Shown: piece by piece, positions 1 to 64,000 of the stretch | Layout of the letters: the number at the start of each line of letters is the position of its first letter | Numbering within the stretch: position 1 is the stretch's first letter | Source of the DNA: Candidatus Magasanikiibacteriota bacterium | Lineage (GTDB): Bacteria; Patescibacteriota; Patescibacteriia; Magasanikbacterales; UBA922 | Direction of reading: 5' to 3' | DNA: 64,000 nt | NCBI GenBank assembly: GCA_052033375.1 | Contig: JBPOJQ010000006.1 | Location: 24,791-88,790, forward strand | The notes under the pieces: model-generated | What the model saw: only the letters and a program-made list of their open reading frames with translations | The model's database searches: none | Told to the model about the DNA's origin: nothing | Position numbers and translations under genes: made by a program

Positions 1-1028
1 ATGACAAATGCATAGCATGATGCAAGTGTACAGGTGCGTGCACGTGCGATATAGCCAGATTTTGAAGCTGCGACTGGAGTACCTTGGGCACTTCGGATAT
101 CAATCGCAGGATGTTCATAGATATAGCGGAATGGATAGCTTTTGTCGTGAAAATACGCCGTCACATAGCGACTCTGTGTGGGCCATGAAAGAAGTGTCTC
201 GTCATCGCTCAGATCAGCAAATTTTTGACTCTCGGCTAATTTTTTCCGGACCTGTTGTTCAACAGCCACAATTTCATTCTCCACCTGTTTATATTGGGAT
301 TTGAGACCTGAAACCAGGGATTTATAGGTCATCTCAGATGATTGCGTTTGTGCGAGTAGTGTGCCTTTGAATTTTGATTGTTCATCCAAATCTCGCTTAC
401 GATTATCCAATCGTTCTTTCAATTCCTCGTAAGTCTTTTTTCGCTCCTCAGTTTCAGTCTTCTTCTGTTCTAATTCTTCTTTAGCAATACGAAGAGCCTT
501 GGCACTCTGTCCGAGATCCTGCTCTAGACTCTTTAGATATTGAACACGGGTATAGAAATCAGAAAAATTATCATACGCCGCCATGACCTCAATATACTTC
601 TTGTTGTTTTCATAATGGAGTGTGCGCACTAATTCAGCAAGCATCGCACGCTGTTTTTCAATTGCAGCTTCTTTGGTAGTAATACCAATCGCAAGCTCTT
701 CAATTTGAAGGGTTAGTGTTTCAAGTTTTGCCTGAGTAAGATCGATATCGAGCTCAATTTGTTTTATTTGATTATCCAAAATTGCCAACTGATTCGAAAG
801 TGATACCGCCTCAGTGCGCTTTTCAGAAATTTTCTTATTATATTCATCAATACTTTTCTGGAGTTGTTCAATCTTACTTTTTCCTTCAGAAATTTTCTTA
901 TTAAGCTCATCTATTTCAACTTGAGTTGCAGCATGTACAGGCTGAATAATCAAAAACTGCCGCATCCCGATCAATGCAGCAAATGACAGTACACAGAAAA
1001 AAATTCTAAAAGATAAATGTGTAATCAT
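1..1028 (-). CDS. M23 family metallopeptidase with long N-terminal coiled coil (EnvC/NlpD-like murein hydrolase activator), partial: C-terminus runs off the 5' window edge
   Basis: Own translation of the minus strand from the ATG at 1028-1026. The protein is MITHLSFRIFF..., with a signal/TM segment, long heptad-like coiled coil, then ...YIYEHPAIDIRSAQGTPVAASKSGYIARA, a typical M23 HxxxD region. It is not in the ORF track because no stop codon lies inside the window. Confidence 0.7.
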   Translation of the reverse strand, partial: MITHLSFRIFFCVLSFAALIGMRQFLIIQPVHAATQVEIDELNKKISEGKSKIEQLQKSIDEYNKKISEKRTEAVSLSNQLAILDNQIKQIELDIDLTQAKLETLTLQIEELAIGITTKEAAIEKQRAMLAELVRTLHYENNKKYIEVMAAYDNFSDFYTRVQYLKSLEQDLGQSAKALRIAKEELEQKKTETEERKKTYEELKERLDNRKRDLDEQSKFKGTLLAQTQSSEMTYKSLVSGLKSQYKQVENEIVAVEQQVRKKLAESQKFADLSDDETLLSWPTQSRYVTAYFHDKSYPFRYIYEHPAIDIRSAQGTPVAASKSGYIARARTCTLASCYAFV

Positions 1029-1050
1029 GTATCTTTTAGTATATCACAAA

Positions 1051-2541
1051 TTAAGCAAGACGTGCCAGAGCTGCATTAATTCGATGGAGTGTTCGTTCTT
1101 TTCCCAAAACAGCAGCAATTTCGAATGGTCCTGGAGAATTTTTTTGTCCAGAAAGCGCAGTGCGCATAGGCCAAAGAATATCTCCTACACCAAAATTATT
1201 CGCAGTAATCCAGGCGAGTGTGTCTGTTTCGAGTTGCTCTTTCCCCCACTCATGTTCATTTTTTTGACTCAAATAATCCAACAATATGGCGAGCTTCTCA
1301 TGAGTAGCCTCTTTCGTGCTTTTTTTCCAGACCAACAATTCGGAATCATAGCTCAAAGTCTCAGCAAAAATAAACCCGAGTGCTTCGGGAAACTCTCGAA
1401 GTGTACTTGCTCTCCCCTTCTCAAGCTCAATAACTTTTGCCAAATCTGCCAACTCACTTTCAGACTGAGGCAATGCTTTGATAAGTCCATGATTGAGCAT
1501 AAATGGCGCAACACGTCGTGCGAGCTCAAGTCTATCCAGTGCTATCAGATACTGCTTGTTATACCAATTAAGTTTTTCTACGTTAAATACAGCAGCAGCC
1601 TTACTCACCGTGTCAAAATCAAATTCTTGCTCTAACTCTTTGATTGAGTATATTTCTTGTTCAGTACCAGGATTCCAGCCAAGAAATGCAACGAAATTAA
1701 TCAGTGCTTCAGGTAGATACCCTTTTTCTTTAAAATCACTTACGCTCACATCCCCATGTCGTTTACTTAGCTTCTGTTTCTGCTCATTAACCAAAAGTGA
1801 AAGATGCGCAAATTTGGGCGCTTCCCAACCAAACATTTTGTATAATTGAATATGTTTTGGAGTAGAAGGAAGCCATTCTTCAGAACGAGTTACATGAGTA
1901 ATTCCCATAGTATGATCATCGACGACCACGGCAAAATGGTATGTTGGAAAACCGTCTGCTTTAATAAGCACCTGATCATCAACTAATGCATTTTTGAACT
2001 CCACCCTACCTCGTATCAAATCTTCAATTATGGTCGTACCTTCTTTTGGCATTTTCATACGAACAACAAAAGTTTCCCCGCCATCAATTCTTTTTTGAGC
2101 CTCTTCTCTTGAGATGTTACGGCACGTACCATCGTACCCCGTTGGGAGTTTGTTTTTCTCCTGAGATGTACGCAATTCGGCCAATCGTTCTTTGGTACAA
2201 AAACAATAATAGGCATGCCCTGCATTCAAAAGTTCTGTAATGTATGTACGGTAAATTGACAGACGTTCTGACTGAACATATGGACCTAGGTTTCCTTTCT
2301 GTATGATATTTCCTTCTTCATCCATCGAAACTCCTTCGTCGATAGCAATACCAGCCCAGCGAAGTGAGGAAATCATATTTTCAGTTCCCCCCTCCACAAA
2401 TCGTTCACGATCAGTATCTTCAATTCGAAGTACAAAGGTGCCACCATGTTTTTTTGCAAATAAATAGCCAAATAGAGCGGTTCTGAGTCCACCCACATGG
2501 AGCATTCCTGTTGGACTTGGAGCAAAACGAGTTTTTACCAT
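1051..2541 (-). CDS. gltX: glutamyl-tRNA synthetase
   Basis: N-terminus is MVKTRFAPSPTGMLHVGGLRTALFGY...RIEDTD, the class I HIGH-type motif of GluRS. Length is 496 aa. Confidence 0.93.
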   Translation of the reverse strand: MVKTRFAPSPTGMLHVGGLRTALFGYLFAKKHGGTFVLRIEDTDRERFVEGGTENMISSLRWAGIAIDEGVSMDEEGNIIQKGNLGPYVQSERLSIYRTYITELLNAGHAYYCFCTKERLAELRTSQEKNKLPTGYDGTCRNISREEAQKRIDGGETFVVRMKMPKEGTTIIEDLIRGRVEFKNALVDDQVLIKADGFPTYHFAVVVDDHTMGITHVTRSEEWLPSTPKHIQLYKMFGWEAPKFAHLSLLVNEQKQKLSKRHGDVSVSDFKEKGYLPEALINFVAFLGWNPGTEQEIYSIKELEQEFDFDTVSKAAAVFNVEKLNWYNKQYLIALDRLELARRVAPFMLNHGLIKALPQSESELADLAKVIELEKGRASTLREFPEALGFIFAETLSYDSELLVWKKSTKEATHEKLAILLDYLSQKNEHEWGKEQLETDTLAWITANNFGVGDILWPMRTALSGQKNSPGPFEIAAVLGKERTLHRINAALARLA

Positions 2542-2543
2542 AT

Positions 2544-3305
2544 CTATGATATACGCGACATAACAATTGCCGCAGAGATTGCGATATTCAATGATTCAGC
2601 CTTTCCTTTACCTGGGATAGTATAGCGGACATCGACAATGTCTTCAAGATCTGGTGAAAGGCCTTGTGATTCAGATCCAAACAGAAAGACTGTATGTGTT
2701 GCCTTGGGAATTGATGTGGGAAGCACTTCACCTGAGAGATCAAGCGCAGAAACAGAATAGCCAAACGAATGAGTCAGTTCGGACAATTCTTTGAACAAAT
2801 TATGTGAACGATAAATCTTTGATCGGAACATCGATCCCATCGTGCTCCGAACCACTTTCGGATTATATTCATCTACGCTATTTTCTGAAAGTATAATATT
2901 CGTAATTCCAAACCACTCTGCAGTTCGAATAATTGTGCCCAGATTTCCCGGGTCTTTAATATTATCTAGTGCAATAATAGGACCTGTAGCGATATCTGTA
3001 AGTGTATGTTCAAAGGAATCAACTATTGCAATAATACCCGAAAACGTGTCAGTTGTTTTAATTTCTCCAATATCTTTTCTACCGCAATATTCGACTGGTA
3101 TATCTGCACTTTCTGCTTTTTTAATACACGCGGCAATATGCTCCTCATCTCGTCTGGTGCCTTCTACCACAACCATCGCAACTTCCGCATAGTCGAGTGC
3201 CTCCCCCACCCCCTTGAATCCTTCAACAATAAATTCCCGAAACTCACGTCGATATTTTTTTTCTTGTAATTGATTGAGGTGTTTAACGATTTTTGGTGAG
3301 AGCAT
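2544..3305 (-). CDS. SpoU/TrmH family RNA 2'-O-methyltransferase (RlmB-like)
   Basis: Shows the SPOUT methylase core: ALDNIKDPGNLGTIIRTAEWFG ... LFGSESQGLS ... GKGKAESLNIAISAAI. The ORF extends in frame to 3413. The hydrophobic 36-aa N-terminal extension looks spurious, so the start at MLSPKIV (3305) is preferred. Confidence 0.8.
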   Translation of the reverse strand: MLSPKIVKHLNQLQEKKYRREFREFIVEGFKGVGEALDYAEVAMVVVEGTRRDEEHIAACIKKAESADIPVEYCGRKDIGEIKTTDTFSGIIAIVDSFEHTLTDIATGPIIALDNIKDPGNLGTIIRTAEWFGITNIILSENSVDEYNPKVVRSTMGSMFRSKIYRSHNLFKELSELTHSFGYSVSALDLSGEVLPTSIPKATHTVFLFGSESQGLSPDLEDIVDVRYTIPGKGKAESLNIAISAAIVMSRIS

Positions 3306-3477
3306 AATAAGGAAAAATAATAGTAGCAGTGATAATTCGAGAGAACCGTTTAGGCTGAGTAATGAATCTATACAACCATTCAAAACCTGCTTTGCGTAGC
3401 CATGTTGGAGCACGTTTTATTGAACCAGAAATGTAGTCAACAGCGCCCCACACCCCCATTGCTATTTTGACCCCACG

Positions 3478-4035
3478 TTATTCATCTGCATGGGTATTAA
3501 TCCAAATCTCCTGTTTCTCATGTCCAAATGCTACAAAAATAATATCTGGTTTATTTCTCTGTATTTCATTGATAATTTGTTGATTAATGCGTTTCTCTTC
3601 TTTATTCTTATAGACAATCGCACCGCCCCGGACAAAAAAATTGGGTCCTGGATGCATGCCTGCGACATGCAGTGTCGGGAAGGCTTGCTGGATATAATAA
3701 AATAACTTCTTGAGAGTTTTTGTTTTTCCTGAACCAAGTAGAAAGATTGATTTTTGCTCATGTTCTGCGATAGAGAGAAGCTCAAGCATAAAATCAACCC
3801 CGGTAATCCTATTCAACCTGCCTTCTGAAAACAGGACTAGTCCCCTGCCATCACACAGTGATAGATCAGCAGTATTCAAGATTTCCCGAAATGAATGATG
3901 GCGATATGCGGATACAATCATCTCAGGATTTGGAGTAAAGATACGATGAAGTCGCTCCTCGTGAAGAAACGCCTGCGCTCTGTTTTTTGCCTCATCAATA
4001 GTGACTTCATCAACCTTTACATCGAGGATATGCAT
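3478..4035 (-). CDS. WecB/TagA/CpsF family glycosyltransferase (TagA-like)
   Basis: RIFTPNPEMIV ... LNTADLSLCDGRGLV are motifs typical of the WecG/TagA family. Length is 185 aa. Confidence 0.65.
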   Translation of the reverse strand: MHILDVKVDEVTIDEAKNRAQAFLHEERLHRIFTPNPEMIVSAYRHHSFREILNTADLSLCDGRGLVLFSEGRLNRITGVDFMLELLSIAEHEQKSIFLLGSGKTKTLKKLFYYIQQAFPTLHVAGMHPGPNFFVRGGAIVYKNKEEKRINQQIINEIQRNKPDIIFVAFGHEKQEIWINTHADE

Positions 4036-4075
4036 AGATCCTAAATCAGGGATAATTATGCTATACTAACATATA

Positions 4076-4104
4076 TTGACAGTTTTGGCGAGTGTGATAT
4101 AGTA
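4076..4104 (+). promoter_or_regulatory. sigma70-like promoter of clpB (TTGACA-16-TATAGT)
   Basis: TTGACA at 4076-4081 and TATAGT at 4098-4103, about 125 nt upstream of the clpB ATG. Confidence 0.45.
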
Positions 4105-4131
4105 TTATCACTCTACATCTACGAGTGCTAA
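4105..4131 (+). promoter_or_regulatory. CIRCE-like inverted repeat (HrcA operator) TTATCACTC-N9-GAGTGCTAA
   Basis: One mismatch to the consensus TTAGCACTC-N9-GAGTGCTAA. It lies immediately downstream of the predicted -10 of the heat-shock chaperone gene clpB. Confidence 0.55.
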
Positions 4132-4229
4132 TTCTATCTTAAAGTCCAGTGTCGAATAGTCGGATGTAGCCTACATTTTACATTAAAAATCAGATACAGT
4201 TAAAAACTGTATCTGATTCAACTTTTATT

Positions 4230-6869
4230 TTGTATATGATGCCTCAAAATTTTACCAACAAATCTCAAGAAGCAATTCAAAATGCACAAGGTATTGCGCA
4301 TGAAAATGGACAACAGCAAATAGATCCGCCACATTTGTTTCTGGCTCTGATCAACGAAGATGAGGGTGTTGTCGTATCAATTTTTAAAAAACTCAATGCT
4401 TCCGTCGATGTAATTAAGGAATTCCTACAGACACTAATTGATCGGATACCAAAACAGCCAATCAGTGCCCAAGGTATTGGACAAGTAACCCTCTCACAAG
4501 CGACACTCTATATACTACAAAACGCAAATAATGAAGCCCAAAAAATGAAGGATGAATTTATTTCAGTCGAGCATCTCCTCCTGGGATTTTTGACAAATAA
4601 AAACCCGATCAGTGATTTTCTGACACAGCAAGGCGTCACCTATCACGACATATTGAAGGTGCTCCAATCAATTCGTGGAAACCAGCGTGTTGACTCCCCT
4701 GAGCCTGAAAGCAAGTACCAGGCTCTAGAAAAATATGGGCTCAATCTCACCGAGCGAGCACGCAAAGAAAAACTCGATCCGGTGATTGGTCGTGACGATG
4801 AAATTCGCCGAGTCATGCAAGTGCTTACCCGACGAACCAAAAATAATCCAGTACTCATTGGTGAGCCGGGGGTAGGAAAAACAGCAGTGGTCGAAGGATT
4901 GGCGCAACGTATTGTAAATGGCGATGTACCAGAAAACCTCAAAGATAAGGAGGTCATTTCTCTGGATGTCGGTTCCCTACTCGCAGGTACCAAATTTCGG
5001 GGAGAATTTGAAGAACGTCTCAAGGCAGTAATCAAAGAAGTTACCAATAGTAATGGACAAATTGTTCTATTCATCGATGAACTTCATACAATCGTTGGTG
5101 CAGGTAGTTCAGACGGTGCAGTAGATGCATCAAATATGCTGAAGCCTGGGCTTGCTCGAGGTGAATTGCATATCATTGGTGCGACTACTATCAAGGAATA
5201 TCAAAAACATATTGAGAAAGACGCGGCTTTTGAACGGAGATTTCAAACTGTCATGGTCCACCAACCCACCCTCGATGATGCGACTGCGATTCTTCGTGGT
5301 ATTAAAGAAAAATATGAAATTCATCATGGGGTGCGAATTACTGACCCTGCAATTATAGCCGCAGTCACACTCTCGGATCGCTACATTAGTGATCGATTTC
5401 TTCCAGACAAAGCAATCGACCTCATTGACGAAGCCGCGAGTGCCCTCAAAATGCAGATTGACTCTATGCCTGATGATCTAGACAAAATGAAGCGCAAAAT
5501 GATGAAGATAGAAATCGAACTTCGGGCACTCAAAAAAGAAACTGACAAAGATTCAAAAGAACGTGAGAAATTGCTCAAAGAAGAATTAGCAAACCTCAAA
5601 GAAAAAAGTAAAGAAATCGAAATGCAGTGGGGTAATGAAAAAGAAATCATTACCAAAATGCGTGAACACAAAAAAGAAATTGATAAACTGAAACAGGAAG
5701 CTGAAATCATGGAACGTAAAGGTGATTTACAAAAAGTCGCTGAAATTAGATACGGAAAAATTCCAGTTATCGAAGAGGCAATCAAGAAGTACGAAGCAAA
5801 ACTTGCCGACCTGCAAAAGAAAAGTTCGATCCTCAAAGAAGAAGTCACTGAGGAGGATATTGCTCGAGTGGTATCGAAGTGGACTGGGATACCTGTAAGT
5901 AAAATGCTCGAAGATGAAGTCTTCAAGCTCGCCCGTATGGAACAGGAACTCAGTAAAAATGTAGTCGGACAAGAAGAAGCGATTGGCGCTGTCGCACATG
6001 CGATTCGTAGAAACCGGGCAGGAATTTCGGAAGAAAAGCGTCCAATCGGCTCTTTCATCTTCATGGGACCGACAGGTGTGGGAAAAACAGAGCTTGCAAA
6101 AACACTTGCTGAATTTCTGTTTAATGACCGTGAGGCGCTCGTGAGAGTAGACATGACAGAATATATGGAAAAACACGCGGTCAGCAAAATGGTCGGCTCT
6201 CCTCCAGGCTACATTGGGTTTGACGAGGGTGGACAACTCACCGAAATTGTACGTAGAAAACCATATTCAGTCATCCTATTTGATGAAATTGAGAAAGCCC
6301 ACCCAGACATATTCAATATCATGCTTCAAATTCTTGAGGATGGACATCTGACTGACGCCAAGGGTCGCAAAGTAAACTTCAAAAACACCGTTATTATCAT
6401 GACGAGTAATATCGCAAGTGAACTCATTGTACAGATGGGTACACAGGGAGAATTTGGTTTTGGTGAAAAGAAAAAAGGTGGAAATACAAAACAATCACAA
6501 GAAGCAATCAATAAACGAATTTTCGATGCACTTCGCGAACAATTCAAACCTGAGTTCCTCAATCGTATCGATGAAATCATTGTATTCCATCCATTGAAGG
6601 AAGAACAAATTCGTTCAATCGTCGATCTTCAGTTGGAAATTGTAATGAAGCGACTTGAAAAACAAAAAATAAAACTCGAGATCACTGACAAAGCAAAAGA
6701 TTGGCTCGCGAAAAAAGGTTATGATGAGAATCTCGGCGCTCGCCCGCTCAAGCGAGTAATACAGACAGAGTTATTGAATAAACTTGCGTTAAAAATCATT
6801 GAAAAAAGTGTAAGCGAGGGTGATACTGTGTATATTGACACAACTAAGGACGGATTAAAAATCAGTTAA
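4230..6869 (+). CDS. clpB: ATP-dependent chaperone ClpB (Hsp100, two AAA+ modules with middle coiled-coil domain)
   Basis: N-terminal Clp_N repeats. Two Walker A sites ([22 protein letters not shown]). A long middle coiled coil. [16 protein letters not shown] motif. Length is 879 aa. Confidence 0.95.
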
Positions 6870-6874
6870 AAAAA

Positions 6875-6902
6875 TAAAACCGCTCTCTCGAGCGGTTTTT
6901 AG
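6875..6902. terminator. bidirectional intrinsic terminator between clpB and the convergent ferredoxin gene
   Basis: CCGCTC-tctc-GAGCGG hairpin flanked by A-run and T-run on both sides. Confidence 0.6.
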
Positions 6903-7189
6903 TTTGGAAACAACTTATTCCCCTCTTCATCGTACAGATGTATGGCGAGCACGGGACATACTTGTGCCGCCATCATAATCGTATCCTCATCGGTGCTATC
7001 AGGATCAGTCACATATGCCAGATTTCCATCATCCATCTGGAATACTCCGGGAGCCACCACCACACATGATTGAGCCCCGATACACGCCTGGCGATCTACC
7101 ACAATACGGCGGATCTTTCCGCCTTTTCGTATTTTCATTGAAATGTCTTCTGGTAAATTGTCAGGAAGTTTTGGTTCGATGTCGGACAT
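6899..7189 (-). CDS. small ferredoxin (single-cluster Fe-S protein)
   Basis: CIGAQSC ... CP cysteine motif. Length is 96 aa, with an acidic C-terminus. Confidence 0.55.
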   Translation of the reverse strand: MSDIEPKLPDNLPEDISMKIRKGGKIRRIVVDRQACIGAQSCVVVAPGVFQMDDGNLAYVTDPDSTDEDTIMMAAQVCPVLAIHLYDEEGNKLFPN

Positions 7190-7195
7190 AACGTG

Positions 7196-8077
7196 TTATT
7201 TCAGTTCAATGGTACTGATGATATCTTCGAGATCGTCATAAGAATATCTGTAAAACTCATGGATTGAAAAAGTGTAGGTATATTTATCACCAAAAAATAC
7301 CAACTTATAATTTGTTCCTAAGCCTCCGTCGAAATATTCCAAAACAGTATGTGTATTTTTAGTGTTGTACAGAGATGGAATATTCACTAACTTAAAACCA
7401 TTTGAACTGCCACCAGAATTACGTGCTGATTCGGTTACATACATATCAACATCAGATCCGGTACTATTTCGTATGATAAGAGAAAAAGGACGTGTCAAAC
7501 GATAGCTCACACCTCCCTCAGGCATAGGATAGGTTATCCTACCAAATGAAACATAGGACGCACCCTTATCCCAAGAAACTTGTTCGTCAACGATATACGG
7601 CTCAAACTTATACAAAGGATCCCCCCACTTTTCATCGAATGGTAGACGCAATGATAATTCTTCATTTTCAAAAACAACAAACGTATTCGGAATTGACATG
7701 TTAACCTCTTGAGGAGGTGGAGGATTCGGTGTTTCAGGTTCAATATATTCTTCAGAAGAAAAAAATTTGCGTTCCGAATTGGAATAGACACCACTCCATT
7801 TACGTGTCATCCACCCATCATTTGATGGATCGTTTTTTCGAACTTCAGGAATCAAAACTTCATATTCTTTTTCTACCCTAACCTTAGGTTCTAATTTGGT
7901 CTCTTGCACAGGAGTTGGTTCAGACTTTTTTTCTTCCTGCTGAGAGAGAGTTGATTTTTGCATTGGTGCAGATTTGAACAAAAACTTATCCTGAAATATA
8001 AAAAAAGAAAGGATAACATTCAATCCAATACTGACGCAAAGTCCAATAGTCACAATATTTTTTCTGTCAAAAGTCAT
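7196..8077 (-). CDS. hypothetical membrane-anchored protein (N-terminal TM helix, Pro/Glu-rich linker)
   Basis: Long ORF with an N-terminal hydrophobic helix. No recognisable catalytic motif. Confidence 0.45.
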   Translation of the reverse strand: MTFDRKNIVTIGLCVSIGLNVILSFFIFQDKFLFKSAPMQKSTLSQQEEKKSEPTPVQETKLEPKVRVEKEYEVLIPEVRKNDPSNDGWMTRKWSGVYSNSERKFFSSEEYIEPETPNPPPPQEVNMSIPNTFVVFENEELSLRLPFDEKWGDPLYKFEPYIVDEQVSWDKGASYVSFGRITYPMPEGGVSYRLTRPFSLIIRNSTGSDVDMYVTESARNSGGSSNGFKLVNIPSLYNTKNTHTVLEYFDGGLGTNYKLVFFGDKYTYTFSIHEFYRYSYDDLEDIISTIELK

Positions 8078-8085
8078 AGTTATAG

Positions 8086-8388
8086 TTATAAATCACCTAA
8101 AAAATCATCATTCAAATCAAGTTGCCCAGGGGTAAACTTGTGGTATGGTTCACCGCTCCCCTGCTCAATCTTTTCTACCACATTTTCAGGAGTACTATAC
8201 GAGAAAATTTGATTGTCGTCAACGATGACGTTTACTGCTTTTTTACATCGATCAATACAGCCACATATGCCGACAGTAGTCTCTGTTCCTACATATTTTT
8301 CTTCCAACACACCGACAATAGCATGGGCGCCCTCTACCATGCAGTCCGCTCCACAACAGACTTCGATTTTTTTAATTTCTTTATTCAT
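8086..8388 (-). CDS. thioredoxin-like [2Fe-2S] ferredoxin family protein
   Basis: CCGADC ... CGCIDRC gives a Cx4C...Cx3C pattern typical of Trx-like 2Fe-2S ferredoxins. It sits at the distal end of the Fe-S assembly gene string. Confidence 0.45.
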   Translation of the reverse strand: MNKEIKKIEVCCGADCMVEGAHAIVGVLEEKYVGTETTVGICGCIDRCKKAVNVIVDDNQIFSYSTPENVVEKIEQGSGEPYHKFTPGQLDLNDDFLGDL

Positions 8389-8396
8389 ATTCAGTT

Positions 8397-8482
8397 GTCA
8401 TCCTGAGCGAAGCGAAGGATCCCTTAAAGAATGTTTGAAATAAAAATTTAGTCAAGGGATTCTTCGCTTCGCTCAGAATGAC
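8397..8482. repeat. near-perfect 29-bp inverted repeat pair (GTCATCCTGAGCGAAGCGAAGGATCCCTT / AAGGGATTCTTCGCTTCGCTCAGAATGAC) separated by a 28-nt AT-rich loop; member of a dispersed hairpin-repeat family
   Basis: Seen directly in the sequence. Related copies occur at 9163-9190 and 56115-56140. Confidence 0.7.
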
Positions 8483-8484
8483 AT

Positions 8485-8757
8485 TTATTCAGTATTTTGT
8501 TCGAATTTAGTCGCTAAGTCTTCCCAATGAGGATTTATAGAATTAATCAACTCCTCTTTTCTGATGCGCTTCCAACCTTTTATTTGTTTCTCCCTTCTTA
8601 TAGCTTCTTCAATATCACTAAATTGTTCAAAATAAACTAATTTAGTACAAGCATATTTCTTCGTAAAACTATCTGCGGCGCCTTGCTTGTGCTCATACAC
8701 CCTTCTCTGCAAGTTATTCGTCACCCCGATATACAGTGTTCCAGAATAACTTGCCAT
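8485..8757 (-). CDS. GIY-YIG nuclease family protein (COG2827/UPF0213-like)
   Basis: MASYSGTLYIGVTNNLQRRVYEHK matches the GIY-YIG motif. Length is about 90 aa. The start is taken at MASYSG; the ORF extends in frame to 8787. Confidence 0.85.
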   Translation of the reverse strand: MASYSGTLYIGVTNNLQRRVYEHKQGAADSFTKKYACTKLVYFEQFSDIEEAIRREKQIKGWKRIRKEELINSINPHWEDLATKFEQNTE

Positions 8758-8790
8758 AATATAAATGTAAAAATTATTCCGCAACATATT

Positions 8791-9087
8791 CTAGACGCCC
8801 ATCGCAGCCCGTAAATCTGGAGGTGCTACCCAAGGCGGATCAAAGGTAACATCAATGTAAACCGCTTCACGCTCGAAACCAAACGACATAATTACTTCCC
8901 GTATCTCATCAGTGAGTTGCGGACCGAAGGGACAAAATGGTGTGGTGTAAGTCATGGTTACTTCAACTCTATTCTGTTCACTATCCACACGAATATCATA
9001 AATAAGGCCCATAGTAACCACATCTACATGGACTTCAGGATCAAAGACCGTCTTTAATTTTTCTAAAATTTGCTCTTTGGTGACCAT
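8791..9087 (-). CDS. sufT: Fe-S cluster assembly protein SufT (DUF59/MIP18 family)
   Basis: VFDPEVHVDVVTMGLIY ... TYTTPFCPFG is the DUF59 signature. It is adjacent to sufC. Confidence 0.8.
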   Translation of the reverse strand: MVTKEQILEKLKTVFDPEVHVDVVTMGLIYDIRVDSEQNRVEVTMTYTTPFCPFGPQLTDEIREVIMSFGFEREAVYIDVTFDPPWVAPPDLRAAMGV

Positions 9088-9162
9088 ACATTATTTATTT
9101 TGTTATCCTGAACGTATTGAGTGATCCCGTGAAGAGTGTTATACGTAAAACCCTCTTTAAGA

Positions 9163-9190
9163 GATTCTTCGCCTACGGCTCAGAATGACA
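9163..9190. repeat. solo copy of the TGTCATTCTGAG...GAAGAATC hairpin-repeat family
   Basis: GATTCTTCGCCTACGGCTCAGAATGACA is the reverse complement of a GTCATTCTGAGCCGTAGGCGAAGAATC-type unit. Confidence 0.5.
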
Positions 9191-9196
9191 AATACA

Positions 9197-9925
9197 CTAT
9201 TTAAAATTATTATACCCACTCTTCTCGACTTCATGTGCCAATTCAGGACCACCACTCTTCACAATATTACCATCAATCATGATGTGAACTACGTCCGGCA
9301 CCACGTAATCAAGAATACGATTGTAGTGGGTAATCAATAGTACTCCAGTTTTCTCACTCTTAAATTTAACAATTCCTTCCGCAACGATTTTCAACGCATC
9401 CACATCAAGCCCGGAATCAGTCTCATCAAGTACCGCATATGTCGGCTCAAGAACCGCAAGCTGGAGAATCTCAGCTCGTTTCTTCTCTCCTCCAGAAAAT
9501 CCCGTATTCACATATCGAGTCGCAAATGCTGGATCCATTCCAAACTCTTTTATTTTTTCTACCAACTTTCGGTGAAACTCAAGAGGATTCACCGTAGCAC
9601 CTTTGAGCGAATTATACGCGAGACGCAAAAAATTAGAAATCGTCACCCCTTCAATTTCTGGCGGATACTGCATCGAGAGAAACAATCCATGCTTTGCTTT
9701 CTCATCTGTAGACATATCGGTCACGTCCACAGCGTCAACAATAATCTTCCCCTCAGTGACGGTATATTTTGGATGACTAAGTAGTGTATTTGCAAGGGTG
9801 GATTTCCCCGAACCATTCGGTCCCATAATCGCATGGACTTCACCTGGCTTAATCTCAAGATTAAGACCTTTTACAATCGGCTTTTCTTCTACTGAAACGT
9901 GTAGGTTTTGTATCTGTAAGCTCAT
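9197..9925 (-). CDS. sufC: Fe-S cluster assembly ATPase SufC
   Basis: MSLQIQNLHVSV...GPNGSGKSTL, plus ABC signature and Walker B. The start is taken at MSLQ; the ORF extends to 9985. Confidence 0.9.
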   Translation of the reverse strand: MSLQIQNLHVSVEEKPIVKGLNLEIKPGEVHAIMGPNGSGKSTLANTLLSHPKYTVTEGKIIVDAVDVTDMSTDEKAKHGLFLSMQYPPEIEGVTISNFLRLAYNSLKGATVNPLEFHRKLVEKIKEFGMDPAFATRYVNTGFSGGEKKRAEILQLAVLEPTYAVLDETDSGLDVDALKIVAEGIVKFKSEKTGVLLITHYNRILDYVVPDVVHIMIDGNIVKSGGPELAHEVEKSGYNNFK

Positions 9926-9932
9926 AATATAT

Positions 9933-10304
9933 TTATATAAGTGATTCTTGAGATGCTCTGAAGACAAGTAACGCACATTTTTCACGATTAATCCCTACAT
10001 CAATTCCAAGTAAATTGAGTACTTCAGCATCAGTTATTTTCTCAACCTCATCCAAACTTTTTCCTTTAATATACTCAGTAAATAATGATGCAGAGGCTTG
10101 CGAAATAGCGCATCCAGCACCTTCAAATCCGATATCAATAATTTTCTCTCCATCAGTTTTTACATAAACCGTTAATTCATCACCACACGTCGGATTATTC
10201 TTGTGCGCAGTATGTGTTGCATCCAAAACTTTCTTCTTATTCTTCGGATTGCGATACAGATCCAGAATATACTCTTTGTAAATTGTTTCCATTTCATGAT
10301 CCAT
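9933..10304 (-). CDS. sufU: SufU/IscU-type Fe-S cluster scaffold (NifU N-terminal domain)
   Basis: PTCGDELTVYV ... GAGCAISQASASL ... conserved cysteines. It is 4 nt from the sufS stop. Confidence 0.8.
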   Translation of the reverse strand: MDHEMETIYKEYILDLYRNPKNKKKVLDATHTAHKNNPTCGDELTVYVKTDGEKIIDIGFEGAGCAISQASASLFTEYIKGKSLDEVEKITDAEVLNLLGIDVGINREKCALLVFRASQESLI

Positions 10305-10305
10305 A

Positions 10306-11508
10306 TTATTTCTGAAATACATTAACCAAATCAGAGAGTGCAATATCCAGTCGCTGAATATCTTCTTCATTCGTATACAGGCCAATTGAAACGCGTGCAG
10401 TTCCCTGTGGCATACCCAACACGTTTACAAGCGGCATCGTACAGTGATGACCAGCACGAATCGCAATATTTTTTTCATTCAAAAATCCGGCGATATCATG
10501 TGGATGAATCCCTTCAATTGCAAACGATACAACTCCAATTCTTTTACCCAACTCATTCGTACCGATTATTTTTCCATATTTTGATACAACCTCAACAAGC
10601 TCTTTAGTTAAATTTTTCTCATGCTCTACAACAACATCCCAATCAATACCAGTAATGAATTTCAAAGCAGCTCCAAGTCCAATCACACCTGCAATATTCG
10701 GCGTACCCGCTTCAAACCTACGAGGAATTTCTGCCCACGTGGTTTTTTCATAACTAACCGTATCAATCATGTCTCCACCAAAACTTGCAGGGCTCAGCTT
10801 TTCCAATGCAGTAGTCTTGCCATAGACAATTCCAATGCCAGTTGGCCCATACATTTTGTGTCCTGAACATACCAAGAAATCACAATCCAATTTTTTCACA
10901 TCAATCTGTATGTGAGACACAGACTGTGCAGCATCAACAATGACGAATGCACCGACTCCATGAGCAAGTTTTGTAATCTTTTCAATCGGTAAAATAGTCC
11001 CAAGCGTATTTGATACATGTGCAACGCTCACGATTTTTACCCGCTTATCAAAATATTTTTCCAAATCAGCGTCTAGTTCAAATGTTTCGTTATTTACAGA
11101 CATAAATTGCAACTGGGCTCCAGTTCGTTTTGCAAGTTCTTGCCAAGGAATCAGATTTGCATGATGTTCAAATTCGGTCAACAAAATTACATCGTCTTTT
11201 GAAATGAGATGCTCAAGTCCATATGCAAGCTTATTGATCCCATCCGTAGTGCCTGAAGTAAAAAATATTTCTTTTTCTTCAGCGCCAAAAAATTGAGCCG
11301 TTTGTTTTCGAACTCCCTCATACATTTCACTCGCCTTTTCACTATCAGAATACACACCGCGATGAATATTTGATCGATACTGTGTATAATATTTGTTCAT
11401 TGCATCAAGGACACTATCTGGCGTAAGCGAACTTGCGGCGCTATCAAAATACACGTAGTCAGGACGGTTTTTGAGAATGTTAAATTGTGGGCGTATCTTT
11501 TCATTCAT
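10306..11508 (-). CDS. sufS: cysteine desulfurase SufS (class V aminotransferase)
   Basis: 400 aa. Lys in the SGHKMYGPTG motif (PLP site). C-terminal HHCTMPL with the catalytic Cys. Confidence 0.9.
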   Translation of the reverse strand: MNEKIRPQFNILKNRPDYVYFDSAASSLTPDSVLDAMNKYYTQYRSNIHRGVYSDSEKASEMYEGVRKQTAQFFGAEEKEIFFTSGTTDGINKLAYGLEHLISKDDVILLTEFEHHANLIPWQELAKRTGAQLQFMSVNNETFELDADLEKYFDKRVKIVSVAHVSNTLGTILPIEKITKLAHGVGAFVIVDAAQSVSHIQIDVKKLDCDFLVCSGHKMYGPTGIGIVYGKTTALEKLSPASFGGDMIDTVSYEKTTWAEIPRRFEAGTPNIAGVIGLGAALKFITGIDWDVVVEHEKNLTKELVEVVSKYGKIIGTNELGKRIGVVSFAIEGIHPHDIAGFLNEKNIAIRAGHHCTMPLVNVLGMPQGTARVSIGLYTNEEDIQRLDIALSDLVNVFQK

Positions 11509-11509
11509 A

Positions 11510-12565
11510 TTAGACAGCTAGATTTCGATGCATTCTTTCTTGCAATGTTATGTGTGCATTTTCATCAGAAATAGCATCCAGACAAGGAGATACATGTCCG
11601 TCTACAAAAAGCTGTGCAGCATTCTTCTCACTAATTCCCCTACTCTGTGCGTAGAATAATTTTTCTCGATCAATATGTGCAGTAGTGACTCCATGCGAAC
11701 ACTTCACATCACTATTTTCAATTTCAAGATTAGGCACTGCATTCACCTCAGCACTATTAGACAATACCAAACTATCTTCTTTCTGATATCCTGTACATCC
11801 TACAGACTTCTCATCAATATGGATAAGCCCCTGATACAATGCTTTTGCTTTGCCATTCAATACACCTTTGGTAAGCATATCAGACGTCGTGTGTGACGCG
11901 AGATGGTACATGGAATGGTACATATCAACTACAGTACTGCCTGCAAGCGCAAATATTCCCTTTACTTCAGCTCGACTCCCAGGTTCGTATAAATATGTTC
12001 TAATGTGAGACTGAATCAATTCCCCCTCAATAGTGCCTTCCATCCATTTAATCAATGAATTTTCTTGCAAATACGCATTTCGGAGTACTGTTCGCATACT
12101 TGTATGTTCAGGGTGAGCCACAAACGTAACCTCAGCACCTTTTCCTACAATAATATCAAGCGTATATCCGAGATAAGCACTTCCCGTAATCGATTCAGCA
12201 AGAATAACTTTTGCTCCATCTTCAATAGCAATAACCACATGAGTTCGTGAAGAATTCTGTATGTCTAACAAAAGAGTGTGAGTAGTCAACGTGTTTGTGT
12301 TTTTAACAGTAAAATAAAATTCATCAGTAGGCTGTGTATGTACTAAATTAAAAAGTGGAAAATCGAAGAGATGCTTACTTACAATTGAGCTAAGTTTTTC
12401 ATTTTTTTCTAAAATCGATTGAAGCGTGTTCTTATCACCAACTTCAGAATTTGAAAGTGAAACCACGCTCGATGATGCTTCGAATTTGAGCGTATCATAA
12501 GCCAGTGGCTCAAAATTCATGAGCATTCCTATACCATAGTGAATTGTATAGGGAGTTGATTTCAT
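11510..12565 (-). CDS. sufD: Fe-S cluster assembly protein SufD
   Basis: 351 aa SufBD-family beta-helix C-terminal region. It lies downstream of sufB. Confidence 0.8.
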   Translation of the reverse strand: MKSTPYTIHYGIGMLMNFEPLAYDTLKFEASSSVVSLSNSEVGDKNTLQSILEKNEKLSSIVSKHLFDFPLFNLVHTQPTDEFYFTVKNTNTLTTHTLLLDIQNSSRTHVVIAIEDGAKVILAESITGSAYLGYTLDIIVGKGAEVTFVAHPEHTSMRTVLRNAYLQENSLIKWMEGTIEGELIQSHIRTYLYEPGSRAEVKGIFALAGSTVVDMYHSMYHLASHTTSDMLTKGVLNGKAKALYQGLIHIDEKSVGCTGYQKEDSLVLSNSAEVNAVPNLEIENSDVKCSHGVTTAHIDREKLFYAQSRGISEKNAAQLFVDGHVSPCLDAISDENAHITLQERMHRNLAV

Positions 12566-12635
12566 AATTGACTTTTGTATAAATAATGTTAGTATCTGAT
12601 GAATCGGACGCCTCCACCGTCCGGAAGGAGAAAAA

Positions 12636-12821
12636 ATGACCAGGCGGAGACAAGAGGACCGACGTCGAAGGAGAAAGGCAGGTCGTCATGGTGTCGCGAT
12701 GTTGGATTTTCTCATGAAGATGGAAATCATCTCGAACTGCCTCGGAGAAAACGAACAAGTAGTAGAAGGGTCAGAGGAGGAGAATGGAGAGGAGGATCCT
12801 GCGGACGGCGAGAACGAGTAG
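12636..12821 (+). CDS. hypothetical 61-aa protein encoded in a GC-rich insert, antisense to the suf operon (Arg-rich N-terminus, hydrophobic core, acidic C-terminus)
   Basis: Textbook RBS ccggAAGGAGaaaaaATG. GC content is visibly far above the surrounding genes. Coding status is unproven. Confidence 0.3.
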   Translation: MTRRRQEDRRRRRKAGRHGVAMLDFLMKMEIISNCLGENEQVVEGSEEENGEEDPADGENE

Positions 12822-12929
12822 TCTCGCACCGTGTAGATGCCACGCGCTGCGCCAGACAAGTCTCCCACTCGGGATCGACGACTCTGGTGTGGCGCTTCTT
12901 AATTTTAAAATAATGTTACATACATTTGT

Positions 12930-14336
12930 TTACCCCACACTCCCTTCCATCTCAAGCTCAATAAGTTTATTCAACTCAAGCGCATATTCCAGCGGAAGTG
13001 ATTTAATTACTGGCTCAATAAAACCCGAAACTACCAAATTCATTGCAGCTTCTTCTGAAAGCCCACGTGATTGCAAATAAAAAATCTCATCATCACCTAT
13101 TTTTCCCACCCGCGCCTCATGCGCAATATCAGTCGTACTATTATTAATCTTCATGTACGGATACGTATTGGAAATTGCATCGTCCCCAATCAGAAGCGCA
13201 TCACACTCGACAGATACTTTTGAGCGCTCGGCACCTTTAGCAACTTTTACCAATCCTCGATATGAGGTGATTCCTCCATTAACTGAAATGGACTTTGCTT
13301 TAATGGTAGATTTCGTATCCGGTGCCACGTGAATTGCCTTGGCACCCGTATCCTGATTCTGTCCTGGACCCGCAAACGCAACTCCGAGACTGTCAGACCG
13401 TGCTCCACGTCCACGAAGAACAGATGATGGATAGAGCATAGTTGTGCCTGATCCCATATTTCCATTCACCCATTCAATTACCGCTTCTTCGTCGACAAGC
13501 GCACGCTTCGTATTAAGATTATAGGTATTCTTTGACCAATTCTCGATTGATGAATACCGGCATCGACCACCTTTTTTTACGAATATCTCTACTCCACCTG
13601 CATGAAGTGAATTAGCATTGTATCGTGGCGCTGAACATCCTTCGATATAGTGAAGCTCTGCACCCTCATCAACAATAATCAGCGTATGTTCGAATTGCCC
13701 ACCTTTTTCTGCGTTCATTCTGAAATAGGCTTGCAATGGCAACTCAACTTTCACATTCTTTGGTACATAAATAAACGTACCACCAGACCATACCGCCGCA
13801 TGAAGCATAATAAATTTATGGTCATTGATCGGAATACATTGTGTCATGAAATATTCCTTCACCAAATCAGGATATTGCTGTACTGCCACATCCATATTTT
13901 CAAAAATCACACCCTTCGCTTTGAGGTCATCCTTGATCTTGTGATATACCACATCACTGTCATATTGTGCCCCGGCTCCCCCCAGTGCTGTTCGTTCAGC
14001 CTCTGGAATTCCCAATTTTTCAAATGTTTTCTTGATATCCTCTGGTACCTCTTTCCAATCAGAAGATTCTTTCGCATCCGGACGAATAAAATAGACAATC
14101 TCATCGAGATTTAATTTCGATAAATCAGGCCCCCAGGTAGGAACTGTTGTTTGTTTAAAAAACTCAAATGCCTTGAGCCGTTTTTCAAGCATCCAACTCG
14201 GTTCTTTTTTCTGCTCTGAAATTTCACGAATAATATTTTCACTGAATCCTGGCGCAGTCTTAAAAACAGACCGGTCAGCATTTGCTGAGTCATACAAACT
14301 TCTATCTATCTCAATTATTTGTGGAGCCTTAGACAT
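12930..14336 (-). CDS. sufB: Fe-S cluster assembly protein SufB
   Basis: 468 aa. Conserved SufB C-terminal half: GGVEIFVKKGGRCRY ... DTGAKAIHVAPDTKSTI. Confidence 0.9.
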   Translation of the reverse strand: MSKAPQIIEIDRSLYDSANADRSVFKTAPGFSENIIREISEQKKEPSWMLEKRLKAFEFFKQTTVPTWGPDLSKLNLDEIVYFIRPDAKESSDWKEVPEDIKKTFEKLGIPEAERTALGGAGAQYDSDVVYHKIKDDLKAKGVIFENMDVAVQQYPDLVKEYFMTQCIPINDHKFIMLHAAVWSGGTFIYVPKNVKVELPLQAYFRMNAEKGGQFEHTLIIVDEGAELHYIEGCSAPRYNANSLHAGGVEIFVKKGGRCRYSSIENWSKNTYNLNTKRALVDEEAVIEWVNGNMGSGTTMLYPSSVLRGRGARSDSLGVAFAGPGQNQDTGAKAIHVAPDTKSTIKAKSISVNGGITSYRGLVKVAKGAERSKVSVECDALLIGDDAISNTYPYMKINNSTTDIAHEARVGKIGDDEIFYLQSRGLSEEAAMNLVVSGFIEPVIKSLPLEYALELNKLIELEMEGSVG

Positions 14337-14432
14337 ATAGTTTAGATTGACCTGAAAAGCCCAAAATGCTTAAAAGGCTGGAAAGGTTTTAAAGCCTCTT
14401 AGACCTCTCGGGCATTTCAAGACTTTTGAGCT

Positions 14433-15617
14433 TTATAGCTGCATTTTTTTCACTTTCTCCACAATCGTTGGCAACACCTCCAACACACGCTGAATCTCAC
14501 CATCAGTCGTATGTTTCCCCAGAGTAAATCGAATTGCGCTATTTTTTCTCCCCGTATCATACCCACATGCTTCCAACACATGCGAACCCGATCGAGAATC
14601 CTCTGCACACGCAGAACCAGTGCTTACGCAAATTCCCTGTGCATCGAGATATAGAACCAGCGCTTCTCCAGGAACGCCAATAAATGAAACATTAAGATTG
14701 TTTGGTAGACGTCTCACATCAGTAATTTCAGGACCATTCAAAAAAACACCGGGGACACGCTCCTTAATTCCATTCCACAGACGATCACGGAGTGTTTGTA
14801 TTTTTGTATAATATAAACCAGGGGAAACGCGGGTGATTGCTTCAGTCATGCCGACCACCATGGACATATCTATGGTTCCACTTCTTCTACCTTGCTGTTG
14901 TCCACCACCTACAATCAAGGGATCTAATTCGACCCCACGACGGACATACAAAATTCCCGAAGATTTCGGTCCATACAACTTTCCACCGTTACACGACAAC
15001 AAATCAACGTGTAATTTTTCGACTGATAATTCGAGATATAATACGCTCTGACATGCATCAACATGTATCAGTGGGTACTGCGTCTTTTCTTTTTTTCGAT
15101 ATTTCAAAATTTCACGCCCAATATCTGCAACTGGCTGCACCGAACCGATTTCATTATTAGCATGCATGATTGATATGAGAATAGTATCCGGACGAACTGC
15201 CTGCATTACATCTTCCACACGGACCAATCCATATTCGTCCACTGGCAGATAGGTAATCTCATAGCCATATTTTTCAAGTGTGCGAACTGACTCGAGTACT
15301 GCGCTGTGTTCAATTCGAGTCGTAATAATATGTTTTCCATGTTTTCCATGACTTCGTGCAACACCGAGTATGGCCGTATTGACAGATTCACTCCCACCAC
15401 TTACATACGTAATCGTATCAGAAGTAGTGCAAAAAAAATCAGCAACTCGCCGAGTACACTCAACATATGTTTCTAGCAATTTTTTTGATGATTGATACAA
15501 TGAAGAAGGATTAGTAAATGCATCAGAAAAATATGGTTTCATCGATAAAAACACCTCATGATCGACAGGCGTAGCAGCTGCATAGTCGAGATATATTGTA
15601 TTTTTTTTGCCAAACAT
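14433..15617 (-). CDS. cysteine desulfurase (NifS/IscS family)
   Basis: ILISIMHANNEIGSVQP ... SCNGGKLYGPKSSG ... SAIRFTLG. The start is taken at MFGKKNTIYLD; the ORF extends to 15773. Confidence 0.85.
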   Translation of the reverse strand: MFGKKNTIYLDYAAATPVDHEVFLSMKPYFSDAFTNPSSLYQSSKKLLETYVECTRRVADFFCTTSDTITYVSGGSESVNTAILGVARSHGKHGKHIITTRIEHSAVLESVRTLEKYGYEITYLPVDEYGLVRVEDVMQAVRPDTILISIMHANNEIGSVQPVADIGREILKYRKKEKTQYPLIHVDACQSVLYLELSVEKLHVDLLSCNGGKLYGPKSSGILYVRRGVELDPLIVGGGQQQGRRSGTIDMSMVVGMTEAITRVSPGLYYTKIQTLRDRLWNGIKERVPGVFLNGPEITDVRRLPNNLNVSFIGVPGEALVLYLDAQGICVSTGSACAEDSRSGSHVLEACGYDTGRKNSAIRFTLGKHTTDGEIQRVLEVLPTIVEKVKKMQL

Positions 15618-15618
15618 A

Positions 15619-16014
15619 TTAATGTGAAGAAACCAAAAATCGAGACCCAAGTAAATCAGCAATTTCTGCCTCCACAGAACGAAGTCGATGTTTTGCTGTA
15701 CATACCATTTCAAGTCCGCATTTCCCCCCTTTGGTGCATCCAAGGACAGAAAATGGCCCCTGTACCGCCTCAATCACTTCTCGAAAAGAAATACGCGAAG
15801 CTGGTTTGAGTAGTCGATACCCCCCATTGATTCCACGCACTGATTCAATCAGACCCGCTTCACGCAATGACTTAGCAATGCGTTGTAGAAAGAGAAACGA
15901 TATGGTACTCTGTTTAGAAAATGCACCCAAACTCAATAATTCACCTTCCGTAAGCTTGGAAAGCGCAATAATGAGTTCGACTGCGTAATCTGTCTGTTTA
16001 CCTATCGAAAACAT
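15619..16014 (-). CDS. Rrf2 family transcriptional regulator (IscR-like, Cx5Cx5C cluster-ligand spacing)
   Basis: N-terminal wHTH (MFSIGKQTDYAVELI...) and CTKGGKCGLEMVCTAKH, which resembles the IscR C92/C98/C104/H107 ligands. It is the first gene of the suf string. Confidence 0.8.
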   Translation of the reverse strand: MFSIGKQTDYAVELIIALSKLTEGELLSLGAFSKQSTISFLFLQRIAKSLREAGLIESVRGINGGYRLLKPASRISFREVIEAVQGPFSVLGCTKGGKCGLEMVCTAKHRLRSVEAEIADLLGSRFLVSSH

Positions 16015-16047
16015 AGCGTATTATTGCAAAATTCATACTTCTACAGT

Positions 16048-16076
16048 ATGATATATGAATTGCACCTAACTGTCAA
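16048..16076 (-). promoter_or_regulatory. sigma70-like promoter for the iscR-suf operon (TTGACA-17-TATCAT on minus strand)
   Basis: Minus-strand reading aatggTTGACAgttaggtgcaattcataTATCATactg. A 6-bp inverted repeat CATACT-N5-AGTATG overlaps the -10 (candidate operator). Confidence 0.4.
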
Positions 16077-16081
16077 CCATT

Positions 16082-16765
16082 ATGGAGAGCTACAAAACCA
16101 AACTTCTTGAAAAGAAAAAAATCGCCGATGCCATCATTGAAATGCGTTTTGCGAAGCCAAAAAATTTCAACTTTCAAGCAGGACAATTTATCCAAATTGA
16201 GGTTCCGCAACCCAATAAAACAATCTTTCGTTCCTATTCATTATCTTCTGCACCTCAAGACGAATATTTTGAACTTTGTGTAAAACTCTATGAGACCGGA
16301 CTCGCGTCTCATCTATTCAATACCCTAAATATTGGAGAAGAAATATCATTCAAAGGTCCGGTAGGCAGATTTGTATTACACTCACAGGATGCTGAGGTAC
16401 ACTTTATTGCAACAGGCGTAGGGCTCGCCCCAATCATGGGTATTATTCGTGATGAATTATTATACAAAAAAAATACCCACAATATGCATCTCATTTTTGG
16501 TGTTCGTCATGAAAAAGATATTTTTTGGACTACTGAGCTCGATCAACTTCAACAAATGCATCCCAATTTTACCTACTCCCTTACATTATCTCAGCCAGAT
16601 AAATCATGGACTGGATTGCGTGGCCGAGTAACAGAACATATTCCTGAAAATACCTCCACCATGGATGCATTCCTTTGCGGAAGCGCCGACATGGTACAGA
16701 CAGTTCGAGATATATTAAGAAATCGAGGCACTGATCCAAAACATATTCATTTTGAAATATTTTAA
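16082..16765 (+). CDS. ferredoxin-NADP reductase-type FAD/NAD(P)-binding oxidoreductase
   Basis: FQAGQFIQI ... RSYSLSS (RxYS FAD motif) ... GTGVGLAPIMG (NAD(P) motif). Length is 227 aa. Confidence 0.75.
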   Translation: MESYKTKLLEKKKIADAIIEMRFAKPKNFNFQAGQFIQIEVPQPNKTIFRSYSLSSAPQDEYFELCVKLYETGLASHLFNTLNIGEEISFKGPVGRFVLHSQDAEVHFIATGVGLAPIMGIIRDELLYKKNTHNMHLIFGVRHEKDIFWTTELDQLQQMHPNFTYSLTLSQPDKSWTGLRGRVTEHIPENTSTMDAFLCGSADMVQTVRDILRNRGTDPKHIHFEIF

Positions 16766-16766
16766 A

Positions 16767-16795
16767 AATCCTCCTATATGGAGGATTTTTATTTG
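16767..16795 (+). terminator. intrinsic terminator (AATCCTCC-tatat-GGAGGATT + T-run)
   Basis: Seen in the sequence directly after the stop of the oxidoreductase gene. Confidence 0.65.
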
Positions 16796-16822
16796 CACGT
16801 TGTAAATATCCCTTATAAATTT

Positions 16823-17407
16823 CTAAAATGGTAACGTCAAGTTTACTCCACCCTGTACAGCACCCTGACCCACAACAGCCTTTGGTTTGGGATCAAAATT
16901 CACAGGAAATGGTTGAATTTCTCCGGTGAGAGTTGGGAAATAAAGCATCTTATTTTTTCGACCAAAGTCATACAATTCCTTGGTAACTTTTACATCCTGC
17001 TCACAATATTTTTTAATCAAATCTATTTTTCCTTCCTTATACCACTCCATAGCCTGGAGCCCATCAGCACTTTTCTCAATTTGCAATGTTGCTTTTGCAA
17101 GATCATTCAATTTGAAGCGTTTTCCTGCAGAATCTTTGACCACTTTCAATAAATCGAGGTGCGGGAATTGTGAAATATTCCCTGCATAGTATTTTTTCAA
17201 TACTGCCAAATCAAATGATTCGCTATTGAATCCAATCAATCGCTCAGCTTTCTCAAAAATAGTCCACAGAGATCCAAGCTCGTGTTCATCAAACGAGCGA
17301 TATGAATCAGTCTCGTACTCATATACGGAGACCACCGTAACTTTCAATGAATCGAAATCTCGAATATCGCCAATTGTTTCGATATCAAACACTACTTCTC
17401 GTGACAT
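16823..17407 (-). CDS. DEDD-family 3'-5' exonuclease domain protein
   Basis: MSREVVFDIETIGD gives an Exo motif I with DxE. Length is 194 aa. Confidence 0.5.
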   Translation of the reverse strand: MSREVVFDIETIGDIRDFDSLKVTVVSVYEYETDSYRSFDEHELGSLWTIFEKAERLIGFNSESFDLAVLKKYYAGNISQFPHLDLLKVVKDSAGKRFKLNDLAKATLQIEKSADGLQAMEWYKEGKIDLIKKYCEQDVKVTKELYDFGRKNKMLYFPTLTGEIQPFPVNFDPKPKAVVGQGAVQGGVNLTLPF

Positions 17408-17413
17408 AGAATA

Positions 17414-17767
17414 TTACTGTTTCTTAAATTTGACTGAAAAAACTGGTTCGTAATTATTCTTATATTCATCAGAGAGTTCGAATGTTTCGCCTTTCATCAT
17501 CTTCGTCAGCGCCATATCATTCAACATTTCAGTATCAGATTCAATATCAATTTTCAAATCATCAAGTTTCTGCATTTCTCCTGAAAATCCTTCTTTAATC
17601 GCTGTCTCTACGCGTTTCTTATTTTCACGAAGGGCTTTCATTTTTTCCATCAATTCCTGATATTCACCATTTCCATCAAGTGCGTCTCTCAGCATTACTT
17701 TGATATCTTTCATTTTTTTTCGAGTCTCCTGAATACGATTGAAAATTGACTGTATGTCTTGTTCCAT
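17414..17767 (-). CDS. hypothetical coiled-coil protein
   Basis: 117 aa, charged and heptad-like. No motif recognised. Confidence 0.4.
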   Translation of the reverse strand: MEQDIQSIFNRIQETRKKMKDIKVMLRDALDGNGEYQELMEKMKALRENKKRVETAIKEGFSGEMQKLDDLKIDIESDTEMLNDMALTKMMKGETFELSDEYKNNYEPVFSVKFKKQ

Positions 17768-17911
17768 AGAATAGAATTTATGTAAGTGAAGAATAGTGTA
17801 CCATGTTGAAAAACAATGAGCAACTACTCATACATATCGCGGCTCACATAACACATACTACAACAATTCAAATTTCGTCTGATACATGGTGCGTGATATA
17901 TAAAACAATTT

Positions 17912-19126
17912 CTACAGCCTATCCTTGTATTTTGCAACCTGGTTTTCAAATCCCGACCGATGCTCTTCGTTGATCGGATCCCCTGGAGGAAACTCAACCT
18001 TAAGAGGATTCACCAGAGCCCCATTCTGTCTGATCTGATAATGGAGATGAGGTCCAGTGGAAAGTCCGGTCGATCCCACATATCCAATCACCTGTCCTTG
18101 TACGACACGGCTACCTGATTTAATACCCTTAGCAAAGGCAGATAAATGAGCATATTCAGTAGTAAACTTATCATTATGCTTAATACTGACAAAATTTCCA
18201 TATCCACCGCTATTCCAACCCGCAAATACGACCATACCATCTCCTACTGCCATAATCGGTGTACCCGCCGCAGCAGCATAATCAATCGCAAGATGTGTCG
18301 TATTCCTACCCAGTATAGGATGGAAGCGTGCTGTCGTATATCCAGACGTAATACGTTTATACTCAAGCGGTGCTCGCAAAAATGCCTTGATCATTGATTC
18401 ACCCACTTCATTAAAATATGAAGGCTTCCCTTTTTCTTGTTCATACAAAAATCCATATAACTCCTTTCCATTATTTACAAATTTCCCTGCGCGAACCAAT
18501 CCTGTACCAGCATCAACACCATTTCGTTTGCGCTTCTCATAAATCATAGAAAATGCATCTCCATGCTGTACTTGGGTAGAAAAATCAATCGTCCATGCGA
18601 ATATATCAGCAAATTGCATAATCACCGCATCGGGAATTCCAAGCGCAAGCCCCTCAAGATATAGAGACGAGGAAACAGTGCCAGTGATGACTACCTCCTC
18701 GACATCGTATTCAATCGGGATAATTTCAGTTCGTGCATCCGCAAAATAAAAACGGACGATAACATCTCTGTCTCGTTCGTAGTCCAGATATACCATGGAG
18801 CCATCTTCATCTCTTGCAAGCGTGAGCGGTTGTCCTATCTTTACCCGAGTGAAATCATACGTCGATGAAGCAGCATCAAGAATTTCAAGCATACGAGCAT
18901 AGGTAATCCCAAGTGCATCAGTTGCAATACCAAATGTATCGCCTGTAGCAATAATATGTGTCTTGAAAATAAATTGAGGTTCTGTCATCTGTCTAGAGGA
19001 AGAGGCGGTAGACGAACTACTGATGATTTTTTCACCCCGTATACTCCCTGCTTGTGAAATAAAAAAATAACTCAAGCCACCAAAGACTGAAACTAAAAAA
19101 AAGATACTAATGATTTTGAACTTCAT
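17912..19126 (-). CDS. LysM domain-containing M23 family peptidase
   Basis: N-terminal TM. LysM (TGDTFGIATDALGITYARMLEIL). M23 core (HLAIDYAAAAGTPIMAVGDG ... GSTGLSTGPHLHYQI). The ORF extends to 19180. Confidence 0.85.
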   Translation of the reverse strand: MKFKIISIFFLVSVFGGLSYFFISQAGSIRGEKIISSSSTASSSRQMTEPQFIFKTHIIATGDTFGIATDALGITYARMLEILDAASSTYDFTRVKIGQPLTLARDEDGSMVYLDYERDRDVIVRFYFADARTEIIPIEYDVEEVVITGTVSSSLYLEGLALGIPDAVIMQFADIFAWTIDFSTQVQHGDAFSMIYEKRKRNGVDAGTGLVRAGKFVNNGKELYGFLYEQEKGKPSYFNEVGESMIKAFLRAPLEYKRITSGYTTARFHPILGRNTTHLAIDYAAAAGTPIMAVGDGMVVFAGWNSGGYGNFVSIKHNDKFTTEYAHLSAFAKGIKSGSRVVQGQVIGYVGSTGLSTGPHLHYQIRQNGALVNPLKVEFPPGDPINEEHRSGFENQVAKYKDRL

Positions 19127-19279
19127 ATATGCGCACAAAAAACACCATCTCATAATATCAAAAATAAGATGCCATGTCATTACTGCTTGAAAAAATAGCT
19201 CGGTTGAGATAAGATGGCACTACATGTCATCCCAAGTGAGGGGTCACACGACGAATCGAGGGATCTCTTGATTAAAAAT

Positions 19280-20200
19280 ATGCCCACAAAAATCGCTTTT
19301 TTCGGAACTCACGAATTTGGAGCAATCATACTCAAATCACTTGCACAGGATGATCGTTTTTTAGTTGATCTTGTGATAACACAACCAGATAAACCGGTAG
19401 GTAGAAAACAAGTACTCACTCCCCCACCAGTAAAAATTTTGGCCGACACATTAGGAATTAAAACAGAACAACCAGAAAATCTCAAAAACTTCCATCTTGA
19501 AAAAGATGAATTCGACGTAGCGGTAACTGCACAGTACGGACTATTGATTCCCTCTCATGTATTTAGCGAAACAAAGCATGGATGTATAAATGTACATACC
19601 TCGCTCCTGCCAAAATATCGTGGCGCATCACCAATTCAGTCAGCACTCATTAATGGAGAAGCAGAAACTGGAGTAACTATTATGGTTATGGACGCGGGTA
19701 TGGATACGGGAGATATCCTGTCACAAGAAAAAATTACAATTAATCCAGACGAAACGTACCCCGAGCTCGATATGAAGCTTGCTAAAATAGGCTCAACACT
19801 TCTCATGAAGACCTTGCCCGATTATATTAATGGAAAAATTATTCCTCAAAAACAGGATGAATCCAAAGTGACCGTGTGCAAAAAACTTTCACGTGATGAT
19901 GGGAAAATAAATTGGAATAACACTACTGAAGAAATTTATAATCTGTATCGTGGTACAAAACCCTGGCCAGGAATCTGGACAACCCTCAATGGAGAACGAG
20001 TGAAATTGCTTGAAATTAAACCAGCACAGGAAAAATTCGATCCGGGATATATACGGTGCAAAGAAGATACTATATTAGTTGGAACCAAAAACGGTTCAAT
20101 CAAAATTGAAAAAATTCAATTTGAAGGAAAACAATCGCTCGACGTAAACGCCTGTCTGGCGGGATATTGGCTCACGCTAGATGCACAAACATGTGAATAA
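19280..20200 (+). CDS. fmt: methionyl-tRNA formyltransferase
   Basis: KIAFFGTHEFG ... HTSLLPKYRGASPIQ ... C-terminal Fmt domain. The start is taken at MPTKIAFF; the ORF starts at 19214. Confidence 0.9.
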   Translation: MPTKIAFFGTHEFGAIILKSLAQDDRFLVDLVITQPDKPVGRKQVLTPPPVKILADTLGIKTEQPENLKNFHLEKDEFDVAVTAQYGLLIPSHVFSETKHGCINVHTSLLPKYRGASPIQSALINGEAETGVTIMVMDAGMDTGDILSQEKITINPDETYPELDMKLAKIGSTLLMKTLPDYINGKIIPQKQDESKVTVCKKLSRDDGKINWNNTTEEIYNLYRGTKPWPGIWTTLNGERVKLLEIKPAQEKFDPGYIRCKEDTILVGTKNGSIKIEKIQFEGKQSLDVNACLAGYWLTLDAQTCE

Positions 20201-20202
20201 AA

Positions 20203-20229
20203 AACGAAGCCCAATACGGCTTCGTTTTA
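20203..20229 (+). terminator. intrinsic terminator after fmt (CGAAGCC-caatac-GGCTTCG + TTTT)
   Basis: Seen in the sequence. Confidence 0.6.
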
Positions 20230-20231
20230 AT

Positions 20232-20650
20232 GATAGAGTGTGGGAGGCGGACATAGCATAAAGCTACGTCGCGCCTCCATTCATCCTTGTATGGCCCGTT
20301 GGGAGCCAACGAGTGGCTGCGACCGAGGGTATACAAGGACACTCCTATCATTACATAGAAATAAAAAAGTGTCAAAAAAATCGACTCTCGTCGATACTAC
20401 TAGTACATATGGGACAAGGAGGCATGAGGGATTGCTCCCCCATGCCTCCGAGCGAATTCGTCTTATCTCGATGAATGCACGGACTAGGCAAAGTGTATAC
20501 GGTATGCCGTAAACCGATACCAGAGACAATCCCGCACGCTGCATGATACCGGCAAAAGTGACAGACGGAACAACGAACACACTACCTACTCGTGGAGTCA
20601 GGGAGAACAACAAATTCATCCAGGTTATATCACATAATGTAAAAAAAATC
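20232..20650. ncRNA. about 420-bp GC-rich, hairpin-dense non-coding island between convergent genes; candidate structured RNA of unassigned class
   Basis: Composition is strongly GC-shifted relative to the flanking CDS. Multiple extended stems are present, e.g. GGAGGCG-GACATAGC-ataaa-GCTACGTC-GCGCCTCC, GGAGGCATG...CATGCCTCC, CCTTGTAT...ATACAAGG. No ORF with an RBS. RNase P P4 (GGAAAGUCC) and tmRNA termini were looked for and not found. Confidence 0.3.
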
Positions 20651-20658
20651 AAGTGTGG

Positions 20659-21384
20659 TTAGGGTGAAACCGAATGTTTACGCAATACAATCTCTCGAGC
20701 GGCTTCGTACTTTTTCACCCGCGTACGCAAACCTGGGATCCATCGAAATGGAATGCGGTATGCAAATGAAGGTAACCAAGAACTCATAGTGCCACCCGTC
20801 GAAACCTGAAAAAGCACTTGATCTATCCATTCACCACGATTACCAGACTCAACAACAGTAAGCCACATATCCCAATCCTGAAATCGTTTCAATGATTCAT
20901 CCCACGACACTACATCTCCCACTCTCATAAGTGATGTAGTGGTAATAAAATTTTTCTTATATAATTCAGAAACTGAAAATGCCCGTCCGCGAAATAATTT
21001 TTTTCCAAATAAAAAATTAGAATAAACAAACGATATATCTTTTTGTGTATGCAACACACTATACATAGTATTGAGCATAGTGGGTCGTGCAATCACATCA
21101 GCGTCCCAAAAAATGACATACTCACCCTCGACCTCCCGAAATCCGCGATTTCTTGCAGCAGGGGCACCGTTATTTTTTTCTTGCCTGATACACACAAAGC
21201 TACGTCCCTCACGCTCATATGTAGCACGTACCCGTTCAAATGCGCTGCATACATCCTCGACACTTCCATCATCGACAATAATAATCTGCAACTGAGGATA
21301 TGTTTGCGAAACCAAAGATTCGAGAGATTTGAAAAAAATCTCTATACGATTATAAACCGGAATCACAACACTTATAAGCTCCAT
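20659..21384 (-). CDS. family 2 glycosyltransferase
   Basis: MELISVVIPVYNR ... IIIVDDGSVEDV ... DAD gives the GT-A fold DxD. Confidence 0.85.
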   Translation of the reverse strand: MELISVVIPVYNRIEIFFKSLESLVSQTYPQLQIIIVDDGSVEDVCSAFERVRATYEREGRSFVCIRQEKNNGAPAARNRGFREVEGEYVIFWDADVIARPTMLNTMYSVLHTQKDISFVYSNFLFGKKLFRGRAFSVSELYKKNFITTTSLMRVGDVVSWDESLKRFQDWDMWLTVVESGNRGEWIDQVLFQVSTGGTMSSWLPSFAYRIPFRWIPGLRTRVKKYEAAREIVLRKHSVSP

Positions 21385-22799
21385 AATGAATGAATTTCTT
21401 TTTTGTCTCCGCCACGAAGTTCGAGCGCATCTCGGACTACTTTTCGGTCATCCCAGGGAATCATTTTTCCACCAGCAACGCATAATGCCTGTTCACTCCC
21501 CTTTCCAGTGACTAGTACAATATCTCCAGCTTCTGCCATCATTACCGCGCGTTCAATTGCCTCTGCTCGATCCTCAATCAAAAATACATTTTTCCCTGAT
21601 ATTTTTCCTTTCTTTTCTACTGCATGTAATACATCACGCATAATCTCAAGAGGGTCATCATCATACGGATCTTCATCAGTCACAAATACAATATCCGCAT
21701 GCTTTCCAACAAATTCCCCGACACTCCATCTTCTTGATACATCACGCCCACCACCAGTCGATCCAAACACATGGATAATGCGTCGGGGTGCAAGTTTTGC
21801 AACGACCGCATAGAGTGCTTCCATCGCCTTCGGCTCAAAAGCATAATCGACAATAACACGAAATCCATAGTGCTCTGCCTCAGGGATAAATTCATTTCGC
21901 CCAGGTGCATTGGTACATACTCGGGCTGTATGAATAATCTGATCCCATGTAGTACCTAAAATTGATAGCACACTAAACACAATCGCACAGTTCTCTGCAT
22001 TATGTTCTCCATAAAGTGGTACCCGTATGTCATGACCATCAAGCGAAAAAGCGATTCCGTTTTGCTCACTTCGAGTATTCGAAAGAAGAAAATAATGATC
22101 AAGAGTGTCAATCATCCGCACTCCGCGTCCAAATGCATACGCATGATCAAAGGGTCCTTGTGATAAAAATTCTGGAGCATGCACTGAATCACCGTTCACC
22201 AAAGCAATTTTTGACATGTATTCGGTTCCAGGTCGAGTGAGTAAGGGAAATCCGAGTGCATCAGCATTTTTCTTAGTTCTTCCAAATCGTGCAATATAGC
22301 GAAAAATAGATAATTTTGCTTTTTTGTAATTATCAAAGCTACCATGAGATTCAATATGCTCAGGATATAAATTCGTGAGAATAATCATGTCATAATTAAT
22401 AAACTCATGACGATGCTGGACTGCTCCCTCTGAAGTAGTTTCAACAATCGCAATTTTACAACCCTTCGTAACCATTTCTCGTAAATACTTCTGGATCTGG
22501 GTACGACCGAGCATAGTCATTTTTTGATTGTTCAATTTATTTTCCCCCGCAATATGAAAATCAATCGTAGAAAGTGAACCAACGCGGTATCCCAATGCTT
22601 CGAGCATAGTACGAAGCAAAAAAACCGTGGTAGATTTTCCACTCGTTCCAGTAACACCAATTACCAAAAGCTCACGTGATGGATGCCCATATCGAATTGC
22701 ACCATACCAGGCAAATACCAAATGACGCAGATTAAGCATCGACTTCGGTACGTACTTTTTAATCAATTGTTTAATTTTTTGAAGCATAGTTTGGGGCAA
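21372..22799 (-). CDS. Mur ligase family protein (MurE-like UDP-N-acetylmuramoyl-tripeptide synthetase)
   Basis: GVTGTSGKSTTV P-loop. PGRNEF motif. C-terminal Mur ligase domain. Length is 475 aa. Confidence 0.75.
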   Translation of the reverse strand: MPQTMLQKIKQLIKKYVPKSMLNLRHLVFAWYGAIRYGHPSRELLVIGVTGTSGKSTTVFLLRTMLEALGYRVGSLSTIDFHIAGENKLNNQKMTMLGRTQIQKYLREMVTKGCKIAIVETTSEGAVQHRHEFINYDMIILTNLYPEHIESHGSFDNYKKAKLSIFRYIARFGRTKKNADALGFPLLTRPGTEYMSKIALVNGDSVHAPEFLSQGPFDHAYAFGRGVRMIDTLDHYFLLSNTRSEQNGIAFSLDGHDIRVPLYGEHNAENCAIVFSVLSILGTTWDQIIHTARVCTNAPGRNEFIPEAEHYGFRVIVDYAFEPKAMEALYAVVAKLAPRRIIHVFGSTGGGRDVSRRWSVGEFVGKHADIVFVTDEDPYDDDPLEIMRDVLHAVEKKGKISGKNVFLIEDRAEAIERAVMMAEAGDIVLVTGKGSEQALCVAGGKMIPWDDRKVVRDALELRGGDKKEIHSLWSL

Positions 22800-22829
22800 C
22801 AGACCATGTGAAATTTTTGACCATGGTCA

Positions 22830-23402
22830 TTATTTTCGAAGTGATAATTCATACACGATATGCTCAAGTTTCTGTACTGCACTTTTTGCCTGGTCGAACT
22901 TATTTCTGAGATAGCTGGTGAGATTACACTCGATAAGCTCTCCAATAATTTCGTCAGCCACCTCAGCGCACACTCTGACTGTAGTAGTATCCCCCGCAGT
23001 CGCAGCCTTAATCGCAAATCGATACAACTCGCCGGGTACATCCGTGAGACCTGCAACATATGATTCAGAATTGACCTTAATTCCCTTCACTTCTCCAATT
23101 TTGTGTGTGGTAACAAATTGGTAAAACAATTCAGCCTCAACAAATTCTTCCACTGCAGCTTTATAGGCACCCTCTTCGAGCACTCGTGAATCGCGCCCAT
23201 ACTCTTTTGAAACCTTTACCAAGAATTCACGCGATGAAGCAAGTTTTTCCTTTGCCTCGCCTACCTGATCTCGATGAAGAGCAAAAATCGCACGTTTTGC
23301 ATGAAAAAGCGCATCATTTGAATCTTTGATTACCTTTTGTCGAACTTCAGCATACGTAAGCAAATCTTTTCTAATTTTTGAGAGGAGACCGGTGTTCAGC
23401 AT
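22830..23402 (-). CDS. hypothetical protein, possible translin-family fold
   Basis: 190 aa, all-helical. Resemblance to translin is weak (SKIRKDL ... FALHR). Treat as a low-confidence family call. Confidence 0.35.
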   Translation of the reverse strand: MLNTGLLSKIRKDLLTYAEVRQKVIKDSNDALFHAKRAIFALHRDQVGEAKEKLASSREFLVKVSKEYGRDSRVLEEGAYKAAVEEFVEAELFYQFVTTHKIGEVKGIKVNSESYVAGLTDVPGELYRFAIKAATAGDTTTVRVCAEVADEIIGELIECNLTSYLRNKFDQAKSAVQKLEHIVYELSLRK

Positions 23403-23411
23403 AATTTAAAA

Positions 23412-23813
23412 TTAATTTGTACTAATATTTCTTTTTTTGGCAAACAAACTGCCAATCCCATAAGAAAATCCACCCCAAACTATCATATTAAGCAAAATTG
23501 AAAATTCAGAAAAAACCGAACGTTGATTACATACAGCTCCCACATGTGCCCCTAAAAAATCCATAGAACAACCTGCATACGCACTGAAGGGAAAACCGAA
23601 TCCTAAAAACTTATCGTCATATGCTATAGTTGTAGTAAACCCTATAGGCTTATGCAGAAAATTAGAAGCTGCATTATCTGGAACAAGACTTATATTCCAA
23701 TAGAAATCTCCTGACCAAGATGCAATATACGAAAATCTAGTTAGTACTGCAAAAAGAAATCCGATTAAAAAACTAGCTAAAAATAATTTTTTCTCTAAAG
23801 GCAACAAAAACAT
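23412..23813 (-). CDS. hypothetical integral membrane protein
   Basis: 133 aa with several hydrophobic helices. Confidence 0.4.
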   Translation of the reverse strand: MFLLPLEKKLFLASFLIGFLFAVLTRFSYIASWSGDFYWNISLVPDNAASNFLHKPIGFTTTIAYDDKFLGFGFPFSAYAGCSMDFLGAHVGAVCNQRSVFSEFSILLNMIVWGGFSYGIGSLFAKKRNISTN

Positions 23814-23895
23814 ACATGTTTAGTATAGCTAATACAGCACAAAAAGCAAGTAATACACTATTGAAGTTTTTGCTCATTGTTCCTTGCTAATTGCT

Positions 23896-23945
23896 TTTTA
23901 CTAAAAACAAAAACCGCCGTGTTTGGCCCGGCAGTTTTGCGGTGA
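23896..23945 (-). terminator. intrinsic terminator downstream of the DsbA-like gene (minus strand CCGCC...GGCGG hairpin + TTTTTGTTTTT)
   Basis: Seen in the sequence. Confidence 0.5.
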
Positions 23946-23994
23946 AAACTGTTACCATGTGATTGCTCACACGGTTACACCTGGGATCCTGAAT

Positions 23995-24807
23995 TTAGTC
24001 GAGTCCAATCTCTGTCGCTGCACGCTTATATCCATTAATTCCGAGCTGATTTGACGACTGTAATCCGAATAATTTACTATGCATCTCCCACGCTTTTTCA
24101 GCACCCTGTTCTTTCGCACATTCGAATGCTTCTGCAGCTTTTTGTGCCTGTTGGTGGAATGATAGTGGGAAATGTCGATAGGTAAATCTAATCTTGTCCC
24201 CATATTCTTCAAGCATCTGTTTAATAGCTGGTTCAAATCGGAGACAAAATGGACACTCAAAATCAGAGAATTCAATAATACTCACTTTTGCATCCTCATT
24301 TCCCAACCAGATTGCATCAGGCAATTCGGGCATCGTTACCTTTACAATAGGTAATAATTCTCCAGTATTTTGATCTTTTTGCTTCAAGAAATCAAAAGCA
24401 GAATCCTTTGTCACATCTTTTCCAGCAAGCGCAGCATCAATTACCATTTTCAAAGCATTGTATGGAAAAGCACCGCTCACCAATACACCATTAACAAATG
24501 TCGCAGGAGTACCCTCGACACCAATCGCTGAACCGAGCTGCAAATCAGCCTCGACAACATTTGCAGTCTTTCCAGAATCGAGACATTGACTGAATTCTTC
24601 GGGACCTTCTACATTTCCATTTGCATCAGTCGTGACAGTGGTATTTGTATTCTTAGCCCCCTTCACAGAAGGAGATCCATCACCGAGCATAATACCAAGC
24701 AAGACAAAAAAACCGATCGTACAGAGCACCATAACTCCACCGACAAGCCCAACCACAAACATTTGTTTAGGTGACAGGAGTTCAAACACGCTTTTCTCTT
24801 CATTCAT
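23995..24807 (-). CDS. membrane-anchored DsbA-family thiol:disulfide oxidoreductase
   Basis: N-terminal TM. FSDFECPFCLRFEP gives a CxxC thioredoxin motif. The start is taken at MNEEKS; the ORF extends to 24858. Confidence 0.8.
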   Translation of the reverse strand: MNEEKSVFELLSPKQMFVVGLVGGVMVLCTIGFFVLLGIMLGDGSPSVKGAKNTNTTVTTDANGNVEGPEEFSQCLDSGKTANVVEADLQLGSAIGVEGTPATFVNGVLVSGAFPYNALKMVIDAALAGKDVTKDSAFDFLKQKDQNTGELLPIVKVTMPELPDAIWLGNEDAKVSIIEFSDFECPFCLRFEPAIKQMLEEYGDKIRFTYRHFPLSFHQQAQKAAEAFECAKEQGAEKAWEMHSKLFGLQSSNQLGINGYKRAATEIGLD

Positions 24808-24908
24808 AACGTCCAAGTTAATTAATAAGTAATAAAAGCTTATGGCAAAGTATACCATGGGCTTGCAATTGATACAATTGTGGATAACGATTTATTTCAA
24901 TTGATCAA

Positions 24909-24937
24909 TTTGACGTAACAAAAACATACTTGTATAG
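24909..24937 (+). promoter_or_regulatory. sigma70-like promoter of sod (TTGACG-17-TATAGT)
   Basis: Seen in the sequence about 50 nt upstream of the sod ATG. Confidence 0.45.
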
Positions 24938-24985
24938 TACATACAAATAAAAATAATACAATACTACATTGCACTACTACACACT

Positions 24986-25567
24986 ATGAAACATGAATTA
25001 TATTCACTTCCCTACGATTTCAATGCACTCGAACCCCACATCGACGCGAGAACCATGGAAATTCATTATACAAAACATCACCAAACCTATCTGGATAATT
25101 TCCTAAAATTTTTAGAAAAATACCCAGAATTACAAGAAAAAACTGCTGAAGAAATTTTACGTTCACTTAATTCACTGCCGATCGATGAGATGGATAAGAC
25201 AATCTGCAGAAATCACGCAGGCGGGTTGGTAAATCACAATCTATACTGGTCAATCATGGGACCACACAAAAACGAAAATGTACACCTAAAAAAAGAAATA
25301 GAAGAGACGTTTGGTTCAGTCGACGCATTCAAAGAACAATTCAGTGCACTTGCAACCAAACATTTTGGAAGCGGGTGGGCATGGCTCGTACGAGATGAAG
25401 CTCAAAAACTAGTCACCTACTCTCTCCCCAACCAAGATTCACCTTATATGAAAGGCCATACTCCTATCATAGGACTTGACGTGTGGGAGCATGCATATTA
25501 TCTCAAATATCAAAACAAACGCCCTGACTATGTGAAAGCATGGTGGGAAGTGATGACACTGTTCTAG
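24986..25567 (+). CDS. Fe/Mn superoxide dismutase
   Basis: HYTKHHQTYLDN ... DVWEHAYYLKYQN(K)RPDY, with the canonical metal ligands. The metal type was not assigned. Confidence 0.95.
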   Translation: MKHELYSLPYDFNALEPHIDARTMEIHYTKHHQTYLDNFLKFLEKYPELQEKTAEEILRSLNSLPIDEMDKTICRNHAGGLVNHNLYWSIMGPHKNENVHLKKEIEETFGSVDAFKEQFSALATKHFGSGWAWLVRDEAQKLVTYSLPNQDSPYMKGHTPIIGLDVWEHAYYLKYQNKRPDYVKAWWEVMTLF

Positions 25568-25589
25568 TGATCGTCATGGGATACCAGAC

Positions 25590-25618
25590 TTGACAAGATA
25601 CAAAAAATTGTGTATTCT
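25590..25618 (+). promoter_or_regulatory. near-consensus sigma70 promoter (TTGACA-17-TATTCT) preceding a GC-rich non-coding transcript
   Basis: Seen in the sequence. Confidence 0.5.
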
Positions 25619-25625
25619 CCGTACA

Positions 25626-26036
25626 CTTTTTCAAGAGACCACAGCTCTATATCAGATTGGATATAAATTTGTGGTCTGAGTAGGGGTTATGGACACGTCC
25701 CCTTCAGAGGACAGCTCTGCGGGTCGGCCTCATCAACCCCCTCCAGAGAAATCTTTGTAGCATCGGGCTAACGTATCCAATGCAACAAGTGGGCAGATGT
25801 AGTGTCTGATGCGTCGCGCCATGCGCGAAAGCTCCACTCATGTGCCTGCCTATATGCATGCCAATGCTGCGAGGTTCACCCTCGCCTCGCATGAAGATTT
25901 TTGAGGTGCGCTAACGTGGTTTACCCTTGGGCCACGATACGCGAACACCTCTCTGTCCTCTGCACTTTTCCATAATAGCAATAGAACATAGGATAACAAA
26001 AAACCACTCTCATATACGATAGTGGTTTTTTGTTTT
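25626..26036 (+). ncRNA. about 400-nt GC-rich candidate structured RNA bounded by its own promoter and an intrinsic terminator (class unassigned)
   Basis: Promoter at 25590-25618. Terminator AACCACT-ctcatatacgat-AGTGGTT + T-run at 26000-26036. Internal stems AGACCACA...TGTGGTCT, GGGG...CCCC, CAGAG-gacag-CTCTG, CGTGG...CCACG. No convincing ORF or RBS. Confidence 0.4.
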
Positions 26037-26069
26037 AACATTGCACCATGTATCAGACGGGATGCAAGT

Positions 26070-27416
26070 CTAGTAATCACTCAATTTATCAATTACCTCA
26101 AAACTCTTAATTTTTTCAATCGCTTTTGCCTCAATCTGACGAATACGTTCACGAGTTACCCCAAATTCCTTACCCACCTCTTCGAGTGTATGCGTGACTC
26201 CGTCTTCGAGACCAAACCGCATTTCCAAGATTTTTTTCTCACGTGGAGAAAGATCCTGAATCGCTTCGCGAATATAGTCTTTCAACAATTCAGAACCCGC
26301 AGCAGCTGACGGACTAATATTTTTTACATCCTCAATAAAGTCTGAGAGTGAGGTATCATCGTCGTCGTCATCACCGACAGAAGTTTCAAGTGATACGGTA
26401 TCTTGTGAAATCTTAATAATATGTTTTACTTTCTCGACGTCTTCGCCCATTTCTGCCGCAATTTCTTCTGGAGTTCCATCACGACCAAGATCTTGAAGCA
26501 ATCGACGTGATACTTGCTGAAGTCGATTAATTGTTTCTACCATGTGGACTGGAATACGGATGGTACGAGAATGATCTGCGAGCGCACGAGTAATCGCCTG
26601 CCTAATCCACCACGTAGCATACGTAGAAAATTTGAATCCCTTCCGATAATCAAATTTTTTAACTGCACGAAAAAGTCCGATATTTCCTTCCTGAATCAAA
26701 TCCAATAACGACAATTGTTTCCCCACAAATTTCTTCGCGATAGAGACCACCAGACGCAAATTCGCTTCAATCATACGTCTTTCTGCTTCTTTGTCACCAC
26801 GTTCTTTGCGTTTTGCCAAAGACATTTCTTCCTCAGCATTGAGCAAATGTACTTTTCCAATTTCACGCAAATACATCTGAATAGAATCTTGTGAAATACT
26901 TCCTAGATCAAAATATGAACCACTCTCTTTATCAGGCTGTTCACCCTGGAATCCCTGAAGCATTTCTCGCTTTTTCTCAACCGTATGATTACCTCCGAGA
27001 AGTCCTTCCTGACCTTCAACCAGAGAAATACTATTTTTATCCATGAGATTCAAAAAATACTCATAGAGATCAAGATAGAGTTCAGCTCGAGGAAACTTCA
27101 ATAGGACTTCTTTTTCAGTAAGAAATCCTCGATTGCGTCCTTTGGTCACGAACTCATGAATCTGATCTGCGGTTGGCGGAAGTACTATTTCCTGTTCAGG
27201 TTTTCGTTTAGGAGCCTGCTGTCGGAAATTACGTACAAATTTTTTCTTTCCCTGCTTTCCTCGATTTTTTCCAAATTGATTCCCGGTTTTTGCCCCGCTT
27301 ACGCGTCGGGATTGGGCTTTAGCACTAGGTGCTGATGGTGCCGCTTTTTTTGAAGCGGTGATAATTCGTTTCTTCGCTTTGAGCGATTGTTTAGTTGTCG
27401 ATGGTTTCTTGGCCAT
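26070..27416 (-). CDS. rpoD: RNA polymerase sigma factor RpoD (sigma70) with Lys/Ala-rich basic N-terminal extension
   Basis: Region 2 ([39 protein letters not shown]). Regions 3 and 4 ([20 protein letters not shown]). Confidence 0.95.
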
Positions 27417-27448
27417 GACGATAAGAATAATTTTATTTAAAATAACCC

Positions 27449-29254
27449 TTATTGATATTGTTGTAGCGACCGGAGTAATGACTCGATAGTTGCGCTATCC
27501 CCCCGCATCTCTGCATCTCTGAGAGCATTCTGTATTACACTTCGTTTCTGTTTTATCCACTCTGATCGTATGCGCATTGCTAATGCGATGATCTCCTGCT
27601 CACGAGCTTCTGATGTAAAATCAGAAAACTCCTTCTCTCCCATGAGAAGAAGTACGTCGAGAGGATTTTCAGTGTCAACATGTGTATAACGCTCCCGTAC
27701 ATGTGTAAAATCACATGGTATACGCTGAGTATAGGCTATTTTTACGATTTCGTAAAGGTCTTGATGGAGTGCTGTGGAAAACGCATCAATCGTGAAAAAA
27801 TTCTCAGGTATTTTGAGCACCAATCCGGGCGCAATATATAGAAGAGAAAACAGACGATCAGCCAGCACTGTCAGATGATCTATGGTAGATTTCACCGGGG
27901 CTCCTGTAGGTGAAGAACTACGCGAATGGATGGTCTTCTGTTGTTCCTTGAGAATACGAGCAATGTCCTCGCGCAACACTACCACATCCACCTGAAGTCG
28001 GTGGGATAATGTTGAAAGCCAGTGATCACGTTCTACCGCATATGGTATTCGAGAAATTTCGAGCAATAGCTCATTTGCAATCTTTTGTTTTGTTTTCGGA
28101 TCGTCAAGTGGCATGTCTGCAAATGACCGATCAAAATACCATTGCATAATATCTTTCGCATGCGCAACAGATTCAAACCATACAGACGCATTTTTCTTAA
28201 TACATTCATCTGGATCTTTTCCTGCACCTTCTGGAATCTGAATAACTTTTACATTCATTCCATCTTCAATCAATAAATCAATACCTCGTTTTGCTGCAGC
28301 AATACCCGCAGAATCTGAATCAAAAGCCATATTTACATTCGTGGAATATCGTTTCAATAATGTTATCTGATGTTCGGTCAAAGCAGTACCGCTTGTCGCA
28401 ACCACATTAGTCATCCCCGCCTGATGACAGGCAATTACATCCATCTGGCCTTCGACCATGACAATCAAATCGCGTGCCTTGATTTCACGTTTTGCCTTAT
28501 TCAAACCAAACAAGACCCGCGATTTATCATAGAGTAACGTCTGAGGTGTATTCACATACTTTCCGCCACTATGTTCAGTTTCCACGAGCACACGACCAGT
28601 AAATCCGACTACAGCATCATGCGCATCCCAAATTGGAAACATGATGCGTCCACGAAAACGATCATAGTATCCCCGTCCGCTCCGCTCAGAAGTACCATCT
28701 TTCTTAATTGCAAGCCCACTCGCAATCACATCATCAATTGCATGTCCTTTTTTGAGCAAATACTTGGTGAGAAGATCCCACTGATCCGGAATAAATCCGA
28801 TTTGCCAGGCACTAATAGTCTCATCTTTCAATCCACGATTAACAAGATATTCAAGCGCTGGTCTGGACTGAGGAAGTTTGAGAAGAATGTAATGAAAAAA
28901 TTTTGACGCATCATGATTGATATCTTTCAAACGATTTTTCTGACTAGTCTCAGTGGTATTAATTGTTCGAGATAATACAATACCTGCCTTATCAGCAAGA
29001 AATCGGAGTGCATCCCGAAATTCCATTCCCTCAATTTCTTGAATAAACGTAAACACATCCCCGCCTTTGGCACACCCAAAACAATGCCAGCTCTGTCGCT
29101 CGCGATTTACCATAAACGAAGGAGATTTCTCGTGATGAAACGGACAGAGTCCCTTGTGGTTGACACCTGCCGGCTTCAATGCAACATACTCAGAAATCAA
29201 GTCCACCACATCGACCTTCTCTTTTATACGTGTAATGTCATCGTTCATACTCAT
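27449..29254 (-). CDS. dnaG: DNA primase DnaG
   Basis: CHC2 zinc finger ([11 protein letters not shown]...WHCFGC). Toprim ([14 protein letters not shown]). The start is taken at MSMNDD; the ORF extends to 29380. Confidence 0.9.
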
Positions 29255-29303
29255 TCGAGAGTACCTTATTGTGGATAAACTTTCAAGATGAATAGTGATA
29301 ATA

Positions 29304-29331
29304 TTGACAAAAAATAAAACAATACTATAAT
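29304..29331 (+). promoter_or_regulatory. consensus sigma70 promoter TTGACA-16-TATAAT pointing away from dnaG into a GC-rich non-coding region
   Basis: Seen in the sequence. Confidence 0.5.
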
Positions 29332-29337
29332 TCGTCT

Positions 29338-29447
29338 TTGTGTCTTGGTGTCTAAACTGAGAGGGAAAAAACACGCACATGTAGATGAATGAGGGTACAT
29401 ATGCTTGGCTTGAATGGCGATATCCTGCTTGCAGGATACGCTTTTTT
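29338..29447 (+). ncRNA. candidate about 110-nt small RNA (promoter to intrinsic terminator GCGATATCCTGC-ttgc-GCAGGATACGC + TTTTTT), followed by about 350 bp of further GC-rich hairpin-rich sequence to about 29800
   Basis: Promoter at 29304-29331. Terminator hairpin at 29418-29441 with U-run 29442-29447. No downstream same-strand gene. A 13-bp perfect inverted repeat ATACCAGTTGCAT...ATGCAACTGGTAT + T-run lies near 29730-29800. Confidence 0.3.
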
Positions 29448-29852
29448 CGGCACCATCGTTCTCATGGTTGCGATTCCTGCAGTGCTCATGTGCACTCGCA
29501 ATTACGAGAAACCGAAGACCATCTCAAAGAAGGGACGAAAACCGTAGAGGAGGACTCGGACCAAGGCGAAAAAAAAGCGCGTAAACAACATGCTCGAAAC
29601 CGAGAATGCTCGTGCAGATCTCGATGAGGCAGGCTTCTGACCCCCCCACTACCCCCACAAGAGGAGTAGACCACACAGCTTTCTACGAAGAAGGGTATCC
29701 GCGGGGGAACAACAAAATACCAGTTGCATCCCCCACTGTTGGACCCGAATCATATCGGATCCAGCACAAGGAGAACTATGCAACTGGTATTTTTGTATCA
29801 CGATATTGTGTTGACAGCCAATGTGCCACCCCGGATCAAAAAGTCTCCTGAG

Positions 29853-30560
29853 TTACAATGCGATAAATGGACGAATGACAGTTCCCTTGAATTTCTTTCC
29901 TTGAATTGCCTTTGCAACTTCGCCCAGATCACTCCCGCGTACGATTGAAACAGTCATACCATATGTCTCCGCACTCCTACTCGCGATCGGATCAAATGGA
30001 GAATTTTTTCCCGGTTCCCACACATTCCCGACAATATCTCGACGGTACGTTTTCCAATCAATATTCTCTATTTTTTCCGCGTCAGAAAACTGATTTGGAT
30101 CTTTGGTGTACACATATTCAATATTGGAAATATTTACCAATTCACGTGCGCCGTATGTTCGCGCGAGCAATACTGCATCAGCATCCGTACTGCATCCGGG
30201 CTTCCATCCACAAGCAACAATAATTGATTTTGATGTTTTTACAGGCTTAGTCGGATCAAAAATGACTTCGCCATATGCGTGCTCTCCAAAAAAAAGACGA
30301 ACAAAGTTTGCATTAAGTCGTGTGGTTTCAATTCCAATCAAATCAAGTTGATGATGTTGTTCACCAATCATGGCCCTGAGACCTGCCTGATAGGTGCGAG
30401 CTGTCGTACCACCACCCACCACCAAAATAAATCGAATACCTTTTCTCGCTTCCCTAAGAATCAGGGCTTTGAATTTCTTGAGGAATTCGATATCGAATCC
30501 GGTCGAAGGGATGATAATCGATCCTCCAATGGAGAGAATTTTGGTTTGTCGTTTCGCCAT
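29853..30560 (-). CDS. pyrH: amino-acid kinase family protein, archaeal-type UMP kinase
   Basis: KILSIGGSII ... LVVGGG ... about 235 aa. The short N-terminus is typical of archaeal-type PyrH. Confidence 0.7.
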   Translation of the reverse strand: MAKRQTKILSIGGSIIIPSTGFDIEFLKKFKALILREARKGIRFILVVGGGTTARTYQAGLRAMIGEQHHQLDLIGIETTRLNANFVRLFFGEHAYGEVIFDPTKPVKTSKSIIVACGWKPGCSTDADAVLLARTYGARELVNISNIEYVYTKDPNQFSDAEKIENIDWKTYRRDIVGNVWEPGKNSPFDPIASRSAETYGMTVSIVRGSDLGEVAKAIQGKKFKGTVIRPFIAL

Positions 30561-30752
30561 ACACGTGAATAATTAAATTGACTAGCACGCACCTTGAAGC
30601 CGCTCGACGTGCGATACGCTGTCTTTCCTTTGCCTGCACGATTCGAACTATACTTTTTCATAATACCCTAACCACTAGACACATCACACATCTGTAATAT
30701 ACACATTTTGACTATATAAAGATATCAAAATGTAAAAATATTGCATAGATCT

Positions 30753-31097
30753 TTAGCTTCGACGGGACACCAGACTTGAAATAAGCCAACTCGAAACACT
30801 AAACAACAGCGCACCCCAAAACGCACCCCAAAACCCATCTACTTCGAATCCCTTGACAATTGAAGAGGCAAACCAAAACATGAGTGCATTGATGACGAGA
30901 GTGAACAAACCAAGAGTCAAAATATTTACAGGCAGGGTCAAAATAAGAATCAACGGACGGATAAGTGCATTCACAATACCCAATACAATAACAGTCACGA
31001 TGGCAGACCACCACCCACCAAGCCTAATCCCTTCGACAACATTTGAAATAAGTAGCAGTACACCTGCATTGAGTACAATTCGGAGCAGAAAAAGCAT
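30753..31097 (-). CDS. DUF360/phage-holin-4-like small membrane protein
   Basis: 114 aa, four TM helices, GG/W-rich. Resembles the YvlD/DUF360 family. Confidence 0.5.
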   Translation of the reverse strand: MLFLLRIVLNAGVLLLISNVVEGIRLGGWWSAIVTVIVLGIVNALIRPLILILTLPVNILTLGLFTLVINALMFWFASSIVKGFEVDGFWGAFWGALLFSVSSWLISSLVSRRS

Positions 31098-31222
31098 AAT
31101 TAAAACTGAATTTAATAACTAATAAAATTAGTATAGCACAGAAGAACAAACACGCAATATAAAAAAGTGGATATTTACAGAAAAAATGCGCTCAGGTACA
31201 CTAATCTAATAACTTCAAGCAT

Positions 31223-32605
31223 ATGACTGATCTCAAACTATACAATACATTGACCAGAACAATTGAAACTTTCAAACCTATTACAGATAAAAAGGTCGGT
31301 CTCTATACCTGCGGACCTACTGTCTATCACTATGCGCATATAGGAAACTTACGAACCTATATTTTCGAAGATATTTTGAAAAGAACATTAATGACTCAAG
31401 GGTATACCGTACAGCATGTCATGAACATCACCGATGTTGGTCATTTATCAGGTGATGATGATACAGGGGAAGATAAGATGGAAAAGGGGGCAAAACGTGA
31501 AGGAAAAACCGCATGGGAAATTGCTGAATTTTATACCAAAGCATTTACCAAAAACATCGAGGAGTTAGGGATTCTACCTCCAGACATATGGTGCAAGGCC
31601 ACTGACCATATTGAGGATCAAATCGCGCAAGTACAGATTCTGATTGATAAAGGTTTTACCTACGAAACCAGTGATGGTATTTATTTTGATACAACCAAAT
31701 TTCCACGATACGGAGAAATGGCACTACTCCACAAACAAGAGTTGCAAGCAGGGGCACGCATAGATTTGGGTGAGAAAAAAAATACACACGATTTTGCGCT
31801 ATGGAAATTTTCGACACCCACCGAAAAAAGACAAATGGAATGGAAAGCATTCGGTAGAATGGGATTCCCTGGGTGGCATATCGAATGCTCTGCTATGAGC
31901 ATGAAATATCTCGGAAATCATTTTGATATCCACTGTGGTGGTATTGATCATATTCCCGTTCATCACACCAATGAAATCGCGCAAGCAGAATGTGCAGGAG
32001 CAAATCATCCCTGGGTAAATTATTGGCTCCATAGTGAATTTCTACTGATCGATGCAGGAAAAATGTCAAAATCAGATGACAATTTTATCACACTCGATAC
32101 CGTGACACAGAAGGGCTATTCCCCACTCGCCTACCGATACTTCCTACTCCAAGCACATTACCGGAAACAACTTAATTTTACATGGGAAGCGCTCGACGCG
32201 GCGGAAAAAGGTTTGGAAAATCTCTATCGCACGATTGAGTCACTCGGAGACATGGTCGGAGAATCAGATGAAAAATACATATCAAAATTCAGCGAACACC
32301 TAGCTGAAGATTTGAATACACCCCAAGCAATAGCAGTACTCCACGAAATGCTAAAGTCTGGCTTACCAAAAGAAATAAAACTCGCCACAGTGTATGAATT
32401 CGACAAAATTCTCGGACTAGGCCTCAATAATATTCAAAAAAATGAAGTGGAAATCCCCAAAACAGTCCAAAAATTACTAGAAGAACGTGAAGTAGCGCGC
32501 AGAGAAAAAGACTGGACAAAAAGTGATACATTGCGCAAAGAAATCAATGCACATGGATTCGAAGTCAAGGATACGGAAAATGGGCAAGAAGTGACTTCTA
32601 TCTAA
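31223..32605 (+). CDS. cysS: cysteinyl-tRNA synthetase
   Basis: CGPTVYHYAHIGN (HIGH) ... KMSKS. Zinc-binding C in LYTC. Length is 460 aa. Confidence 0.95.
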   Translation: MTDLKLYNTLTRTIETFKPITDKKVGLYTCGPTVYHYAHIGNLRTYIFEDILKRTLMTQGYTVQHVMNITDVGHLSGDDDTGEDKMEKGAKREGKTAWEIAEFYTKAFTKNIEELGILPPDIWCKATDHIEDQIAQVQILIDKGFTYETSDGIYFDTTKFPRYGEMALLHKQELQAGARIDLGEKKNTHDFALWKFSTPTEKRQMEWKAFGRMGFPGWHIECSAMSMKYLGNHFDIHCGGIDHIPVHHTNEIAQAECAGANHPWVNYWLHSEFLLIDAGKMSKSDDNFITLDTVTQKGYSPLAYRYFLLQAHYRKQLNFTWEALDAAEKGLENLYRTIESLGDMVGESDEKYISKFSEHLAEDLNTPQAIAVLHEMLKSGLPKEIKLATVYEFDKILGLGLNNIQKNEVEIPKTVQKLLEEREVARREKDWTKSDTLRKEINAHGFEVKDTENGQEVTSI

Positions 32606-32703
32606 AAATCTATTGTGTAATAAGACTGTAACAACAATTTTTGTAGCTAAACATTTTATTTTTTGCTATACTATAAAGCGCTAGATATTTCTGCGCTTTT
32701 TTC

Positions 32704-33285
32704 TTGTCATGTATGGCATTACGCGACAGTCGCGACCCAAAAAAACTCATTGAACAAATCGGAGGTGGTCCCACTGAAAATAATTCATTCCACATCAACA
32801 AAGAAATCCCCACACCGGATGTTTCTTTGGGCACCCCACCAGCACGTGAAAGTGAAAAAAAATATGAAATACAGGAGAAAAAACCAGATACCCCCTCTGC
32901 TGAAGAACCAATAGAACATATTGAATCTTCAATAAAAACACTTACCAACAAATTACGAATGGGTAAAAAAAAGAAGACCATTATCCCCACAACCAAAGAT
33001 GAATTTACACTACGAGTAGAAAAAATAATGGAAGAAGGTTTGGGTGATGCTTATCGTGAACTCACGACTGTACAACGCGAAGAGTTCAAAATAAAAGGAG
33101 AAGAGACTGCATGGAAAATCCGCGAACTATTCAAAAAAACGCATATCAAAGTAAAAGAAATTTTTAGATTACTCGTAGAATGGTTGCGTCTACTCCCTGG
33201 AGTAAATAAATTTTTTATTGAACAAGAGGCAAAAATCAAGGCAGACAAAATCCTCACGCTCAAAAAACATCAAAATTTTGAATAA
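32704..33285 (+). CDS. hypothetical protein
   Basis: 193 aa, charged, no motif recognised. Confidence 0.4.
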   Translation: MSCMALRDSRDPKKLIEQIGGGPTENNSFHINKEIPTPDVSLGTPPARESEKKYEIQEKKPDTPSAEEPIEHIESSIKTLTNKLRMGKKKKTIIPTTKDEFTLRVEKIMEEGLGDAYRELTTVQREEFKIKGEETAWKIRELFKKTHIKVKEIFRLLVEWLRLLPGVNKFFIEQEAKIKADKILTLKKHQNFE

Positions 33286-33286
33286 T

Positions 33287-35863
33287 ATGCTGCCCTTCCT
33301 ACAATTCACGGCAGGTTTTCCGGAAACAGAAAATTTTATCGCACCAACGATTGCACTGCCTACTTTTGCAATTACCCTAACCGTCGTGGTTCTCGTATCG
33401 ACTGTCGCGACCATATATATCATCCGCAGTGTTCTTCACTCTCTCTACAAAGTACAAAAAGCATTCGATCGAGTAGTGCTACATATTCTTGTGCCAAAAG
33501 AACGAAAATCAGAAGGATCATCAAACGGGATGCAAGAAGACCGTTTGGAGCATGTAAAGGAAGAAATCGGAATCACAGAAACATTCTTCTCGACTATTGG
33601 AGGACTGAAACCAGAGCATGGGATCAAAACATGGTTTACCGGACGAAACGATCATATTTCGTTTGAATTAGTTGTTCATAATAATTTAATTAATTTTTAT
33701 ATTGGTGTTCCTCAAAAATTAAAGGGATTTGTCGAACAACAAATCAATGCGCAGTACCCATACGCTCATATTGAAGAAATCACTGATTATAATATTTTTA
33801 GCGAACACAGCTCGATTGTAGGTGCATATCTCAAAGGAAAGGCAGTCGGTGCTCTACCCTTTAAAACATACAAAAAAATGGATTCAGATCCCCTATCAGG
33901 AATTCTGAATACGCTTGCAAGAATACACGAGACAAACTCATCAGCAGCAATACAATTTGTCGTGCGAGTAGCAGATAAAAAATGGCGCAAAGAAGGTGTG
34001 CACATCGTGCGAGAAGTACGCAAAGGCAAGCCATTCGAAGACGTCATCCATGGAAAAAGTAAACTAGGCGGACTCATCACAGCTTTCAGTAGCGAGGCAA
34101 AAAGACAGATGATTGACTCAAAAGAAAGTATCAGAGAGAAAGAAAATTACCAGCTCTCAGCACTCGAGGAAGAAATGATGAAAGGTATCGAAGAAAAATT
34201 AGTAAAAGGTGGATTGGAAATCACTATTCGTGTCGTATCCTCTTCGGATAATCCAGAACTCGCCGGTCTCAATCTCGATAATATCGTCAATTCCTTTGCA
34301 CCATACAATCTCTATCGATACGGAAACTCGCTTGGAGCAATCATCCCAAAAAATCCCCAAAGTATTATTCGATCATTTATCTACCGATCATTTCATGAAA
34401 AACGTGCAACTATTGTAAACACCGAGGAAATGGCGGGATTCTGGCATCTTCCACTCCACTCGACCGAGGCACCCAATATCAAATGGCTCCTTGCACGCAA
34501 AGCTCCACCTCCACCAAACCTCCCTCACACAGGAATCGACCTCGGTCGTGTGCTGTATCGTGGTCAAGAATATCCCGTAAAGATGAAAGATGAGGATCGG
34601 AGACGACATCTCTATGTCATTGGTAAGTCAGGAAGTGGAAAATCAGTATTTATCGAAAACCTTGCAGTGCAAGATGTACTGAATGGCAAAGGTCTTGCAG
34701 TCATAGACCCTCATGGAGATTTTGCAGAATACGTACTCGAACATATACCCAAAGAACGTGCCGATGACGTGGTTATATTCAATCCATCAGATTTCGAACG
34801 TCCTATCGGATTGAACATGCTTGAGGCAAAGACAGAAGATGAGAAAGATTTTGTTGTGCAAGAGATGATAGCTATTTTCTACAAACTTTTTCCTCCCGAA
34901 ATGATTGGTCCGATGTTTGAGCATAACATGAGAAATGTGATGTTGACTCTCATGGCTGATTTGGAAAATCCAGGAACAATTATCGACATTCCCCGCATGT
35001 TTACCGATGACGCATATGTAAAAAAATATTTGGTAAAACTCAAAGACCCCGTAGTACGCGCATTCTGGGAAAAAGAAATGGCAAAAACAAGTGACTTCCA
35101 TAAATCAGAAATGCTCGGATATCTGATTTCAAAAGTGGGACGATTCGTCGAAAATGAAATGATGCGCAATATCATGGGACAACAGAAATCAGGATTTGAT
35201 TTCAGAGATATCATGGATAAGCAAAAAATTCTGATTGTAAATCTTGCCAAAGGAAAAACAGGAGAAGTAAATGCAAAATTAATCGGTCTGATTATCGTAG
35301 CAAAACTCCAAATGGCAGCACTCGGTCGTGCAGATCTACCAGAAGAAGAGCGCAAAGATTTTTATCTCTATATCGACGAGTTCCAAAACTTTATCACAGA
35401 CTCAATTGCAACTATTCTCTCAGAAGCCCGCAAATACCGCCTAGATCTGATTATCGCCCATCAATATCTTGGTCAATTGACAGATGAAAAAGGACGATCC
35501 GATATCAAAGACGCGGTACTCGGAAATGCAGGGACAATGGCAGCGTTCCGTATTGGGCCAGAAGATGCCGAATTACTTGCAAAGGAATTCTCCCCCGTGT
35601 TTGGTCCATACGACCTTATGAACGTGGAAAAATTCACTGCCAATATCAAACTTTTGATTGATAATGAGCCTACCAAACCATTCAACATGTCGACCTACCC
35701 ACCCACACGAGGAAGCAAGGAGTTGGGTAATGCGATTCGTGAACTTTCCCGCTTGAAATATGGACGTGACCGACGTATTGTAGAATCGGAAATCATGGAA
35801 CGAACAAGACTCGGTGAAAGCAGTGAAAATAGCAAAACAGACATGATCGAAGCAAGCCTCTAA
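33287..35863 (+). CDS. membrane-anchored P-loop ATPase of the TraG/VirD4/HerA-like (T4SS-DNA_transf / DUF87-type) superfamily
   Basis: N-terminal TM. Walker A VIGKSGSGKSV. Walker B LYIDEFQNF, followed by IIAHQYLGQL. The N-terminal about 170 aa is homologous to the protein at 58238-59656 (AQYPYAHIEEITDY versus AQYPDAEITEVEDY). Confidence 0.55.
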   Translation: MLPFLQFTAGFPETENFIAPTIALPTFAITLTVVVLVSTVATIYIIRSVLHSLYKVQKAFDRVVLHILVPKERKSEGSSNGMQEDRLEHVKEEIGITETFFSTIGGLKPEHGIKTWFTGRNDHISFELVVHNNLINFYIGVPQKLKGFVEQQINAQYPYAHIEEITDYNIFSEHSSIVGAYLKGKAVGALPFKTYKKMDSDPLSGILNTLARIHETNSSAAIQFVVRVADKKWRKEGVHIVREVRKGKPFEDVIHGKSKLGGLITAFSSEAKRQMIDSKESIREKENYQLSALEEEMMKGIEEKLVKGGLEITIRVVSSSDNPELAGLNLDNIVNSFAPYNLYRYGNSLGAIIPKNPQSIIRSFIYRSFHEKRATIVNTEEMAGFWHLPLHSTEAPNIKWLLARKAPPPPNLPHTGIDLGRVLYRGQEYPVKMKDEDRRRHLYVIGKSGSGKSVFIENLAVQDVLNGKGLAVIDPHGDFAEYVLEHIPKERADDVVIFNPSDFERPIGLNMLEAKTEDEKDFVVQEMIAIFYKLFPPEMIGPMFEHNMRNVMLTLMADLENPGTIIDIPRMFTDDAYVKKYLVKLKDPVVRAFWEKEMAKTSDFHKSEMLGYLISKVGRFVENEMMRNIMGQQKSGFDFRDIMDKQKILIVNLAKGKTGEVNAKLIGLIIVAKLQMAALGRADLPEEERKDFYLYIDEFQNFITDSIATILSEARKYRLDLIIAHQYLGQLTDEKGRSDIKDAVLGNAGTMAAFRIGPEDAELLAKEFSPVFGPYDLMNVEKFTANIKLLIDNEPTKPFNMSTYPPTRGSKELGNAIRELSRLKYGRDRRIVESEIMERTRLGESSENSKTDMIEASL

Positions 35864-36064
35864 AAATAAAAGGTAAAAAGCCTGCCCGCATCGCTACGCG
35901 AAACGTTGCAGACGGGGCAAAAGTAAAAAGAAAATCGAAGCGTTCCTCCCCTTTTAGGGGAGGACAGGTGGGGTTGAAGGTCGAAGAAACAAAGTTTGCT
36001 CACTACAATTCAAGTAGATCCTGATAACAAAAATTAACCAACAAATAAACTTAACACAAACCCT

Positions 36065-36766
36065 ATGGACCACATCTCAAATTATCTCGATTTCTCACTC
36101 GCAGGAATTGACCCACCACACAACAAAGGAACAACACTACCTACGTTTTCTGATCTTCCACTTGATACTTCACCAAATACATCTGACGAGAAGAACAATC
36201 CGGCACATAGTACAGAAGTTACCAGTGTGCAGCCAATAGACACCATCTCAGAGGTCAAAAAACGCCTCTACACACTAAAAGATGAGTTATCCTCTCTCAT
36301 ACGTCTTCTCGAAGGAAATACTGAAAAAACTGAAATACCAAAGCCATTCCGATCATCTGTTGTGGAAACTGTCCATACACTATCCCCCAATGGGGAGCAA
36401 ATTATCGAAGGTGTGTTTAATGGCGAAAAAATGGTGGGTCCTGATGGACACGAGTATGCTGTTCCACCAAATTATGCGAGCAAATCAAGGCTGGTCGAGG
36501 GTGATCACATGAAGCTGACAATTACCTTGTATGGAAAATTCATTTACAAGCAAATCGGACCAATAGAGAGAAAACGTATCATCGGTGTACTACAATTCGA
36601 TGAGACCACCCAGCTCTGGAGCGTAGTCCATGAAGGAAATACCTACAAAATTCTCACTGCCTCCGCAACCTTCTATCGAGGGAAGCCCGGAGATCATGTC
36701 GTAATCCTCGTTCCGAAAGATGCTAAGAGTTCGTGGGGGGCGGTAGAGAATATTATTGCTTCATAA
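36065..36766 (+). CDS. hypothetical protein
   Basis: 233 aa. No motif recognised. Confidence 0.4.
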   Translation: MDHISNYLDFSLAGIDPPHNKGTTLPTFSDLPLDTSPNTSDEKNNPAHSTEVTSVQPIDTISEVKKRLYTLKDELSSLIRLLEGNTEKTEIPKPFRSSVVETVHTLSPNGEQIIEGVFNGEKMVGPDGHEYAVPPNYASKSRLVEGDHMKLTITLYGKFIYKQIGPIERKRIIGVLQFDETTQLWSVVHEGNTYKILTASATFYRGKPGDHVVILVPKDAKSSWGAVENIIAS

Positions 36767-36821
36767 AAGCTTAAAATGTTTTAGCATTTCAAGCATTTTC
36801 GGCATTTTAAGCCTTCTTCAA

Positions 36822-36851
36822 AAAAACAAAACCCCGGCACTAGCCGGGGTT
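36822..36851. terminator. bidirectional intrinsic terminator (AACCCCGGC-acta-GCCGGGGTT)
   Basis: T-run on the minus strand serves the SWIB gene. A-run on the plus side. Confidence 0.55.
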
Positions 36852-36876
36852 TAAAATACTTCGATAAAACCGAGCC

Positions 36877-37140
36877 TTAGGCAGCGGTCAAATGGTTGTT
36901 TACGAGTTTAGCCATTTCAAACATGGTCACCTCACTCTTGCCACCAAAGATTGCTTTAAGCTTATCATCTGCAAGAATGTTTCGTTTGTTCTTTGGATTC
37001 TGAAGATCATTCTTCTTGATATATTCCCACATTTTCTTTACTACCTGTGAGCGAGGCATAGGACCTGCTCCTACTACTGCTGCGAGCTCAGTTGAAACCT
37101 TGTATGGTCTCATGAGCGCTGGATTTGCTTTGCGTGGCAT
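36877..37140 (-). CDS. SWIB/MDM2 domain protein
   Basis: VSTELAAVVGAGPMPRSQVVKKMWEYIKKNDLQNPKNKRNI is a typical bacterial SWIB domain. Confidence 0.85.
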   Translation of the reverse strand: MPRKANPALMRPYKVSTELAAVVGAGPMPRSQVVKKMWEYIKKNDLQNPKNKRNILADDKLKAIFGGKSEVTMFEMAKLVNNHLTAA

Positions 37141-37311
37141 AGAGATATGATTAAATTATTAAAATGTACCATGCGAGATTAGTATAGCATTGACCGTTCC
37201 CCCTCGCAAGAGGGTACCCCCCTTCTCCATTTGAAACACCACAGAATCTAGGATATACTAGTGTCTACGCTGATAGATAAAAACATATACTAACATCCTA
37301 CAAAATCACCT

Positions 37312-38895
37312 ATGGCACTCTACCACAAACACCGACCGCAGACCTTTGATACTATTATTCATCAGGAACACATCACGACCACTCTGAAGAATGAAATCAC
37401 CGGAGGCATGGTAGCTCACGCATATCTTTTTTCTGGTCCGCATGGCGTAGGAAAGACAACAACTGCCCGTATTTTAGCGAAATCTTTGAACTGTAAAAAT
37501 CGAAAGTCTGATGAGCCAAATCCATGTGATCAGTGCGACTCATGCAAAGACATCTCGAATGCGCGATCAATTGATGTCATAGAAATTGACGCAGCCAGTC
37601 AGACAGGTGTCGATAATGTGCGAGAAAATATTATTGAAAATGCACAATTCAAACCTACACTTGGAAAATACAAAATTTTCATCGTAGATGAGGTGCACAT
37701 GTTGTCCACAGCTGCATTTAATGCACTCCTAAAAACACTTGAGGAGCCACCAGAACATGTCGTATTCATTCTTGCAACGACTGATGCACAAAAACTTCCA
37801 GCAACAGTAGTATCACGATGTCAGAGATTCACGTTCTCACGAATTCCTGATGAAACCACCAAAAAACATCTTCAATCAATCGCGAAAGAGGAAGGGGTAA
37901 CTATTGATGAGGTCGTGCTTGATGCAATTGTACGCAAAGCTCGTGGAGGCGCACGCGATGCAGTGAGCCTGCTCGATCAATTAATCGCAACCGGGGAAAA
38001 GCATCTTACGGCACAGGCAGCTTCACATATCATGCCAACTACATCAAATGAATCCCAAATCAGGTTTCTCTCACATCTAATCGAAAAAAATGCTATCGCA
38101 ACACTCGGTGACATTGAAATATTGAGTGAACAAGGAACACATCCGTATTTTTTCATGGAAGAAATCGTACAAATGCTCAGATTACTCCTAATCACATCGA
38201 TTGATGAAAAATTGGCAAAAAAAGAATCGTATCTTCCAGAAAGTGATATAGCAACATTACAATCACTCACCACACACATATCAAAACGCGATATCGTACG
38301 CCTGACAGACAGAACAATCGCTCGAATGCAGGAAGTGAAATCATCACTCCTCCCCTACCTCCCCCTTGAGCTTCTTGCTGTCGAGTGGTCTGCAGACGAA
38401 GAAGATGTCACTCCTCCTCCCAGCCGCCCTGTGGCAACGGCGCCCGCTGTAGTGGTGCCAAAACAACAACCCACTACTCCACAATCCCAGACATCAGTAT
38501 CGTCGCCCACAAGCAGAGAAGAGAAAAAGAGTGATATACCTCACACAGACAATCTGCCTCCTGCACCAGCAGACGCTGATTTATCCCAAGTAAAGAAAGC
38601 GTGGAATTCGCTCATCACTGAAATCGAAAAAACTACGCCATCGCTTATATTCATACTCAAAAACGCGATATTACTCTCATCAACACACGGAGTACTCAAA
38701 TTGAAGGTCGCCTATAGTTTTCATCAAGATAAAATCATGCAGGTAGCCACCCGAAAAAAAATAGAAGACCATCTCGCAACCATACTCGGATTCAGATTGT
38801 CACTCGAAGTAGAAATAGATGAAATGATGCAACAAAAAAATGCAGCCTCAGATCTCAATGATCTCGCGACAGCATTGGGCGGTAGTATTATTTAA
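37312..38895 (+). CDS. dnaX: DNA polymerase III subunit gamma/tau
   Basis: YLFSGPHGVGKTTTARILAKSLNC ... zinc module CDQCDSC ... sensor motifs. Length is 527 aa. Confidence 0.9.
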   Translation: MALYHKHRPQTFDTIIHQEHITTTLKNEITGGMVAHAYLFSGPHGVGKTTTARILAKSLNCKNRKSDEPNPCDQCDSCKDISNARSIDVIEIDAASQTGVDNVRENIIENAQFKPTLGKYKIFIVDEVHMLSTAAFNALLKTLEEPPEHVVFILATTDAQKLPATVVSRCQRFTFSRIPDETTKKHLQSIAKEEGVTIDEVVLDAIVRKARGGARDAVSLLDQLIATGEKHLTAQAASHIMPTTSNESQIRFLSHLIEKNAIATLGDIEILSEQGTHPYFFMEEIVQMLRLLLITSIDEKLAKKESYLPESDIATLQSLTTHISKRDIVRLTDRTIARMQEVKSSLLPYLPLELLAVEWSADEEDVTPPPSRPVATAPAVVVPKQQPTTPQSQTSVSSPTSREEKKSDIPHTDNLPPAPADADLSQVKKAWNSLITEIEKTTPSLIFILKNAILLSSTHGVLKLKVAYSFHQDKIMQVATRKKIEDHLATILGFRLSLEVEIDEMMQQKNAASDLNDLATALGGSII

Positions 38896-38980
38896 AAAAT
38901 TCAAAACTAATATCAGGTTATTGAGTGATAAAAAAAAGACTCCTCCAATTCGGAAGAGTCTTTTAGTATATACAATCGTA

Positions 38981-39523
38981 TTATTGAGCGTATATCTTAT
39001 CTCCACAATACGTTCCAGTAAAGCTTCCGGAAATCGTCAATTCTTTTCCAGTATACACACCAGTATCTGGAGTGAAGGTGGTCTCGTCAACACAGATCGT
39101 CATCTCTTCGCCTACCCCCGCTGGTTGCTTGCTAACCTTGGTCTGTACACCAAACCAGGTATATGCATCAGTATTCAAACCTTGTGCATCTCGAGCAAAA
39201 GCTCCGATTTTCTGTTCACCCGGCTTTGACTGATAACCAAAATCCAATGCATCTTCACAGGTGACCTGGTCATGATTATACAAATCTACTTCCTCGGTGC
39301 GATATTCTTTATTTACCAGCGTATACGCGACACCATGAGTCAAATTAGTAACTTCTTCTCCATCGACAACCACTTTGAGCGGTCCACACTTTGAACCTTT
39401 TGCGGAGGTTTCTGCGCCTGTGTTGGAACTAATATCACCCGACGAAGACGATGGTGAACATCCTGCCCCCACGAGAGTGAGTGCCAAGGCGCCCAAGAGA
39501 AGTCTGTATCCGATACTGTGCAT
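38981..39523 (-). CDS. hypothetical lipoprotein
   Basis: Lipobox LVGAGCS after a signal peptide. Length is 180 aa. Confidence 0.5.
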   Translation of the reverse strand: MHSIGYRLLLGALALTLVGAGCSPSSSSGDISSNTGAETSAKGSKCGPLKVVVDGEEVTNLTHGVAYTLVNKEYRTEEVDLYNHDQVTCEDALDFGYQSKPGEQKIGAFARDAQGLNTDAYTWFGVQTKVSKQPAGVGEEMTICVDETTFTPDTGVYTGKELTISGSFTGTYCGDKIYAQ

Positions 39524-39601
39524 AGAATACTAAAGATTAAAAAATAAAACTACATAAAAGTATAAAAGATTGTGGCACAGTACGCAAGAGTGGAAAAAAT
39601 A

Positions 39602-39928
39602 TTACCGCAATTCGATCGGATATCCATTCTCTCTCCACATACGCATACCTCCGACAACATTGCATACATTCGTAAGTCCTGCGATTTCGAGCTGTGTTGT
39701 GGCAAGCAGGCTTCTTCCACCGGATTGGCAAATGAGATATACCCGATCATAGGAAACCAGACGATCTTTTTCTTGTATAATCTGATCCAGAGGAATATTC
39801 AGTGCACCCTTGATTTTGCCACTCCTAATTTCAAAAGGCATCCGCACATCGACAATAATCCGACGCGGGTCATCATGTTCGAGCAATGAGTGTAGCTCCT
39901 GTACGGTGATTTCTTGTGGCATAAGCAT
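39602..39928 (-). CDS. rhodanese-like domain protein
   Basis: Active-site loop CQSGGRS. Length is 108 aa. Confidence 0.85.
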   Translation of the reverse strand: MLMPQEITVQELHSLLEHDDPRRIIVDVRMPFEIRSGKIKGALNIPLDQIIQEKDRLVSYDRVYLICQSGGRSLLATTQLEIAGLTNVCNVVGGMRMWRENGYPIELR

Positions 39929-39962
39929 AAATAGATAGACACGTCTGCTGAATAATAAAATC

Positions 39963-39990
39963 TTGACTTTTATTGTATTTTTGGTAAAAT
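39963..39990 (+). promoter_or_regulatory. sigma70-like promoter of tRNA-Gln (TTGACT-16-TAAAAT)
   Basis: Seen in the sequence about 30 nt upstream of the tRNA. Confidence 0.45.
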
Positions 39991-40019
39991 TTTCTAGTCA
40001 AATATATCATACCACATAT

Positions 40020-40090
40020 TCGGGGATCGTCTAATGGTAGGACTACAGGTTCTGGACCTGTGTATCGGGGTTCGAATCCCTGTCCCCGAG
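40020..40090 (+). tRNA. tRNA-Gln (anticodon CUG)
   Basis: Manual fold. Acceptor TCGGGGA/TCCCCGA. D-arm GTCT-AATGGTA-GGAC. Anticodon stem ACAGG/CCTGT with loop TTCTGGA (CTG at positions 34-36). T-arm CGGGG-TTCGAAT-CCCTG. Discriminator G. CCA not encoded. Confidence 0.85.
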
Positions 40091-40098
40091 CTAAAAAA

Positions 40099-40130
40099 AG
40101 AATATCGCCAATTGGATATATTCTTTTTTT
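40099..40130 (+). terminator. intrinsic terminator after tRNA-Gln (GAATAT...ATATTC + T7)
   Basis: Seen in the sequence. Confidence 0.55.
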
Positions 40131-40142
40131 AAGTCAGAGATA

Positions 40143-40261
40143 AAGAGGGATTCGAACGAGGGAAGGGTGAAACCGTGAGGTTTCACTGGACTGAGGAAAG
40201 TACACGAAAACCCGAAGGTTTTCGTGATATGTTCGAATAGCGAAGCGCCCTGTCCCCGAGC
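40143..40261 (+). repeat. tRNA-Gln 3'-end-derived element 1: starts with an inverted copy of the tRNA T-arm/3' region (GAGGGATTCGAAC) and ends with a direct copy of the tRNA 3' end (CCCTGTCCCCGAGC); internal perfect hairpins
   Basis: Direct comparison with tRNA positions 40072-40093. Internal hairpins GTGAAACC-gtgag-GGTTTCAC and CACGAAAACC-cgaa-GGTTTTCGTG. Confidence 0.6.
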
Positions 40262-40306
40262 AAAATATAAATACACCCATATAGGTGTATTTATATTTAT
40301 GATAGT

Positions 40307-40407
40307 GAGAGGGATTCGAAGGACGCGAGAGAAGCCGAGCGTGCGAGGCTTCGGTGCGCAGCGCCCCGGTACCCGAACGGAGTGAGGGGGAATCCCTGTC
40401 CCCGAGC
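40307..40407 (+). repeat. tRNA-Gln 3'-end-derived element 2: same architecture (GAGAGGGATTCGAA ... GGGGGAATCCCTGTCCCCGAGC)
   Basis: 21-nt match to the tRNA 3' end with the TTCG of the T-loop deleted. Internal hairpin GAAGCC-gagcgtgcgag-GGCTTC. Confidence 0.6.
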
Positions 40408-40418
40408 TAGTGACAGTA

Positions 40419-40763
40419 TTAATCTTTGGCGCGACGATAAATGACACCAGTGATAATCGAAGCAATTAATGCAAAGGTTATTAGTACAGTAATCCAATTT
40501 TGAGTAACCAAATACCAGATGAGTGTTGCAAACATTTTGCAAAATCCATACACAAATTGTATGGCCACATTCAGACTTTCATAGATGATGTTAAAAATAG
40601 GAATTTGTATCATTCCTGTACTATTATTAACAATAACAAAACAGCTAATACTGATAATAGCTAATAGCGCTATAATTATCCATTCAATTTTGTGCTTTTT
40701 TGAGACCATATTATCATAAAAGACGGCGTAGCCATCTCTATATTTGTGTAGTTTTGCGACCAT
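40419..40763 (-). CDS. small hypothetical membrane protein (3 TM) at the edge of the AT-rich island
   Basis: 114 aa, hydrophobic. AT-rich composition like the island. Confidence 0.4.
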   Translation of the reverse strand: MVAKLHKYRDGYAVFYDNMVSKKHKIEWIIIALLAIISISCFVIVNNSTGMIQIPIFNIIYESLNVAIQFVYGFCKMFATLIWYLVTQNWITVLITFALIASIITGVIYRRAKD

Positions 40764-40880
40764 GTCCTAAGGAATAGTTTTTAGGTCTTAAATTTTTTTT
40801 ATTTTACGTCATTTAAGTATTAAAGGCAAGAAATTGTCTTTTTAGAATAAATTAGATACTATAGGGTAAATTACGATGCT

Positions 40881-42884
40881 ATGTATCTATCGCAACTTAT
40901 AGTAAGAAATTATAGATCAATAAAACAGTTAAATATTAATTTTGAAAAAGGAAAAAATATTATTGTTGGAAAAAATAACGCAGGAAAATCCAATATAATA
41001 AAGGCAATAGATCTTATACTTGGAGACACAAGTCCTACATACGAAAAGTTAGAAAATATAACTGATAATGATTTTTTCGGCGGTGACACTTCAAAAAACA
41101 TTTTAATTTTTGCAAAATTAAATCGTGAAGCAAAAGAACCTCTTAATTATGAGGAACTATACAAGTGCTATGGTTTTTATAGAGATACTAACCAGGTGAA
41201 TTTACCTGAAAATAATCCAGATATATTTTCTAGACATTTAGCTGTTTTATTTAAAACTAATCCTGAAGACTTGGAACGCGCAAGAAAAAAATATATTAAT
41301 CCAAAATTAAAAAATCAACGGACCTTTGAAAATGAATTTGATAACAAACATGAATTCGGCCTAGTATTTTATGCTCATAAAGATGATCACGGCAGAATTA
41401 ACAAAGAAATGAGATTTATATATAGAGAAGGATCTGGTCAAAATTGGGTGGTCGCTTTTTCGGCAGCAGCAAGGAATGGATTATTACAAAGCGCAATAAT
41501 TCCTTCTTTTAGGGATCCTCAGAATCAATTAAGAATAAGTAGTTGGAGTTGGTATGGAAAATTATTAAAAAGCGTGGTCGATCCTAATAATAAAAATTTA
41601 CAAAAAGCATTTCAAGAGGTTAAAATTGCATCTGAAGATGTTTTTTCTCAGCTTGAAACTAAAATTAATAATAGTAAAGTTAAAGTTGCTTTTCCAAATA
41701 CTAAAATTTCCTTTCAATTTAATCCAGACACTAAGCAGGACATTCATAAGAGTGCATTGGTTTATGTTGACGATGGTTTTAAGAGTCAATTACAAGATAA
41801 AGGATCGGGAATACAAAGTGCCGTGATAATAGGATTATTTGATTTTTATACACGAGAGATTGCACATCAAGGAAATTCATTGCTGGCAGTTGAAGAACCA
41901 GAACTCTATTTACATCCTCATGGACGAAGAGTGCTCTCTAACAGATTAGACGATTTTTTAGATGGGAATAAAAATCAAGTTATTATTACTACCCATTCAC
42001 CTGAATTTATTAGTACAGCAAATGATAGGTTTAATATAGTAGTGGCTTGTAAAAATGAAGAAGGAAAGACAGAGGCAAAAAATGTTAATTTTAGTAATGC
42101 TAAAGAAAGACAAATTTTAATAAAAAATCAAAATGCTGAAATGTTTTTTGCTGATTGTGTAATTTTGGTTGAAGGCGGAGGTGATAAATATATTCTTGAA
42201 ATGGTGGCTAAAAAATTTGGTGAAGAAAAAAATATAGGATCAAATTGGTTAAATGATAATAACATCTCTGTTATTCCTGTAATTGGAAAATCCGAATTTT
42301 ATAAATATGCTAAAAAATTAAAAGAAGCGAATATTGATTGTTATATTTTTGCAGATTTTGATTATCTTTGTTCAAAATTAGCAGAATGTTTAACCGAACT
42401 CGATTATAAAGAATTAAAAAATGATCATAACACTGTTAATGGTAAGATTAAAAAGATTCCAAATGAAAAATGTGAGGCGTGTAAACAAAATATTAAAGCA
42501 CAATCTTACCCTAAGAGAATAGATGAATTAACAGATAAAGCCCTAAAGACAGAGGTGGAATCTTTTATTGCAAAACTATCAGATAGTAAAATTTATATTT
42601 GTGCCGATGAATTAGAAGATCGTTATAGAGACAAAAACTTAATTAAAGGTATCAGTGGTAAAGAAGAAGCAGCTTTACATATAGTGGGGCATATTTTAGA
42701 AACTAATAAAGATATTAATGACCTTATTGAGTTAAAAGATTTTTGGAATATTTTTGATAAAATATTAGAACATAAAAAAATACCACCTAAAACACAAAAT
42801 AGCTCAGAAAAGAAAGTCCCCACAGACTTACCTAATGATCTTGATAGTAACTTAGAATTAGAATCAAATGAGAACATTTTTTAA
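40881..42884 (+). CDS. OLD-family ATP-dependent endonuclease: N-terminal ABC-type ATPase + C-terminal TOPRIM domain (GajA / P2 Old / AriAB-like)
   Basis: Walker A GKNNAGKSN. Walker B/D-loop LLAVEEPELYLHPHGRRVL. H-loop VIITTHSPEF. TOPRIM with CVILVEGGGDKYILE (catalytic Glu) and IFADFDYL (DxD). Length is 667 aa. First gene of a tight three-gene operon. Confidence 0.8.
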   Translation: MYLSQLIVRNYRSIKQLNINFEKGKNIIVGKNNAGKSNIIKAIDLILGDTSPTYEKLENITDNDFFGGDTSKNILIFAKLNREAKEPLNYEELYKCYGFYRDTNQVNLPENNPDIFSRHLAVLFKTNPEDLERARKKYINPKLKNQRTFENEFDNKHEFGLVFYAHKDDHGRINKEMRFIYREGSGQNWVVAFSAAARNGLLQSAIIPSFRDPQNQLRISSWSWYGKLLKSVVDPNNKNLQKAFQEVKIASEDVFSQLETKINNSKVKVAFPNTKISFQFNPDTKQDIHKSALVYVDDGFKSQLQDKGSGIQSAVIIGLFDFYTREIAHQGNSLLAVEEPELYLHPHGRRVLSNRLDDFLDGNKNQVIITTHSPEFISTANDRFNIVVACKNEEGKTEAKNVNFSNAKERQILIKNQNAEMFFADCVILVEGGGDKYILEMVAKKFGEEKNIGSNWLNDNNISVIPVIGKSEFYKYAKKLKEANIDCYIFADFDYLCSKLAECLTELDYKELKNDHNTVNGKIKKIPNEKCEACKQNIKAQSYPKRIDELTDKALKTEVESFIAKLSDSKIYICADELEDRYRDKNLIKGISGKEEAALHIVGHILETNKDINDLIELKDFWNIFDKILEHKKIPPKTQNSSEKKVPTDLPNDLDSNLELESNENIF

Positions 42885-42896
42885 GATTTTCATAAA

Positions 42897-44360
42897 ATGG
42901 AAAGCAATAGATTTTTTCAAAAACTAAGTGAAGTATCTCCATTAGTAAACAATTACGCGTTTAATTTTTTTGAAATATCCAAGTATGGGAGTTTTAAAGA
43001 ATCACTTGAGAAAGTAAATCATAAAGATTTCATAAGTAAATGTTACGAAGGTTTTAAAATCGCTCAGGATAAATTAATCGAAAATATTTTGGAGATTGAA
43101 TCAGAAATTGAGAAAATAAAAAGCGAAATCAATGAATATGAAAGAGGTAAAAAGAAATCATCTTTAAAAGATGATTCTCATTATTTAGGAATGAATCGAC
43201 AAAAAAATGACCTAATTTTTCAAAGAGCTTCTTTTAGAGAATTAGCCAATGTTATTGTCTGGACAATTTTTTTAGAACAAAGAACAGATATTAAGAGTTT
43301 TATAAAATTAAGTAACAGTGATGGATATTTAAAAGACAGAGATATTGAAAATTGCATAAAGGTTGCAAGACAAATAAATAATGATAGTAATACTTTTGCT
43401 CTAATTACTGACATTACCTCTACTCTTCATGTTGGAGACCTGATTGTAGTGGAAGAAGGTAAAATATCTGTAACTGAAGTTAAAAGAGATACTAAGATAA
43501 ATAATTTAATATCAAATATTGTTGAATATCCAAAAGATCCTAAAGATACAAAAATTTTTCTTGAAGAACTCATACAAACTTATGGTGTTAAGGGTGTTAA
43601 GCAGCTTCAAAGAAACATGCGTCAAATGATAAGAATGCATAATATTAAAGAGTACATTGAAAAAGATGAAGTTTTTGATTTTGATTTAAATCAAAAGAAA
43701 TATGCTTTTGAGGTTTCAACTCCGGATATAGATTTCATGAAATTCTTAGAAATGGCATTAGATGAGTTTTACAAACATGAAAGAAAAATGTTTGTTTTTC
43801 CTACAGACTGTTGTTTCGTAGGAATTGTAAGAAAAAATGGAGAAAAATCAGAAATAGCTTTTAAATTGGATTTTAAACATGACATATATCATAGACTATT
43901 TAAAAATTGGGACGAATGCGCGTTTAGTAATAAAGATAAGCCAGGATTTACAAAAGAAAATATTCCAGAAATGTTTTTATATCATAAGTTGGATATATAT
44001 TCTTTTAAAGACAAAGTATTTTTTCCGGCACAGCGGCCACTTTTTTTGAGTCTGAAACAGGAATATGTAATTGACTTGTTGACTGACAAGATTGCTATCT
44101 ATATTTATTTTGATCCAGATCGTCTAATAGAAATGGCTAAAGAAAGAAAATTAAAAATGGAATTTGTAAAAAAGACCTCGAAAATAAAAGATCATCCTTA
44201 TAAAAATGAATTTCCTTTTTTCGAAAAGGGTTATATGCAGGTAAGTAATAAGGAAACAAAACTAATAATAGGCTATGGAATTATATTGAGAATAGTTTAT
44301 GAATTGCAGTCTGGATATAATTTGATTGAACATTTAAAAGAAGACCTTAAAAAGATTTAG
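42897..44360 (+). CDS. 487-aa protein of unknown function, second gene of the OLD-family operon; possible PD-(D/E)xK-type core (LHVGDLIVVEEGKISVTEVK)
   Basis: 12-bp gap to the upstream gene. No P-loop or helicase motifs, so not a GajB/UvrD-type partner. GD...EVK spacing is compatible with a restriction-endonuclease-like fold. This is an inference only. Confidence 0.45.
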   Translation: MESNRFFQKLSEVSPLVNNYAFNFFEISKYGSFKESLEKVNHKDFISKCYEGFKIAQDKLIENILEIESEIEKIKSEINEYERGKKKSSLKDDSHYLGMNRQKNDLIFQRASFRELANVIVWTIFLEQRTDIKSFIKLSNSDGYLKDRDIENCIKVARQINNDSNTFALITDITSTLHVGDLIVVEEGKISVTEVKRDTKINNLISNIVEYPKDPKDTKIFLEELIQTYGVKGVKQLQRNMRQMIRMHNIKEYIEKDEVFDFDLNQKKYAFEVSTPDIDFMKFLEMALDEFYKHERKMFVFPTDCCFVGIVRKNGEKSEIAFKLDFKHDIYHRLFKNWDECAFSNKDKPGFTKENIPEMFLYHKLDIYSFKDKVFFPAQRPLFLSLKQEYVIDLLTDKIAIYIYFDPDRLIEMAKERKLKMEFVKKTSKIKDHPYKNEFPFFEKGYMQVSNKETKLIIGYGIILRIVYELQSGYNLIEHLKEDLKKI

Positions 44361-44366
44361 TTTATA

Positions 44367-45149
44367 GTGTTTACTATGAATTTTGATATAGAAGTTTTTA
44401 ATAAAAAAACTCAAGATTTTATTAAAGAAATAGAGCAAGAATTTGGTCATGAGATTAGAGTTGAATACATTGATTTAGAAGAAGGGCATAGTGGTTTTTG
44501 TAATGTCGATGAAACGGGTACACCAACTGTAACATTAAATTCCAATGAAAAAGATGCTGAGAAAATAAAACATTTTTTAATTCATGAAACTTATCATCTT
44601 AGATTACTATTAAATAAGTTTCCAATGTTTGCTTCTGTGGGAAATGCGCAGGTAGTCTATGTGCCAGAGTACTATAAATATATAAGTAACAATTTTTGGG
44701 ATAAAATTGTGCATTCATATTTTTATCCTAAAATAAAAAATGAACTAGATCATGATCCGTATAAACATTTCGAACCAGATTTTAATTTGATTAAAAATAG
44801 TTTATTGGAAAAGAAATTTAGTGAGAACTCAGATGACGTAAAAAAAATGCGAATAATCGGTTGGTATCACCAAATTTGGGCCGAAGGGAAAAAAGAGGAT
44901 CTATTAGAGTATGAGAGTTTAGTTAAGGAGTATCATAATAGTCTCGGTTTAAAAGAGAGCGAAAAAATGATTAAAATATTTGAAAAAAGAGATATTAAAA
45001 ATTCTAAGGATCTGATCGATATTTTCATTGAATTTTTTAATGCTATACACGAGGATAGAGAAATAATTTTAGTAAGTGAAGAGGTTAAATTGAGAGGGAG
45101 TTTTGAATTGCAGGTCGCATATTTTACTGTTTATAAGCTGGATAAATAA
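44367..45149 (+). CDS. HExxH zinc metallopeptidase-like protein (ImmA/IrrE/M78-like motif HETYH), third gene of the operon
   Basis: LIHETYHLRLL motif. 6-bp gap to the upstream gene. Length is 260 aa. Confidence 0.45.
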   Translation: MFTMNFDIEVFNKKTQDFIKEIEQEFGHEIRVEYIDLEEGHSGFCNVDETGTPTVTLNSNEKDAEKIKHFLIHETYHLRLLLNKFPMFASVGNAQVVYVPEYYKYISNNFWDKIVHSYFYPKIKNELDHDPYKHFEPDFNLIKNSLLEKKFSENSDDVKKMRIIGWYHQIWAEGKKEDLLEYESLVKEYHNSLGLKESEKMIKIFEKRDIKNSKDLIDIFIEFFNAIHEDREIILVSEEVKLRGSFELQVAYFTVYKLDK

Positions 45150-45250
45150 GTTCCTATTTCATCCCACAGCCAGAGCTAATAAAAAATACCCTATCCACGG
45201 GTATTTTGTTTTTACATTATCATGATATACTATATGCCTAATTTTAGTAT

Positions 45251-45916
45251 ATGATCGACCAACTCGTCACCTACATCCAATCACTCATCGCGACCTACGG
45301 CGCATGGGGAGTATTCCTCGCAACCATGATTGAGGAAATCATCGCCCCAATCCCCTCACCTATCGTCCCTCTTGCCGCAGGCTTTTTCCTCATCACCCCC
45401 GAGATAACATCACTCATACAAATATTGATCAAAATAGGCGTCGTCATTGCTCTCCCCGTGACCGCGGGCATTACCATAGGATCTGCCTGTGTATATGCGA
45501 TTGGTTTTTTTGGCGGGAAACCAGTACTTGATCGGACCAAAAAATGGCTGGGCTTCGGATGGGACGATGTACAAAAAGTAGAAACTCGTCTCCACAAAGG
45601 AAAGAAAGACGAATGGGTGTTATTTTTTCTCCGCATGATTCCGATTGTACCAGGTGTCGCTATTTCCGGTTTATGTGGCATCATACGCTATCCGTTTTTC
45701 AAATTCATCACTATCACCATGCTCGGGGCATGTCTGCGAGCATTCATTCTCGGAATTATTGGATGGAAAGTGGGAGAAGTATATGGCGCGTTTGCACATA
45801 CGGTAGAAAAGAGTGAAGATTATATTCTATATGCGGTTATCGGCATATTGTTCATATGGGGAGTATATTACTTTTTTAAAAAACGTACATTAAAAAATAA
45901 CATCACACAACCATAA
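45251..45916 (+). CDS. DedA/VTT family membrane protein
   Basis: GAWGVFLATMIEEIIAPIPSPIVPLAAGF is the typical DedA N-terminal motif. Length is 221 aa. Confidence 0.75.
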   Translation: MIDQLVTYIQSLIATYGAWGVFLATMIEEIIAPIPSPIVPLAAGFFLITPEITSLIQILIKIGVVIALPVTAGITIGSACVYAIGFFGGKPVLDRTKKWLGFGWDDVQKVETRLHKGKKDEWVLFFLRMIPIVPGVAISGLCGIIRYPFFKFITITMLGACLRAFILGIIGWKVGEVYGAFAHTVEKSEDYILYAVIGILFIWGVYYFFKKRTLKNNITQP

Positions 45917-45918
45917 AT

Positions 45919-46644
45919 ATGCATCGGTCATCACATGCTATTCTCGTAATCCTCACAGCACTCATCACTCTCGGTGCTGGCTGTACCAACACAGAGATGA
46001 AAAGAACTTACATCTCAAGCGATGGACCCACCGCAGAAGAACTATTTGTAAAAAAAGAATCTACGCCAACTAACAACAATCAATCGACCTCGAGCCCACC
46101 ATCTCAATTACTAGCTACTTCACCTAATTCACCTACTACAACCACAAATTCTATGGAATTCAATGCTTCAAAACATTACACTGCGATACTACATACCAGC
46201 AAAGGTAATATTGAAATCGAACTTAATTTTGGACAAACGCCAAATACGGTAAAAAACTTTGTCGATCTCGCAAGAAAAAATTTCTACGATCAGACAATTT
46301 TCCACCGCGCAATCAACGGGTTCATGATCCAGGGTGGCGACCCCAATGGTGACGGTACAGGCGGACCTGGGTATCGATTCAATGACGAGCCATTCACCGG
46401 GGAATACACGCGTGGCGCAGTGGCTATGGCAAATGCAGGCCCAAACACCAATGGTAGTCAATTCTTTATCATGCATGCCGACAACCCCCTACCAAAAGCC
46501 TATACAATCTTTGGACGTGTAATCAAAGGAATGGAAGTGGTAGATGCGATTGCAACAGACAAAGTCACGATGAGCTCATCAGGAGAAATGTCAAAACCTG
46601 TATCGCCTACATCAATTACAACCGTCGAAATTCAAGAAAAATAG
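45919..46644 (+). CDS. lipoprotein peptidyl-prolyl cis-trans isomerase (cyclophilin type)
   Basis: Lipobox LGAGC. Cyclophilin core FHRAINGFMIQGGDP ... MANAGPNTNGSQFFI. Confidence 0.9.
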   Translation: MHRSSHAILVILTALITLGAGCTNTEMKRTYISSDGPTAEELFVKKESTPTNNNQSTSSPPSQLLATSPNSPTTTTNSMEFNASKHYTAILHTSKGNIEIELNFGQTPNTVKNFVDLARKNFYDQTIFHRAINGFMIQGGDPNGDGTGGPGYRFNDEPFTGEYTRGAVAMANAGPNTNGSQFFIMHADNPLPKAYTIFGRVIKGMEVVDAIATDKVTMSSSGEMSKPVSPTSITTVEIQEK

Positions 46645-46717
46645 CTTACCATTGCTATTTTGAGAGAAATCTGATACACTCCCCGCTTATTCAAGAAATT
46701 CAATAATATACGTTCAT

Positions 46718-47248
46718 ATGGGTAATTTCAATCGAGGTGGCGGAAGATCATTTGGTGGCAAAAAATTCGGTGGCGACCGAGGTGGATTCCGAGGTGGCGA
46801 CCGCAGAGAAGGTGGCAGATCAGAAATGCATGCTGCTACGTGTAGTGAATGTGGCAACGCATGTGAAGTCCCCTTCCGACCTACCGGAGCCAGACCTATT
46901 TTCTGCAGCACGTGTTTTGGTAAGCAGAAAAGCCAGGAAGGCAAAAGTTTTGGCGGAGGATCACGTGAAAGAAGTTTTGACCGACCACGCTTTGAAAACA
47001 AACGCCCTGATTTTCGACAGGCTCCTATTCAGGACAACAAAGCAATCAACGAACTCAAACAACAGATGGAGATTATAAACAACAAACTTGAGCGAATTCT
47101 AAAAGCAGTGAGCCATGAATTTTCTGAAGAAAAACAACCAGAAAAAAAGAAAGAGTCAAAAGCACCAAAAAAATCTGAAGAGAAGAAAGAAGAAGTGGTT
47201 TCTGAAAAACCAAAAGCAAAAAAAGCTAAAACGAAAAAGAAGAAATAA
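46718..47248 (+). CDS. Arg/Gly-rich zinc-ribbon protein with Lys-rich C-terminal tail (putative nucleic-acid binding)
   Basis: RGG/GGR repeats. CSECGNAC-x13-CSTC zinc ribbon. KKxx tail. Length is 176 aa. Confidence 0.5.
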   Translation: MGNFNRGGGRSFGGKKFGGDRGGFRGGDRREGGRSEMHAATCSECGNACEVPFRPTGARPIFCSTCFGKQKSQEGKSFGGGSRERSFDRPRFENKRPDFRQAPIQDNKAINELKQQMEIINNKLERILKAVSHEFSEEKQPEKKKESKAPKKSEEKKEEVVSEKPKAKKAKTKKKK

Positions 47249-47262
47249 TAGCTTACAAAAAA

Positions 47263-47291
47263 ACATCCCGACTCAATCGGGATGTTTTTTA
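47263..47291. terminator. intrinsic terminator (ACATCCCGA-ctcaa-TCGGGATGT + T6), between convergent genes
   Basis: Seen in the sequence. Confidence 0.65.
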
Positions 47292-47305
47292 TTCAGGAAA
47301 AAATA

Positions 47306-48064
47306 TTATGATTTATTCTCATGCTGATCGCAATAATACGCAATTGCATCGCGCATGAATACTGCCAACCCTGGACGAAATTTCTCATAGTATGCAGTAA
47401 ACCGTGGATCCTCTACATACATCTTCCCCAAATTGCGAAACATCTCGTAGCTGCAATCATAAAAGAAATTCACCCCTTCATGACTTTGCTTAATAAGCTT
47501 CTGTACATCAGAGTGTTCAATTCCCTTATCCATCGCGTCAGCAATTGCCTGCGTATGCTTTTTTCCATCTGCTTTTAGTTTTTCCATTTCTTTTTTTGTC
47601 ATCGTACCCACTTTCGCCATACTCTGACGGTACGCGTCGCTATTCCCCCACCGCTCCTTTACTTCATCCTGATACTGTTTTACCTCAGCGTCTTTGAACA
47701 CGTCATACAGTTCCTCATCGTTAATTTTGTGATTATTACTCATAGTTTTAATAGTTTTATTAATTGAATTAATTAATTTTTCAAGTCTCGCCTGCTTTAA
47801 TCGTATTAATTTTTTCTGATCTTTCAGCGCTTCGACTACGCTAAACTGAGGACGATTAAGCATACGCTTGATGTCTTCCAGTGGAAACTCTAGTTCGCGG
47901 AAAAAGAGTATTTGTTGCAAACGAATAAGTTCGGCATCCTCGTAATAACGATATCCATTCTTTTTGATGACCGAGGGCTTCAAAAGACCAATTTCATCAT
48001 AGTAATGAAGGGTGCGAACACTAATTCCTGCCAATTGTGCGAGACTGTGGACGGTATACGACAT
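47306..48064 (-). CDS. MerR family transcriptional regulator with TipAS-like C-terminal effector domain (Mta/TipAL-type)
   Basis: MSYTVHSLAQLAGISVRTLHYYDEIGLL gives the MerR HTH. A coiled-coil linker and a C-terminal roughly 140-aa TipAS-type domain follow. Confidence 0.8.
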   Translation of the reverse strand: MSYTVHSLAQLAGISVRTLHYYDEIGLLKPSVIKKNGYRYYEDAELIRLQQILFFRELEFPLEDIKRMLNRPQFSVVEALKDQKKLIRLKQARLEKLINSINKTIKTMSNNHKINDEELYDVFKDAEVKQYQDEVKERWGNSDAYRQSMAKVGTMTKKEMEKLKADGKKHTQAIADAMDKGIEHSDVQKLIKQSHEGVNFFYDCSYEMFRNLGKMYVEDPRFTAYYEKFRPGLAVFMRDAIAYYCDQHENKS

Positions 48065-48180
48065 AGATAGGATCCTATAATACCTATACTAAACTATAAC
48101 GTAACGTTAGGGTCAAGAAAAGTTATCAACACGAGCACTCTGAGAGCAAAATAAAGTAAATATGCTATAATTTTGACACT

Positions 48181-49122
48181 ATGCCTGTCTATCTCTCAAT
48201 TATTATATTGATCGCGTTGTTTGGTCTTTTGGGATTTTCTGCAAACATTGTAGTCGATAATATAAAAAAAATTACACACAAACTCGGTGTGCCTATTTTC
48301 CTATTGGGACTAATTCTCGGATTACTCACCTCACTTCCCGAACTCTCGATTGCAATAAACGCAGCGATACGAGGAGTCGAGGATGTGTCAGTCGGAAATC
48401 TGCTTGGAGGAATTACAGTATTATTGGGATTAATTCTCGGATTGAATCTAGTACTCAACCGCAAAGTAAAGACCGATGGAAAAATAACGACACCACTCCC
48501 CGGTTTTTTACTCCTCATACTTCCTCTTATCATGGGATTAGACGGAACACTTGGCATCGGTGATGGAATTATTCTCTGCATCGGATATATCGCCGTACTC
48601 ATACACTTTTACAAACAAAATCACTATACTGCCGACCACCCTCATCCAGAAATCACAAAATACAACAAAAAAATAGCAAAAGAAATTGTCCTGATCGTCG
48701 GTGGATCGCTCGTCATCGTCGGTAGTTCAAATATCATGATACGCATCACAACCGATCTACTAAACCAATTCAACATATCGGGATTTTTGGTCGGGTTGAT
48801 GATTTTTTCTCTGGGAACCAATTTGCCAGAACTGACAGTTACCATCACTTCATGGAGAAAAAAAGTAAAAGAAGTAGCATTCAGTCATCTACTCGGTTCA
48901 GCGATTGCAAATCCGCTCATACTCGGTAGCATCGCATTACTTAGTCCCATATCCATCACCGTAGATCGATCATTCATGCTTATTCTGTATTTCTTCCCAA
49001 TTCTATTTATCATGCTGTTATACTTTTATCACTCACACAAAAATTTAAGCCGTGTTGAAGGCGTATTTTTGCTTCTCATGTTCATTACTTTTGGATACCT
49101 GCAAATGTACCTGTTGTATTGA
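48181..49122 (+). CDS. CaCA-family cation/Ca2+ antiporter (YrbG-like)
   Basis: Two alpha-repeats with GxSxPEL-type motifs (LTSLPELSIAI and GTNLPELTVTI). Multiple TM helices. Confidence 0.7.
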   Translation: MPVYLSIIILIALFGLLGFSANIVVDNIKKITHKLGVPIFLLGLILGLLTSLPELSIAINAAIRGVEDVSVGNLLGGITVLLGLILGLNLVLNRKVKTDGKITTPLPGFLLLILPLIMGLDGTLGIGDGIILCIGYIAVLIHFYKQNHYTADHPHPEITKYNKKIAKEIVLIVGGSLVIVGSSNIMIRITTDLLNQFNISGFLVGLMIFSLGTNLPELTVTITSWRKKVKEVAFSHLLGSAIANPLILGSIALLSPISITVDRSFMLILYFFPILFIMLLYFYHSHKNLSRVEGVFLLLMFITFGYLQMYLLY

Positions 49123-49416
49123 CAATACGCTTCTTACAAATACACACACCCAAAATGTCAGTAAAAACAGGTGTGGTGACAACTATCGACTACTCAGAGA
49201 TACGACAGAGAGTCAAAAAAACAAATACCCATTCGGAAGCTTCCAAAATGGGTATTATGTTATTTGAGTATCCTATACGCATCACAATCACAAGCATGTA
49301 ACTGCGATACAAAAGTGAATTAAGTGTATCATGCGATAAAATAAAACGTCAAAATTGGCTAACTGCTTTATTTTTTTGCCAATAAGTGATAACATATCCA
49401 CAAGTCACATACACCT

Positions 49417-50271
49417 ATGAAAGCTACACTCATTGACGGTAAACAACTCTCAGAAAAAATTCTTAGTTCTCTTAGAATTGAGATTACAAAACTCAAAACA
49501 CACGGAATCATACCAAAGTTGGCTATTGTGCACGTCGGCGACCATCAGCCTTCAAAAACCTATATCCGAAGAAAAGAAGAAGCGGCTAGATCAATCGGTA
49601 TCGATTTTGAATTGCATTCATATCCAGCGGATATTTCAAAAGAGGCCATCATCGGATATATCAAAAAAATTCAAAAAGATACAAAATTATCAGGCCTCAT
49701 CGTACAATTACCACTACCTGAGCCACTCGATACGGCCGACGTATTGAATGCAATAGATCCTGAACTTGATGTGGACTGTCTGACGGATACACAAATGGGG
49801 AAACTTGTGATGAATACACATACTATCGCTCCCCCGACTCCAGGAGCAGTATGCGAAATACTAGACATGCTGAATATAGACGTGCAAGGGAAGCACATCG
49901 TAATTGTCGGTGCAGGAGCACTCGTCGGAAAACCACTTTCAATCATGCTTCTCAATAAACTCGCGACAGTGACGATCTGCAATTCTCATACAAAAAATAT
50001 AAAATCAATTACCAAAAAAGCAGATATTCTTGTATCCGCGGCGGGGAAAAAAGACTTGATTACCAAATCTCACATAAAAAAAGGGTGCGTGGTGATTGAT
50101 ACGGGCATTGTGTTTGAAAATAAAAAAATGTATGGGGATGTTGATTTTAAAAAAGTCTCAAAGAAAGCATCCTACATCACTCCAGTGCCTGGAGGAGTAG
50201 GCCCAATTACTGTTGCATTACTTTTAAAAAATACAGTGACGCAAGCGAAAAGATTGAAAATTAAAAAATAA
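49417..50271 (+). CDS. folD: bifunctional 5,10-methylene-tetrahydrofolate dehydrogenase/cyclohydrolase
   Basis: KLAIVHVGDHQPSKTYIRRK ... VIVGAGALVGKPL ... TPVPGGVGPIT. Confidence 0.9.
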   Translation: MKATLIDGKQLSEKILSSLRIEITKLKTHGIIPKLAIVHVGDHQPSKTYIRRKEEAARSIGIDFELHSYPADISKEAIIGYIKKIQKDTKLSGLIVQLPLPEPLDTADVLNAIDPELDVDCLTDTQMGKLVMNTHTIAPPTPGAVCEILDMLNIDVQGKHIVIVGAGALVGKPLSIMLLNKLATVTICNSHTKNIKSITKKADILVSAAGKKDLITKSHIKKGCVVIDTGIVFENKKMYGDVDFKKVSKKASYITPVPGGVGPITVALLLKNTVTQAKRLKIKK

Positions 50272-50287
50272 AGATTGAAAATTAAAA

Positions 50288-50311
50288 AATACTCGATACC
50301 GAGTATTTTTA
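50288..50311 (+). terminator. intrinsic terminator after folD
   Basis: ATACTCG-atacc-GAGTAT + T-run. Confidence 0.55.
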
Positions 50312-50329
50312 TATAGTATTCCCCAATCC

Positions 50330-51367
50330 TTATTCCACAATCTTCGGTCGTAATTCTTTCAGAATATCTTCCAACTCCTCAAAACTTTCCACTTTCATCA
50401 ATTTCATCCGCAAATCTTTCGCTCCGTCCATTCTCTCCCCCATTCGTTCATTTTTGAAATACCACGCGAGATGTTTACGAAATGTAGGCATCGATCGTTT
50501 CTGAATTTCTTCTGGAGTAATACCATCAGCCTTGTTTTTCTTTCCCATCGCCCGGATACGTGACTGATACATCATATGGAGTTGTGCATGCTCCAATACC
50601 ACTCTCACTCGCTCAACCAGTGATACAGAAAAATCTGGATGCATATATTCTTTGAAAAACCATGGATTCCCGAGCGCCCCCCGAGCAATCAATACCCCAT
50701 CAGCGCCAGTAATCTCTAGAGCTTCATCGACCTGTCGTGGTTTGTGTATATCTCCATTTGCAAGTAGTGGAACAGTCGCGATTTTTTTTGCTTCAGCAAT
50801 TCTACCCCAATCAGAAACCCCAGTGTACCCCTGCTCTTTGGTACGACCATGTACCGTAATCAATTGTGCACCAGCTTCTTCGATTGCAGGAATGAAATAT
50901 TTGAAATCATCAGGTGAAGACCAGCCGAGACGAATTTTTATGGATACAGGAGTTGCACCAATTGCACGTTTAATTTCCCGAATGATATCTTGGGCAAGCT
51001 TTGGGTCTTTCATGAGGGCACAGCCATTAAAATTACTTGTAATTTTGTATACTGGACAACCCATATTGATATCAATACCTTCGGGGCCTGCATGCTCCAT
51101 CACAATCGCTGCTGCACGAGCCATCGTGAGTGGGTCTGAGCCAAAAATCTGCTGCACAATAGGGCGCTCTGCATCGACAAAATCAGTCATACCGAGAGTT
51201 TTTTCATTATCACGAACAATAGCTTCCGCAGAAACCATTTCACGAAACACGACATCTGCCCCGCCGATACTTCTCACAATTTGACAAAAGGCCGAATCAG
51301 TCATGTCAGCCATTGGTGAAAGCGCGAGAATTTTTTTATTTTTTTTCAAAATATTTGTAATCCACAT
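50330..51367 (-). CDS. tRNA-dihydrouridine synthase (Dus family)
   Basis: LSPMADMTDSAF ... NMGCP ... TIM-barrel FMN motifs. The start is taken at MWITN; the in-frame extension to 51460 lies in GC-rich foreign-looking DNA. Confidence 0.85.
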   Translation of the reverse strand: MWITNILKKNKKILALSPMADMTDSAFCQIVRSIGGADVVFREMVSAEAIVRDNEKTLGMTDFVDAERPIVQQIFGSDPLTMARAAAIVMEHAGPEGIDINMGCPVYKITSNFNGCALMKDPKLAQDIIREIKRAIGATPVSIKIRLGWSSPDDFKYFIPAIEEAGAQLITVHGRTKEQGYTGVSDWGRIAEAKKIATVPLLANGDIHKPRQVDEALEITGADGVLIARGALGNPWFFKEYMHPDFSVSLVERVRVVLEHAQLHMMYQSRIRAMGKKNKADGITPEEIQKRSMPTFRKHLAWYFKNERMGERMDGAKDLRMKLMKVESFEELEDILKELRPKIVE

Positions 51368-51473
51368 AGAGATAATATGCAGTGGGTGTTGGAAAGACGC
51401 GTACGGTCCCCCCGAGACACCCACCACTCTGACATGTACCGCACTACTCCACGCGCTCATCAGCGCGAGAATA

Positions 51474-51608
51474 CTACGGAGAATCGTTAATCAACAGCGT
51501 ATACAGGAGTACGACTTCTGCAACGCGGTCGATGAGCCGGACCAACACAGCGCAGGGTCCGCCACGGAGTTGCTGACTCAGGGCGACCAGCGCTTCGATG
51601 AACGACAT
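51474..51608 (-). CDS. hypothetical 44-aa ORF in GC-rich island
   Basis: RBS AGGGGG 6 nt upstream of the ATG. Very weak call. Confidence 0.2.
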   Translation of the reverse strand: MSFIEALVALSQQLRGGPCAVLVRLIDRVAEVVLLYTLLINDSP

Positions 51609-51621
51609 GAGAACCCCCTTG

Positions 51622-51867
51622 TTACAGAACCACTTCCATGAAGAGTCCTTCGACCATCTCGACGACCTCCGCCCAGAACTGGACGAGGCTCTCGACGAGA
51701 TTCGCCAGGAATTTCGGATGAGTGACATCCGATTTCAGGCGACCGAGGTCGACACCGAGCTGACCGATGATGGTCGCACCCGCACGAAGCAGGCAGACCG
51801 GGATCTCGGAGAGAGCCGCGATCATGCGATCAGTCGTGTCCATATCTTCCACCGCTCCAATTGCCAT
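51622..51867 (-). CDS. hypothetical 81-aa protein in GC-rich island
   Basis: GGAG about 9 nt upstream of the ATG (MAIGAVEDMD...). Composition is foreign to the host. Confidence 0.3.
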   Translation of the reverse strand: MAIGAVEDMDTTDRMIAALSEIPVCLLRAGATIIGQLGVDLGRLKSDVTHPKFLANLVESLVQFWAEVVEMVEGLFMEVVL

Positions 51868-52018
51868 GTTTTTCACTCCTCTCACCAAGACTTATTTCTT
51901 GCTTGGTTTGCATCTATAAAGAAAAATTCTTTGCAGATGTAAACCAAATATACCTTGATTGCCCGGGGTGCGCCTTTTGCTAAGCACATGCCCCGGACAA
52001 TCGTTTCACCCCCTTGCA

Positions 52019-52372
52019 TCACGCAAGAACCTTCCCAGCACTCTTGCGAATGAATGCTCCAGGATTGACCACCCTCTCCTCGAGCTCAAGCGTGAGTTGC
52101 ACGTACTTGATCAGGGCATCAGCCTGAACAGCCGTCGACGCGATGATCTGTTCCCCGACGGGTGGATCCAATATGATGAGGGATCGGCCGTCAGCCATGA
52201 TCTTGAAGTTCACGGTGTAGATCTGGCCTGCAGGAGACCTGTACTCATACACCGTAGTAATCGGATCTTGCGGACGCTTTTGCGGCACCTCTGTTGAAGA
52301 AATGCGTTTACCAGGAGACCTGAACAGCTTCCCCAGCTGTTCACCGTACACATTCACCATCTCTGATTTCAT
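52019..52372 (-). CDS. hypothetical 117-aa protein in GC-rich island
   Basis: RBS AAGAGG 4 nt upstream of the ATG (MKSEMVNVYGEQL...). No family recognised. Confidence 0.35.
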   Translation of the reverse strand: MKSEMVNVYGEQLGKLFRSPGKRISSTEVPQKRPQDPITTVYEYRSPAGQIYTVNFKIMADGRSLIILDPPVGEQIIASTAVQADALIKYVQLTLELEERVVNPGAFIRKSAGKVLA

Positions 52373-52779
52373 AAAACCTCTTGGTTGCACAGGTTTTGTC
52401 TATGGGCTATCCACCTCTCGGTTCTAAGACCAAAAGACATAGGATAATATCCCATTTCCAGACTCTTTGTCAAGATTAGTGAAATTATCCACAGAATATC
52501 AAAAAAAGGCTATTTTAACAAGAATTACACTCATTTGACATCACGCGGACACTTGATACAATTCTATTGTCATTTACAATTCAACCATATTCTGTGGAAC
52601 TAGGGTGCAATTCCCTGACTGTGCCGCAACGGTATGTCCTAAGCTTGGCGAAGGATGAGAGTCCGATCTTCAGAATATGAGTTATCCCGAGCAGGAAGTA
52701 GAAACGCCATATTTTTGGATACCGGCGCATACCCACTTTTATTCCTTTCTCGAGGAATTTTTTTGTCTCAAAATTATCT

Positions 52780-53385
52780 ATGCGTCAAAAAGTACTCTAC
52801 TTTCTCATTACCATCCTCGGTACCGCAACACTCGTGAGCGGATACTCGTTAGTAGAAAGTCAAAAAGTCTTTAAAGTCGAAAGTAAAAAAAACAATTCAA
52901 TTGAACAACAGTACGACGACGATCAACAACCAACGATCAACGATTACAATACTAAAACAAATGCCGAAAAAATCACGGGTTACAAGTTACAGGATGAAAA
53001 ACAAAAGATATCTACTAACACCGCTACAAAACCAGACACTCCTACAACTACTGAAATAAACCAAGCAGAAATATTCAAAACAAAAGTAACACTCCAGATT
53101 AACGGAAAAAGCTTGTATATCCCCTATCAAGAAAACATGTCAGCAGAAAGTGCGATGAAAGATGCCTATTCACGATATCCCGAATCATTCTGGTATGAAA
53201 GTATCGAATACGGCGGAGATCTCGGCACATTTGTGAAATCAATCAATGGTATAGCAGAAAATTATAGAGAAAAAATGCACTGGATACTCTACGTCAACGA
53301 TAAAAAATCAAACAAAGGAATATCAAAACTCAAACTTAACCCAGACGACATAATCATGTGGAACTATGAAAAAGAAATACTCTAG
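52780..53385 (+). CDS. secreted DUF4430 domain protein
   Basis: Signal peptide. C-terminal ...GGDLGTFVKSINGIAENYREKMHWILYVNDKKSNKGISKLKLNPDDIIMWNY is the DUF4430 pattern. Confidence 0.65.
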   Translation: MRQKVLYFLITILGTATLVSGYSLVESQKVFKVESKKNNSIEQQYDDDQQPTINDYNTKTNAEKITGYKLQDEKQKISTNTATKPDTPTTTEINQAEIFKTKVTLQINGKSLYIPYQENMSAESAMKDAYSRYPESFWYESIEYGGDLGTFVKSINGIAENYREKMHWILYVNDKKSNKGISKLKLNPDDIIMWNYEKEIL

Positions 53386-55480
53386 CCTATTTATTATCCT
53401 TGCCCTATCTTTCTCAATAACCGTGTCGGTACATGCAGAAGATGCTGTTCCAGAAATTATACAACCAGAAGTAATTGATACCCCGACGAGCACACCCGAA
53501 GAAGTAACAGAAAATCAACCAGAAATTCCCGAAGAAACTGTTTCAACTTCAACAGAAGATATTGTACTAGAAATACCTCTCGACTTACCATCCACTACAG
53601 CAAAACTATACGCAGTTGCAAATGGCACAACACTATTCGACGATATAGTACATGTCACCGCATGCAAACCATATGAAGCGTCAGTTGAATACACGCTTAA
53701 TGCAAAATGTCTGATTGACCAGGCAGTTGGGCTGACGACAACCTGGAACTCATATGGAACCGATGCATTCCTCAACTCGGTCAATGAATATACCAATGAT
53801 TTTGCTACAAATAATTTCTGGGGATATTTTATTAATCTAGAATACGCATCAGTAGCATTGAACGCATACACACTAACGGAGGGAGATGAGATATTGATCC
53901 AATACAACACCATTCCACTCAAACTTGAAATATCCACCACCACTCCAGTAGTCGGAGATTCAGTCACTCTATCAATATCAGAATTTGGACTGGATGAATT
54001 CTGGAATCCAATCTGGCTTCCCAGCATGAGCTCTACATTTACTATCAATGAAGAAATAACTTTTGTATCAAGCTCAACAGTCGATCTACCTATAACAACA
54101 ACTTCGCCATATACGATTCGTGTTGAAAAAAATGGATACGTCACGCGGGAAATTACGCTCACTCCCGGCGCAGCACCAACACCAATAACTCCCCCAAGTT
54201 CTGGTGGTGGCGGAAGTGGTGGCACTAGTGTACAGAACACTAGTGGTGCAGAGGGTATGATTAATTTTCTTGACGCAAAACAAAATTCAAATGGTTCATT
54301 TGGTACTACCGCATTCTTGAGTGACTGGGCAGCTATTGCCTATGGTGCATGGACTGGTGACTCTCGTGGTGAGTCAAAACTTACCAATTATCTACTCACC
54401 AACCCAAACCCACTTGATGGCCCAAGCGAAACAACGAACTATGCACGACGCGCAATGGCATTGATGGCACTCGGCATAAATCCCTATACTGGCACACAAA
54501 CAAATTATATTAGTGAAATAATAAAAAAATTTGATGGAACACAATTTGGTGAGGCGGGATTAATCAATGATGATTTATTCGCACTCGCTCCCCTACTTCA
54601 TTCGGGATATTCAACGAACGACGCACTCATCGTAAGTACCACCAAATACATTATTGCAAACCAAGATACATACGGTTCATTCGGAAGTATCGACCTTACC
54701 GGAGCTGCAGTGCAGACACTTTCAGAGCTGTCATCTATAGAGGGAGTAAGCGAAGCTCTCACCAAAGCAAAAAATTATCTGACATTAGCACAACAAGCTG
54801 ACGGAGGATTTGGAAATGTATATGCAACTGGGTGGGTCATGCAAGGAATTGCAGCGCTTGGTGAAAATACTACAAATTGGAATAGTAATGGAAACACGCC
54901 AGTAACATATATTGAAAACAAGCAAGCTTCTGATGGTGGAATGCTCGTAGGAGATACTGATGCAAATAGAATCTGGGCAACATCATACGCGCTTCCTGGA
55001 GTATTAGGTAAACCATGGCACACTATTCTCACATCATTCAGTAAGCCTAATAGTAGTACAGGTTCCACAAGTAGTAGTAACACCACGGAATCGACATCGA
55101 GTACCACTACAACTACTTCAACGCCAACCATCATGACTACTCCGACCTCCACACCTACATCTACTACTACAACATCGACAACTACGACTGATAGTGTAAT
55201 TGAAGAACCAATACTGTACACTCACACCGAAGTAACTCAAGAAAACGCTCAAATTCCAACACAACCTAAACCAGTGAAAGCAGTAGTACTCGGTGAGAAA
55301 GAAGAAAATACTGAAATAGCCAATGAACCAATTATCGAGGAAAATATAGAAAACAGCGAGACTGAGGAAGTAAACAATGAAAGGAACGAAAATCTGCAGA
55401 CAAAAAAATACCTATTCATAACTTCGCTTATTATATTCCTCACTCTAATCGGGTACATGGCTTTCAAACATAAATCTTGA
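53366..55480 (+). CDS. cell-surface protein with prenyltransferase/terpene-cyclase-like alpha/alpha-toroid repeats, Thr/Ser-rich stalk and C-terminal TM anchor
   Basis: Signal peptide. Repeats of the type NGSFGTTAFLSDWAAIAYGAW and DGGFGNVYATGWVMQGIAALG. A low-complexity T/S-rich linker and a C-terminal hydrophobic helix. Confidence 0.6.
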   Translation: MKKKYSSLFIILALSFSITVSVHAEDAVPEIIQPEVIDTPTSTPEEVTENQPEIPEETVSTSTEDIVLEIPLDLPSTTAKLYAVANGTTLFDDIVHVTACKPYEASVEYTLNAKCLIDQAVGLTTTWNSYGTDAFLNSVNEYTNDFATNNFWGYFINLEYASVALNAYTLTEGDEILIQYNTIPLKLEISTTTPVVGDSVTLSISEFGLDEFWNPIWLPSMSSTFTINEEITFVSSSTVDLPITTTSPYTIRVEKNGYVTREITLTPGAAPTPITPPSSGGGGSGGTSVQNTSGAEGMINFLDAKQNSNGSFGTTAFLSDWAAIAYGAWTGDSRGESKLTNYLLTNPNPLDGPSETTNYARRAMALMALGINPYTGTQTNYISEIIKKFDGTQFGEAGLINDDLFALAPLLHSGYSTNDALIVSTTKYIIANQDTYGSFGSIDLTGAAVQTLSELSSIEGVSEALTKAKNYLTLAQQADGGFGNVYATGWVMQGIAALGENTTNWNSNGNTPVTYIENKQASDGGMLVGDTDANRIWATSYALPGVLGKPWHTILTSFSKPNSSTGSTSSSNTTESTSSTTTTTSTPTIMTTPTSTPTSTTTTSTTTTDSVIEEPILYTHTEVTQENAQIPTQPKPVKAVVLGEKEENTEIANEPIIEENIENSETEEVNNERNENLQTKKYLFITSLIIFLTLIGYMAFKHKS

Positions 55481-55565
55481 TATAATCCACAAGCTCACAG
55501 CACGCTGGATAACCATAATCGCAGTTAATCCTGGTAATCTGTGCTCCAATAACCTACACAAAAAT

Positions 55566-56102
55566 ATGAAAAAATACCTTATCCTAGTTATCGCCTTAGC
55601 AACATACGGTGTCCTAGCGCGTCTCATGCCCCATTCACCGAACTTTGTGCCAATTACCGCTCTCGCACTCGTAGGAGGGCTATATATGCCCCGCAAACTG
55701 GCATATATCGTGCCAATGGCTGCAATGCTCGTAAGTGACCTATTTATCGGCCTGTACCACCCACTAGTTATGGTCTCAGTATACGGGTGTCTCCTACTCA
55801 CCACCTACATGGGTACCTGGGCGAAAAAACATAAAAACTTCGGGACTATCGTTGGGATCACATTCGCAAGCTCAATGCTATTCTACTTCGCAACCAATAC
55901 CATGGTTTGGGCATTTGGAGCGCTCTACCCACGTACACTCACAGGACTTCTCGAAAGTTATACTCTTGCACTCCCCTTCTTTAGAAATAGTCTCTTGAGC
56001 GACTTCTTCTACACTGGAGTATTGGTCGGAGGAATTGAAGCTGTACGATTTTATAGTTCAAAACTAAAAACGCAAAATTCAAAACTGAAACTAGAAATAT
56101 AA
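55566..56102 (+). CDS. hypothetical integral membrane protein (about 5 TM; possible ECF-type substrate-capture component)
   Basis: 178 aa, hydrophobic. It is adjacent to the DUF4430 and surface-protein genes. Confidence 0.45.
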   Translation: MKKYLILVIALATYGVLARLMPHSPNFVPITALALVGGLYMPRKLAYIVPMAAMLVSDLFIGLYHPLVMVSVYGCLLLTTYMGTWAKKHKNFGTIVGITFASSMLFYFATNTMVWAFGALYPRTLTGLLESYTLALPFFRNSLLSDFFYTGVLVGGIEAVRFYSSKLKTQNSKLKLEI

Positions 56103-56114
56103 AACTCTTCATTA

Positions 56115-56140
56115 TGTCATTCCTGCGAAAGCAGGAATCC
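56115..56140. repeat. copy of the TGTCATTCCTG-CGAAA-GCAGGAATCC hairpin-repeat family
   Basis: 9-bp perfect stem. Same conserved flanks as the repeats at 8397-8482. Confidence 0.55.
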
Positions 56141-56150
56141 ACTACAAATT

Positions 56151-56178
56151 AAAAAACCCGGCCAATCCGGGGTTTTTT
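56151..56178 (+). terminator. intrinsic terminator (CCCGG-ccaat-CCGGG + T6)
   Basis: Seen in the sequence. Confidence 0.6.
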
Positions 56179-56368
56179 AATCCTCAATTACTTCGTAGTG
56201 GACAAAATAATATTCGGCTTCGGGGTTTTGTATATATATTCAGTATCTCATTTTCCCCGTCGGCCGCTTTTTTATACCACAGATACTTTTCACAATACAC
56301 AGATTCCACAATACACAAAAGCATCTCATACAACAAAGCGACCATCACAACACTATTTCGCGTTGTGT

Positions 56369-56725
56369 CTAGCGGACAAAAGAAGCCCGCCTTTGAAAGA
56401 ACATCTCATTGCACACAGGACACCGCCTCTCATGCGGGAGTCGGACGAACTCACTGACCCGGATCTCATTGATCCCGACAGACTTCCCACACACAGACGT
56501 CTGGTGCCTGCCGACGTATGCGAGCAGGTGGAAGATACTGATCTCCTGCCCATGGCACATGTCGTCATGGAGGAGCCGGACACAGCGGGGGCACCTCCCC
56601 ACGTCCGGGAGCTGAGCGAACTCACCCAGATCGACGATCGGATCACGATGCGTGGCCCTGCCACACGCATCGCCGAACATGTTGTAGATTCCCCGATGAA
56701 TCCACTGGTATTTCATGTGAATCAT
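56369..56725 (-). CDS. small HNH-endonuclease-like zinc-ribbon protein in GC-rich island
   Basis: Strong RBS AAGGAG-7-ATG. CPRC ... HDDMCHG ... N ... H ... CPVC, an arrangement consistent with an HNH motif bracketed by two CxxC pairs. Length is 118 aa. Confidence 0.4.
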   Translation of the reverse strand: MIHMKYQWIHRGIYNMFGDACGRATHRDPIVDLGEFAQLPDVGRCPRCVRLLHDDMCHGQEISIFHLLAYVGRHQTSVCGKSVGINEIRVSEFVRLPHERRCPVCNEMFFQRRASFVR

Positions 56726-57350
56726 CTCGATTCTCCTTGGCAGCCTCTGATGGCGGGATTGCCAGCTGCGCCAGATGTACATACTATACAGCCAGCGCAG
56801 TAGACAATAGTTGATAGATGAATCTACCAAAAAGACAAACAATTGTCAAGATCTAGGCATAAAGTATGAACTACCACCGGCTGAACGCCGGTGGTTTCGT
56901 TCTGCTGGCTACGCCAGCGCAAGCATTCGTGACTATATGAAGGTATGAGAGTCCAATGGGGGGGTTCGGGGGGGTGAAAACTGTCTGAGCTACGAGAGTA
57001 GAATCATACACTAATCTTAGTGAGGCGAGTTTTTTCACCCCCGAAAGTTTTTGGTACTTTTTGGTTACAAAAAGTACGGATAAGGTACTCCGTATTGCTT
57101 TCAAGCTAGATGGTCACCACAGTGTCTATTCTACTCTCCGAAGAAAAGCTAAACGCAATTCCAAGAGCTTCGCGTGTAAACGCACTCACCTGTCTGACGC
57201 TGGTGATTTTTAGGGTAAAAAAATTGAAGACCCTGTACTTGTGGTACAGGGTGCCAGTTAGACGCTAACTGGAAAACGTGTGGCAGGATTGCCGGATCAA
57301 GGACTAAGTTCCAAGGATCCAAAAGAACCCAAGGTTCAAAGTGAAAAGGA

Positions 57351-58004
57351 CTACTTGCGGGGCTGCACGAACACCCAGCGGCTGTCAGGGTCCCAGACGT
57401 AGTCGGGGTAGCCATTGCAGCAGTAGAGCCACAGACCGTCACCGCTGCGCTCGACGTAGAACACGTCCAGGTACCCGCCCGAGTCAGAGATCGGCTCCAT
57501 ACCAATGAGGAGCAACTTGCCCATGGGCTGATCCTTGTACTGCAGGCGCAGCTGGGGACCGACCTCAGCCGGGCAGCGTTCGAGACCGAGCTCGATCGCA
57601 CGCTTGTAGATTTCACGACGCGTGGCACCCTTCGCGAAGCCGAGTTCACCGACCGAGACATTGACCAGGTCGAGTTCGACCTCCTCGGTCGCCACCGTAA
57701 AGGCAGGATTCCCGAGGATATCGGTCGCAACTCCGCCGACCTTCCCGCCCGCCTTCACGATGGCCAGACGGAACTGACGAGCATTCTTCATGCCCGTGCC
57801 GAGCTTGATCGTCTTCCAGACTTTGAAGTCGGATTTTGACGGAGAGAGGCCGGACAGGAATTTCTTGAGCCCATTCGGGTTCTCGATCCAGCCCTGCATG
57901 ACATAGCAAGGCATGTCAGGAAGATTCTCCGCGATCCTCGCGATCAACTTTGCAGTCTGCTTATCCATGGCGGTTTTTCCTATTGGTTTTCGCCATTTAT
58001 CCAC
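57351..58004 (-). CDS. hypothetical protein, GC-rich (horizontally acquired-looking)
   Basis: 217 aa. Composition is strongly GC-shifted. No motif recognised. Confidence 0.4.
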   Translation of the reverse strand: MDKWRKPIGKTAMDKQTAKLIARIAENLPDMPCYVMQGWIENPNGLKKFLSGLSPSKSDFKVWKTIKLGTGMKNARQFRLAIVKAGGKVGGVATDILGNPAFTVATEEVELDLVNVSVGELGFAKGATRREIYKRAIELGLERCPAEVGPQLRLQYKDQPMGKLLLIGMEPISDSGGYLDVFYVERSGDGLWLYCCNGYPDYVWDPDSRWVFVQPRK

Positions 58005-58237
58005 GCTAGAGGTCTACCAAGGTTTGTGGTAGTCATAGCTAAAAGATACCGACCAGTCAGTACTTTTTAGTTATGACTACATATTAAAAAGAACTAATGC
58101 AAAATAATGACATAAAAATTCTATTTTGTCAACCCAATCAACCATGCCTATTATAAAATCCCCTCGACTAAGTCGGGGGAATTTTATTTTTACTTCTTAG
58201 CTCACTTAGTAAACGGTGATAACTTGGCCAACTACTT

Positions 58238-59656
58238 TTATCCATACTCTTCCTCATCTGTCACAATCTCCTCACCCGAATCAGTCACAACACGCTTTTT
58301 TTGCCCATTTGCATGAGTCGTAGGAGCTTCGGAAGCAGGCGCAGGTATAAATTCCACCGGCAATCCAGAAGGAGGTTCTGCAGCCTTGTTTGCTGCTTTC
58401 TGAAGCAAAGGTACTTTTACATGAGACATTGGGAAATGCCAAATAGTAGCGAGCTCTTCAATATTCAATACATACGCATGTACTTCAAGATCCATTGAAC
58501 GACTCCGATAGGCTTCAATATATTTTGCTTTTTTCTTATCTGAAGAAGCTTGTGCGCCGACTACAATAGAATTAGCAGTAGGAATATTGAATTGACTCAC
58601 TGATCCGATGAGCGCAGTGACTCCGCGCGAAGGATTAAATACCTCTTTGCGTGCAAGATAGACTGCACGGATATTAGTCTCAAAACCAATTTTTTGTATC
58701 TTTTTTTCCATTGACTCTACCAATTTTACCTGTCCAGGAGTCATATACTTCAATTGATTCTTATCTTTTGACTCTTCATGTTCTTCATGATGAGCACCAC
58801 CCATTCCCGCTATCTGTCTCCCCGCTTCCTGCAGAAGCCCCTTCCCTTCGGTTATAAGAAAATTATCAGTAATAAAACTCAATGGTGACCCATGGCCATG
58901 CCCATGACTATCTTCTTCCCCAATAAATTCTTTAATTTTTGCAATTACTGATTCTTTCCAGGAATTATCTATTGGTCGTACCAAAATCTGAAACCACATC
59001 TGTTCCCCATGCCCAATCCGAGAAAAACTCTCGAGCATCGTACCCATCGGATCCTTCAATACAGTGTCTTTTGAAATACTATGTTCGAATTCTTCATAAC
59101 TCCGAATAGGAAAAGCAGCATTTTCTGCAAGAGCAAAATCAGCAGCCCATACATCATACTCAGCATTGGGAAAACGTGTGGGGGCGGCTGTAGTATAATC
59201 CTCGACTTCAGTAATTTCTGCATCAGGATACTGTGCATAAATCGCTGTCTCAATCAAATCACGATATTGCTCTTCAGTCCATACTAAAAACTGAATGTAC
59301 CCTTCGATACTAATCACTTCAAAGCTAAACCATTTTTGCTTATACCCCTGATAAAATTTTCCTTTCAAATCCGGCTTACTAAATACACCCGCCAAATGAC
59401 TAAAAAGCTGTTCGACCGCTTTTGGAGTCTGTACATTAAGCTGCGGAATATCAATCGCAAGCACGACATATTTCCAATGATGCATTGTCTGATGCACCTT
59501 CATATGATGATAGGTATCAAGAATTTCTTTCAGCAAGAAATTAACGATCGGTACCCAGAGAAAAATAGCAAATAACTGAATAAGGATTATCAACGGTGGC
59601 TGATCGATAAAATCAAGAATTGATGAAAAATTGAAATCAAATAAGCCGAACTCCAT
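58238..59656 (-). CDS. hypothetical membrane-anchored protein sharing an N-terminal domain with the TraG/VirD4-like ATPase at 33287-35863
   Basis: N-terminal TM. A domain ...KVHQTMHHWKYVVLAIDIPQ...AQYPDAEITEVEDY aligns to the N-terminus of the 33287 protein. Length is 472 aa. Confidence 0.5.
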   Translation of the reverse strand: MEFGLFDFNFSSILDFIDQPPLIILIQLFAIFLWVPIVNFLLKEILDTYHHMKVHQTMHHWKYVVLAIDIPQLNVQTPKAVEQLFSHLAGVFSKPDLKGKFYQGYKQKWFSFEVISIEGYIQFLVWTEEQYRDLIETAIYAQYPDAEITEVEDYTTAAPTRFPNAEYDVWAADFALAENAAFPIRSYEEFEHSISKDTVLKDPMGTMLESFSRIGHGEQMWFQILVRPIDNSWKESVIAKIKEFIGEEDSHGHGHGSPLSFITDNFLITEGKGLLQEAGRQIAGMGGAHHEEHEESKDKNQLKYMTPGQVKLVESMEKKIQKIGFETNIRAVYLARKEVFNPSRGVTALIGSVSQFNIPTANSIVVGAQASSDKKKAKYIEAYRSRSMDLEVHAYVLNIEELATIWHFPMSHVKVPLLQKAANKAAEPPSGLPVEFIPAPASEAPTTHANGQKKRVVTDSGEEIVTDEEEYG

Positions 59657-59669
59657 ACAAAATCAAATT

Positions 59670-59852
59670 CTAGTGATGTCCCCCGCCAGAAGAAGGGTTG
59701 ACGAGCTTGTAGACAATCGGATATATCACCAACACCACAACAGCTGAAAGCCACCAGCCGAGTGTTCCTGCGACATACCCCGCAAGAAACACAACAACAA
59801 ACGCAGCAGTAGCTAGAAAAGCGATAATGTGACGAGTAGAATTGTCGGTCAT
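59670..59852 (-). CDS. small 2-TM membrane protein
   Basis: MTDNSTRHIIAFLATAAFVVVFLAGYVAGTLGWWLSAVVVLVIYPIVY. The ORF extends to 59900. Confidence 0.4.
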   Translation of the reverse strand: MTDNSTRHIIAFLATAAFVVVFLAGYVAGTLGWWLSAVVVLVIYPIVYKLVNPSSGGGHH

Positions 59853-59974
59853 AGAGAATATATTATGAAAAAAGTATAGCACAGATGCATCAAATTCCAA
59901 AATACACTATTCAAATTAAAAACCCCCAGAAACATACATGTATACGGGGGTTTTTATGTATCAATCCTGAGGTA

Positions 59975-60955
59975 TTACTTTCGATGAGACCAATTGTGCC
60001 AACTCACCAAAAGCGAAGACGCAATAAATATTGAAGAATACGTACCAAAGAAAATACCAACAATCAACGCAAGAACAAAATATCTGATAGATTCTCCTCC
60101 AAAGAAAAATAATGAAGTGAGTACGATGAGAACGGTGACCGAAGTATTAATCGAACGCACAAATGTTTCATTAAACGCACGATTCACCAATCCAATGAAA
60201 TCACTCGTGCCATAACGAGTCAAATTTTCACGAATTCGATCAAAGACGACAATAGTGTCATTGATAGAATATCCAAGAATAGTAAGAAGTGCGACGACAA
60301 ACGGAATACCTACTTCCACACCATAGAAATGCCCGAGCAATGCAAATACTCCAAGTGTAATGATAATATCATGAAACAGTGCAACAATAGCTGCGGCACC
60401 ATATTTCCATGAAGCAACCGGACGTGAAACTTTTCTGAAAGTATACGCAATATAGAGACCAATCGTGAAGACCACGAATAGTACCGCCTGGATTGAACGC
60501 TCTTTTAGTGACTCGCTGATAGTAGCACCTACCGTCTCCACGCTTTTTTCTAATACACGATTTTCTGGAGTAGAAGAAGTCGCCCCTGTCTCAAATTTTG
60601 TACGTGCATCGCTAAGAATTTTCTGATGCTCTGTCTCAGTGACAAAACGGAGACGAAGCAAATATCCATCTTCCCCGACTGGCTGCACGACAGACGCTCC
60701 ATAGGTCTCTTGAGGCAATATTGACTGCATGTCTTCGAGTGAAGGTCGTGTGTGTGTAAAACCAAGCTCAATTGCTGATCCTCCAGTAAAATCAATTCCT
60801 GGCTTCAATCCATACATAACCAAACTCACTACACTCACCACCACAAAAAACAATGAGATCAGGAAAAAATAATTTCGTTTTGCTACAAATGCAATATTCA
60901 TATGATTATGATTGTTCAGGCGAGTGACCTCCGCCAAGGAATAATTTTCCGCCAT
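59975..60955 (-). CDS. secF: protein translocase subunit SecF
   Basis: MAENYSLAEVTRLNNH... resembles the E. coli SecF N-terminus. GLKPGIDFTGGS. 6 TM. The start at 60955 overlaps the secD 3' end by about 50 nt. An alternative start MNIAF lies at 60901. Confidence 0.8.
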   Translation of the reverse strand: MAENYSLAEVTRLNNHNHMNIAFVAKRNYFFLISLFFVVVSVVSLVMYGLKPGIDFTGGSAIELGFTHTRPSLEDMQSILPQETYGASVVQPVGEDGYLLRLRFVTETEHQKILSDARTKFETGATSSTPENRVLEKSVETVGATISESLKERSIQAVLFVVFTIGLYIAYTFRKVSRPVASWKYGAAAIVALFHDIIITLGVFALLGHFYGVEVGIPFVVALLTILGYSINDTIVVFDRIRENLTRYGTSDFIGLVNRAFNETFVRSINTSVTVLIVLTSLFFFGGESIRYFVLALIVGIFFGTYSSIFIASSLLVSWHNWSHRK

Positions 60956-62951
60956 CGCGTTTTTTGAACCATGGCACGACGAATCTGAGCAATACACGAG
61001 TAACAGTAATCGCACTAAACATACTCACCAAAATACCTATAATCAAAGTAACCGCAAATCCTTTGACAAAGCTCGTGCCCAACCAAATCAATAATGCGCA
61101 GGTGATAAGTGTCGATACATTTCCATCTCGAATCGAAGTCCATGCCCGTTTGAATCCCTCTTCAACCGCAACTTTGAGACTTTTTCCACGCTGCAATTCT
61201 TCCTTCATACGTTCAAAGATAAGGACATTCGCATCCACCGCCATTCCAACAGAAAGAATAAATCCTGCAATTCCCGCAAGCGTAAGCGTAACTCCAATAA
61301 ACTTGAATATTGCAAGTGTAAGTACGATATAGAGCGAAAGAGAGATAACTGATAAAAATCCAGGCAATCGATAATAGAAGAACATGAAGAGCATGATCAC
61401 CAACACACCAATCACACCAGCCTTCACACTCATAGTGACTGATTCCTGTCCGAGAGAAGCACCTACCGTCTGCTGACTTGCTAATTCCACGGGAACAGGT
61501 AATGCTCCAGCATTGAGACGCTGTGTCAACGTGCGAGCCTCCTGTACATTACCACTACCAGTAATTACCGCCCGTCCATCTCTGATAACTGTCTGGACAG
61601 TCGGCGCACTGATAATCTCGCCATCGAGGAAAATAGCAACTGTCTTTCCCAAATTTCGTTCTGTAATTTCAGAAAATAATTTGGTACCCTCATCATTAAA
61701 ATTCAAAGCTACTTGTACAGCACCTGTCTGCTGATCAGTAACAACTTCAGACCGTGCAAGCTGTTTTCCTGATAAGCCAGTCTCTTTCCATTGATCGACC
61801 GGGGGGACAATATCTTCTTTTGCCTGAGTTTCAATCAAGATTCTCCATACTTCATATTCTTTTGCAATACGTTCATCTTGCCTGAAAATAATATGAAAAC
61901 CAAATTGCGTCTCGACAGGTCCGATAATTTGCCCGTTCTGTGCACTGAAAAGTGCGGTTTCAAATTCAGGAACAGTAAGACCTGCAGGTACCCATCCCAA
62001 ATTCCCCTGATTCGACGATACCGTCGGATCAGTCGAATTCGCTGTTGCAAGCTCAGCAAAATTATCACCCGTAGCCTGCGCATAGATCTCCTCAGCCTTT
62101 GCTCGAGCTTCTTCTTTGGTATACTGAGGCGCATTACAATTAGTGGCACCGAGATAACAAATCAAAATATGACTTGCAAGCACTTCTTTTCCCCCATCTT
62201 GCTCACGTCCACGTTTCAAAATATTGTATCCATCCGCTGTCTCAACCAATTTTGCTGAAACCATTCCTTCAGTCGAGCTTGCAGCCCATGAATAAATTTC
62301 AGGATATATGTTAGTCGCGCTCACGTATGAAAGATAACCCCCGTTCACCTTACTCTGTTCATCTTCTGATAATTCACGCGCAACATCTTCGATTTTTTCA
62401 CCTTTCTTTACGCGACTAAGAATTTTCTCAGCTCGTTTTTTTGCATCAACATTATATGCGCGCATTGCTTGTTCTTCTTCAGCAGTCAATTCTCGAGCAG
62501 GTTCAGTATTTTGTTCTTTGAATTCCAAAATAGGAGTCTGGCCAATCAAATTAGTAGCTTCAGTGATATCTTGCATTCCCGGTAAATCCACTGTGAGACG
62601 ATATGAGTCACCAACTTTACTTGTTTGCACTTGAGGTTCTGATACTCCGATTCCACTAACTCGACGTTCAATAACATCGCGCACACCTTCAAGTGCTCCT
62701 GCTCGTTCTGTTTCACCAATCGAACTCATGTCTGCTTCGTATACCAAATGCGCTCCACCCTGAAGATCAAGACCTAATTGGAATGGTTTTTCAGACACCT
62801 CAGGGATACCTAATCCAGAGGAATTCAGCCATCGGATAAGCTTATTTGCAGGTTGCGGGTATACAAAAGTACCCGATACAATCAAAAGCGCGAATATTCC
62901 AACAATTCCCCATTTAATTTTCGATCGAATGTCTGTGTTTCTGTGGCTCAT
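60906..62951 (-). CDS. secD: protein translocase subunit SecD carrying two tandem parvulin-type (PpiC) PPIase domains in its periplasmic region
   Basis: SecD N-terminal TM and periplasmic head. C-terminal 6-TM bundle. Two inserted segments with parvulin signatures (…NGGYLSYVS…EIYSWAA… and ASHILICY…GNLGWVPAGLTVPEFETALFSAQNGQIIGPVETQFGFHIIF). Confidence 0.85.
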   Translation of the reverse strand: MSHRNTDIRSKIKWGIVGIFALLIVSGTFVYPQPANKLIRWLNSSGLGIPEVSEKPFQLGLDLQGGAHLVYEADMSSIGETERAGALEGVRDVIERRVSGIGVSEPQVQTSKVGDSYRLTVDLPGMQDITEATNLIGQTPILEFKEQNTEPARELTAEEEQAMRAYNVDAKKRAEKILSRVKKGEKIEDVARELSEDEQSKVNGGYLSYVSATNIYPEIYSWAASSTEGMVSAKLVETADGYNILKRGREQDGGKEVLASHILICYLGATNCNAPQYTKEEARAKAEEIYAQATGDNFAELATANSTDPTVSSNQGNLGWVPAGLTVPEFETALFSAQNGQIIGPVETQFGFHIIFRQDERIAKEYEVWRILIETQAKEDIVPPVDQWKETGLSGKQLARSEVVTDQQTGAVQVALNFNDEGTKLFSEITERNLGKTVAIFLDGEIISAPTVQTVIRDGRAVITGSGNVQEARTLTQRLNAGALPVPVELASQQTVGASLGQESVTMSVKAGVIGVLVIMLFMFFYYRLPGFLSVISLSLYIVLTLAIFKFIGVTLTLAGIAGFILSVGMAVDANVLIFERMKEELQRGKSLKVAVEEGFKRAWTSIRDGNVSTLITCALLIWLGTSFVKGFAVTLIIGILVSMFSAITVTRVLLRFVVPWFKKRDGGKLFLGGGHSPEQS

Positions 62952-63074
62952 AAGTTAGTGGTCACTATCAATTAGAATGAGCGGTATTTTACGATACATT
63001 GTCTATAGAGTCAAGTTCAGATATACACCCCAAATCAGGCCCGTATGGTATATACAGAAAATGTTTTAATTTAC

Positions 63075-63899
63075 CTAAGGGCTCCCTAGTGGGGGGACGA
63101 CTATCATCGCGGTGCGTCTACCGACTATCGGCTCATGATCCCCGGTCTCATAATCTCGAAAGGATGCCTCAAAATTATGATATGAATAGGTAAATCCCTG
63201 CCCCAGGCGAGTACCCGGATCATTGGTAATAATATGATCCTTCGTATCATCATACCCAATTACAACGAGCATATGTCGCTCAGGTCCGCCGTTCAAAAAA
63301 TTCGGATTATCAAGAATTTGCCCATCAAATGGAATGATAAGGACATTCCCCGCTGCAAGCTCATGCTTCACATCATCGAGAGTAATATCATATTCCACTC
63401 GACCACCGGTATAGCCATAAAATTCTTTCAGTAATCGACCATACGTATCTTCGGCCGACGTATCACGGTAGCTGCCATACTGACGCTCTTCCCAATTAGA
63501 CATACTGGTTATCTCCTCAAGTGCTTCTTGTCTGGTGAGATCTCTGCCATTTGCCCATTTCCACGCCATAATAACTGATGCTTCCTCACATCCATCCTGC
63601 TGACGCTGGTCGCTCCAATCACCAAATGGAGCTTGGGGAGTAAATGGAACATCAAGTAGAACTTTTGTTGGTAATTCTACAACCGAAGGAGTGCTGGTAG
63701 ATGTAGCCTGGGTTTCTACGCCTTCTGTATCTTCTTCATCTGTCCGAACAGGTGAAGAAGATGAAATTGTAATTGGGGTATTATCTACCGAAGAAATTAC
63801 TGGTGGACGACTTTGTGAAAAAAAATAATTAGCTGCAAAAAAACTTGCAACAAGGACTGCTGAACCGAGCGCTAATATACTTATGAGACGTTTAAACAT
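63075..63899 (-). CDS. membrane-anchored papain-like cysteine peptidase domain protein (C39-like/PF13529-type)
   Basis: N-terminal TM and Ser/Thr-rich linker. A domain with QQDGCEEASVIMAWKWANG, where the Cys follows a Q and a His lies downstream. Confidence 0.55.
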   Translation of the reverse strand: MFKRLISILALGSAVLVASFFAANYFFSQSRPPVISSVDNTPITISSSSPVRTDEEDTEGVETQATSTSTPSVVELPTKVLLDVPFTPQAPFGDWSDQRQQDGCEEASVIMAWKWANGRDLTRQEALEEITSMSNWEERQYGSYRDTSAEDTYGRLLKEFYGYTGGRVEYDITLDDVKHELAAGNVLIIPFDGQILDNPNFLNGGPERHMLVVIGYDDTKDHIITNDPGTRLGQGFTYSYHNFEASFRDYETGDHEPIVGRRTAMIVVPPLGSP

Positions 63900-64000
63900 A
63901 TTCTAAACAATCTGTGATAAATCACCATTAATAATCACTGGTCTTACAGCCTCAATCTCTGACTTATAATAAGGAATCTCAGGAATCGGATTATAGAGAA

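Follow-up and report, generated by a model that had tools for sequence, protein, structure and literature searches.

The window, a 64-kb stretch of DNA from a Magasanikbacteria-like bacterium of the candidate phyla radiation (CPR), contained a small GIY-YIG endonuclease gene and six hairpin repeat units of the type called Ssn-related motif (SRM). Every unit was located in an intergenic spacer. Four of them formed two palindromic doublets of ~88–90 nt (E1 and E2), each with one SRM per strand, inside the suf Fe-S cluster operon, and two solo units were found elsewhere. The genes and repeat units were as follows.

8086–8388, minus strand: thioredoxin-like [2Fe-2S] ferredoxin-like gene (weak PF01257 match below the curated cut-off), directly downstream of E1; host context
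8396–8483, no strand: doublet E1, an 88-nt near-perfect palindrome of two inverted SRM units and a palindromic spacer
8396–8424, plus strand: SRM unit E1-L, TGTCATCCTGAGCGAAGCGAAGGATCCCT
8455–8483, minus strand: SRM unit E1-R, TGTCATTCTGAGCGAAGCGAAGAATCCCT, forward on the gene strand, 1 nt past the ssn stop codon
8485–8787, minus strand: ssn-like gene, a 100-aa single-domain GIY-YIG nuclease (PF01541)
8791–9087, minus strand: SufT-like gene (DUF59, FeS_assembly_P; PF01883, E = 1.6e-15); it belongs to the host operon and not to the element
9101–9190, no strand: doublet E2, a 90-nt degenerate palindrome in the sufC–sufT spacer
9101–9129, plus strand: SRM unit E2-L, decayed, TGTTATCCTGAACGTATTGAGTGATCCCG, with GTC changed to GTT and the stem broken
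9162–9190, minus strand: SRM unit E2-R, intact, TGTCATTCTGAGCCGTAGGCGAAGAATCTC
19225–19269, plus strand: solo SRM unit, TGTCATCCCAAGTGAGGGGTCACACGACGAATCGAGGGATCTCTT, carrying a long insert and located between divergently oriented genes
56115–56142, plus strand: solo NTS-like SRM unit, TGTCATTCCTGCGAAAGCAGGAATCCAC, with an 8-bp stem and a GAAA loop

The repeat family put forward in the original prediction was real at its positions. The pattern TGTCATYC-N-RGRATC matched five times in the 64-kb window against 0.18 expected, and the exact 26-mer TGTCATYCTGAGCGAAGCGAAGRATC occurred twice against 0.00 expected. The four copies counted originally were all present, but the count was incomplete, as the unit at 19225–19269 had been missed. 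The copy at 9163–9190, taken as solo, was the right arm of the second palindrome (9101–9190), of which the left arm had decayed, and the stem of the 56115 copy was composed of 8 bp, not 9 bp. The core supposedly shared with a tRNA-Gln-derived unit was a lone 9-mer, AGCGAAGCG at 40239–40247, for which 0.17 matches were expected in the window. It lacked GTCAT, a stem, and a 3' ATC and was not a copy.

Each unit was composed of GTC, a stem opening with AT (ATYCT...AGRAT), a GCGAAGC-type mini-hairpin closing the stem, and a C. E1 occupied the gap between the stop codon of ssn (8485) and the start codon of the ferredoxin-like gene (8388). In E1-R, the GTC, the 5-bp stem ATTCT/AGAAT, and the 3' C were all intact, and the stem of E1-L, ATCCT/AGGAT, was a compensatory variant of it. 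When E2 was compared with positions 8395–8467 of E1, the two were aligned in direct register with 71% identity. With nearest-neighbour DNA parameters, the E-type single units were weak hairpins of −2 to −4 kcal/mol, no better than shuffled sequences, and the decayed E2-L (−0.2 kcal/mol) was without a stable fold. The 56115 unit gave a DNA fold of −7.8 kcal/mol (z = −4.8). The stop of an ORF (56102) precedes it, and a separate terminator-like hairpin follows at about 56150–56180. Compared with the Neisseria NTS core, one stem pair is exchanged in a compensatory manner (T-A for C-G), and the flanking bases are different. Near the other solo unit, the true start of the ORF listed as 19214–20200 is probably at 19281 (MPTKIAFFGTHEFG). 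The strict dRS3 core, ATTCCC-N8-GGGAAT, had no match in the window, and the alternative palindrome GAACACGGAT..ATCCGTGTTC, present in the related locus L001 and in a variant form in L085, was absent from it.

The GIY-YIG protein and the Ssn family

The Ssn family of single-stranded DNA (ssDNA) nucleases has been described together with its flanking motifs (Chenal et al. 2025, Nat Commun 16:2388; PMC11893778). Its proteins (cd10448, about 94 aa), described as occurring mainly in Pseudomonadati, bind NTS/dRS3-type SRM hairpins only as ssDNA and only on one of the two strands, and cleave a few nucleotides upstream of the motif (PMC11893778). The C that follows the palindrome is critical, as are the three bases preceding it, but the identity of the loop is not; strand-specific ssDNA cleavage has been demonstrated for the Neisseria and Wolbachia homologues only (PMC11893778). 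The features found critical or variable in that work matched those conserved or variable among the window copies and their orthologues. Literature searches joining GIY-YIG with REP, MITE, or REPIN returned nothing relevant, and the search with dRS3 led to the Ssn paper.

The window protein had the size and domain content of this family (about 90–100 aa, under 150 aa, single domain). PF01541 matched residues 6–75 (E = 3e-16), and the sole further Pfam match was the related T5orf172 over the same stretch, with no separate DNA binding domain. More than 8000 homologues were 55–85% identical to the window protein, and the family spanned about 20 phyla at 50–65% identity. In a 30-sequence family alignment, Tyr19, Arg29, His33, and Glu66 were invariant and Tyr9 was nearly so; the window protein has all of these residues. 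The spacing of 47 between Tyr19 and Glu66 was the same as that between Tyr17 and Glu64 of N. meningitidis SsnA, and the Tyr and Glu residues of the window protein are inferred to correspond to the catalytic residues Tyr6, Tyr17, and Glu64 of that enzyme. A Burkholderiaceae homologue with 55% identity (E = 1e-36) was bracketed by NTS-like SRMs of the strict pattern, TGTCATTCCCGCGCAAGCGGGAATCCAC.

A PDB search returned just distant UPF0213 proteins (1e-9 and 4e-6) and no Ssn structure, and NCBIfam gave no meaningful family for the window protein. No Neisseria entry was among the results of a protein search seeded with a betaproteobacterial homologue. A weak tblastn match to the Ssn C-terminus at 47714–47848 was spurious and was located inside a MerR-type regulator.

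Association of gene and motif across phyla

Units were sought by a structural definition, GTC followed by a 5-bp stem of free sequence and a C. Over the whole window this gave 16 units against 12.3 ± 3.7 in shuffles, which is too loose for such counts, and the definition was applied solely to positional tests near genes. In a survey of 81 homologous genes, 64 (79%) had such a unit within 200 nt. A forward unit was located upstream in 46 of the 81, an inverted unit downstream in 40, and both in 27, whereas the density more than 1 kb away gave a chance expectation of about 6% for one orientation per 200-nt flank. The commonest arrangement of the nearest motifs was a forward unit upstream with an inverted unit downstream (20/81). 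The window showed a different arrangement, shared by 6 of the 81: the 200 nt upstream of ssn contain no SRM, and the gene is directly followed by a forward one. On the gene strand, SRMs were present on both sides of the window gene, one forward 1 nt past the stop and one forward 375 nt upstream of the start (9162–9190), and on both sides GTC stood directly 5' and C directly 3' of the palindrome.

Stem pairing is under selection: TGTCATxyz was followed by the reverse complement of xyz and ATC in 240 of 617 occurrences, against 34 ± 5 with the triplets permuted. Convergent doublets without an ORF were found as 83 pairs in other loci of many phyla, with a median spacer of 35 nt, and translations of the motif formed the N- or C-terminal tails of many database ORFs in the family. 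The identical 26-mer was found in CPR, Firmicutes, Verrucomicrobia, and Acidobacteria loci and in at least 50 viral contigs.

The published SRM pattern, HGTCWYN(0-2)YYVSBRHN(0-5)WNVSBRGN(0-2)RNCYNB, which in Ssn family members is expected less than 500 bp away on each side of the gene, had no strict match in the whole window. With two substitutions allowed, it matched 48 times, at both E1 units, the 56115 unit, and 45 other, apparently unrelated sites. Since the strict pattern matched the flanks of only 8 of 90 sampled homologues, motif membership rests on the looser structural definition. The strict NTS pattern, CGTCATTCCCGCGMAVGCGGGAATCYRG, was absent from the window, where the nearest copy was the 56115 unit, and a run on seven homologous loci gave no match.

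The window system matched SsnA/NTS of Neisseria meningitidis in several features. Both have a single-domain GIY-YIG protein of about 94–100 aa and an oriented hairpin repeat that opens with (H)GTCAT and has a critical C after the palindrome. In both, motifs adjoin the gene and are also scattered through intergenic DNA; the gene is bracketed by inverted motifs in many genomes, and the 56115 unit is nearly NTS itself. The systems differ in the host, in the embedding of the window gene in a suf operon, in the arrangement of the window motifs as whole palindromes of about 88 nt, and in number, with 6 units in 64 kb here against hundreds per Neisseria genome. The main window variant, with a 5-bp basal stem and an 11–13 nt interior (GA-GCGAAGC-GA), fails the published pattern. 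The Neisseria dRS3 repeats and NIMEs share an ATTCC..GGAAT-type stem and flank short intergenic segments and variable genes, but their strict core, host, and motif variant differ.

Within the suf operon, each doublet separates two genes of the same orientation, and as RNA the doublets would fold to very stable hairpins of −51 kcal/mol (E1, z = −13) and −26 kcal/mol (E2, z = −4). The ferredoxin start codon is 7 nt away from the end of E1, and the 56115 unit stands just ahead of a terminator-like hairpin. These features would suit hairpins that act mainly as RNA, as REP-like elements of the suf transcript (mRNA stabilisers or processing and attenuation sites) with incidental proximity to the GIY-YIG gene. 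This explanation is very unlikely, as the association with GIY-YIG genes holds in about 20 phyla and many genomic contexts. The conserved non-palindromic GTC and C orient each unit, and with respect to transcription units are found on either strand. The hairpins were not followed by a T-tract, and on neither strand did E1 or E2 yield a terminator-like site by the criterion of a GC-rich hairpin with a T-tract; a promoter and terminator scan gave nothing exceeding shuffles. At gathering thresholds, Rfam matched tRNA-Gln alone in the window and nothing at the repeats, and at permissive thresholds E1 gave just sub-threshold generic microRNA-precursor hairpin models. In addition, Neisseria SsnA does not bind RNA (PMC11893778).

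The suf operon in relatives

The order sufC-sufT-fdx-fer4 was kept in relatives without repeats and is the ancestral operon order. The ferredoxin-like gene was syntenic in the related loci L001–L003 and L085, and doublets orthologous to E2 were present in L002 and L003. When L001 was compared with L002, the flanks were 97–98% identical, yet the sufC–sufT spacer contained different elements. One close relative has a different palindrome in this spacer. In L085, a doublet of a different SRM variant was located between sufT and the ferredoxin gene with no GIY-YIG gene, which provided the presence/absence polymorphism that the original prediction had proposed to look for; only 6 nt separated the sufT stop and TGTCAT. 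More distant relatives had the operon with neither ssn nor a doublet. Relatives therefore show turnover, by replacement and by loss, at the same spacers. Conversely, ssn and both doublets were syntenic across relatives of only 73–85% nucleotide identity, and have therefore long been stable here. The most parsimonious account of L085 is a loss of ssn there and not a gain in the other relatives. The repeats do stand on both sides of the GIY-YIG gene and sufT, as first described, but delimit no single cassette: the two spacers change independently in relatives, and sufT is part of the conserved operon.

The position of the gene next to its motif could suggest a free-standing homing-type endonuclease gene that inserted 5' of a forward SRM, with the repeats as pre-existing targets. 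In the window and in L001–L003, the ssn stop directly adjoins a forward SRM on the 5' side of the motif. The window has 1 nt between stop and TGTCAT, L001 and L002 have 2 nt, and in L003 TGTCAT overlaps the 3' end of the ORF. Among the 22 ORFs of the 81-ORF survey with a forward nearest downstream unit, GTC was located from 10 nt before to 3 nt after the ORF end in 7. This insertion point is the reported cut position of the Ssn family (PMC11893778), and the short sufT–TGTCAT interval of L085 lies at the same site. The doublet of L085 belongs to another SRM variant and is therefore not a simple empty site, and parsimony favours loss there. Moreover, the commonest architecture is instead a forward SRM upstream with an inverted SRM downstream, and characterised homing GIY-YIG enzymes have separate DNA binding domains and cut duplex DNA. 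We consider an origin by homing highly doubtful.

The hypothesis that the gene or the repeats are mobile takes the form of an active selfish IS-like element, in which SRM-ssn-SRM is autonomous and the ORF-less doublets are MITE- or REPIN-like derivatives mobilised by Ssn through single-stranded intermediates. In 20–27 of the 81 loci, one of them (L004) inside an ATP synthase operon, the ORF is enclosed by inverted SRMs as though it occupied a doublet's loop. The abundant ORF-less doublets, the exchanged spacer elements of L001 and L002, the L085 doublet without ssn at the same site, the bare operon of distant relatives, and the spread of the 26-mer among phyla and viral contigs all fit such an element, and its IS-like architecture was remarked on by the Ssn authors themselves (PMC11893778). 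No target-site duplication was visible at E1 or E2 (..TTCAGT|E1|TTTATT.. and ..TTATTT|E2|AATACA..); one T/A extended the palindrome, with no direct repeat beyond it. The synteny in diverged relatives and the parsimonious loss in L085 also argue against the element, no strand-transfer or ligation activity is known for a 100-aa nuclease, and excision or insertion has been demonstrated for no Ssn. In addition, inverted SRMs would be cut on opposite strands, in contrast to the same-strand chemistry of IS200/IS605. An active mobile element is rather unlikely; it is compatible with an Ssn-type system and would add mobility to it.

Known repeat classes were matched in part. The hairpins resembling REP or MITE elements were indeed linked to the GIY-YIG gene, as the same motif flanked homologues in about 20 phyla. 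Like REP/REPIN sequences with their RAYT, they are short intergenic hairpins recognised as ssDNA, form inverted doublets with a long hairpin (E1, E2, and the pairs elsewhere), and flank one associated nuclease gene. The partner, however, is a GIY-YIG protein and not an HUH/Y1 (IS200/IS605-like) transposase, and no Y1 transposase adjoined the window repeats. The conserved 5' tetranucleotide also differs, and Ssn has no known transposition chemistry. With MITEs, the elements of about 90 nt share terminal inverted repeats, the lack of an ORF, intergenic position, and polymorphism between close relatives, but they lack a target-site duplication and a DDE transposase partner, and their termini are themselves small oriented hairpins. 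The repeats had also been proposed as recombination targets of the GIY-YIG gene, whereas the activity demonstrated for the family is strand-specific ssDNA cleavage.

Proposed function and significance

The locus is probably an Ssn-type system, composed of a small GIY-YIG endonuclease gene and copies of its cognate SRM. The analysis showed the anatomy of the units, their enrichment, the covariation of their stems, the gene–motif association across phyla, and the turnover between relatives. The lack of strict matches to the published pattern, the weak folds of the E-type single units, and the uncommon motif arrangement around the window gene speak against this explanation. Because the link between gene and motif was already published, the window locus is a new example, in a CPR bacterium, of a known system.

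The biochemistry of the window protein is inferred by homology with the Neisseria and Wolbachia enzymes. The protein would bind the motif only while that strand is exposed as ssDNA, as may happen in replication, repair, DNA uptake, or transfer. Recognition would depend on the sequence and structure of the stem together with the flanking GTC and C, and the cut would be made a few nucleotides 5' of GTC, with the complementary strand spared. A doublet in single-stranded form would more likely fold into a long duplex-like hairpin, which would count against its cutting, as Neisseria SsnA does not cut duplex DNA (PMC11893778). Candidate roles are restriction of incoming ssDNA that carries the motif, as in Neisseria, and maintenance of a selfish element.

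As the link between gene and hairpin was published in 2025, the finding mainly rediscovers a real system from raw sequence. The smaller novelty lies in the motif variant that escapes the published pattern, the suf-operon setting, and the turnover in close relatives. The published pattern recovered the flanks of far fewer genes (8/90) than the structural definition (64/81), which indicates that the target range of Ssn is larger than catalogued. The pattern misses most motifs around the sampled sub-clade, the motifs are commonly whole palindromic doublets, and the target range may be of interest for single-stranded-DNA tools.

In the broadest form of the proposal, which is unlikely, Ssn and its hairpin motifs would be a still active class of ssDNA mobile elements, with SRM-ssn-SRM autonomous and the ~90-nt doublets miniature, colonising the spacers of essential operons even in reduced CPR genomes and with a motif range far beyond the published pattern. 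The replacement and loss at the same spacers in relatives provide concrete alleles for the question of mobility. The Ssn-type system described here is located inside a core Fe-S assembly operon of a CPR bacterium, a group of bacteria thought to depend on DNA uptake.

Repeat units around the GIY-YIG gene

The ORF at 8485–8787 consisted of a single GIY-YIG domain (PF01541, E=3e-16). The gene, ssn, was accompanied by oriented hairpins of the SRM (Ssn-related motif) type, which occurred as paired units (doublets) or alone.

Gene and main repeat elements of the window
ssn: 8485–8787, minus strand, 100-aa GIY-YIG gene
E1: 8396–8483, doublet of 88 nt, a nearly perfect palindrome whose ends were inverted copies of TGTCATYCTGAGCGAAGCGAAGRATCCCT
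E2: 9101–9190, doublet, a second full-length element with 71% identity to E1 when aligned in direct register
Solo SRM unit: 19225–19269, in a divergent intergenic region

The repeat family was real. The 26-mer TGTCATYCTGAGCGAAGCGAAGRATCCCT occurred twice in the window versus 0.00 expected from dinucleotide shuffles, and the looser pattern TGTCATYC..RGRATC found five intact units versus 0.18 expected, namely three from E1 and E2, the copy at 56115, and the unit at 19225–19269. This last unit had been missed in the original prediction, and the supposed solo copy at 9163–9190 was in fact the right end of the element 9101–9190. The left unit of E2 was decayed, with GTC changed to GTT, a broken stem, and no stable fold. 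The shared AGCGAAGCG core at 40239 near tRNA-Gln was ruled out as a repeat copy because it had neither GTCAT nor the stem nor an ATC on the 3′ side; it was one additional 9-mer, with 0.17 matches expected in the window.

Every repeat unit in the window was intergenic. The mechanically called ORF 19214–20200 began within the unit 19225–19269 and covered it; its true start was most likely the ATG at 19281 (MPTKIAFFGTHEFG), which leaves the SRM intergenic, and the ORF starting there looks like methionyl-tRNA formyltransferase. Downstream of tRNA-Gln (40020–40091), the stretch 40092–40400 was rich in hairpins and held the tRNA 3′ end once more, as CCCCGAGC (~40254–40261), and two GAGGGATTCGAA units (~40146–40158 and ~40309–40322) resembling minus-strand tRNA T-arms. 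It received no call by ARAGORN or Rfam and has no relation to the SRM repeats.

All genes of the locus lay on the minus strand, in the order sufC, E2, the SufT-like DUF59 gene, ssn, E1, and the thioredoxin-like ferredoxin gene. The spacers were 3 nt between sufT and ssn, 1 nt between ssn and E1, and 7 nt between E1 and the ferredoxin gene. The listed sufC ORF (GTG at 9985, 262 aa) overlapped a NifU-like gene; since SufC of relatives had 242 aa, translation probably begins at the ATG at 9925 (MSLQIQNL..).

Four parts made up the SRM unit: GTC, the basal stem ATYCT/AGRAT, a variable interior, and CCCTT. The interior was GAGCGAAGCGA or GAGCCGTAGGCGA in the window and longer in relatives, and the basal stems of the E1 arms differed at one position, where C-G was replaced by T-A in a compensatory manner. 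The inter-unit spacer (8425–8454 in E1, 9130–9161 in E2) also formed a palindrome in the consensus of E1 and E2 (AAAGAATGTTTTACGTAAAACATTCTT, centred on TACGTA). Therefore, each doublet was a single long palindrome and not a pair of hairpins joined by a random linker, a form that would be compatible with an origin by fold-back synthesis.

As DNA, single E-type hairpins were weak by nearest-neighbour rules (−2 to −4 kcal/mol), and the unit at 56115 was strong, with an 8-bp stem, a GAAA loop, and −7.8 kcal/mol (z = −4.8). The d(GCGAAGC) sequence is a classic DNA mini-hairpin of unusual stability, and DNA accommodates tandem G·A pairs stably; E-type units may therefore be more stable than the nearest-neighbour parameters indicate. 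RNA folding gave −51 kcal/mol for E1 (z = −13) and −26 kcal/mol for E2 (z = −4). The hairpins may act at the RNA level; however, this leaves the association of gene and motif unexplained, and scans for terminators, promoters, and known RNA families detected none at the hairpins.

The Ssn system and its motif across phyla

A system of this kind was described by Chenal et al. 2025 (PMC11893778). SsnA of N. meningitidis belongs to CDD family cd10448 and consists of one GIY-YIG domain in 94 aa; its target is the hairpin repeat NTS (CGTCATTCCCGCGMAVGCGGGAATCYRG, with dRS3 within), which it binds as single-stranded DNA only, on one strand only, cutting a few nucleotides upstream, with no action on duplex DNA or RNA (PMC11893778). 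Cutting depends on the three bases before the palindrome and binding on the C after it, and loop identity is immaterial (PMC11893778). SRMs flank Ssn homologues across bacteria, 71% having at least one and 42% having them on both sides (PMC11893778).

The window feature matched this description point by point, and the core idea of the original prediction, that hairpin repeats are tied to the GIY-YIG gene, was right. The experimentally critical parts (GTC, basal stem, and C) were those conserved among the window copies and orthologues, and the immaterial loop was likewise the variable part. The window protein had the size, single-domain architecture, and conserved catalytic residues of the Ssn family, and oriented hairpins lay on both sides of its gene within 500 bp. 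The published degenerate SRM pattern gave no strict match in the window and matched the flanks of just 8 of 90 homologous genes in our sample. The window motif, whose basal stem is short and whose interior is long, is thus a variant that the published search definition does not cover.

Database searching with the window protein gave >8000 relatives, all ~95 aa and 55–85% identical, from candidate-phyla-radiation, Chloroflexi, Deltaproteobacteria, Ignavibacteria, and other lineages. A Burkholderiaceae homologue bracketed by TGTCATTCCCGCGCAAGCGGGAATCCAC, taken as a proxy for SsnA, showed 55% identity to it (E=1e-36), and the solved UPF0213 proteins were only distant relatives. In many database versions of the family, the N- or C-terminus was extended, for example by VIPSEAERSRGIPY, LSFRAKS.., CHPERSEGS, DPSLRSG, and DSSLRSE (proteins P0010, P0012, P0026, P0031, P0049, P0058, P0078, P0096, P0100, P0106, and others). 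These tails are translated flanking SRM hairpins, i.e. gene-calling artefacts, and gave the earliest hint that family genes everywhere lie directly beside the motif.

Scanning a single genome for each species gave more than 600 matches, from which 80 loci of ~20 phyla were kept. On inspection of the flanks, most had the arrangement 5′-TGTCAT-hairpin ... ORF ... hairpin-ATGACA-3′ with lineage-specific stems. With a unit taken as GTC followed by a perfectly paired stem of ≥5 bp and then C, 64 of 81 ORFs (79%) had at least one within 200 nt. A forward unit upstream was found for 46/81, an inverted unit downstream for 40/81, and both for 27/81, compared with a chance expectation of ~6% per orientation per flank (background of 0.58 per kb on both strands, >1 kb away). 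The motif thus flanks homologues of this GIY-YIG gene elsewhere, a point that the original prediction had proposed to check. The basal stem covaried, rc(xyz)ATC following TGTCATxyz within 55 nt in 240/617 cases versus 34 ± 5 with permuted triplets, and at least six stem variants were commonly used. Convergent E1-like doublets without an ORF were common in other phyla (83 pairs, median spacer 35 nt).

In Nitrospirales and Ruminococcaceae loci (L013, 900–1810; L017, 2150–5490), ORF-less doublets were tandemly arrayed around ssn with a period of ~120–140 nt, resembling BIME/NIME-type mosaics. In a Gracilibacteria locus (L004, 3940–4320), a homologue lay between inverted SRM units after the b-subunit gene of the ATP synthase operon, so that here, too, a core operon had received an insertion. 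At least 50 IMG/VR contigs of viral or proviral origin (L132–L181) also contained the exact 26-nt unit of E1 type, mostly as single copies; ssn was nearby in 1/50 of these loci, and the motif otherwise lay away from any ssn. Phages may carry it either as a target or as a hitch-hiker.

Turnover at the suf locus

Three Magasanikbacteria-type loci (L001, L002, and L003; Ssn 73–85% identical) shared the layout sufC, spacer, sufT, ssn, doublet, and ferredoxin, which indicates that the gene and the downstream doublet are old in this lineage. In more distant relatives, sufC-sufT-fdx-fer4 was tightly packed without ssn or repeats. Therefore, ssn and the repeats were added to a conserved operon: of the proposed repeat-flanked segment of GIY-YIG gene and sufT, the former was an addition, and sufT was a conserved operon member, not cargo.

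The flanking genes of L001 and L002 were 97–98% identical, yet the sufC-sufT spacer differed, with an SRM doublet in L002 and an unrelated palindrome, GAACACGGAT..ATCCGTGTTC, in L001 (3606–3688). L085, closest to these two (86–87% nucleotide identity), had the same other palindrome in this spacer (406–484, as GAACACAGAT), and the window and L003 had the SRM doublet. Two hairpin-element families thus alternated at one spacer. In the sufT-ferredoxin gap, L085 carried an SRM doublet with another variant of the stem and lacked ssn, which is the presence/absence polymorphism sought among relatives. Since ssn was present in L003, the window, and L001/L002, parsimony favours its loss or replacement in L085. 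These polymorphisms show turnover at the locus.

Predicted action of Ssn and its possible role

By analogy with SsnA, Ssn would bind the unit in single-stranded DNA, on the strand reading GTCAT..ATC, and would cut a few nucleotides 5′ of it. The predicted E1 cuts would lie near 8484–8490 on the minus strand and near 8390–8395 on the plus strand; a doublet would present one site per strand. A single-stranded doublet may, however, prefer the long, duplex-like hairpin.

The enzyme lowers Neisseria transformation by NTS-bearing DNA (PMC11893778), and the role of the window locus may, on this precedent tested in the Ssn system, be restriction of incoming single-stranded DNA. The main alternative is a selfish, REPIN-like lifestyle, which is compatible with restriction; NTS-ssnA-NTS was called IS-like and compared with REP/RAYT by its authors, who proposed domestication (PMC11893778).

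The window locus is a further example of a system already described in 2025 (PMC11893778). It adds modestly to that system: its motif variant is missed by the published pattern, its doublets are whole palindromes, it is embedded in an operon of a candidate-phyla-radiation bacterium, and its relatives supply concrete polymorphic alleles.

Follow-up and report, generated by a model that had tools for sequence, protein, structure and literature searches.

The window, the whole stretch of DNA analyzed here, is 64,000 nucleotides in length and contains a suf operon on its minus strand. The operon is composed of sufB, sufD, sufS, sufU, and sufC, all identified with Pfam, and genes for a class-V aminotransferase and an Rrf2-family regulator are located upstream of the suf genes. 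sufD and sufS are 1 bp apart, and the genes beyond sufS overlap. A spacer is located between sufB and sufD. The earlier note on this DNA had described it as a 365-bp GC-rich insertion; the insertion is real, GC-shifted, and purine-rich on the plus strand, and its length is 364 bp. The suf genes and the features of the spacer are listed in Table 1, in which A, B, and C are the cassette genes described below.

Table 1. Positions and strands of the suf genes and of the features identified in the sufB-sufD spacer, counted from the first nucleotide of the window.
Feature	Position	Strand	Description
sufC	9197-9985	minus	Pfam
sufU	9933-10385	minus	Pfam
sufS	10306-11508	minus	Pfam
sufD	11510-12565	minus	Pfam; 351 aa; downstream neighbor of the spacer
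sufB-sufD spacer	12566-12929		364 bp; equivalent to a 2-bp junction in L001, L003, and L006
Sigma-70-like promoter (predicted)	12568-12595	plus	-35 TTGACT (12568-12573), 16-nt spacer, TG-extended -10 TAGTAT (12590-12595); from promoter scan
11-nt direct repeat, left copy	12581-12591	plus	AAATAATGTTA
5'-UTR hairpin	12605-12623	plus	CGGACG-CCTCCAC-CGTCCG; -8.9 kcal/mol; between predicted transcription start and Shine-Dalgarno sequence
Shine-Dalgarno sequence	12625-12630	plus	AAGGAG; 5 nt before the ATG
61-aa ORF	12636-12821	plus	Includes stop; residues 1 to ~50 homologous to L009 A; last nine codons (EDPADGENE-stop) homologous to the end of C
Deletion junction	12784-12792	plus	Relic B Shine-Dalgarno sequence and ATG retained (AGGAGGAGAATG, ATG at 12784); GAGGAG microhomology on both sides
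Antisense-unit terminator	12844-12906	plus	13-bp outer stem (12844-12856/12883-12895), inner hairpin, then TTCTTAATTTT
11-nt direct repeat, right copy	12908-12918	plus	AAATAATGTTA; 11 nt from the sufB stop codon
sufB	12930-14336	minus	Pfam; 468 aa; upstream neighbor of the spacer in the operon

The core of the spacer (12605-12898) is 56.5% GC and 61% purine on the plus strand, compared with 40.4% GC for the window. The GC-richness alone is not unique, because approximately 20 other stretches of at least 150 nucleotides in the window exceed 53% GC. Among those of the stretches that were mapped to genes, this was the only one noted in an intra-operon spacer.

An ORF of 61 aa, antisense to the operon and preceded by AAGGAG five nucleotides before its ATG, had also been reported in the earlier note, and both the ORF and its ribosome-binding site are exactly as claimed. 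The GC-rich stretch contains ORFs of 60-104 aa in all frames, so a lone 61-aa ORF says little. Its meaning is to be drawn from comparison with the sequences of relatives. A 104-aa plus-strand ORF at 12599-12913 was rejected as a gene; it has no family match, and relatives hold differing cassette ORFs over that span. The literature was also searched for intergenic or antisense features at the sufB-sufD junction, and no relevant result was obtained.

Related inserts and the genes they carry

A genome scan with SufD identified eight loci (L001-L008), all from uncultured MAGs. The record labels of these loci conflict, with seven placed in Gammaproteobacteria and one in Candidatus Magasanikbacteria. 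An additional locus on a Logan contig (L009) was reached by a protein search with an L004 ORF and contains the fourth cassette. Four further loci, L030-L033, are identical to L004. Searches for identical proteins returned no record of the SufB, SufD, or 61-aa sequence of the window, so this genome is absent from the collection searched.

The sufB-sufD junction is 2 bp in L001, L003, and L006, 7 bp in L008, and 18 bp in L007. The junction of L005 holds a sense-strand P-loop kinase gene and no cassette. Inserts of 445 bp and 743 bp are present at the junction in L002 and L004, respectively, and the ends of both are homologous to the window spacer. Because the junctions of relatives are short and the inserts share homologous ends, the spacer is an insertion and part of a small family known only at the sufB-sufD site. 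The members of this family are referred to here as cassettes. A comparison of sufB-sufD spacers among relatives had been suggested in the earlier note as a check. In this comparison the junction is 2 bp in three genomes, and homologous inserts are present in four lineages, including the window. L001, L003, L005, L006, L007, and L008 are the cassette-free members of the clade. Every known cassette copy sits immediately upstream of sufD.

The P-loop (adenylate-kinase-like) gene between sufB and sufD is present in L005 (2500-3000) and in L009 (1506-2036). It encodes approximately 166 aa on the sense strand and has a host-like GC content. In L005 it is translationally coupled to sufD, and its stop codon overlaps the sufD ATG (GCATTATGAAATC). 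Because this gene is a different insertion at the same place, the sufB-sufD junction is a recurrent insertion point. L005 and L009 are close relatives (sufD dS 0.24, kinase dS 0.16), one of which is empty and the other filled. In L009, approximately 890 bp are located between two copies of the 10-nt sequence ATTATGAAAT, and a single copy is present at the empty L005 site. The difference between the two loci reflects a recent insertion or, alternatively, an exact loss.

The fullest cassette is that of L009. It contains three ORFs, A (66 aa), B (97 aa, with a 50-nt overlap with A), and C (84 aa). The L004 cassette contains B and C and has lost A, and the L002 cassette contains only a divergent B (29-38% identity). 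Protein B is acidic, with a pI of 4.5.

The window cassette aligns with that of L009 in two blocks by blastn. Positions 3-222 align with L009 positions 1-220 at 72% identity and cover the promoter and A, while positions 230-343 align with L009 positions 769-873 and cover the C tail and the terminator. It follows from this two-block alignment that approximately 548 bp, composed of B and most of C, are absent from the window relative to L009. The window ORF and L009 A have a common central helix (V..L.FLM.M..IS...GE.E), while their tails are not conserved. The C-terminus of the window ORF corresponds to EEPADGDNE-stop of cassette C. Because the central helix matches A and the tail matches C, the 61-aa ORF is an in-frame fusion of A with the nine terminal codons of C. 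The match between window A and L009 A at the protein level is weak alone (tblastn E 0.38), and their homology rests on the DNA alignment. The sole indel between the two in the A region is 3 nucleotides long and in frame.

Among the four cassettes, C is absent wherever B is absent. Parsimony on these four suggests that the window fusion arose by deletion from an A-B-C arrangement, and not by build-up from A.

Selection differs among the ORFs. ORF C has a dN/dS of 0.30 (bootstrap CI 0.13-0.71), which indicates purifying selection. ORF B has a dN/dS of 0.65 (CI 0.40-1.12), which is not distinguishable from neutral, and its frame is held at 92-97 aa in three lineages, at identities as low as approximately 30%. 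The window ORF, of type A, has a dN/dS of 0.66 over 49 codons (bootstrap CI 0.25-1.58) and is likewise not distinguishable from neutral. The selection on C and the preservation of the B frame suggest that these are real genes, at least in the parent cassette.

Expression signals at the cassette ends

The end of the spacer adjoining sufD contains a predicted promoter directed antisense to the operon. It has 9 of 12 hexamer matches, 16-nucleotide spacing, and an upstream TG; approximately two such sites are expected by chance per 900 nucleotides. The predicted promoter is nearly invariant in all four cassettes, in a comparison where host synonymous sites are saturated (dS 1.0-1.5). Its -35 part overlaps a 15-nucleotide leader that is located directly upstream of the sufD ATG on the opposite strand. 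The cassette-free L007 retains ATACAAAAGTCAACT before sufD.

The 5'-UTR hairpin (CGGRY...RYCCG) is kept in all four cassettes, where a single compensatory substitution replaces an A-U pair with G-C; four cassettes are too few for this to be statistically decisive. The hairpin may be an operator or an RNA stem. Its loop, at 12611-12617 in the window, is conserved in the four cassettes as C[CG]T[CT]CAC. In the window and in L002 the loop is complementary to the downstream Shine-Dalgarno sequence (CCUCC or CCUUC with GGAG or GAAGG). This complementarity hints at an alternative pairing that would sequester the Shine-Dalgarno sequence, or at a protein-binding site.

A strong Shine-Dalgarno sequence is present in all four cassettes. 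It leads the first ORF of every cassette, and in L009 it leads B and C as well. The C ORF of L004 does not have one.

The end of the spacer adjoining sufB contains the terminator, with the pattern GCGCGCTGCRCCAGA-N15-30-TCTGGYGYRGCG. The hairpin has a value of -33.2 kcal/mol on the plus-strand RNA and -24.4 kcal/mol on the suf-sense RNA. As in an intrinsic terminator, the hairpin is followed on the plus strand by the U-rich sequence UUCUUAAUUUU; the suf strand has no U-tract. In the alignment of the four cassettes, 96% of cells are paired. The positions that vary show G-C/G-U and U-A/U-G exchanges, which maintain pairing only on the plus strand. Because the pairing changes fit the cassette strand only and the suf strand has no U-tract, the terminator is one-way and lets suf transcription pass. 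A simple terminator scanner did not flag this structure because its loop is branched and longer than 8 nucleotides.

The cassette ends are 85-100% conserved among lineages in which neutral sites are saturated. The spacer contains only two conserved local hairpins, and both can be assigned to the antisense gene, one as its 5'-UTR stem and the other as its terminator.

Origin of the cassette and alternative readings

Cassette ORFs have a GC3 of 0.57-0.69 with a coding-type periodicity (GC1>GC2<GC3), with the exception of L009 A, which has a GC3 of 0.49. The window 61-aa ORF has GC1, GC2, and GC3 values of 0.63, 0.37, and 0.58, respectively. The host suf genes have a GC3 of 0.29-0.35. A GGAG or GAGG sequence within 20 nucleotides upstream of the start was found in 0 of 50 host ORFs (those of at least 150 aa in the whole window), where approximately three are expected by chance, and the host appears to start translation without Shine-Dalgarno sequences. 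Since the cassette is led by such sequences and the host ORFs are not, the textbook ribosome-binding site is itself a mark of foreign DNA. For the same reason, the AAGGAG site may not work in this host. Judged by GC3, Shine-Dalgarno usage, and absence from several relatives, the cassette looks foreign.

Proteins A, B, and C were compared with 5.8 billion proteins, and only the cassettes themselves were recovered. A profile of B searched against 1.84 billion representatives returned self-matches and three marginal large proteins, each matched in several stretches, which were treated as spurious. A, B, and C have no match in Pfam, PHROGs, PADLOC, NCBIfam, PDB sequences, phage and plasmid collections, or IMG/VR protein patterns. 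No sequence or fold similarity to toxin or antitoxin families was found for the cassette proteins, and they do not have the homology that defines a type II system. The protein families of A, B, and C are undescribed. Among known systems, the element comes closest to horizontally acquired ORFan islets and may be one of a toxin-antitoxin type. The suggestion in the earlier note of an acquired small gene holds in part: the DNA is foreign and the 61-aa ORF is homologous to L009 A, but the ORF is a deletion product, and selection on it is indistinguishable from neutral.

Other segments of unusual composition or content were observed in the window. Two GC-rich patches (51300-52400 and 56200-58000, up to 64% GC) contain ORFs with a GC3 of 0.6-0.78 and no Pfam match. 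Examples are located at 57351-58004 (minus strand, 217 aa) and 56369-56842 (minus strand, with a Shine-Dalgarno-led internal start at 56725). The patches are probably other foreign ORFan insertions in the same genome, and their ORFs show no similarity to proteins A, B, and C. An AT-rich island (40020-45150, 27-32% GC, GC3 0.17-0.23) adjoins a tRNA-Gln(CTG) gene at 40020-40091. It contains genes for an OLD-family ATPase/TOPRIM nuclease (40881-42884) and a 487-aa protein without a Pfam match (42897-44360), and a 260-aa unannotated ORF (44367-45149). This island looks like a tRNA-linked defense islet of the Gabija or another OLD-nuclease type. An 881-aa VirD4/TraG-type type IV coupling protein is encoded at 33218-35863, and an unusual 681-aa fusion of PPIC-type rotamase domains with SecD/SecF at 60906-62951.

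The spacer is probably what a deletion has left of a small, self-contained transcription unit that was acquired horizontally and inserted antisense between sufB and sufD. The ancestral type of this unit, represented by L009, would have been composed of a promoter, a 5'-UTR hairpin, a Shine-Dalgarno sequence, the genes A, B, and C, and a terminator acting on the cassette strand only. In the window lineage, a deletion of approximately 548 bp between GAGGAG microhomologies would have removed B and nearly all of C. The same deletion would have joined A in frame to the final nine C codons and left the promoter, hairpin, Shine-Dalgarno sequence, start codon, and terminator intact. The unit is probably still transcribed, giving a predicted monocistronic RNA of approximately 300 nucleotides, complementary to the suf mRNA in the stretch between sufB and sufD. 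If translated, the predicted 61-aa protein would be Arg-rich at its N-terminus and acidic in its tail, with a single amphipathic helix.

A, as a best guess, would be a small protein that binds nucleic acid and regulates its own cassette by acting on the hairpin or palindrome adjacent to the promoter. It is a putative autoregulator because its N-terminus is Arg-rich and a palindrome or hairpin adjoins the promoter. B and C, again as a best guess, would form a selfish pair of effectors similar to an antitoxin and a toxin, and the window copy would be an orphaned regulator drifting toward loss. Effects on suf would be incidental. They would include the lost translational abutment of sufB and sufD, now 364 nucleotides apart, and possible head-on polymerase collisions. 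sufD would now depend on the conserved A/U-rich leader ATACAAAAGTCAATT, which is also kept by the cassette-free L007. Antisense regulation of suf is a possible side effect of the element and would not be the reason for its existence. Across the loci, one foreign cassette at one site is seen in a putative series of decay states: A+B+C, B+C, B only, A fused to the C tail, and the empty site.

The spacer could instead be dead DNA in this genome. Transcription and translation would then have ceased, the ORF, promoter, and terminator would be fossils, and the 61-aa ORF would have stayed open by chance after the deletion. The dN/dS of A is consistent with this, as are the apparent lack of Shine-Dalgarno use in the host, the ORFs of 60-104 aa in every frame of the stretch, and the decay of the cassette that is visible in every lineage; a fusion in frame would also be expected by chance in one case out of three. 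However, the promoter, hairpin, Shine-Dalgarno sequence, ATG, and terminator are all intact in the window, and the ends are conserved where neutral sites are saturated. Conservation between the window and L009 covers the central helix of A and not the tails, and the sole indel in the A region preserves the frame. Dead DNA is a possible reading on this evidence, although a somewhat unlikely one.

Mobility was considered as well. The 11-nucleotide direct repeat that brackets most of the spacer has a chance probability of approximately 0.004 for the two AT-rich flanks and may have arisen by target-site duplication or mark a recombination joint. Direct repeats of the kind left by target-site duplication are present in the window (11 nucleotides) and in L009 (10 nucleotides), and they are also compatible with microhomology recombination. 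No terminal inverted repeats joining the insert ends were found, and no second cassette copy was found in the 64-kb window by blastn or by a motif search with mismatches. The invariant 20-mer TTGACTTTTGTATAAATAAT returned 13 metagenome and 7 viral loci, all of which are unrelated AT-rich promoter-like chance matches. A viral scan with the 15-mer terminator arm returned chance matches only, none of which had a matching 3' arm. On inspection, the boundary sequence is GTTACAT, no GTTRRRY core is present there, and the arms GCGCTGCGCCAGA and TCTGGTGTGGCGC do not contain RYYYAAC or GTTRRRY boxes. The sufB-sufD site contains a single cassette, and no array is present there. By this inspection of the sequence, readings as an integron attC or an IS200/IS605-type element were ruled out.

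A mobile element of the MITE, PATE, or integron-cassette type that is not autonomous and is moved by a transposase or recombinase from another locus would account for the direct repeats in the window and L009, for the presence and absence of the insert in close relatives, for its patchy distribution and foreign composition, and for the combination of conserved ends with a variable interior. The hairpins would then be recombination sites and not transcription signals. This reading is unlikely. The window contains a single copy without terminal inverted repeats, the scans with end sequences found no copies elsewhere, and GTTACAT stands in place of an attC-type GTTRRRY core. The two hairpins also do not match one another as the ends of IS200/IS605 elements do. 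All copies are located at one place upstream of sufD with differing flanking repeats, and the interior differences are deletions of one ancestral content rather than different cargo.

The sufD genes indicate another route. The sufD of the window, compared over positions 11400-12565, and that of L001 have 86-97% DNA identity (dS 0.30), compared with 72-86% in the rest of the locus, including sufS (sufB dS 1.02). This recombination tract within sufD, with 89-97% identity, ends at or near the sufB-sufD junction. Because the window and L001 share a high-identity tract in sufD, sufD has been exchanged between lineages, and a cassette beside sufD could travel with it. Between L004 and L009, the cassette has a dS of 0.36-0.59 and the host sufD a dS of 1.15. 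The occurrence always at the same site, the differing flanking repeats, and the recombination tract in sufD fit sufD-anchored recombination better than transposition. Homologous or homology-facilitated illegitimate recombination anchored in sufD is therefore favored over transposition as the inferred route of import.

A selected regulatory function was also weighed. In this case the promoter would drive an RNA antisense to the sufB-sufD intercistronic region, transcriptional interference or dsRNA-dependent cleavage would tune the ratio of SufB to SufD(SUC) or overall Fe-S assembly, and the ORFs would be secondary. The near-consensus predicted promoter faces the operon head-on, conservation is much higher at the promoter and terminator ends than in the interior, and the same ends persist with very different interiors (A only, B only, B+C, and A+B+C). 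The terminator also spares suf transcription, with a weaker hairpin and no U-tract on the suf strand. However, six loci (L001, L003, L005, L006, L007, and L008) are without the element, and because several clade members lack it, the element is dispensable for suf control. The foreign GC3 and Shine-Dalgarno signature, together with the purifying selection on C, indicate an imported protein-coding unit. Conservation of the -35 sequence may reflect its second role as the sufD translation-initiation leader, which is kept in the cassette-free L007. A regulatory function as the selected role is decidedly unlikely.

A more far-reaching proposal is that A-B-C is an undescribed family of tiny selfish cassettes that spread by sufB/sufD recombination and persist by addiction. 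B and C would be antitoxin-like and toxin-like, and A an Arg-rich autoregulator that binds the 5' hairpin. The promoter would have been co-opted to set the ratio of SufB to SufD, and the window copy would be a domesticated, regulator-only stage. As a whole, this proposal is quite improbable.

The earlier note had also raised a structured RNA embedded in the operon transcript and had pointed to an SRP-tetraloop-like motif. The motif is present (GTCCGGAAGGA at 12619-12629), and the 11-nucleotide GUCCGGAAGGA is the only likeness of the spacer to SRP RNA. Its GUCCGG is the 3' arm of the 5'-UTR hairpin running into the Shine-Dalgarno sequence. Rfam cmscan at gathering thresholds identified only the tRNA-Gln in the whole window. 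No relevant match was found at 12400-13100 on both strands at E<=10, and this includes the SRP RNA covariance model; the inserts of L002, L004, and L009 have no match at E<=1. Folds of the whole spacer are no better than those of shuffled sequences (z = -1.28 for the plus strand and +0.13 for the suf strand). A structured RNA in the suf transcript or antisense to it (an SRP-like RNA, riboswitch, or leader) would fit the GC-rich composition in an AT-rich genome, the two conserved hairpins, and the motif, but it is extremely improbable given the Rfam and folding results, an interior that is replaced or deleted between lineages, a codon-position GC periodicity that points to coding sequence, and the assignment of both hairpins to the antisense gene.

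Significance and comparison with known systems

Reading the spacer as the remnant of an imported transcription unit explains an odd intra-operon spacer without a new RNA. Between sufB and sufD, an Fe-S assembly operon that is essential and tightly coupled accommodates 0.3-0.9 kb of foreign DNA predicted to be transcribed antisense, and GC-rich genes led by Shine-Dalgarno sequences can persist in a host whose own genes carry none. If A, B, and C are a true toxin-antitoxin-like or defense unit, they would define new families, and if the antisense promoter truly affects suf, an invader would have been captured for regulation. As the host is uncultured, the finding is of limited practical value.

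Integron gene cassettes are similar in that they are short ORF-bearing units with an imperfect palindrome at the end, conserved ends, and differing content. The sufB-sufD cassette differs from them in having no attC core or array and in having its own promoter, and its differences in content are deletions.

Cis-antisense RNAs are known within or opposite operons, for example the Listeria excludons and the cyanobacterial IsrR/isiA pair. The likeness here is that the predicted promoter of the cassette is antisense to an operon of iron and Fe-S homeostasis. The difference is that the predicted cassette transcript covers only imported intercistronic DNA and no host coding sequence, and most relatives are without the cassette.

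Type II and tripartite toxin-antitoxin modules include those of the paaR-paaA-parE type and the TAC systems. The cassette resembles these in its two to three packed or overlapping small genes under one promoter, in the palindrome adjacent to that promoter, and in its acidic middle protein B. The patchy distribution, the frequent degeneration, and the finding that C never occurs without B are also shared. The cassette proteins have no similarity to toxin-antitoxin families, and with four cassettes the analogy extends to how the unit may work and not to membership.

The closest comparison is with ORFan genomic islets. The cassette is distinguished from these by its very small size (0.3-0.9 kb), by its antisense position inside an essential operon between genes that otherwise abut, and by promoter and terminator ends that are far better conserved than its content. 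It resembles them in its atypical GC3 and translation signals, its patchy distribution, its lack of homologs, its decay by deletion, and the difference in its presence between close relatives.

Follow-up and report, generated by a model that had tools for sequence, protein, structure and literature searches.

Candidate small RNA genes in the spacer between convergent fmt and glycosyltransferase genes of a Magasanikbacteria-like bacterium

Orphan structured non-coding RNAs of bacteria, of the raiA, ROOL, GOLLD and HEARO type, are found in intergenic places, have conserved folds with compensatory changes and GNRA-type loops, and show a narrow, patchy distribution. Other bacterial RNAs have well-defined models: for RNase P RNA, Rfam RF00010/RF00011 and relatives capture a P1-P4 core and the conserved regions CR-I to CR-V, tmRNA consists of a tRNA-like domain (T-arm and acceptor end) plus a tag reading frame, and domain IV of SRP RNA is a GNRA-loop helix with conserved GGAA/AGCA internal loops. 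Candidate-phyla-radiation bacteria are uncultured organisms with tiny genomes, and to our knowledge almost nothing is known of their non-coding RNAs. The RNase P RNAs of these bacteria can be strongly diverged: they may score too low for Rfam and came to light only with a threshold of 5 bits (PMC8172020). Besides that paper, we found nothing relevant in the literature on small RNAs of the candidate phyla radiation.

The fmt-GT2 spacer and its comparison with known RNA families

We analysed a 64-kb stretch of DNA, hereafter the window, from an uncultured candidate-phyla-radiation bacterium that is Magasanikbacteria-like. Two genes of the window converge on a non-coding spacer of 458 nt, which a sequence-only reading had described as one island of about 420 bp, rich in G+C and dense in hairpins, and had proposed to be a candidate structured RNA or a decayed foreign insert. 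The main features are as follows.

19214-20200, plus strand: fmt, with Formyl_trans_N and Formyl_trans_C domains (Pfam)
20201-20658: the spacer
about 20340-20199, minus strand (a weaker strand assignment than that of R): unit S, predicted to be a small RNA some 140 nt long, with two hairpins and a terminator shared with fmt
about 20617-20374, minus strand: unit R, predicted to be a structured small RNA, about 244 nt long and made of a rod, a GNRA hairpin and a terminator, with predicted ends
20659-21384, minus strand: GT2, a family-2 glycosyltransferase gene, with a Glycos_transf_2 domain (Pfam)

The convergent arrangement is borne out by the coordinates and the Pfam domains of both neighbours. 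The G+C content of the spacer is 0.46-0.515 (200-nt windows, 20200-20600) against a window mean of 0.404, a shift that is real and moderate. Folding of the whole segment gave z-scores, set against dinucleotide shuffles, of -8.2 for the minus and -4.6 for the plus strand; on neither strand did any of 100 shuffles do as well. The three long stems named in the sequence-only reading all exist: the letters of GGAGGCGGACATAGC-ATAAA-GCTACGTCGCGCCTCC are present at 20243-20278, and inverted repeats are formed by GGAGGCATGAGGGA/TCCCCCATGCCTCC at 20418-20449 and by TCCTTGTAT/ATACAAGGA at 20284-20292 with 20331-20339, the latter enclosing nested stems. Instead of one island, however, the segment is made up of two units, both of which have a terminator as well as a promoter-like site. 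The proposal of a structured RNA stood for the right-hand 245 nt or so, conserved in relatives with many compensatory changes, but not for the island as a whole. Taken together, two small non-coding RNA genes probably lie in the spacer, and both would most likely be read from the minus strand, as the GT2 operon is.

We compared the spacer with the 4227 models of Rfam 15, using the gathering threshold on the whole window and E<=10 on both strands of 20100-20800; the E-values are multiplied by the 4227 families, so that matches below about 12 bits do not appear. The gathering search of the whole window returned one tRNA only. As RNase P RNAs of the candidate phyla radiation can be diverged (PMC8172020), the lax searches were repeated on the spacers of four relatives. 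On both strands of all these spacers, no RNase P, 6S, SRP or tmRNA match was obtained at E<=10, and only tRNA and terminator-like noise appeared; the Infernal-type check that had been proposed for the island thus matched no family above noise. ARAGORN found only tRNA-Gln (40020-40091) in the window, no tmRNA or tRNA in its spacer, and nothing in the spacers of the relatives. Just downstream of this tRNA-Gln, the region 40092-40425 (z = -6.6) contains two tandem units. Each runs from AGAGGGATTCG, the 5' half of a T-arm, to CCCTGTCCCCGAG, an exact match to the 3' end of tRNA-Gln, and is interrupted by 75-95 nt of structured, G+C-rich sequence. Ahead of the first unit, and again between the two, there are hairpins bordered by A/T runs. 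From their sequence, these units could be integration leftovers at a tRNA gene, or tRNA-derived small RNAs.

Unit R is like the orphan structured RNAs in its intergenic place, conserved fold, compensatory changes, GNRA-type loops and narrow, patchy distribution. It matches no Rfam 15 model, however, is smaller than ROOL and GOLLD, and is a simple rod with a hairpin instead of a multi-junction fold; its cassette-like spacer is a further difference. With 6S RNA (ssrS) it has in common a rod of about 165 nt with closing and apical helices and internal loops between them, its own predicted transcription, a stable look, a G+C content above that of the genome, and a conserved unpaired segment at roughly a third of its length, counted from the 5' end. 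It differs from 6S RNA by a bulge of 10 nt opposite 1 nt in place of a large two-sided central bubble able to mimic an open promoter, by an extra 3' hairpin and by its absence from this spacer in close relatives, and 6S was rejected on the bulge and on the Rfam result. The likeness to RNase P RNA is that the segment is rich in G+C, structured and a few hundred nucleotides long, and belongs to a lineage with diverged RNase P RNA (PMC8172020). The RNase-P-like strings pointed out earlier do exist as letters on the plus strand, a few short strings that resemble CR-V and P9-loop motifs, but this is the non-RNA strand of R, the 5' strand of P4 is missing and no covariance model matched at E<=10. 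R is a rod without the P1-P4 pseudoknot core, and at this spacer it is not present in all relatives. A tmRNA was rejected on the ARAGORN and Rfam results, and an SRP RNA on the Rfam result and on the absence of the GGAAGCAGC motif from the sequence. A riboswitch or other cis-regulatory leader, which would lie in the 5' UTR of its gene and on the strand of that gene, was rejected as well: both neighbouring genes end at the spacer and no gene starts downstream of R or S. We file R, from its sequence, as a putative new family of an ordinary kind, the independently transcribed structured small RNA, with covariation seen and promoter and terminator predicted.

Structure, strand and transcription signals of unit R

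Relatives were collected by scanning species-representative genomes with the fmt protein. This gave four close relatives with 78-85% amino acid identity, one of them labelled Candidatus Magasanikbacteria, and in all four fmt is followed by a convergent GT2 gene. GT2 homologues and their contigs widened the set to 14 distinct spacers, that of the window included, plus one empty site, and the spacers were compared by BLAST and profile search. An exact look-up of the fmt and GT2 proteins of the window returned no record. The parts of R are listed below.

20624-20652, minus strand: predicted promoter, with -35 TTGATT (20652-20647), a spacing of 17 nt and extended -10 TGATATAAC (20632-20624)
20454-20617, minus strand: rod domain, an imperfect rod of about 165 nt in the consensus fold
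20414-20453, minus strand: hairpin 2, the GGAGGCATG...CATGCCTCC stem with a GCAA cap
20374-20395, minus strand: intrinsic terminator found by scan, stem ATCGAC/GTCGAT (20395-20380) followed by 6-7 U

The consensus fold of R was derived from five sequences of one narrow clade (the window, L001, L003, L104 and L106), with pairwise identities of 70-87%. It contains 82 pairs; the rod takes up alignment columns 14-180 and the second hairpin columns 181-222, followed by the terminator hairpin. Standard pairs fill 95.6% of the cells. The alignment with relatives that had been suggested as a check did reveal compensatory changes: both partners differ at 19 pairs, where column shuffles give 7.7±2.1 and none of 500 reached 19. 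This control overstates the significance because the five sequences are related, whereas slid controls, which retain this relatedness, were clean, with 1-5 doubly changed pairs. Maintenance of 95.6% pairing through 19 doubly changed pairs at 70-87% identity requires selection on the fold of R.

Most of the compensatory changes of R lie in hairpin 2 (helix 6), where 10 of the 18 pairs are changed on both sides. In the window, L003 and L106 this hairpin is capped by a loop of the GNRA type, GCAA or GUAA; L001 has UCAC there, and the loop of L104 is ambiguous. In the terminator (helix 7), the relatives keep the stem through changes on both sides of two pairs, and the stem is weaker in the window (6 bp, 3 of them G-C) than in the relatives. 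Neither the basal helix of the rod, GAAUUUGUU/GACGAAUUC (20617-20609 paired to 20462-20454), nor the helix that follows it varies, even at two U·G wobbles. As 14 of the 15 pairs of helices 1 and 2 never vary, these helices give no covariation evidence. The remainder of the rod has small internal loops, an apical loop of about 20 nt and a conserved 10-nt bulge, CUGUCACUUU, at 20564-20555, in which seven of ten columns are invariant.

The sequence-only reading had taken the hairpins on the plus strand. For R, the comparison gave 65 G·U cells against one A·C cell, and the share of paired cells is 95% for the minus strand and 80% for the plus strand. This fixes R to the minus strand, since its complement would lose 15% of the pairs. 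The folding energies point the same way: the minus strand reaches -94.8 kcal/mol (z -4.75), the plus strand -68.0 (z -2.5). A frameshifted protein, the refuting outcome named in the sequence-only reading, is not supported: the spacer ORFs 20281-20652 (minus), 20240-20512 (plus) and 20172-20375 (minus) have no Pfam match, the variable columns of R are distributed as 37/41/41 over the codon positions, single-nucleotide indels occur, and the R homologues share no ORF, their longest ones differing in frame and place. The lack of codon periodicity, the indels and the lack of a shared ORF indicate that R is not coding, and on these grounds and the Pfam result a protein gene or pseudogene was rejected. 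On strong comparative support, unit R is a conserved, predicted structured RNA of the minus strand.

The predicted promoter of R begins 7 nt past the GT2 stop codon, and helix 1 begins at 20617, the predicted start point. TTGA and ATGATATAAC are invariant in three homologues and the neighbouring bases vary. The pattern TTGnnn-N14-16-TGnTAnAAn precedes nearly every RNA unit in the related spacers. It was found 19 times on the GT2 strand of the 14 spacers and not at all on the fmt strand, against 0.15 expected from shuffles, the 19 matches not being independent because many of the spacers are homologous. In the 64-kb window the pattern occurs four times, no more often than a rough composition estimate, so that it is informative in context only. 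One of the matches of the window, TTGGCT...TGATACAAA (29821-29792, minus strand), is followed by a long hairpin, AAATACCAGTTGCAT ... ATGCAACTGGTATTTTGTTG, in a 470-nt gap between ORFs; the region of about 29700-29821 may be a further small RNA gene. Another recurrent element, TTATCCAC, identical to the core of a DnaA box, is located 4-10 nt upstream of the -35 in LA, X and L109-type units. It is present in the spacers of L001, L002, L108, L109, L112 and L114 and absent from that of the window; L110 has TTATCCCC at the position held by TTATCCAC elsewhere. The whole window contains five occurrences of TTATCCAC against 2.25 expected. Judging from its position, this element may be a binding site for a regulator of the spacer RNA genes.

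A second route to R has to be considered. In relatives without R, the GT2 terminator directly follows the stop codon, and none is found between GT2 and R in the window. The operon transcript may therefore also run into R where R is present, and R could also arise as a processed 3' end of that transcript.

Unit S and the changing content of the spacer

Unit S occupies the left part of the spacer, with the following parts.

20347-20375, minus strand: promoter-like site, TTGACA (20375-20370), 17 nt, TG-T-AATGAT, with the -10 at 20352-20347
20339-20284, minus strand: hairpin 1, CCUUGUAU...AUACAAGG with nested stems, which is the CCTTGTAT...ATACAAGG stem of the sequence-only reading
20278-20243, minus strand: hairpin 2, 15 bp with one bulge and a UUUAU loop
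20201-20228, both strands: predicted bidirectional intrinsic terminator AAAACGAAGCC-CAATAC-GGCTTCGTTTT, serving fmt (plus) and unit S (minus)

The terminator is a perfect 11-bp inverted repeat with an A-run and a T-run at its sides. The promoter-like site of S has 10 of 12 consensus matches and a TG before the second hexamer; its -10 is poorer than that of other units and does not fit TGnTAnAAn, and the site has the same position as the LA and LB promoters of the relatives. Unit S rests on one sequence and folds equally well on both strands (minus strand, MFE -71.7 and z -8.3; plus strand, MFE -74.4 and z -8.3). One G·U of the minus strand in hairpin 2 would be an A·C mismatch on the plus strand. 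BLAST and profile searches of the related spacers revealed no full homologue of S, and the LA profile (nhmmer) does not recognise it. By direct comparison, S and the 3' part of the LA RNAs share GGAGGCG-GAC...GUCCGCCUCC and then ACACUCU-AUC, and S occupies the place held by LA and LB in relatives. By analogy, we infer that S is a second, shorter RNA gene on the minus strand, both its strand and its activity being part of this analogy. From the shared segments, S may be a short, cut-down or degenerate unit of the LA type.

The contents of the GT2-fmt spacer vary among relatives: it can be empty, or hold R alone, R with LA, R with LB, other units or a tRNA-like gene.

R, adjoining the GT2 stop: the window, L001, L003, L104, L106, L112
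LA, about 300 nt: L001, L002, L108, L110, L112, L114
LB, about 290 nt: L003, L104, L111, L004, L107
Other units: L109, L110, L114
Empty site, 42 nt, with a single 28-nt bidirectional terminator between GT2 and fmt: L116

R is missing at this spacer in L002, L004, L107-L111, L114 and L116, and in L111 it is reduced to its last 50 nt. Because only some of the close relatives have R in this spacer, R is accessory at this site and probably not a housekeeping RNA. The empty 42-nt spacer of one relative likewise argues that the RNA genes of the spacer are accessory cassettes, so that the word insert in the sequence-only reading had some merit, even though decay is not supported for R. Directly past the GT2 stop, L004 and L107 have, in place of R, a hydrophobic ORF of 72 aa that matches no Pfam family. 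The spacer of L109 carries at 3108-3266 (plus) a tRNA gene (Rfam tRNA, 43.1 bits) with a 95-nt insert replacing the anticodon loop, too short for a group I intron; this gene was missed by ARAGORN and lies within an RNA unit whose 3' end is homologous to LA. The LA units of L001 and L112 are 93.5% identical, with nearly identical flanks around a block of about 65 nt, over the long 3' hairpin, that is replaced by an unrelated hairpin. This difference suggests, at the level of sequence, mosaic recombination within RNA genes.

The consensus fold of LA has poor global structure and a positive covariation term, and therefore only its local hairpins were used. LB folds better on the GT2 strand (-53.1 with one A·C) than on the fmt strand (-43.3 with five A·C). 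We also considered LA and LB as RNase P RNAs of the fmt strand, on account of an ACAAUAAACCCGAUAAGG string and a GGUAAC loop. This was rejected: a 5' strand of P4 and a model match are both lacking, the promoters lie on the opposite strand, and the GT2 strand gives the better fold of LB.

With nhmmer, profiles of R, LA and LB detected no extra copies in the window or in any of the loci. More distant relatives have another gene between fmt and GT2 and no island, and among the matches listed in a metagenome scan with the fmt alignment, the relatives had at most 55% identity and none carried these RNAs. BLAST of the spacer against 50,697 phage records gave no match. Pattern scans of viral contigs with R and LA motifs gave six matches, all in apparently protein-coding sequence and taken as chance, and three other patterns gave none. 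Outside the segment, the 64-kb window contains neither a repeat of it nor a long complement, the longest complement being 11-16 nt.

At least five unrelated structured RNAs take one another's place in the spacers of close strains. Their promoter and terminator modules are shared, and at the 3' end most have a long hairpin rich in G+C. As judged from the compared sequences, the spacer is a cassette site with differing structured RNAs, each with the same type of predicted promoter and a terminator. The turnover at this site would reflect either an exchange mechanism or ordinary recombination between the conserved flanks.

Possible roles of the spacer RNAs

R would be transcribed from the sigma-70-type extended -10 promoter directly upstream, with helix 1 at the predicted start. 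The transcript would fold into a rod of about 165 nt with invariant base, then a hairpin that varies by compensating changes, and end at the intrinsic terminator. We propose, tentatively, that R acts as a stable protein-bound RNA (scaffold or decoy), or a tertiary-folded one, rather than as an antisense regulator. Invariant helices, bulges and tetraloop-capped hairpins are typical sites of protein binding or tertiary contact. The near-total helicity of R, its invariant wobble helix, 10-nt bulge and tetraloop hairpin speak for this model, and so does the lack of extended complementarity elsewhere in the window. No partner gene was found to co-vary with R.

R and S might instead be base-pairing regulatory small RNAs, whose unpaired bulge, apical loop and linkers pair with mRNAs elsewhere. 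Both are promoter-terminator units of typical small RNA size, and in R the bulge CUGUCACUCU is 70% invariant and the apical loop partly conserved. However, about two thirds of the rod is paired, conservation is highest in helices and not in loops (of the rod columns, 63% of the paired and 49% of the unpaired ones are invariant), and the window contains no complement beyond 11-16 nt, targets outside the window being possible. On balance we consider a pairing role unlikely, with some real chance left to it.

The structures could also belong to the 3' UTR of the GT2 operon transcript, as stabilising hairpins or as insulators against collision with transcription of fmt. The terminator that R-lacking relatives have at the GT2 stop is missing before R, and the spacer ends in bidirectional terminators, both as expected for a 3' UTR. 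However, the relative with the empty site does with one 28-nt terminator, and a 165-nt rod with invariant helices and a bulge exceeds what termination needs. An invariant extended -10 also stands between the stop codon and helix 1, and each unit of the relatives has its own promoter. These observations make a 3' UTR element improbable.

It is very improbable that the segment is functionless DNA in decay, left over, hairpins included, from a foreign or mobile element or a former protein gene. Such an origin would agree with the patchy presence of R in close relatives, the empty site, the 50 nt of R left in L111, the degraded -10 of S and its lack of a homologue, and a G+C content above the genome mean. 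But R keeps its pairing through the doubly changed pairs described above, and the searches gave neither a protein signal, nor a match in phage records or viral contigs, nor a repeat of the segment in the rest of the window. The decayed insert of the sequence-only reading is thus unsupported, R being selected for its base pairs; for S alone, decay is possible.

The idea that R is one of the housekeeping RNAs (RNase P, 6S, SRP or tmRNA) in strongly diverged form is largely refuted and deserves next to no credence: although RNase P RNAs of the candidate phyla radiation evade Rfam cut-offs (PMC8172020), ACAGACGGAAC-like and GUAAACC strings exist on the plus strand and R is rod-shaped with about the length of 6S, neither the lax Rfam searches of the window and four relatives nor ARAGORN gave a match, the two-sided bubble is lacking, the strings are on the non-RNA strand, and its absence from this spacer in close relatives, one of which has the spacer empty, fits poorly with an essential single-copy RNA at this site.

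The operon that leads into the RNA spacer has the order Translin, Mur-ligase-like, GT2, and its first gene (22830-23402, minus strand) encodes a Translin-family protein (PF01997, 75 bits). This family is best known from eukaryotes. All relatives share the operon, including the one with the empty spacer, which makes any link between the Translin-family protein and the spacer RNAs speculative.

Beyond the model of R as a protein-bound RNA, the spacer might be a dedicated exchange site for highly expressed structured RNAs, at which at least five unrelated bodies (R, LA, LB, X and the L109 type) are swapped between strains. Such RNAs would have an RNA-based accessory role and be under pressure to diversify, as for example in a conflict with phages, a host or symbionts, and the Translin-family protein might be their partner. 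We know of no exchange site of such a kind for structured RNAs in bacteria, and offer it as a speculation with little probability behind it.

A compact genome here gives a spacer of 450-700 bp to strongly structured RNAs that have near-consensus promoter-like sites and are swapped between close strains. R is a family defined well enough for a covariance model and a survey of Patescibacteria, and its presence and absence offer a natural experiment in the search for its partner genes. Should the cassette behaviour not be general, the result is a clean annotation of two small RNA genes, and not of RNase P. If it is general, it would provide a new handle on accessory functions in these organisms.

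Follow-up and report, generated by a model that had tools for sequence, protein, structure and literature searches.

Patescibacteria (CPR) account for a large share of bacterial diversity, and to our knowledge their non-coding RNAs are almost wholly uncharacterized. Parallels for the locus described here come from OLE, ROOL, GOLLD, and raiA. These RNAs have large multi-helix folds supported by covariation, are GC rich relative to their hosts, and have their own promoters and terminators. Their distribution is patchy and lineage restricted, they have no adjacent partner gene, and no biochemical role is known for them. All of this also applies to the sod-rpoD spacer of a Candidatus Magasanikbacteria-like (Patescibacteria) host. 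Positions 25590 to 26031 (+ strand) of the window, by which we mean the whole 64-kb stretch of DNA analyzed, contain a gene for a folded RNA of approximately 405 nt. We favor, with a probability of roughly 0.55, a new accessory structured RNA of narrow distribution that falls outside all described families and probably acts in trans.

An initial annotation had described a near-consensus promoter and a clean intrinsic terminator, which bracket GC-rich, hairpin-dense sequence with no plausible open reading frame (ORF) in an AT-leaning genome. Each part of this description held up. The -35 hexamer TTGACA is at 25590 to 25595 (+) and is followed, after a 17-nt spacer, by the -10 hexamer TATTCT at 25613 to 25618 (+), which would place the transcription start at about 25625 (+). 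Promoter-like matches in the 2 kb around the gene are at chance level (6 observed versus 5.2 expected). However, TTGACA is the same in nine of nine promoter-bearing copies aligned, and its distance to the 5′ hairpin is constant in all nine. Therefore, the promoter, which is of the sigma-70 type, is credible because it is conserved, and not from the motif match alone. At the -10 position, the sequence in relatives is TATTTT, TACTTT, or TATGTT. At the other end, a bidirectional intrinsic terminator (A-run, stem at 26004 to 26025, and U-run) occupies 25998 to 26031 and is common to the RNA gene and the convergent rpoD (26070 to 27416, - strand). Its stem in the window is CCACUCUC/GAUAGUGG, and an automated scan overlooked it on account of one stem mismatch and of a loop that is 12 nt long when the inner pairs are left out. 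Relatives keep the terminator in the same place, and its stem sequence varies with compensation. GC content is 0.555 at 25700 to 25899 and 0.51 at 25800 to 25999, with a range of 0.51 to 0.56 across the RNA gene, compared to 0.404 for the whole window. None of the other GC-rich islands in the window is related to the RNA. The minimum free energy (MFE) of the window RNA is -156.1 kcal/mol (z = -7.6), and none of 100 shuffles was as stable. The longest + strand ORF within the gene is 31 aa, and relatives have no conserved reading frame.

We found eleven further copies of the RNA at ten syntenic loci in eight related lineages (L081, L083, L084, L085 [duplicates L086 and L087], L088, L089 [duplicate L090], L091, and L092), with promoter, terminator, and common fold kept. 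RpoD of the RNA-bearing relatives is 80 to 95% identical to that of the window, and the RNA sequence diverges very fast even at 95%. L091 and L092 each have two tandem copies. The RNA is cleanly absent from the locus in L228, a sister of the RNA-bearing L081 with an RpoD 94% identical to that of the window, and its sod-rpoD spacer contains only a 60-nt terminator of the same design. The L088 spacer has three different promoter-terminator units. In the more distant L217 and L218, the same slot holds GC-rich ORFs of 102 to 130 aa, each of which carries a Shine-Dalgarno sequence and a TTGACA promoter of its own. These small ORFs are unrelated to the RNA. Their units and the RNA have an AAUAG...AAAACC-terminator tail in common, and L218 unit 1 has a leader similar to that of the window (UUUUUCAAG...ACCACAGC). 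Farther away, an RpoD contig search gave at least 80 loci, in which nhmmer found no RNA homologue (best RpoD identity 63% among the matches listed). The metagenome pattern GGTTTTTTN{25,45}CASARGRCAGWGA gave at least 120 loci, and nhmmer found no homologue among the matches listed. Judging from the genomes compared, the gene is accessory, dispensable, and fast evolving within a narrow Magasanikbacteria-like clade, with locus-level loss in one sister and duplication in another.

Covariation at the homologous loci had been put forward as a check on the idea of a structured non-coding RNA, and it revealed covarying helices. The alignment had 10 rows from nine assemblies of one narrow clade, and two of the rows were the L092 paralogous copies. 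It was made with MAFFT and was unfitted to any structure; the variable central domain and an L084 insertion had been removed by hand beforehand. On this alignment, RNAalifold predicted four helices (H1, LR, S3, and S5), with two-sided changes in 20 of 38 pairs. By pair counting, 87.6% of cells were paired, compared to 39 to 53% when the 3′ partners were slid, and 21 of 41 pairs had two-sided changes, compared to 2 to 9 when slid. The observed pairing values were reached by none of 500 shuffles, a statistic that is inflated because the aligned rows share ancestry within one narrow clade. There were 56 G-U cells and 16 A-C cells, and this excess identifies the + strand as the functional strand. 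Compensatory helices, the lack of a conserved ORF, and signals of its own are what would be expected of a structured non-coding RNA gene in the generic sense. Together with the promoter and terminator bounds and the stable fold, they support the proposal that the spacer encodes one.

The consensus fold runs from a long 5′ hairpin (H1) to a four-way junction, closed by helix LR and with arms P3, S3, and S5, and ends in an A-rich tail. H1 is at 25626 to 25687 (+; RNAalifold columns 16 to 35 with 56 to 75). Two-sided changes occur in 9 of its 18 pairs, and 89.9% of its cells are paired. Its core in the window is AGACCACA (25636 to 25643) paired with UGUGGUCU (25670 to 25677), its apical stem is UAUAUC:GAUAUA, and its base, a U-rich leader with GGGG at 25683 to 25686, is weak in the window. 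The base covaries as UUUUGUCCCC:GGGGGUAGG, AUUUUCCU:AGGAAAAU, and UUUCUCCA:UGGGGGAAA. An early model with a pseudoknot and with a helix H3, formed between the G-rich stretch that follows H1 and the C-rich 3′ strand of P3, was dropped. H3 was rejected because that stretch forms the H1 base with the 5′ leader, a pairing for which covariation is stronger. After H1 comes a conserved pyrimidine-rich linker, J1, at 25693 to 25704 (+). It is ACACGUCCCCUU in the window and GCRCGUCUCYCC in the consensus, and its CGU columns are invariant in the aligned copies.

The junction-closing helix LR pairs CAGAGGACAG (25705 to 25714, +) with CUGUCCUCUG (25953 to 25962, +), as indicated by RNAalifold, pair counts, and constrained folding. 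GACAG/CUGUC becomes GGCAG/CUGCC in L085 and L092c2, which is a compensatory change, and one A-U pair is lost in L092c1 and L091c1. LR, with the P3, S3, and S5 arms, is in the unconstrained MFE structure of 5 of 10 full-length copies. Forcing it costs 0.3 kcal/mol in L089 and 2.6 kcal/mol in the window; in the window, L081, L084, and L088, local pairings that compete with LR are preferred in the MFE structure, by 2.6 to 8.0 kcal/mol. The P3 arm (CUCUG-C-GGG ... CCU-C-CAGAG; 25715 to 25748, +) forms in LR-containing folds. By hand check, L083 and L089 have a perfect 9-bp version of it with a tetraloop, and L085 has a perfect 11-bp version in which GGAAGAG:CUCUUCC takes the place of GGGGAG:CUCCCC. 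Support for P3 is moderate because of a competing hairpin, H2, in which J1 and the LR 5′ strand pair with the P3 5′ strand (J1 pairing was checked by hand on the sequences). The c2 copies favored H2 in our hand analysis, and a formal count of P3 versus H2 is unreliable, with register shifts in the MAFFT alignment of the J1-P3 region.

S3 pairs AGAAAUCUU (25747 to 25755, +) with AAGAUUUUU (25894 to 25902, +), as indicated by RNAalifold and pair counts, and 6 of the 8 pairs in the RNAalifold helix have two-sided changes. It closes the variable central domain (25756 to 25893, +), which is approximately 130 to 138 nt here and 79 to 161 nt in relatives. No consensus fold of this domain was obtainable on the MAFFT alignment. 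Its recurrent motifs are GGCUAACG (25766 to 25773), AGCUCCAC (25830 to 25837), and a hairpin (25869 to 25885) that has a C-rich, anti-Shine-Dalgarno-like loop, UUCACC. The S5 arm (25903 to 25951, +) pairs GAGGUG (25903 to 25908) with CACCUC (25946 to 25951) around an inner hairpin. In the RNAalifold helix, 93.2% of S5 cells are paired, and the variants include GAGGCA:UGCCUC, GACACUUCC:GGAAGUGUC, and GGGGCAC:GUGCCUC. The tail (25963 to 25997, +) is without supported consensus pairing and consists of CACUUUU (25963 to 25969), an A-rich stretch, and a conserved purine motif, AUAGGAUAAC (25988 to 25997; consensus AGAGGAUAAC). This motif mimics the LR 5′ strand and is a possible alternative partner for the LR 3′ strand. 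By hand check, that pairing is kept in L088 through a UCUUC/GAAGA change and is broken in L085. We also considered and rejected a P4-like pairing of AGAAAUUCU with tail AGAAU, which is absent in the window, L083, and L092c2; its pairing with the strand that precedes S5 covaries instead.

How such an RNA might work can be proposed from its anatomy. Most likely, it would be a trans-acting RNA in the form of a stable folded particle, its ends shielded by H1 and the terminator hairpin. A rigid junction core would present the J1 linker and the purine-rich tail to a partner, for which a protein or the translation apparatus is our most plausible guess. The variable domain would be a peripheral addition that the RNA tolerates. 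The existence of two competing pairings (H2, and the tail with the LR 3′ strand) points to a junction that may open and close.

The initial annotation had left the RNA class open because hallmarks of P4, tmRNA, and SRP were not seen, and had proposed a covariance-model search. That search, with the 4,227 models of Rfam 15, did not change the picture. At gathering thresholds, the whole window had only a tRNA-Gln at 40020 and nothing in the RNA gene, and eight homologous loci had no matches. When the threshold was relaxed to an E value of ≤10 for the window region and the spacers of six homologous loci, there were only chance matches, nearly all on the terminator hairpin. We found nothing relevant in the literature on structured RNA or RNase P RNA in CPR/Patescibacteria.

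The alternative that survives best, and one we still think unlikely, is a regulatory small RNA that works by base pairing, or else a piece of the sod 3′ UTR, with anti-Shine-Dalgarno-like stretches that target the ribosome-binding sites of mRNAs. The sod gene (Fe/Mn superoxide dismutase; 24986 to 25567, +) lies upstream, and no terminator belonging to it separates it from the RNA promoter. Therefore, a fraction of the RNA pool could be sod 3′ UTR. Candidate stretches include J1, which is conserved and rich in C/U, the LR 3′ strand, CACCUCC of the P3 3′ strand, and C-rich loops of the central domain, and the purine-rich tail might pair in the opposite sense. Hairpin loops with UUCACC, CUCACCUCC, or UUACCUCCU occur in five copies. 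Regulatory small RNAs typically show tandem paralogs, gain and loss, and rapid turnover of sequence, as seen here. However, known seed-type small RNAs are far simpler than a 400-nt RNA with a covarying four-way junction, the sod and rpoD neighbors have no Shine-Dalgarno sequence to target, and the C-rich loops are absent in L083, L084, L088, and L089.

Two further readings are quite unlikely. In the first, the RNA would be the first known member of a new class of accessory, fast-evolving structured RNAs in CPR bacteria, with a junction core that toggles between two conformations, each supported by covariation. Mimicry of the Shine-Dalgarno/anti-Shine-Dalgarno (16S 3′-end) sequences would make it a decoy or switch that acts on the translation apparatus or its attacker, and the slot would also recruit small GC-rich protein cassettes with related 3′ elements. 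The second is a genetic-conflict or selfish RNA (antitoxin-like, defense-associated, or element-derived) in an insertion hot spot between convergent genes. The slot is certainly plastic, being empty in L228 and holding two copies in L091 and L092, three units in L088, and small-ORF units in L217 and L218. A GC content well above the genome average and very fast divergence even where RpoD is 95% identical also fit. However, no toxin, reverse transcriptase, transposase, or recombinase gene is adjacent in any homologous locus, the 64-kb window has only one copy of the RNA gene, and we noticed no terminal repeats in the alignments. Phage and plasmid BLAST gave no match to the RNA, and scans of viral contigs returned 7 chance loci and no homologue.

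A ribozyme or a ligand- or temperature-sensing switch is distinctly improbable. It would exploit the mutually exclusive helices, H2 versus LR plus P3 and the LR 3′ strand with the tail versus LR. Both alternatives stay paired through sequence change; by hand analysis, the c2 copies have an H2 of 10 to 13 bp and an LR of 12 bp, and the L088 change described above preserves the tail pairing. MFE and LR-forced folds differ by 0 to 8 kcal/mol, and a compact junction with few or no unpaired bases is like those of ribozyme and riboswitch cores. However, the segments involved are of low complexity (G runs, C runs, AGAG, and CUCU), and in such sequence chance readily creates alternative pairings. The + strand has no gene to control downstream of the RNA, and only the convergent rpoD, on the opposite strand, lies beyond the terminator, which does not fit a cis-acting riboswitch or leader. 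Known ribozyme and riboswitch models gave no match, and there is no evident core of strictly invariant, unpaired bases such as catalytic RNAs typically have.

The size of the RNA had been taken as a hint toward RNase P or tmRNA. Loss in one sister lineage and duplication in another counter that hint, because they argue against an essential single-copy housekeeping RNA such as RNase P. The size, stability, and separate promoter fit a housekeeping RNA, and no RNase P, tmRNA, SRP, or 6S gene was detected elsewhere in the window with Rfam. Also, the GACAG:CUGUC closing helix has the P2 sequence of E. coli M1 RNA (RNase P), and both helices close a multi-arm junction. However, in the seven homologous sequences searched at an E value of ≤10, there was no match to RNaseP_bact_a, RNaseP_bact_b, Bacteria_small_SRP, Bacteria_large_SRP, 6S, or tmRNA models. 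ARAGORN found no tmRNA in the window, and these searches gave no sign in the RNA of a tRNA-like domain (acceptor stem, T-arm, and CCA end) with a tag frame or of SRP domain IV (helix 8). Its 5′ end is the self-contained H1 and its 3′ end is the terminator hairpin; there is no P1 because these ends do not pair. There is also no P4 pseudoknot because the partner of the AGAGAAAU stretch that follows P3 is the strand 5′ of S5 and not the 3′ tail. Neither CR-I (GGAAAGUCC-like) nor CR-V (ACAGAA..GGCUUA-like) motifs are present in the RNA. A 5′ hairpin and four-way junction in approximately 405 nt are unlike the 6S rod. We conclude that this is not RNase P, tmRNA, SRP, or 6S RNA. A version of one of them so strongly diverged in this phylum that it is beyond the family models is very improbable, and that reading is already largely refuted. 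It is scarcely credible that the spacer is non-functional, either mere spacer or the decayed remnant of a GC-rich small protein gene of this slot, because decay would not maintain helices by compensatory change across nine genomes; the L217 and L218 ORFs occupy the same slot, with the tail and leader resemblances noted above, but they have no protein similarity to any frame of the window spacer, and promoter and terminator are conserved. A decayed pseudogene, which the initial annotation had named as grounds for refutation, was rejected because the ORFs called in the spacers of relatives have no protein similarity to one another and no frame is conserved, and so the non-coding claim survives.

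The preferred reading, an accessory structured RNA probably acting in trans, can be placed against several described systems. Like type A RNase P RNA (350 to 400 nt), this RNA has a stable GC-rich structure of similar size, in which the closing helix encloses a P3-like hairpin, a variable-domain helix, and a further hairpin. Unlike type A RNase P RNA, it is dispensable and duplicable and lacks P4, CR-I, CR-V, P1, and a covariance-model match. 6S RNA is a rod of approximately 180 nt whose large central bubble mimics an open promoter. As with 6S/Ms1-type RNAs, the RNA described here is non-essential, abundant looking, and stable, with paralogs possible, and it happens to adjoin rpoD. It differs from them in its length of approximately 400 nt, its four-way junction, and its lack of an Rfam match, and rpoD is convergent rather than in an operon with it. 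Gram-positive regulatory small RNAs with a C-rich motif (RsaE/RoxS type) share with it paralogs and anti-Shine-Dalgarno-like C/U-rich stretches, which here are in loops or without supported pairing, and its link to an oxidative-stress gene (sod) is by position only. However, it is three to four times larger than RsaE/RoxS-type RNAs, its conserved elements are mostly helices and not seeds, and its C-rich loops are not universal in the family.

Compared to OLE, ROOL, GOLLD, and raiA, with which it shares the traits set out at the beginning, the RNA has a Patescibacteria host, is not in a prophage or tRNA-cluster context, and has as its core a simple four-way junction with one hypervariable arm. 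The Rfam models of these four RNAs do not match it, and OLE, ROOL, and GOLLD all exceed its length of approximately 400 nt. The locus offers a covariation-supported RNA gene of that size with a secondary-structure model and no counterpart among the 4,227 Rfam families. Its relatives include a natural "knock-out" (L228) and "duplications" (L091 and L092) for comparative work. If confined to a genus-level clade, it would be a modest addition, one more lineage-specific accessory RNA. If the family is wider or a partner can be identified, it would be a new entry among the few large structured RNAs that lack an assigned function.

The candidate RNA (25590 to 26031, + strand) lies in the 502-nt spacer between sod (24986 to 25567, + strand) and the convergent rpoD (26070 to 27416, − strand). 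A −35 element, TTGACA (25590 to 25595, + strand), is followed after 17 nt by a −10 element, TATTCT (25613 to 25618, + strand), and a terminator consisting of an A-run, a hairpin, and a U-run occupies 25998 to 26031. Promoter-like hexamer pairs were not above chance (6 seen versus 5.2 expected), and a single mismatch in its stem kept the terminator from being picked up by a consensus scan. Therefore, the evidence for both signals is their conservation. In a multiple alignment of relatives, the −35 element was invariant and at a constant distance from the first hairpin, and the terminator kept its position while its stem varied with compensation. Thus, the promoter and terminator proposed by the initial annotation are present and conserved, and the GC richness that it reported was also evident (0.555 at 25700 to 25899 versus 0.404 for the whole window). 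The fold z score was −7.6 for the + strand versus −6.4 for the − strand.

The nearest named homologs of RpoD and SOD were from Candidatus Magasanikbacteria and other Patescibacteria. We collected contigs encoding RpoD homologs P0001 to P0008, which were 80 to 95% identical to the window's RpoD in our own alignment. This gave 12 syntenic loci (one, L082, stops at the end of rpoD) with the gene order cysS, holin-like, amino-acid-kinase-family (PF00696), dnaG, rpoD, spacer, sod, dsbA-like, and translin. The spacers were 426 to 1,321 nt long, and the window spacer was similar to the others only in two blocks of ~60 nt (70 to 84% identity). This was so even for L081, although its RpoD and that of the window are 95% identical. 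Short conserved blocks alternated with variable stretches, and the indels were not multiples of three. There were 12 copies of the RNA, counting the window. The window and loci L081, L083, L084, L085, L088, and L089 have one each, and L091 (6348 to 7251, minus strand) and L092 (2251 to 3165, minus strand) have tandem pairs. In these pairs the first copy (c1) has a promoter without a terminator and the second (c2) a terminator without a promoter, so the two are presumably cotranscribed. Within L092c2, a stretch of 34 nt (AGUAUUCUGAGGGUAAGUCUUUUACAGAAGCCCC) is directly duplicated. In L084, an insertion of ~150 nt (~6400 to 6550, minus strand) separates the conserved tail from the terminator and carries two additional G/C-rich hairpins.

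The ~405 nt between promoter and terminator contain no + strand ORF longer than 31 aa, in keeping with the earlier statement that there is no plausible ORF. A gene caller predicted ORFs in the spacers of L084 (124 aa), L091 (127 aa), L081 (85 aa), and L085 (61 aa), but they are of odd composition and on differing strands and frames, and no protein similarity was found among them. Therefore, the alternative raised by the initial annotation, a decayed protein-coding pseudogene, is not borne out by the homologous loci.

Ten copies were aligned with MAFFT without a structure reference, with the central domain, which could not be aligned, and the 150-nt L084 insertion excised by hand. RNAalifold predicted a long 5′ hairpin (H1; alignment columns 16 to 35 with 56 to 75, 18 pairs), a long-range helix (LR; 97 to 100 with 301 to 304, 4 pairs), and arms S3 (159 to 166 with 182 to 189, 8 pairs) and S5 (246 to 250 with 292 to 296, 5 pairs), with two-sided changes in 20 of 38 predicted pairs. 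For pair counting, LR was lengthened to 7 pairs, and the control was to slide the 3′ partners by 1 to 3 columns, a fairer comparison than shuffling. Paired cells made up 87.6% of 402 (39 to 53% in the slid control), two-sided changes occurred in 21 of 41 pairs (2 to 9 in the control), and the covariation score was 0.419 (0.08 to 0.16 in the control). None of 500 shuffles equaled the observed pairing values, a figure that is not a probability because the sequences are related. Thus, the helices covary among homologous loci, as the initial annotation had suggested checking. By hand inspection, GACAG:CUGUC in LR has become GGCAG:CUGCC in L085 and L092c2, L092c1 and L091c1 have each lost both sides of one LR A-U pair, and LR reaches 12 bp in L092c2. 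There were 56 G-U cells versus 16 A-C cells, which marks the + strand as that of the RNA, as does the promoter; judged by this asymmetry and the promoter orientation, the RNA is predicted to be expressed from the + strand.

In window coordinates (all + strand), the model comprises H1 (25626 to 25687), linker J1 (25693 to 25704), the LR 5′ strand (25705 to 25714), arm P3 (25715 to 25748), the S3 strands (25747 to 25755 and 25894 to 25902) around a variable domain (25756 to 25893), S5 (25903 to 25951), the LR 3′ strand (25953 to 25962), and a tail (25963 to 25997). LR, P3, S3, and S5 meet with 0 to 2 unpaired bases in the model and therefore form a near-perfect four-way junction. Unconstrained minimum free energy folds of the full-length RNA contained the whole of LR in 5 of 10 copies, and these folds also had the P3 hairpin, S5, and an S3 helix enclosing the central domain. 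The cost of forcing LR was 0.3 kcal/mol in L089, 2.6 in the window, and 5.5 to 8.0 in L081, L084, and L088. These predicted folds provide independent support for the junction model. The covarying fold, the conserved signals, and the absence of a coding frame all favor the structured non-coding RNA originally proposed: this is a conserved, independently signaled, non-coding structured RNA gene whose family is not in Rfam.

Sequence complexity is low around the junction, and the P3 5′ strand (CUCUG..GGGGAGAC) has two possible partners. It can pair downstream to form P3, for which hand analysis found a perfect 11-bp hairpin in L085 (GGAAGAG:CUCUUCC, with J1 unchanged) and perfect 9-bp tetraloop hairpins in L083 and L089. 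Alternatively, upstream pairing with J1 plus the LR 5′ strand gives hairpin H2, which is 10 to 13 bp in the c2 copies, where P3 is just 5 bp (hand analysis). Similarly, the tail motif AGAGGAUAA mimics the LR 5′ strand and could pair with the LR 3′ strand; by hand, this pairing was retained in L088 (UCUUC/GAAGA) and disrupted in L085. These competing pairings may be a conformational switch or a mere consequence of sequence composition, and a ribozyme or switch role is possible.

We also reached L227 and L228 (GCA_964447765.1) through SOD homolog P0134. Here the spacer from sod to rpoD is 60 nt long (3583 to 3642) and consists of a bidirectional terminator alone, of the same design as that of the RNA. 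No copy was found by nhmmer within 6.6 kb of locus sequence. L228 RpoD is 94% identical to that of the window, and a neighbor-joining RpoD tree placed L228 as the sister of L081, deep within the RNA-bearing clade. A recent clean loss of the RNA gene would explain this most simply. Therefore, the RNA can be dispensed with at this locus, and it tends to be duplicated and to change fast. As a natural deletion, L228 is useful in comparative studies; this presence/absence contrast is attractive, and the distribution known so far is narrow.

In the more distant L217 (5279 to 6437, minus strand) and L218 (5528 to 7284, minus strand), the slot holds a gene for a 150-aa protein downstream of rpoD and one or two units consisting of a TTGACA promoter, a Shine-Dalgarno sequence, an ORF (102 to 130 aa, GC 54 to 57%), a structured 3′ element (a closing helix and three hairpins), a AAUAGUAAAACC tail, and a terminator. 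In the 3′ element, the L218 units share 74% identity across 148 nt. These units resemble the RNA only in tail, terminator, and a short leader match. One of their small ORFs, missed by the gene caller, had a weak subthreshold Pfam match to EF-Tu domain 2 (E = 0.0024). The 1,321-nt L088 spacer also holds two TTGACA promoter and intrinsic terminator units (~6367 to 7196, minus strand; ~480 and 215 nt, GC 0.52 and 0.45), candidate further non-coding RNAs with no relation to the RNA and no Rfam match.

The 64-kb window has no further copy of the RNA. Other GC-rich islands (0.54 to 0.645; genome, 40% GC) lie at 12605 to 12904, 29505 to 29788, 38248 to 38591, 40205 to 40440, 46283 to 46972, 51356 to 52352, 56325 to 56810, and 57224 to 57973. 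Some hold small ORFs, including one at 12638 for a charged peptide, with a Shine-Dalgarno sequence and promoter, and one at 56369 to 56842 (minus strand) for a protein with CPRC..CPVC motifs. None is like the RNA or the L217/L218 small ORFs. A role in genetic conflict is possible; no RNA-like sequence was found in viral contigs or phage and plasmid collections, and a metagenome scan gave only chance matches among the matches listed.

The structural model has good support; any function is a guess. The RNA would most likely act in trans as a stable particle, with selection maintaining the junction core and the variable arm being peripheral; J1 and the tail are conserved stretches outside the consensus helices. 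Possible alternatives are roles as a regulatory small RNA or as a sod 3′ untranslated region. The RNA is rich in Shine-Dalgarno-like (AGAGGA and GGGGAG) and anti-Shine-Dalgarno-like (CACCUCC and CCUCU) stretches, some of them in the hairpin loops of five copies. At 25869 to 25885, the final hairpin in the variable domain has a loop resembling the 16S rRNA anti-Shine-Dalgarno sequence. Such loops occur in the window, L081, L085, L092c1, and L091c1 (UUCACC(CUC), GCACUCCUC, CUCACCUCC, and UUACCUCCU) and are missing in L083, L084, L088, and L089. Upstream of the sod and rpoD start codons (24940 to 24990 and 27417 to 27450) there is no recognizable Shine-Dalgarno sequence. As a lead and nothing more, these stretches may point to the translation apparatus, with sod and rpoD themselves lacking such a sequence.

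The initial annotation left the class open after not finding the hallmarks of RNase P, tmRNA, and SRP RNAs, and database searches agreed. Rfam found nothing in the window besides a tRNA-Gln at 40020, and no family reached its gathering score in any of eight homologous loci. Matches at E ≤ 10 in or near the RNA were chance, nearly all on the terminator hairpin, and ARAGORN did not find a tmRNA. The LR closing helix is identical in sequence to the P2 helix of E. coli RNase P RNA and, like P2, closes a multi-arm junction. However, unlike RNase P RNA, this RNA has no P4 pseudoknot, CR motifs, or P1, and the partner of the sequence following P3 is the strand before S5, not the 3′ tail. Housekeeping RNA identities are very unlikely. 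The RNA is a new family of a known kind, the lineage-specific structured bacterial non-coding RNAs.
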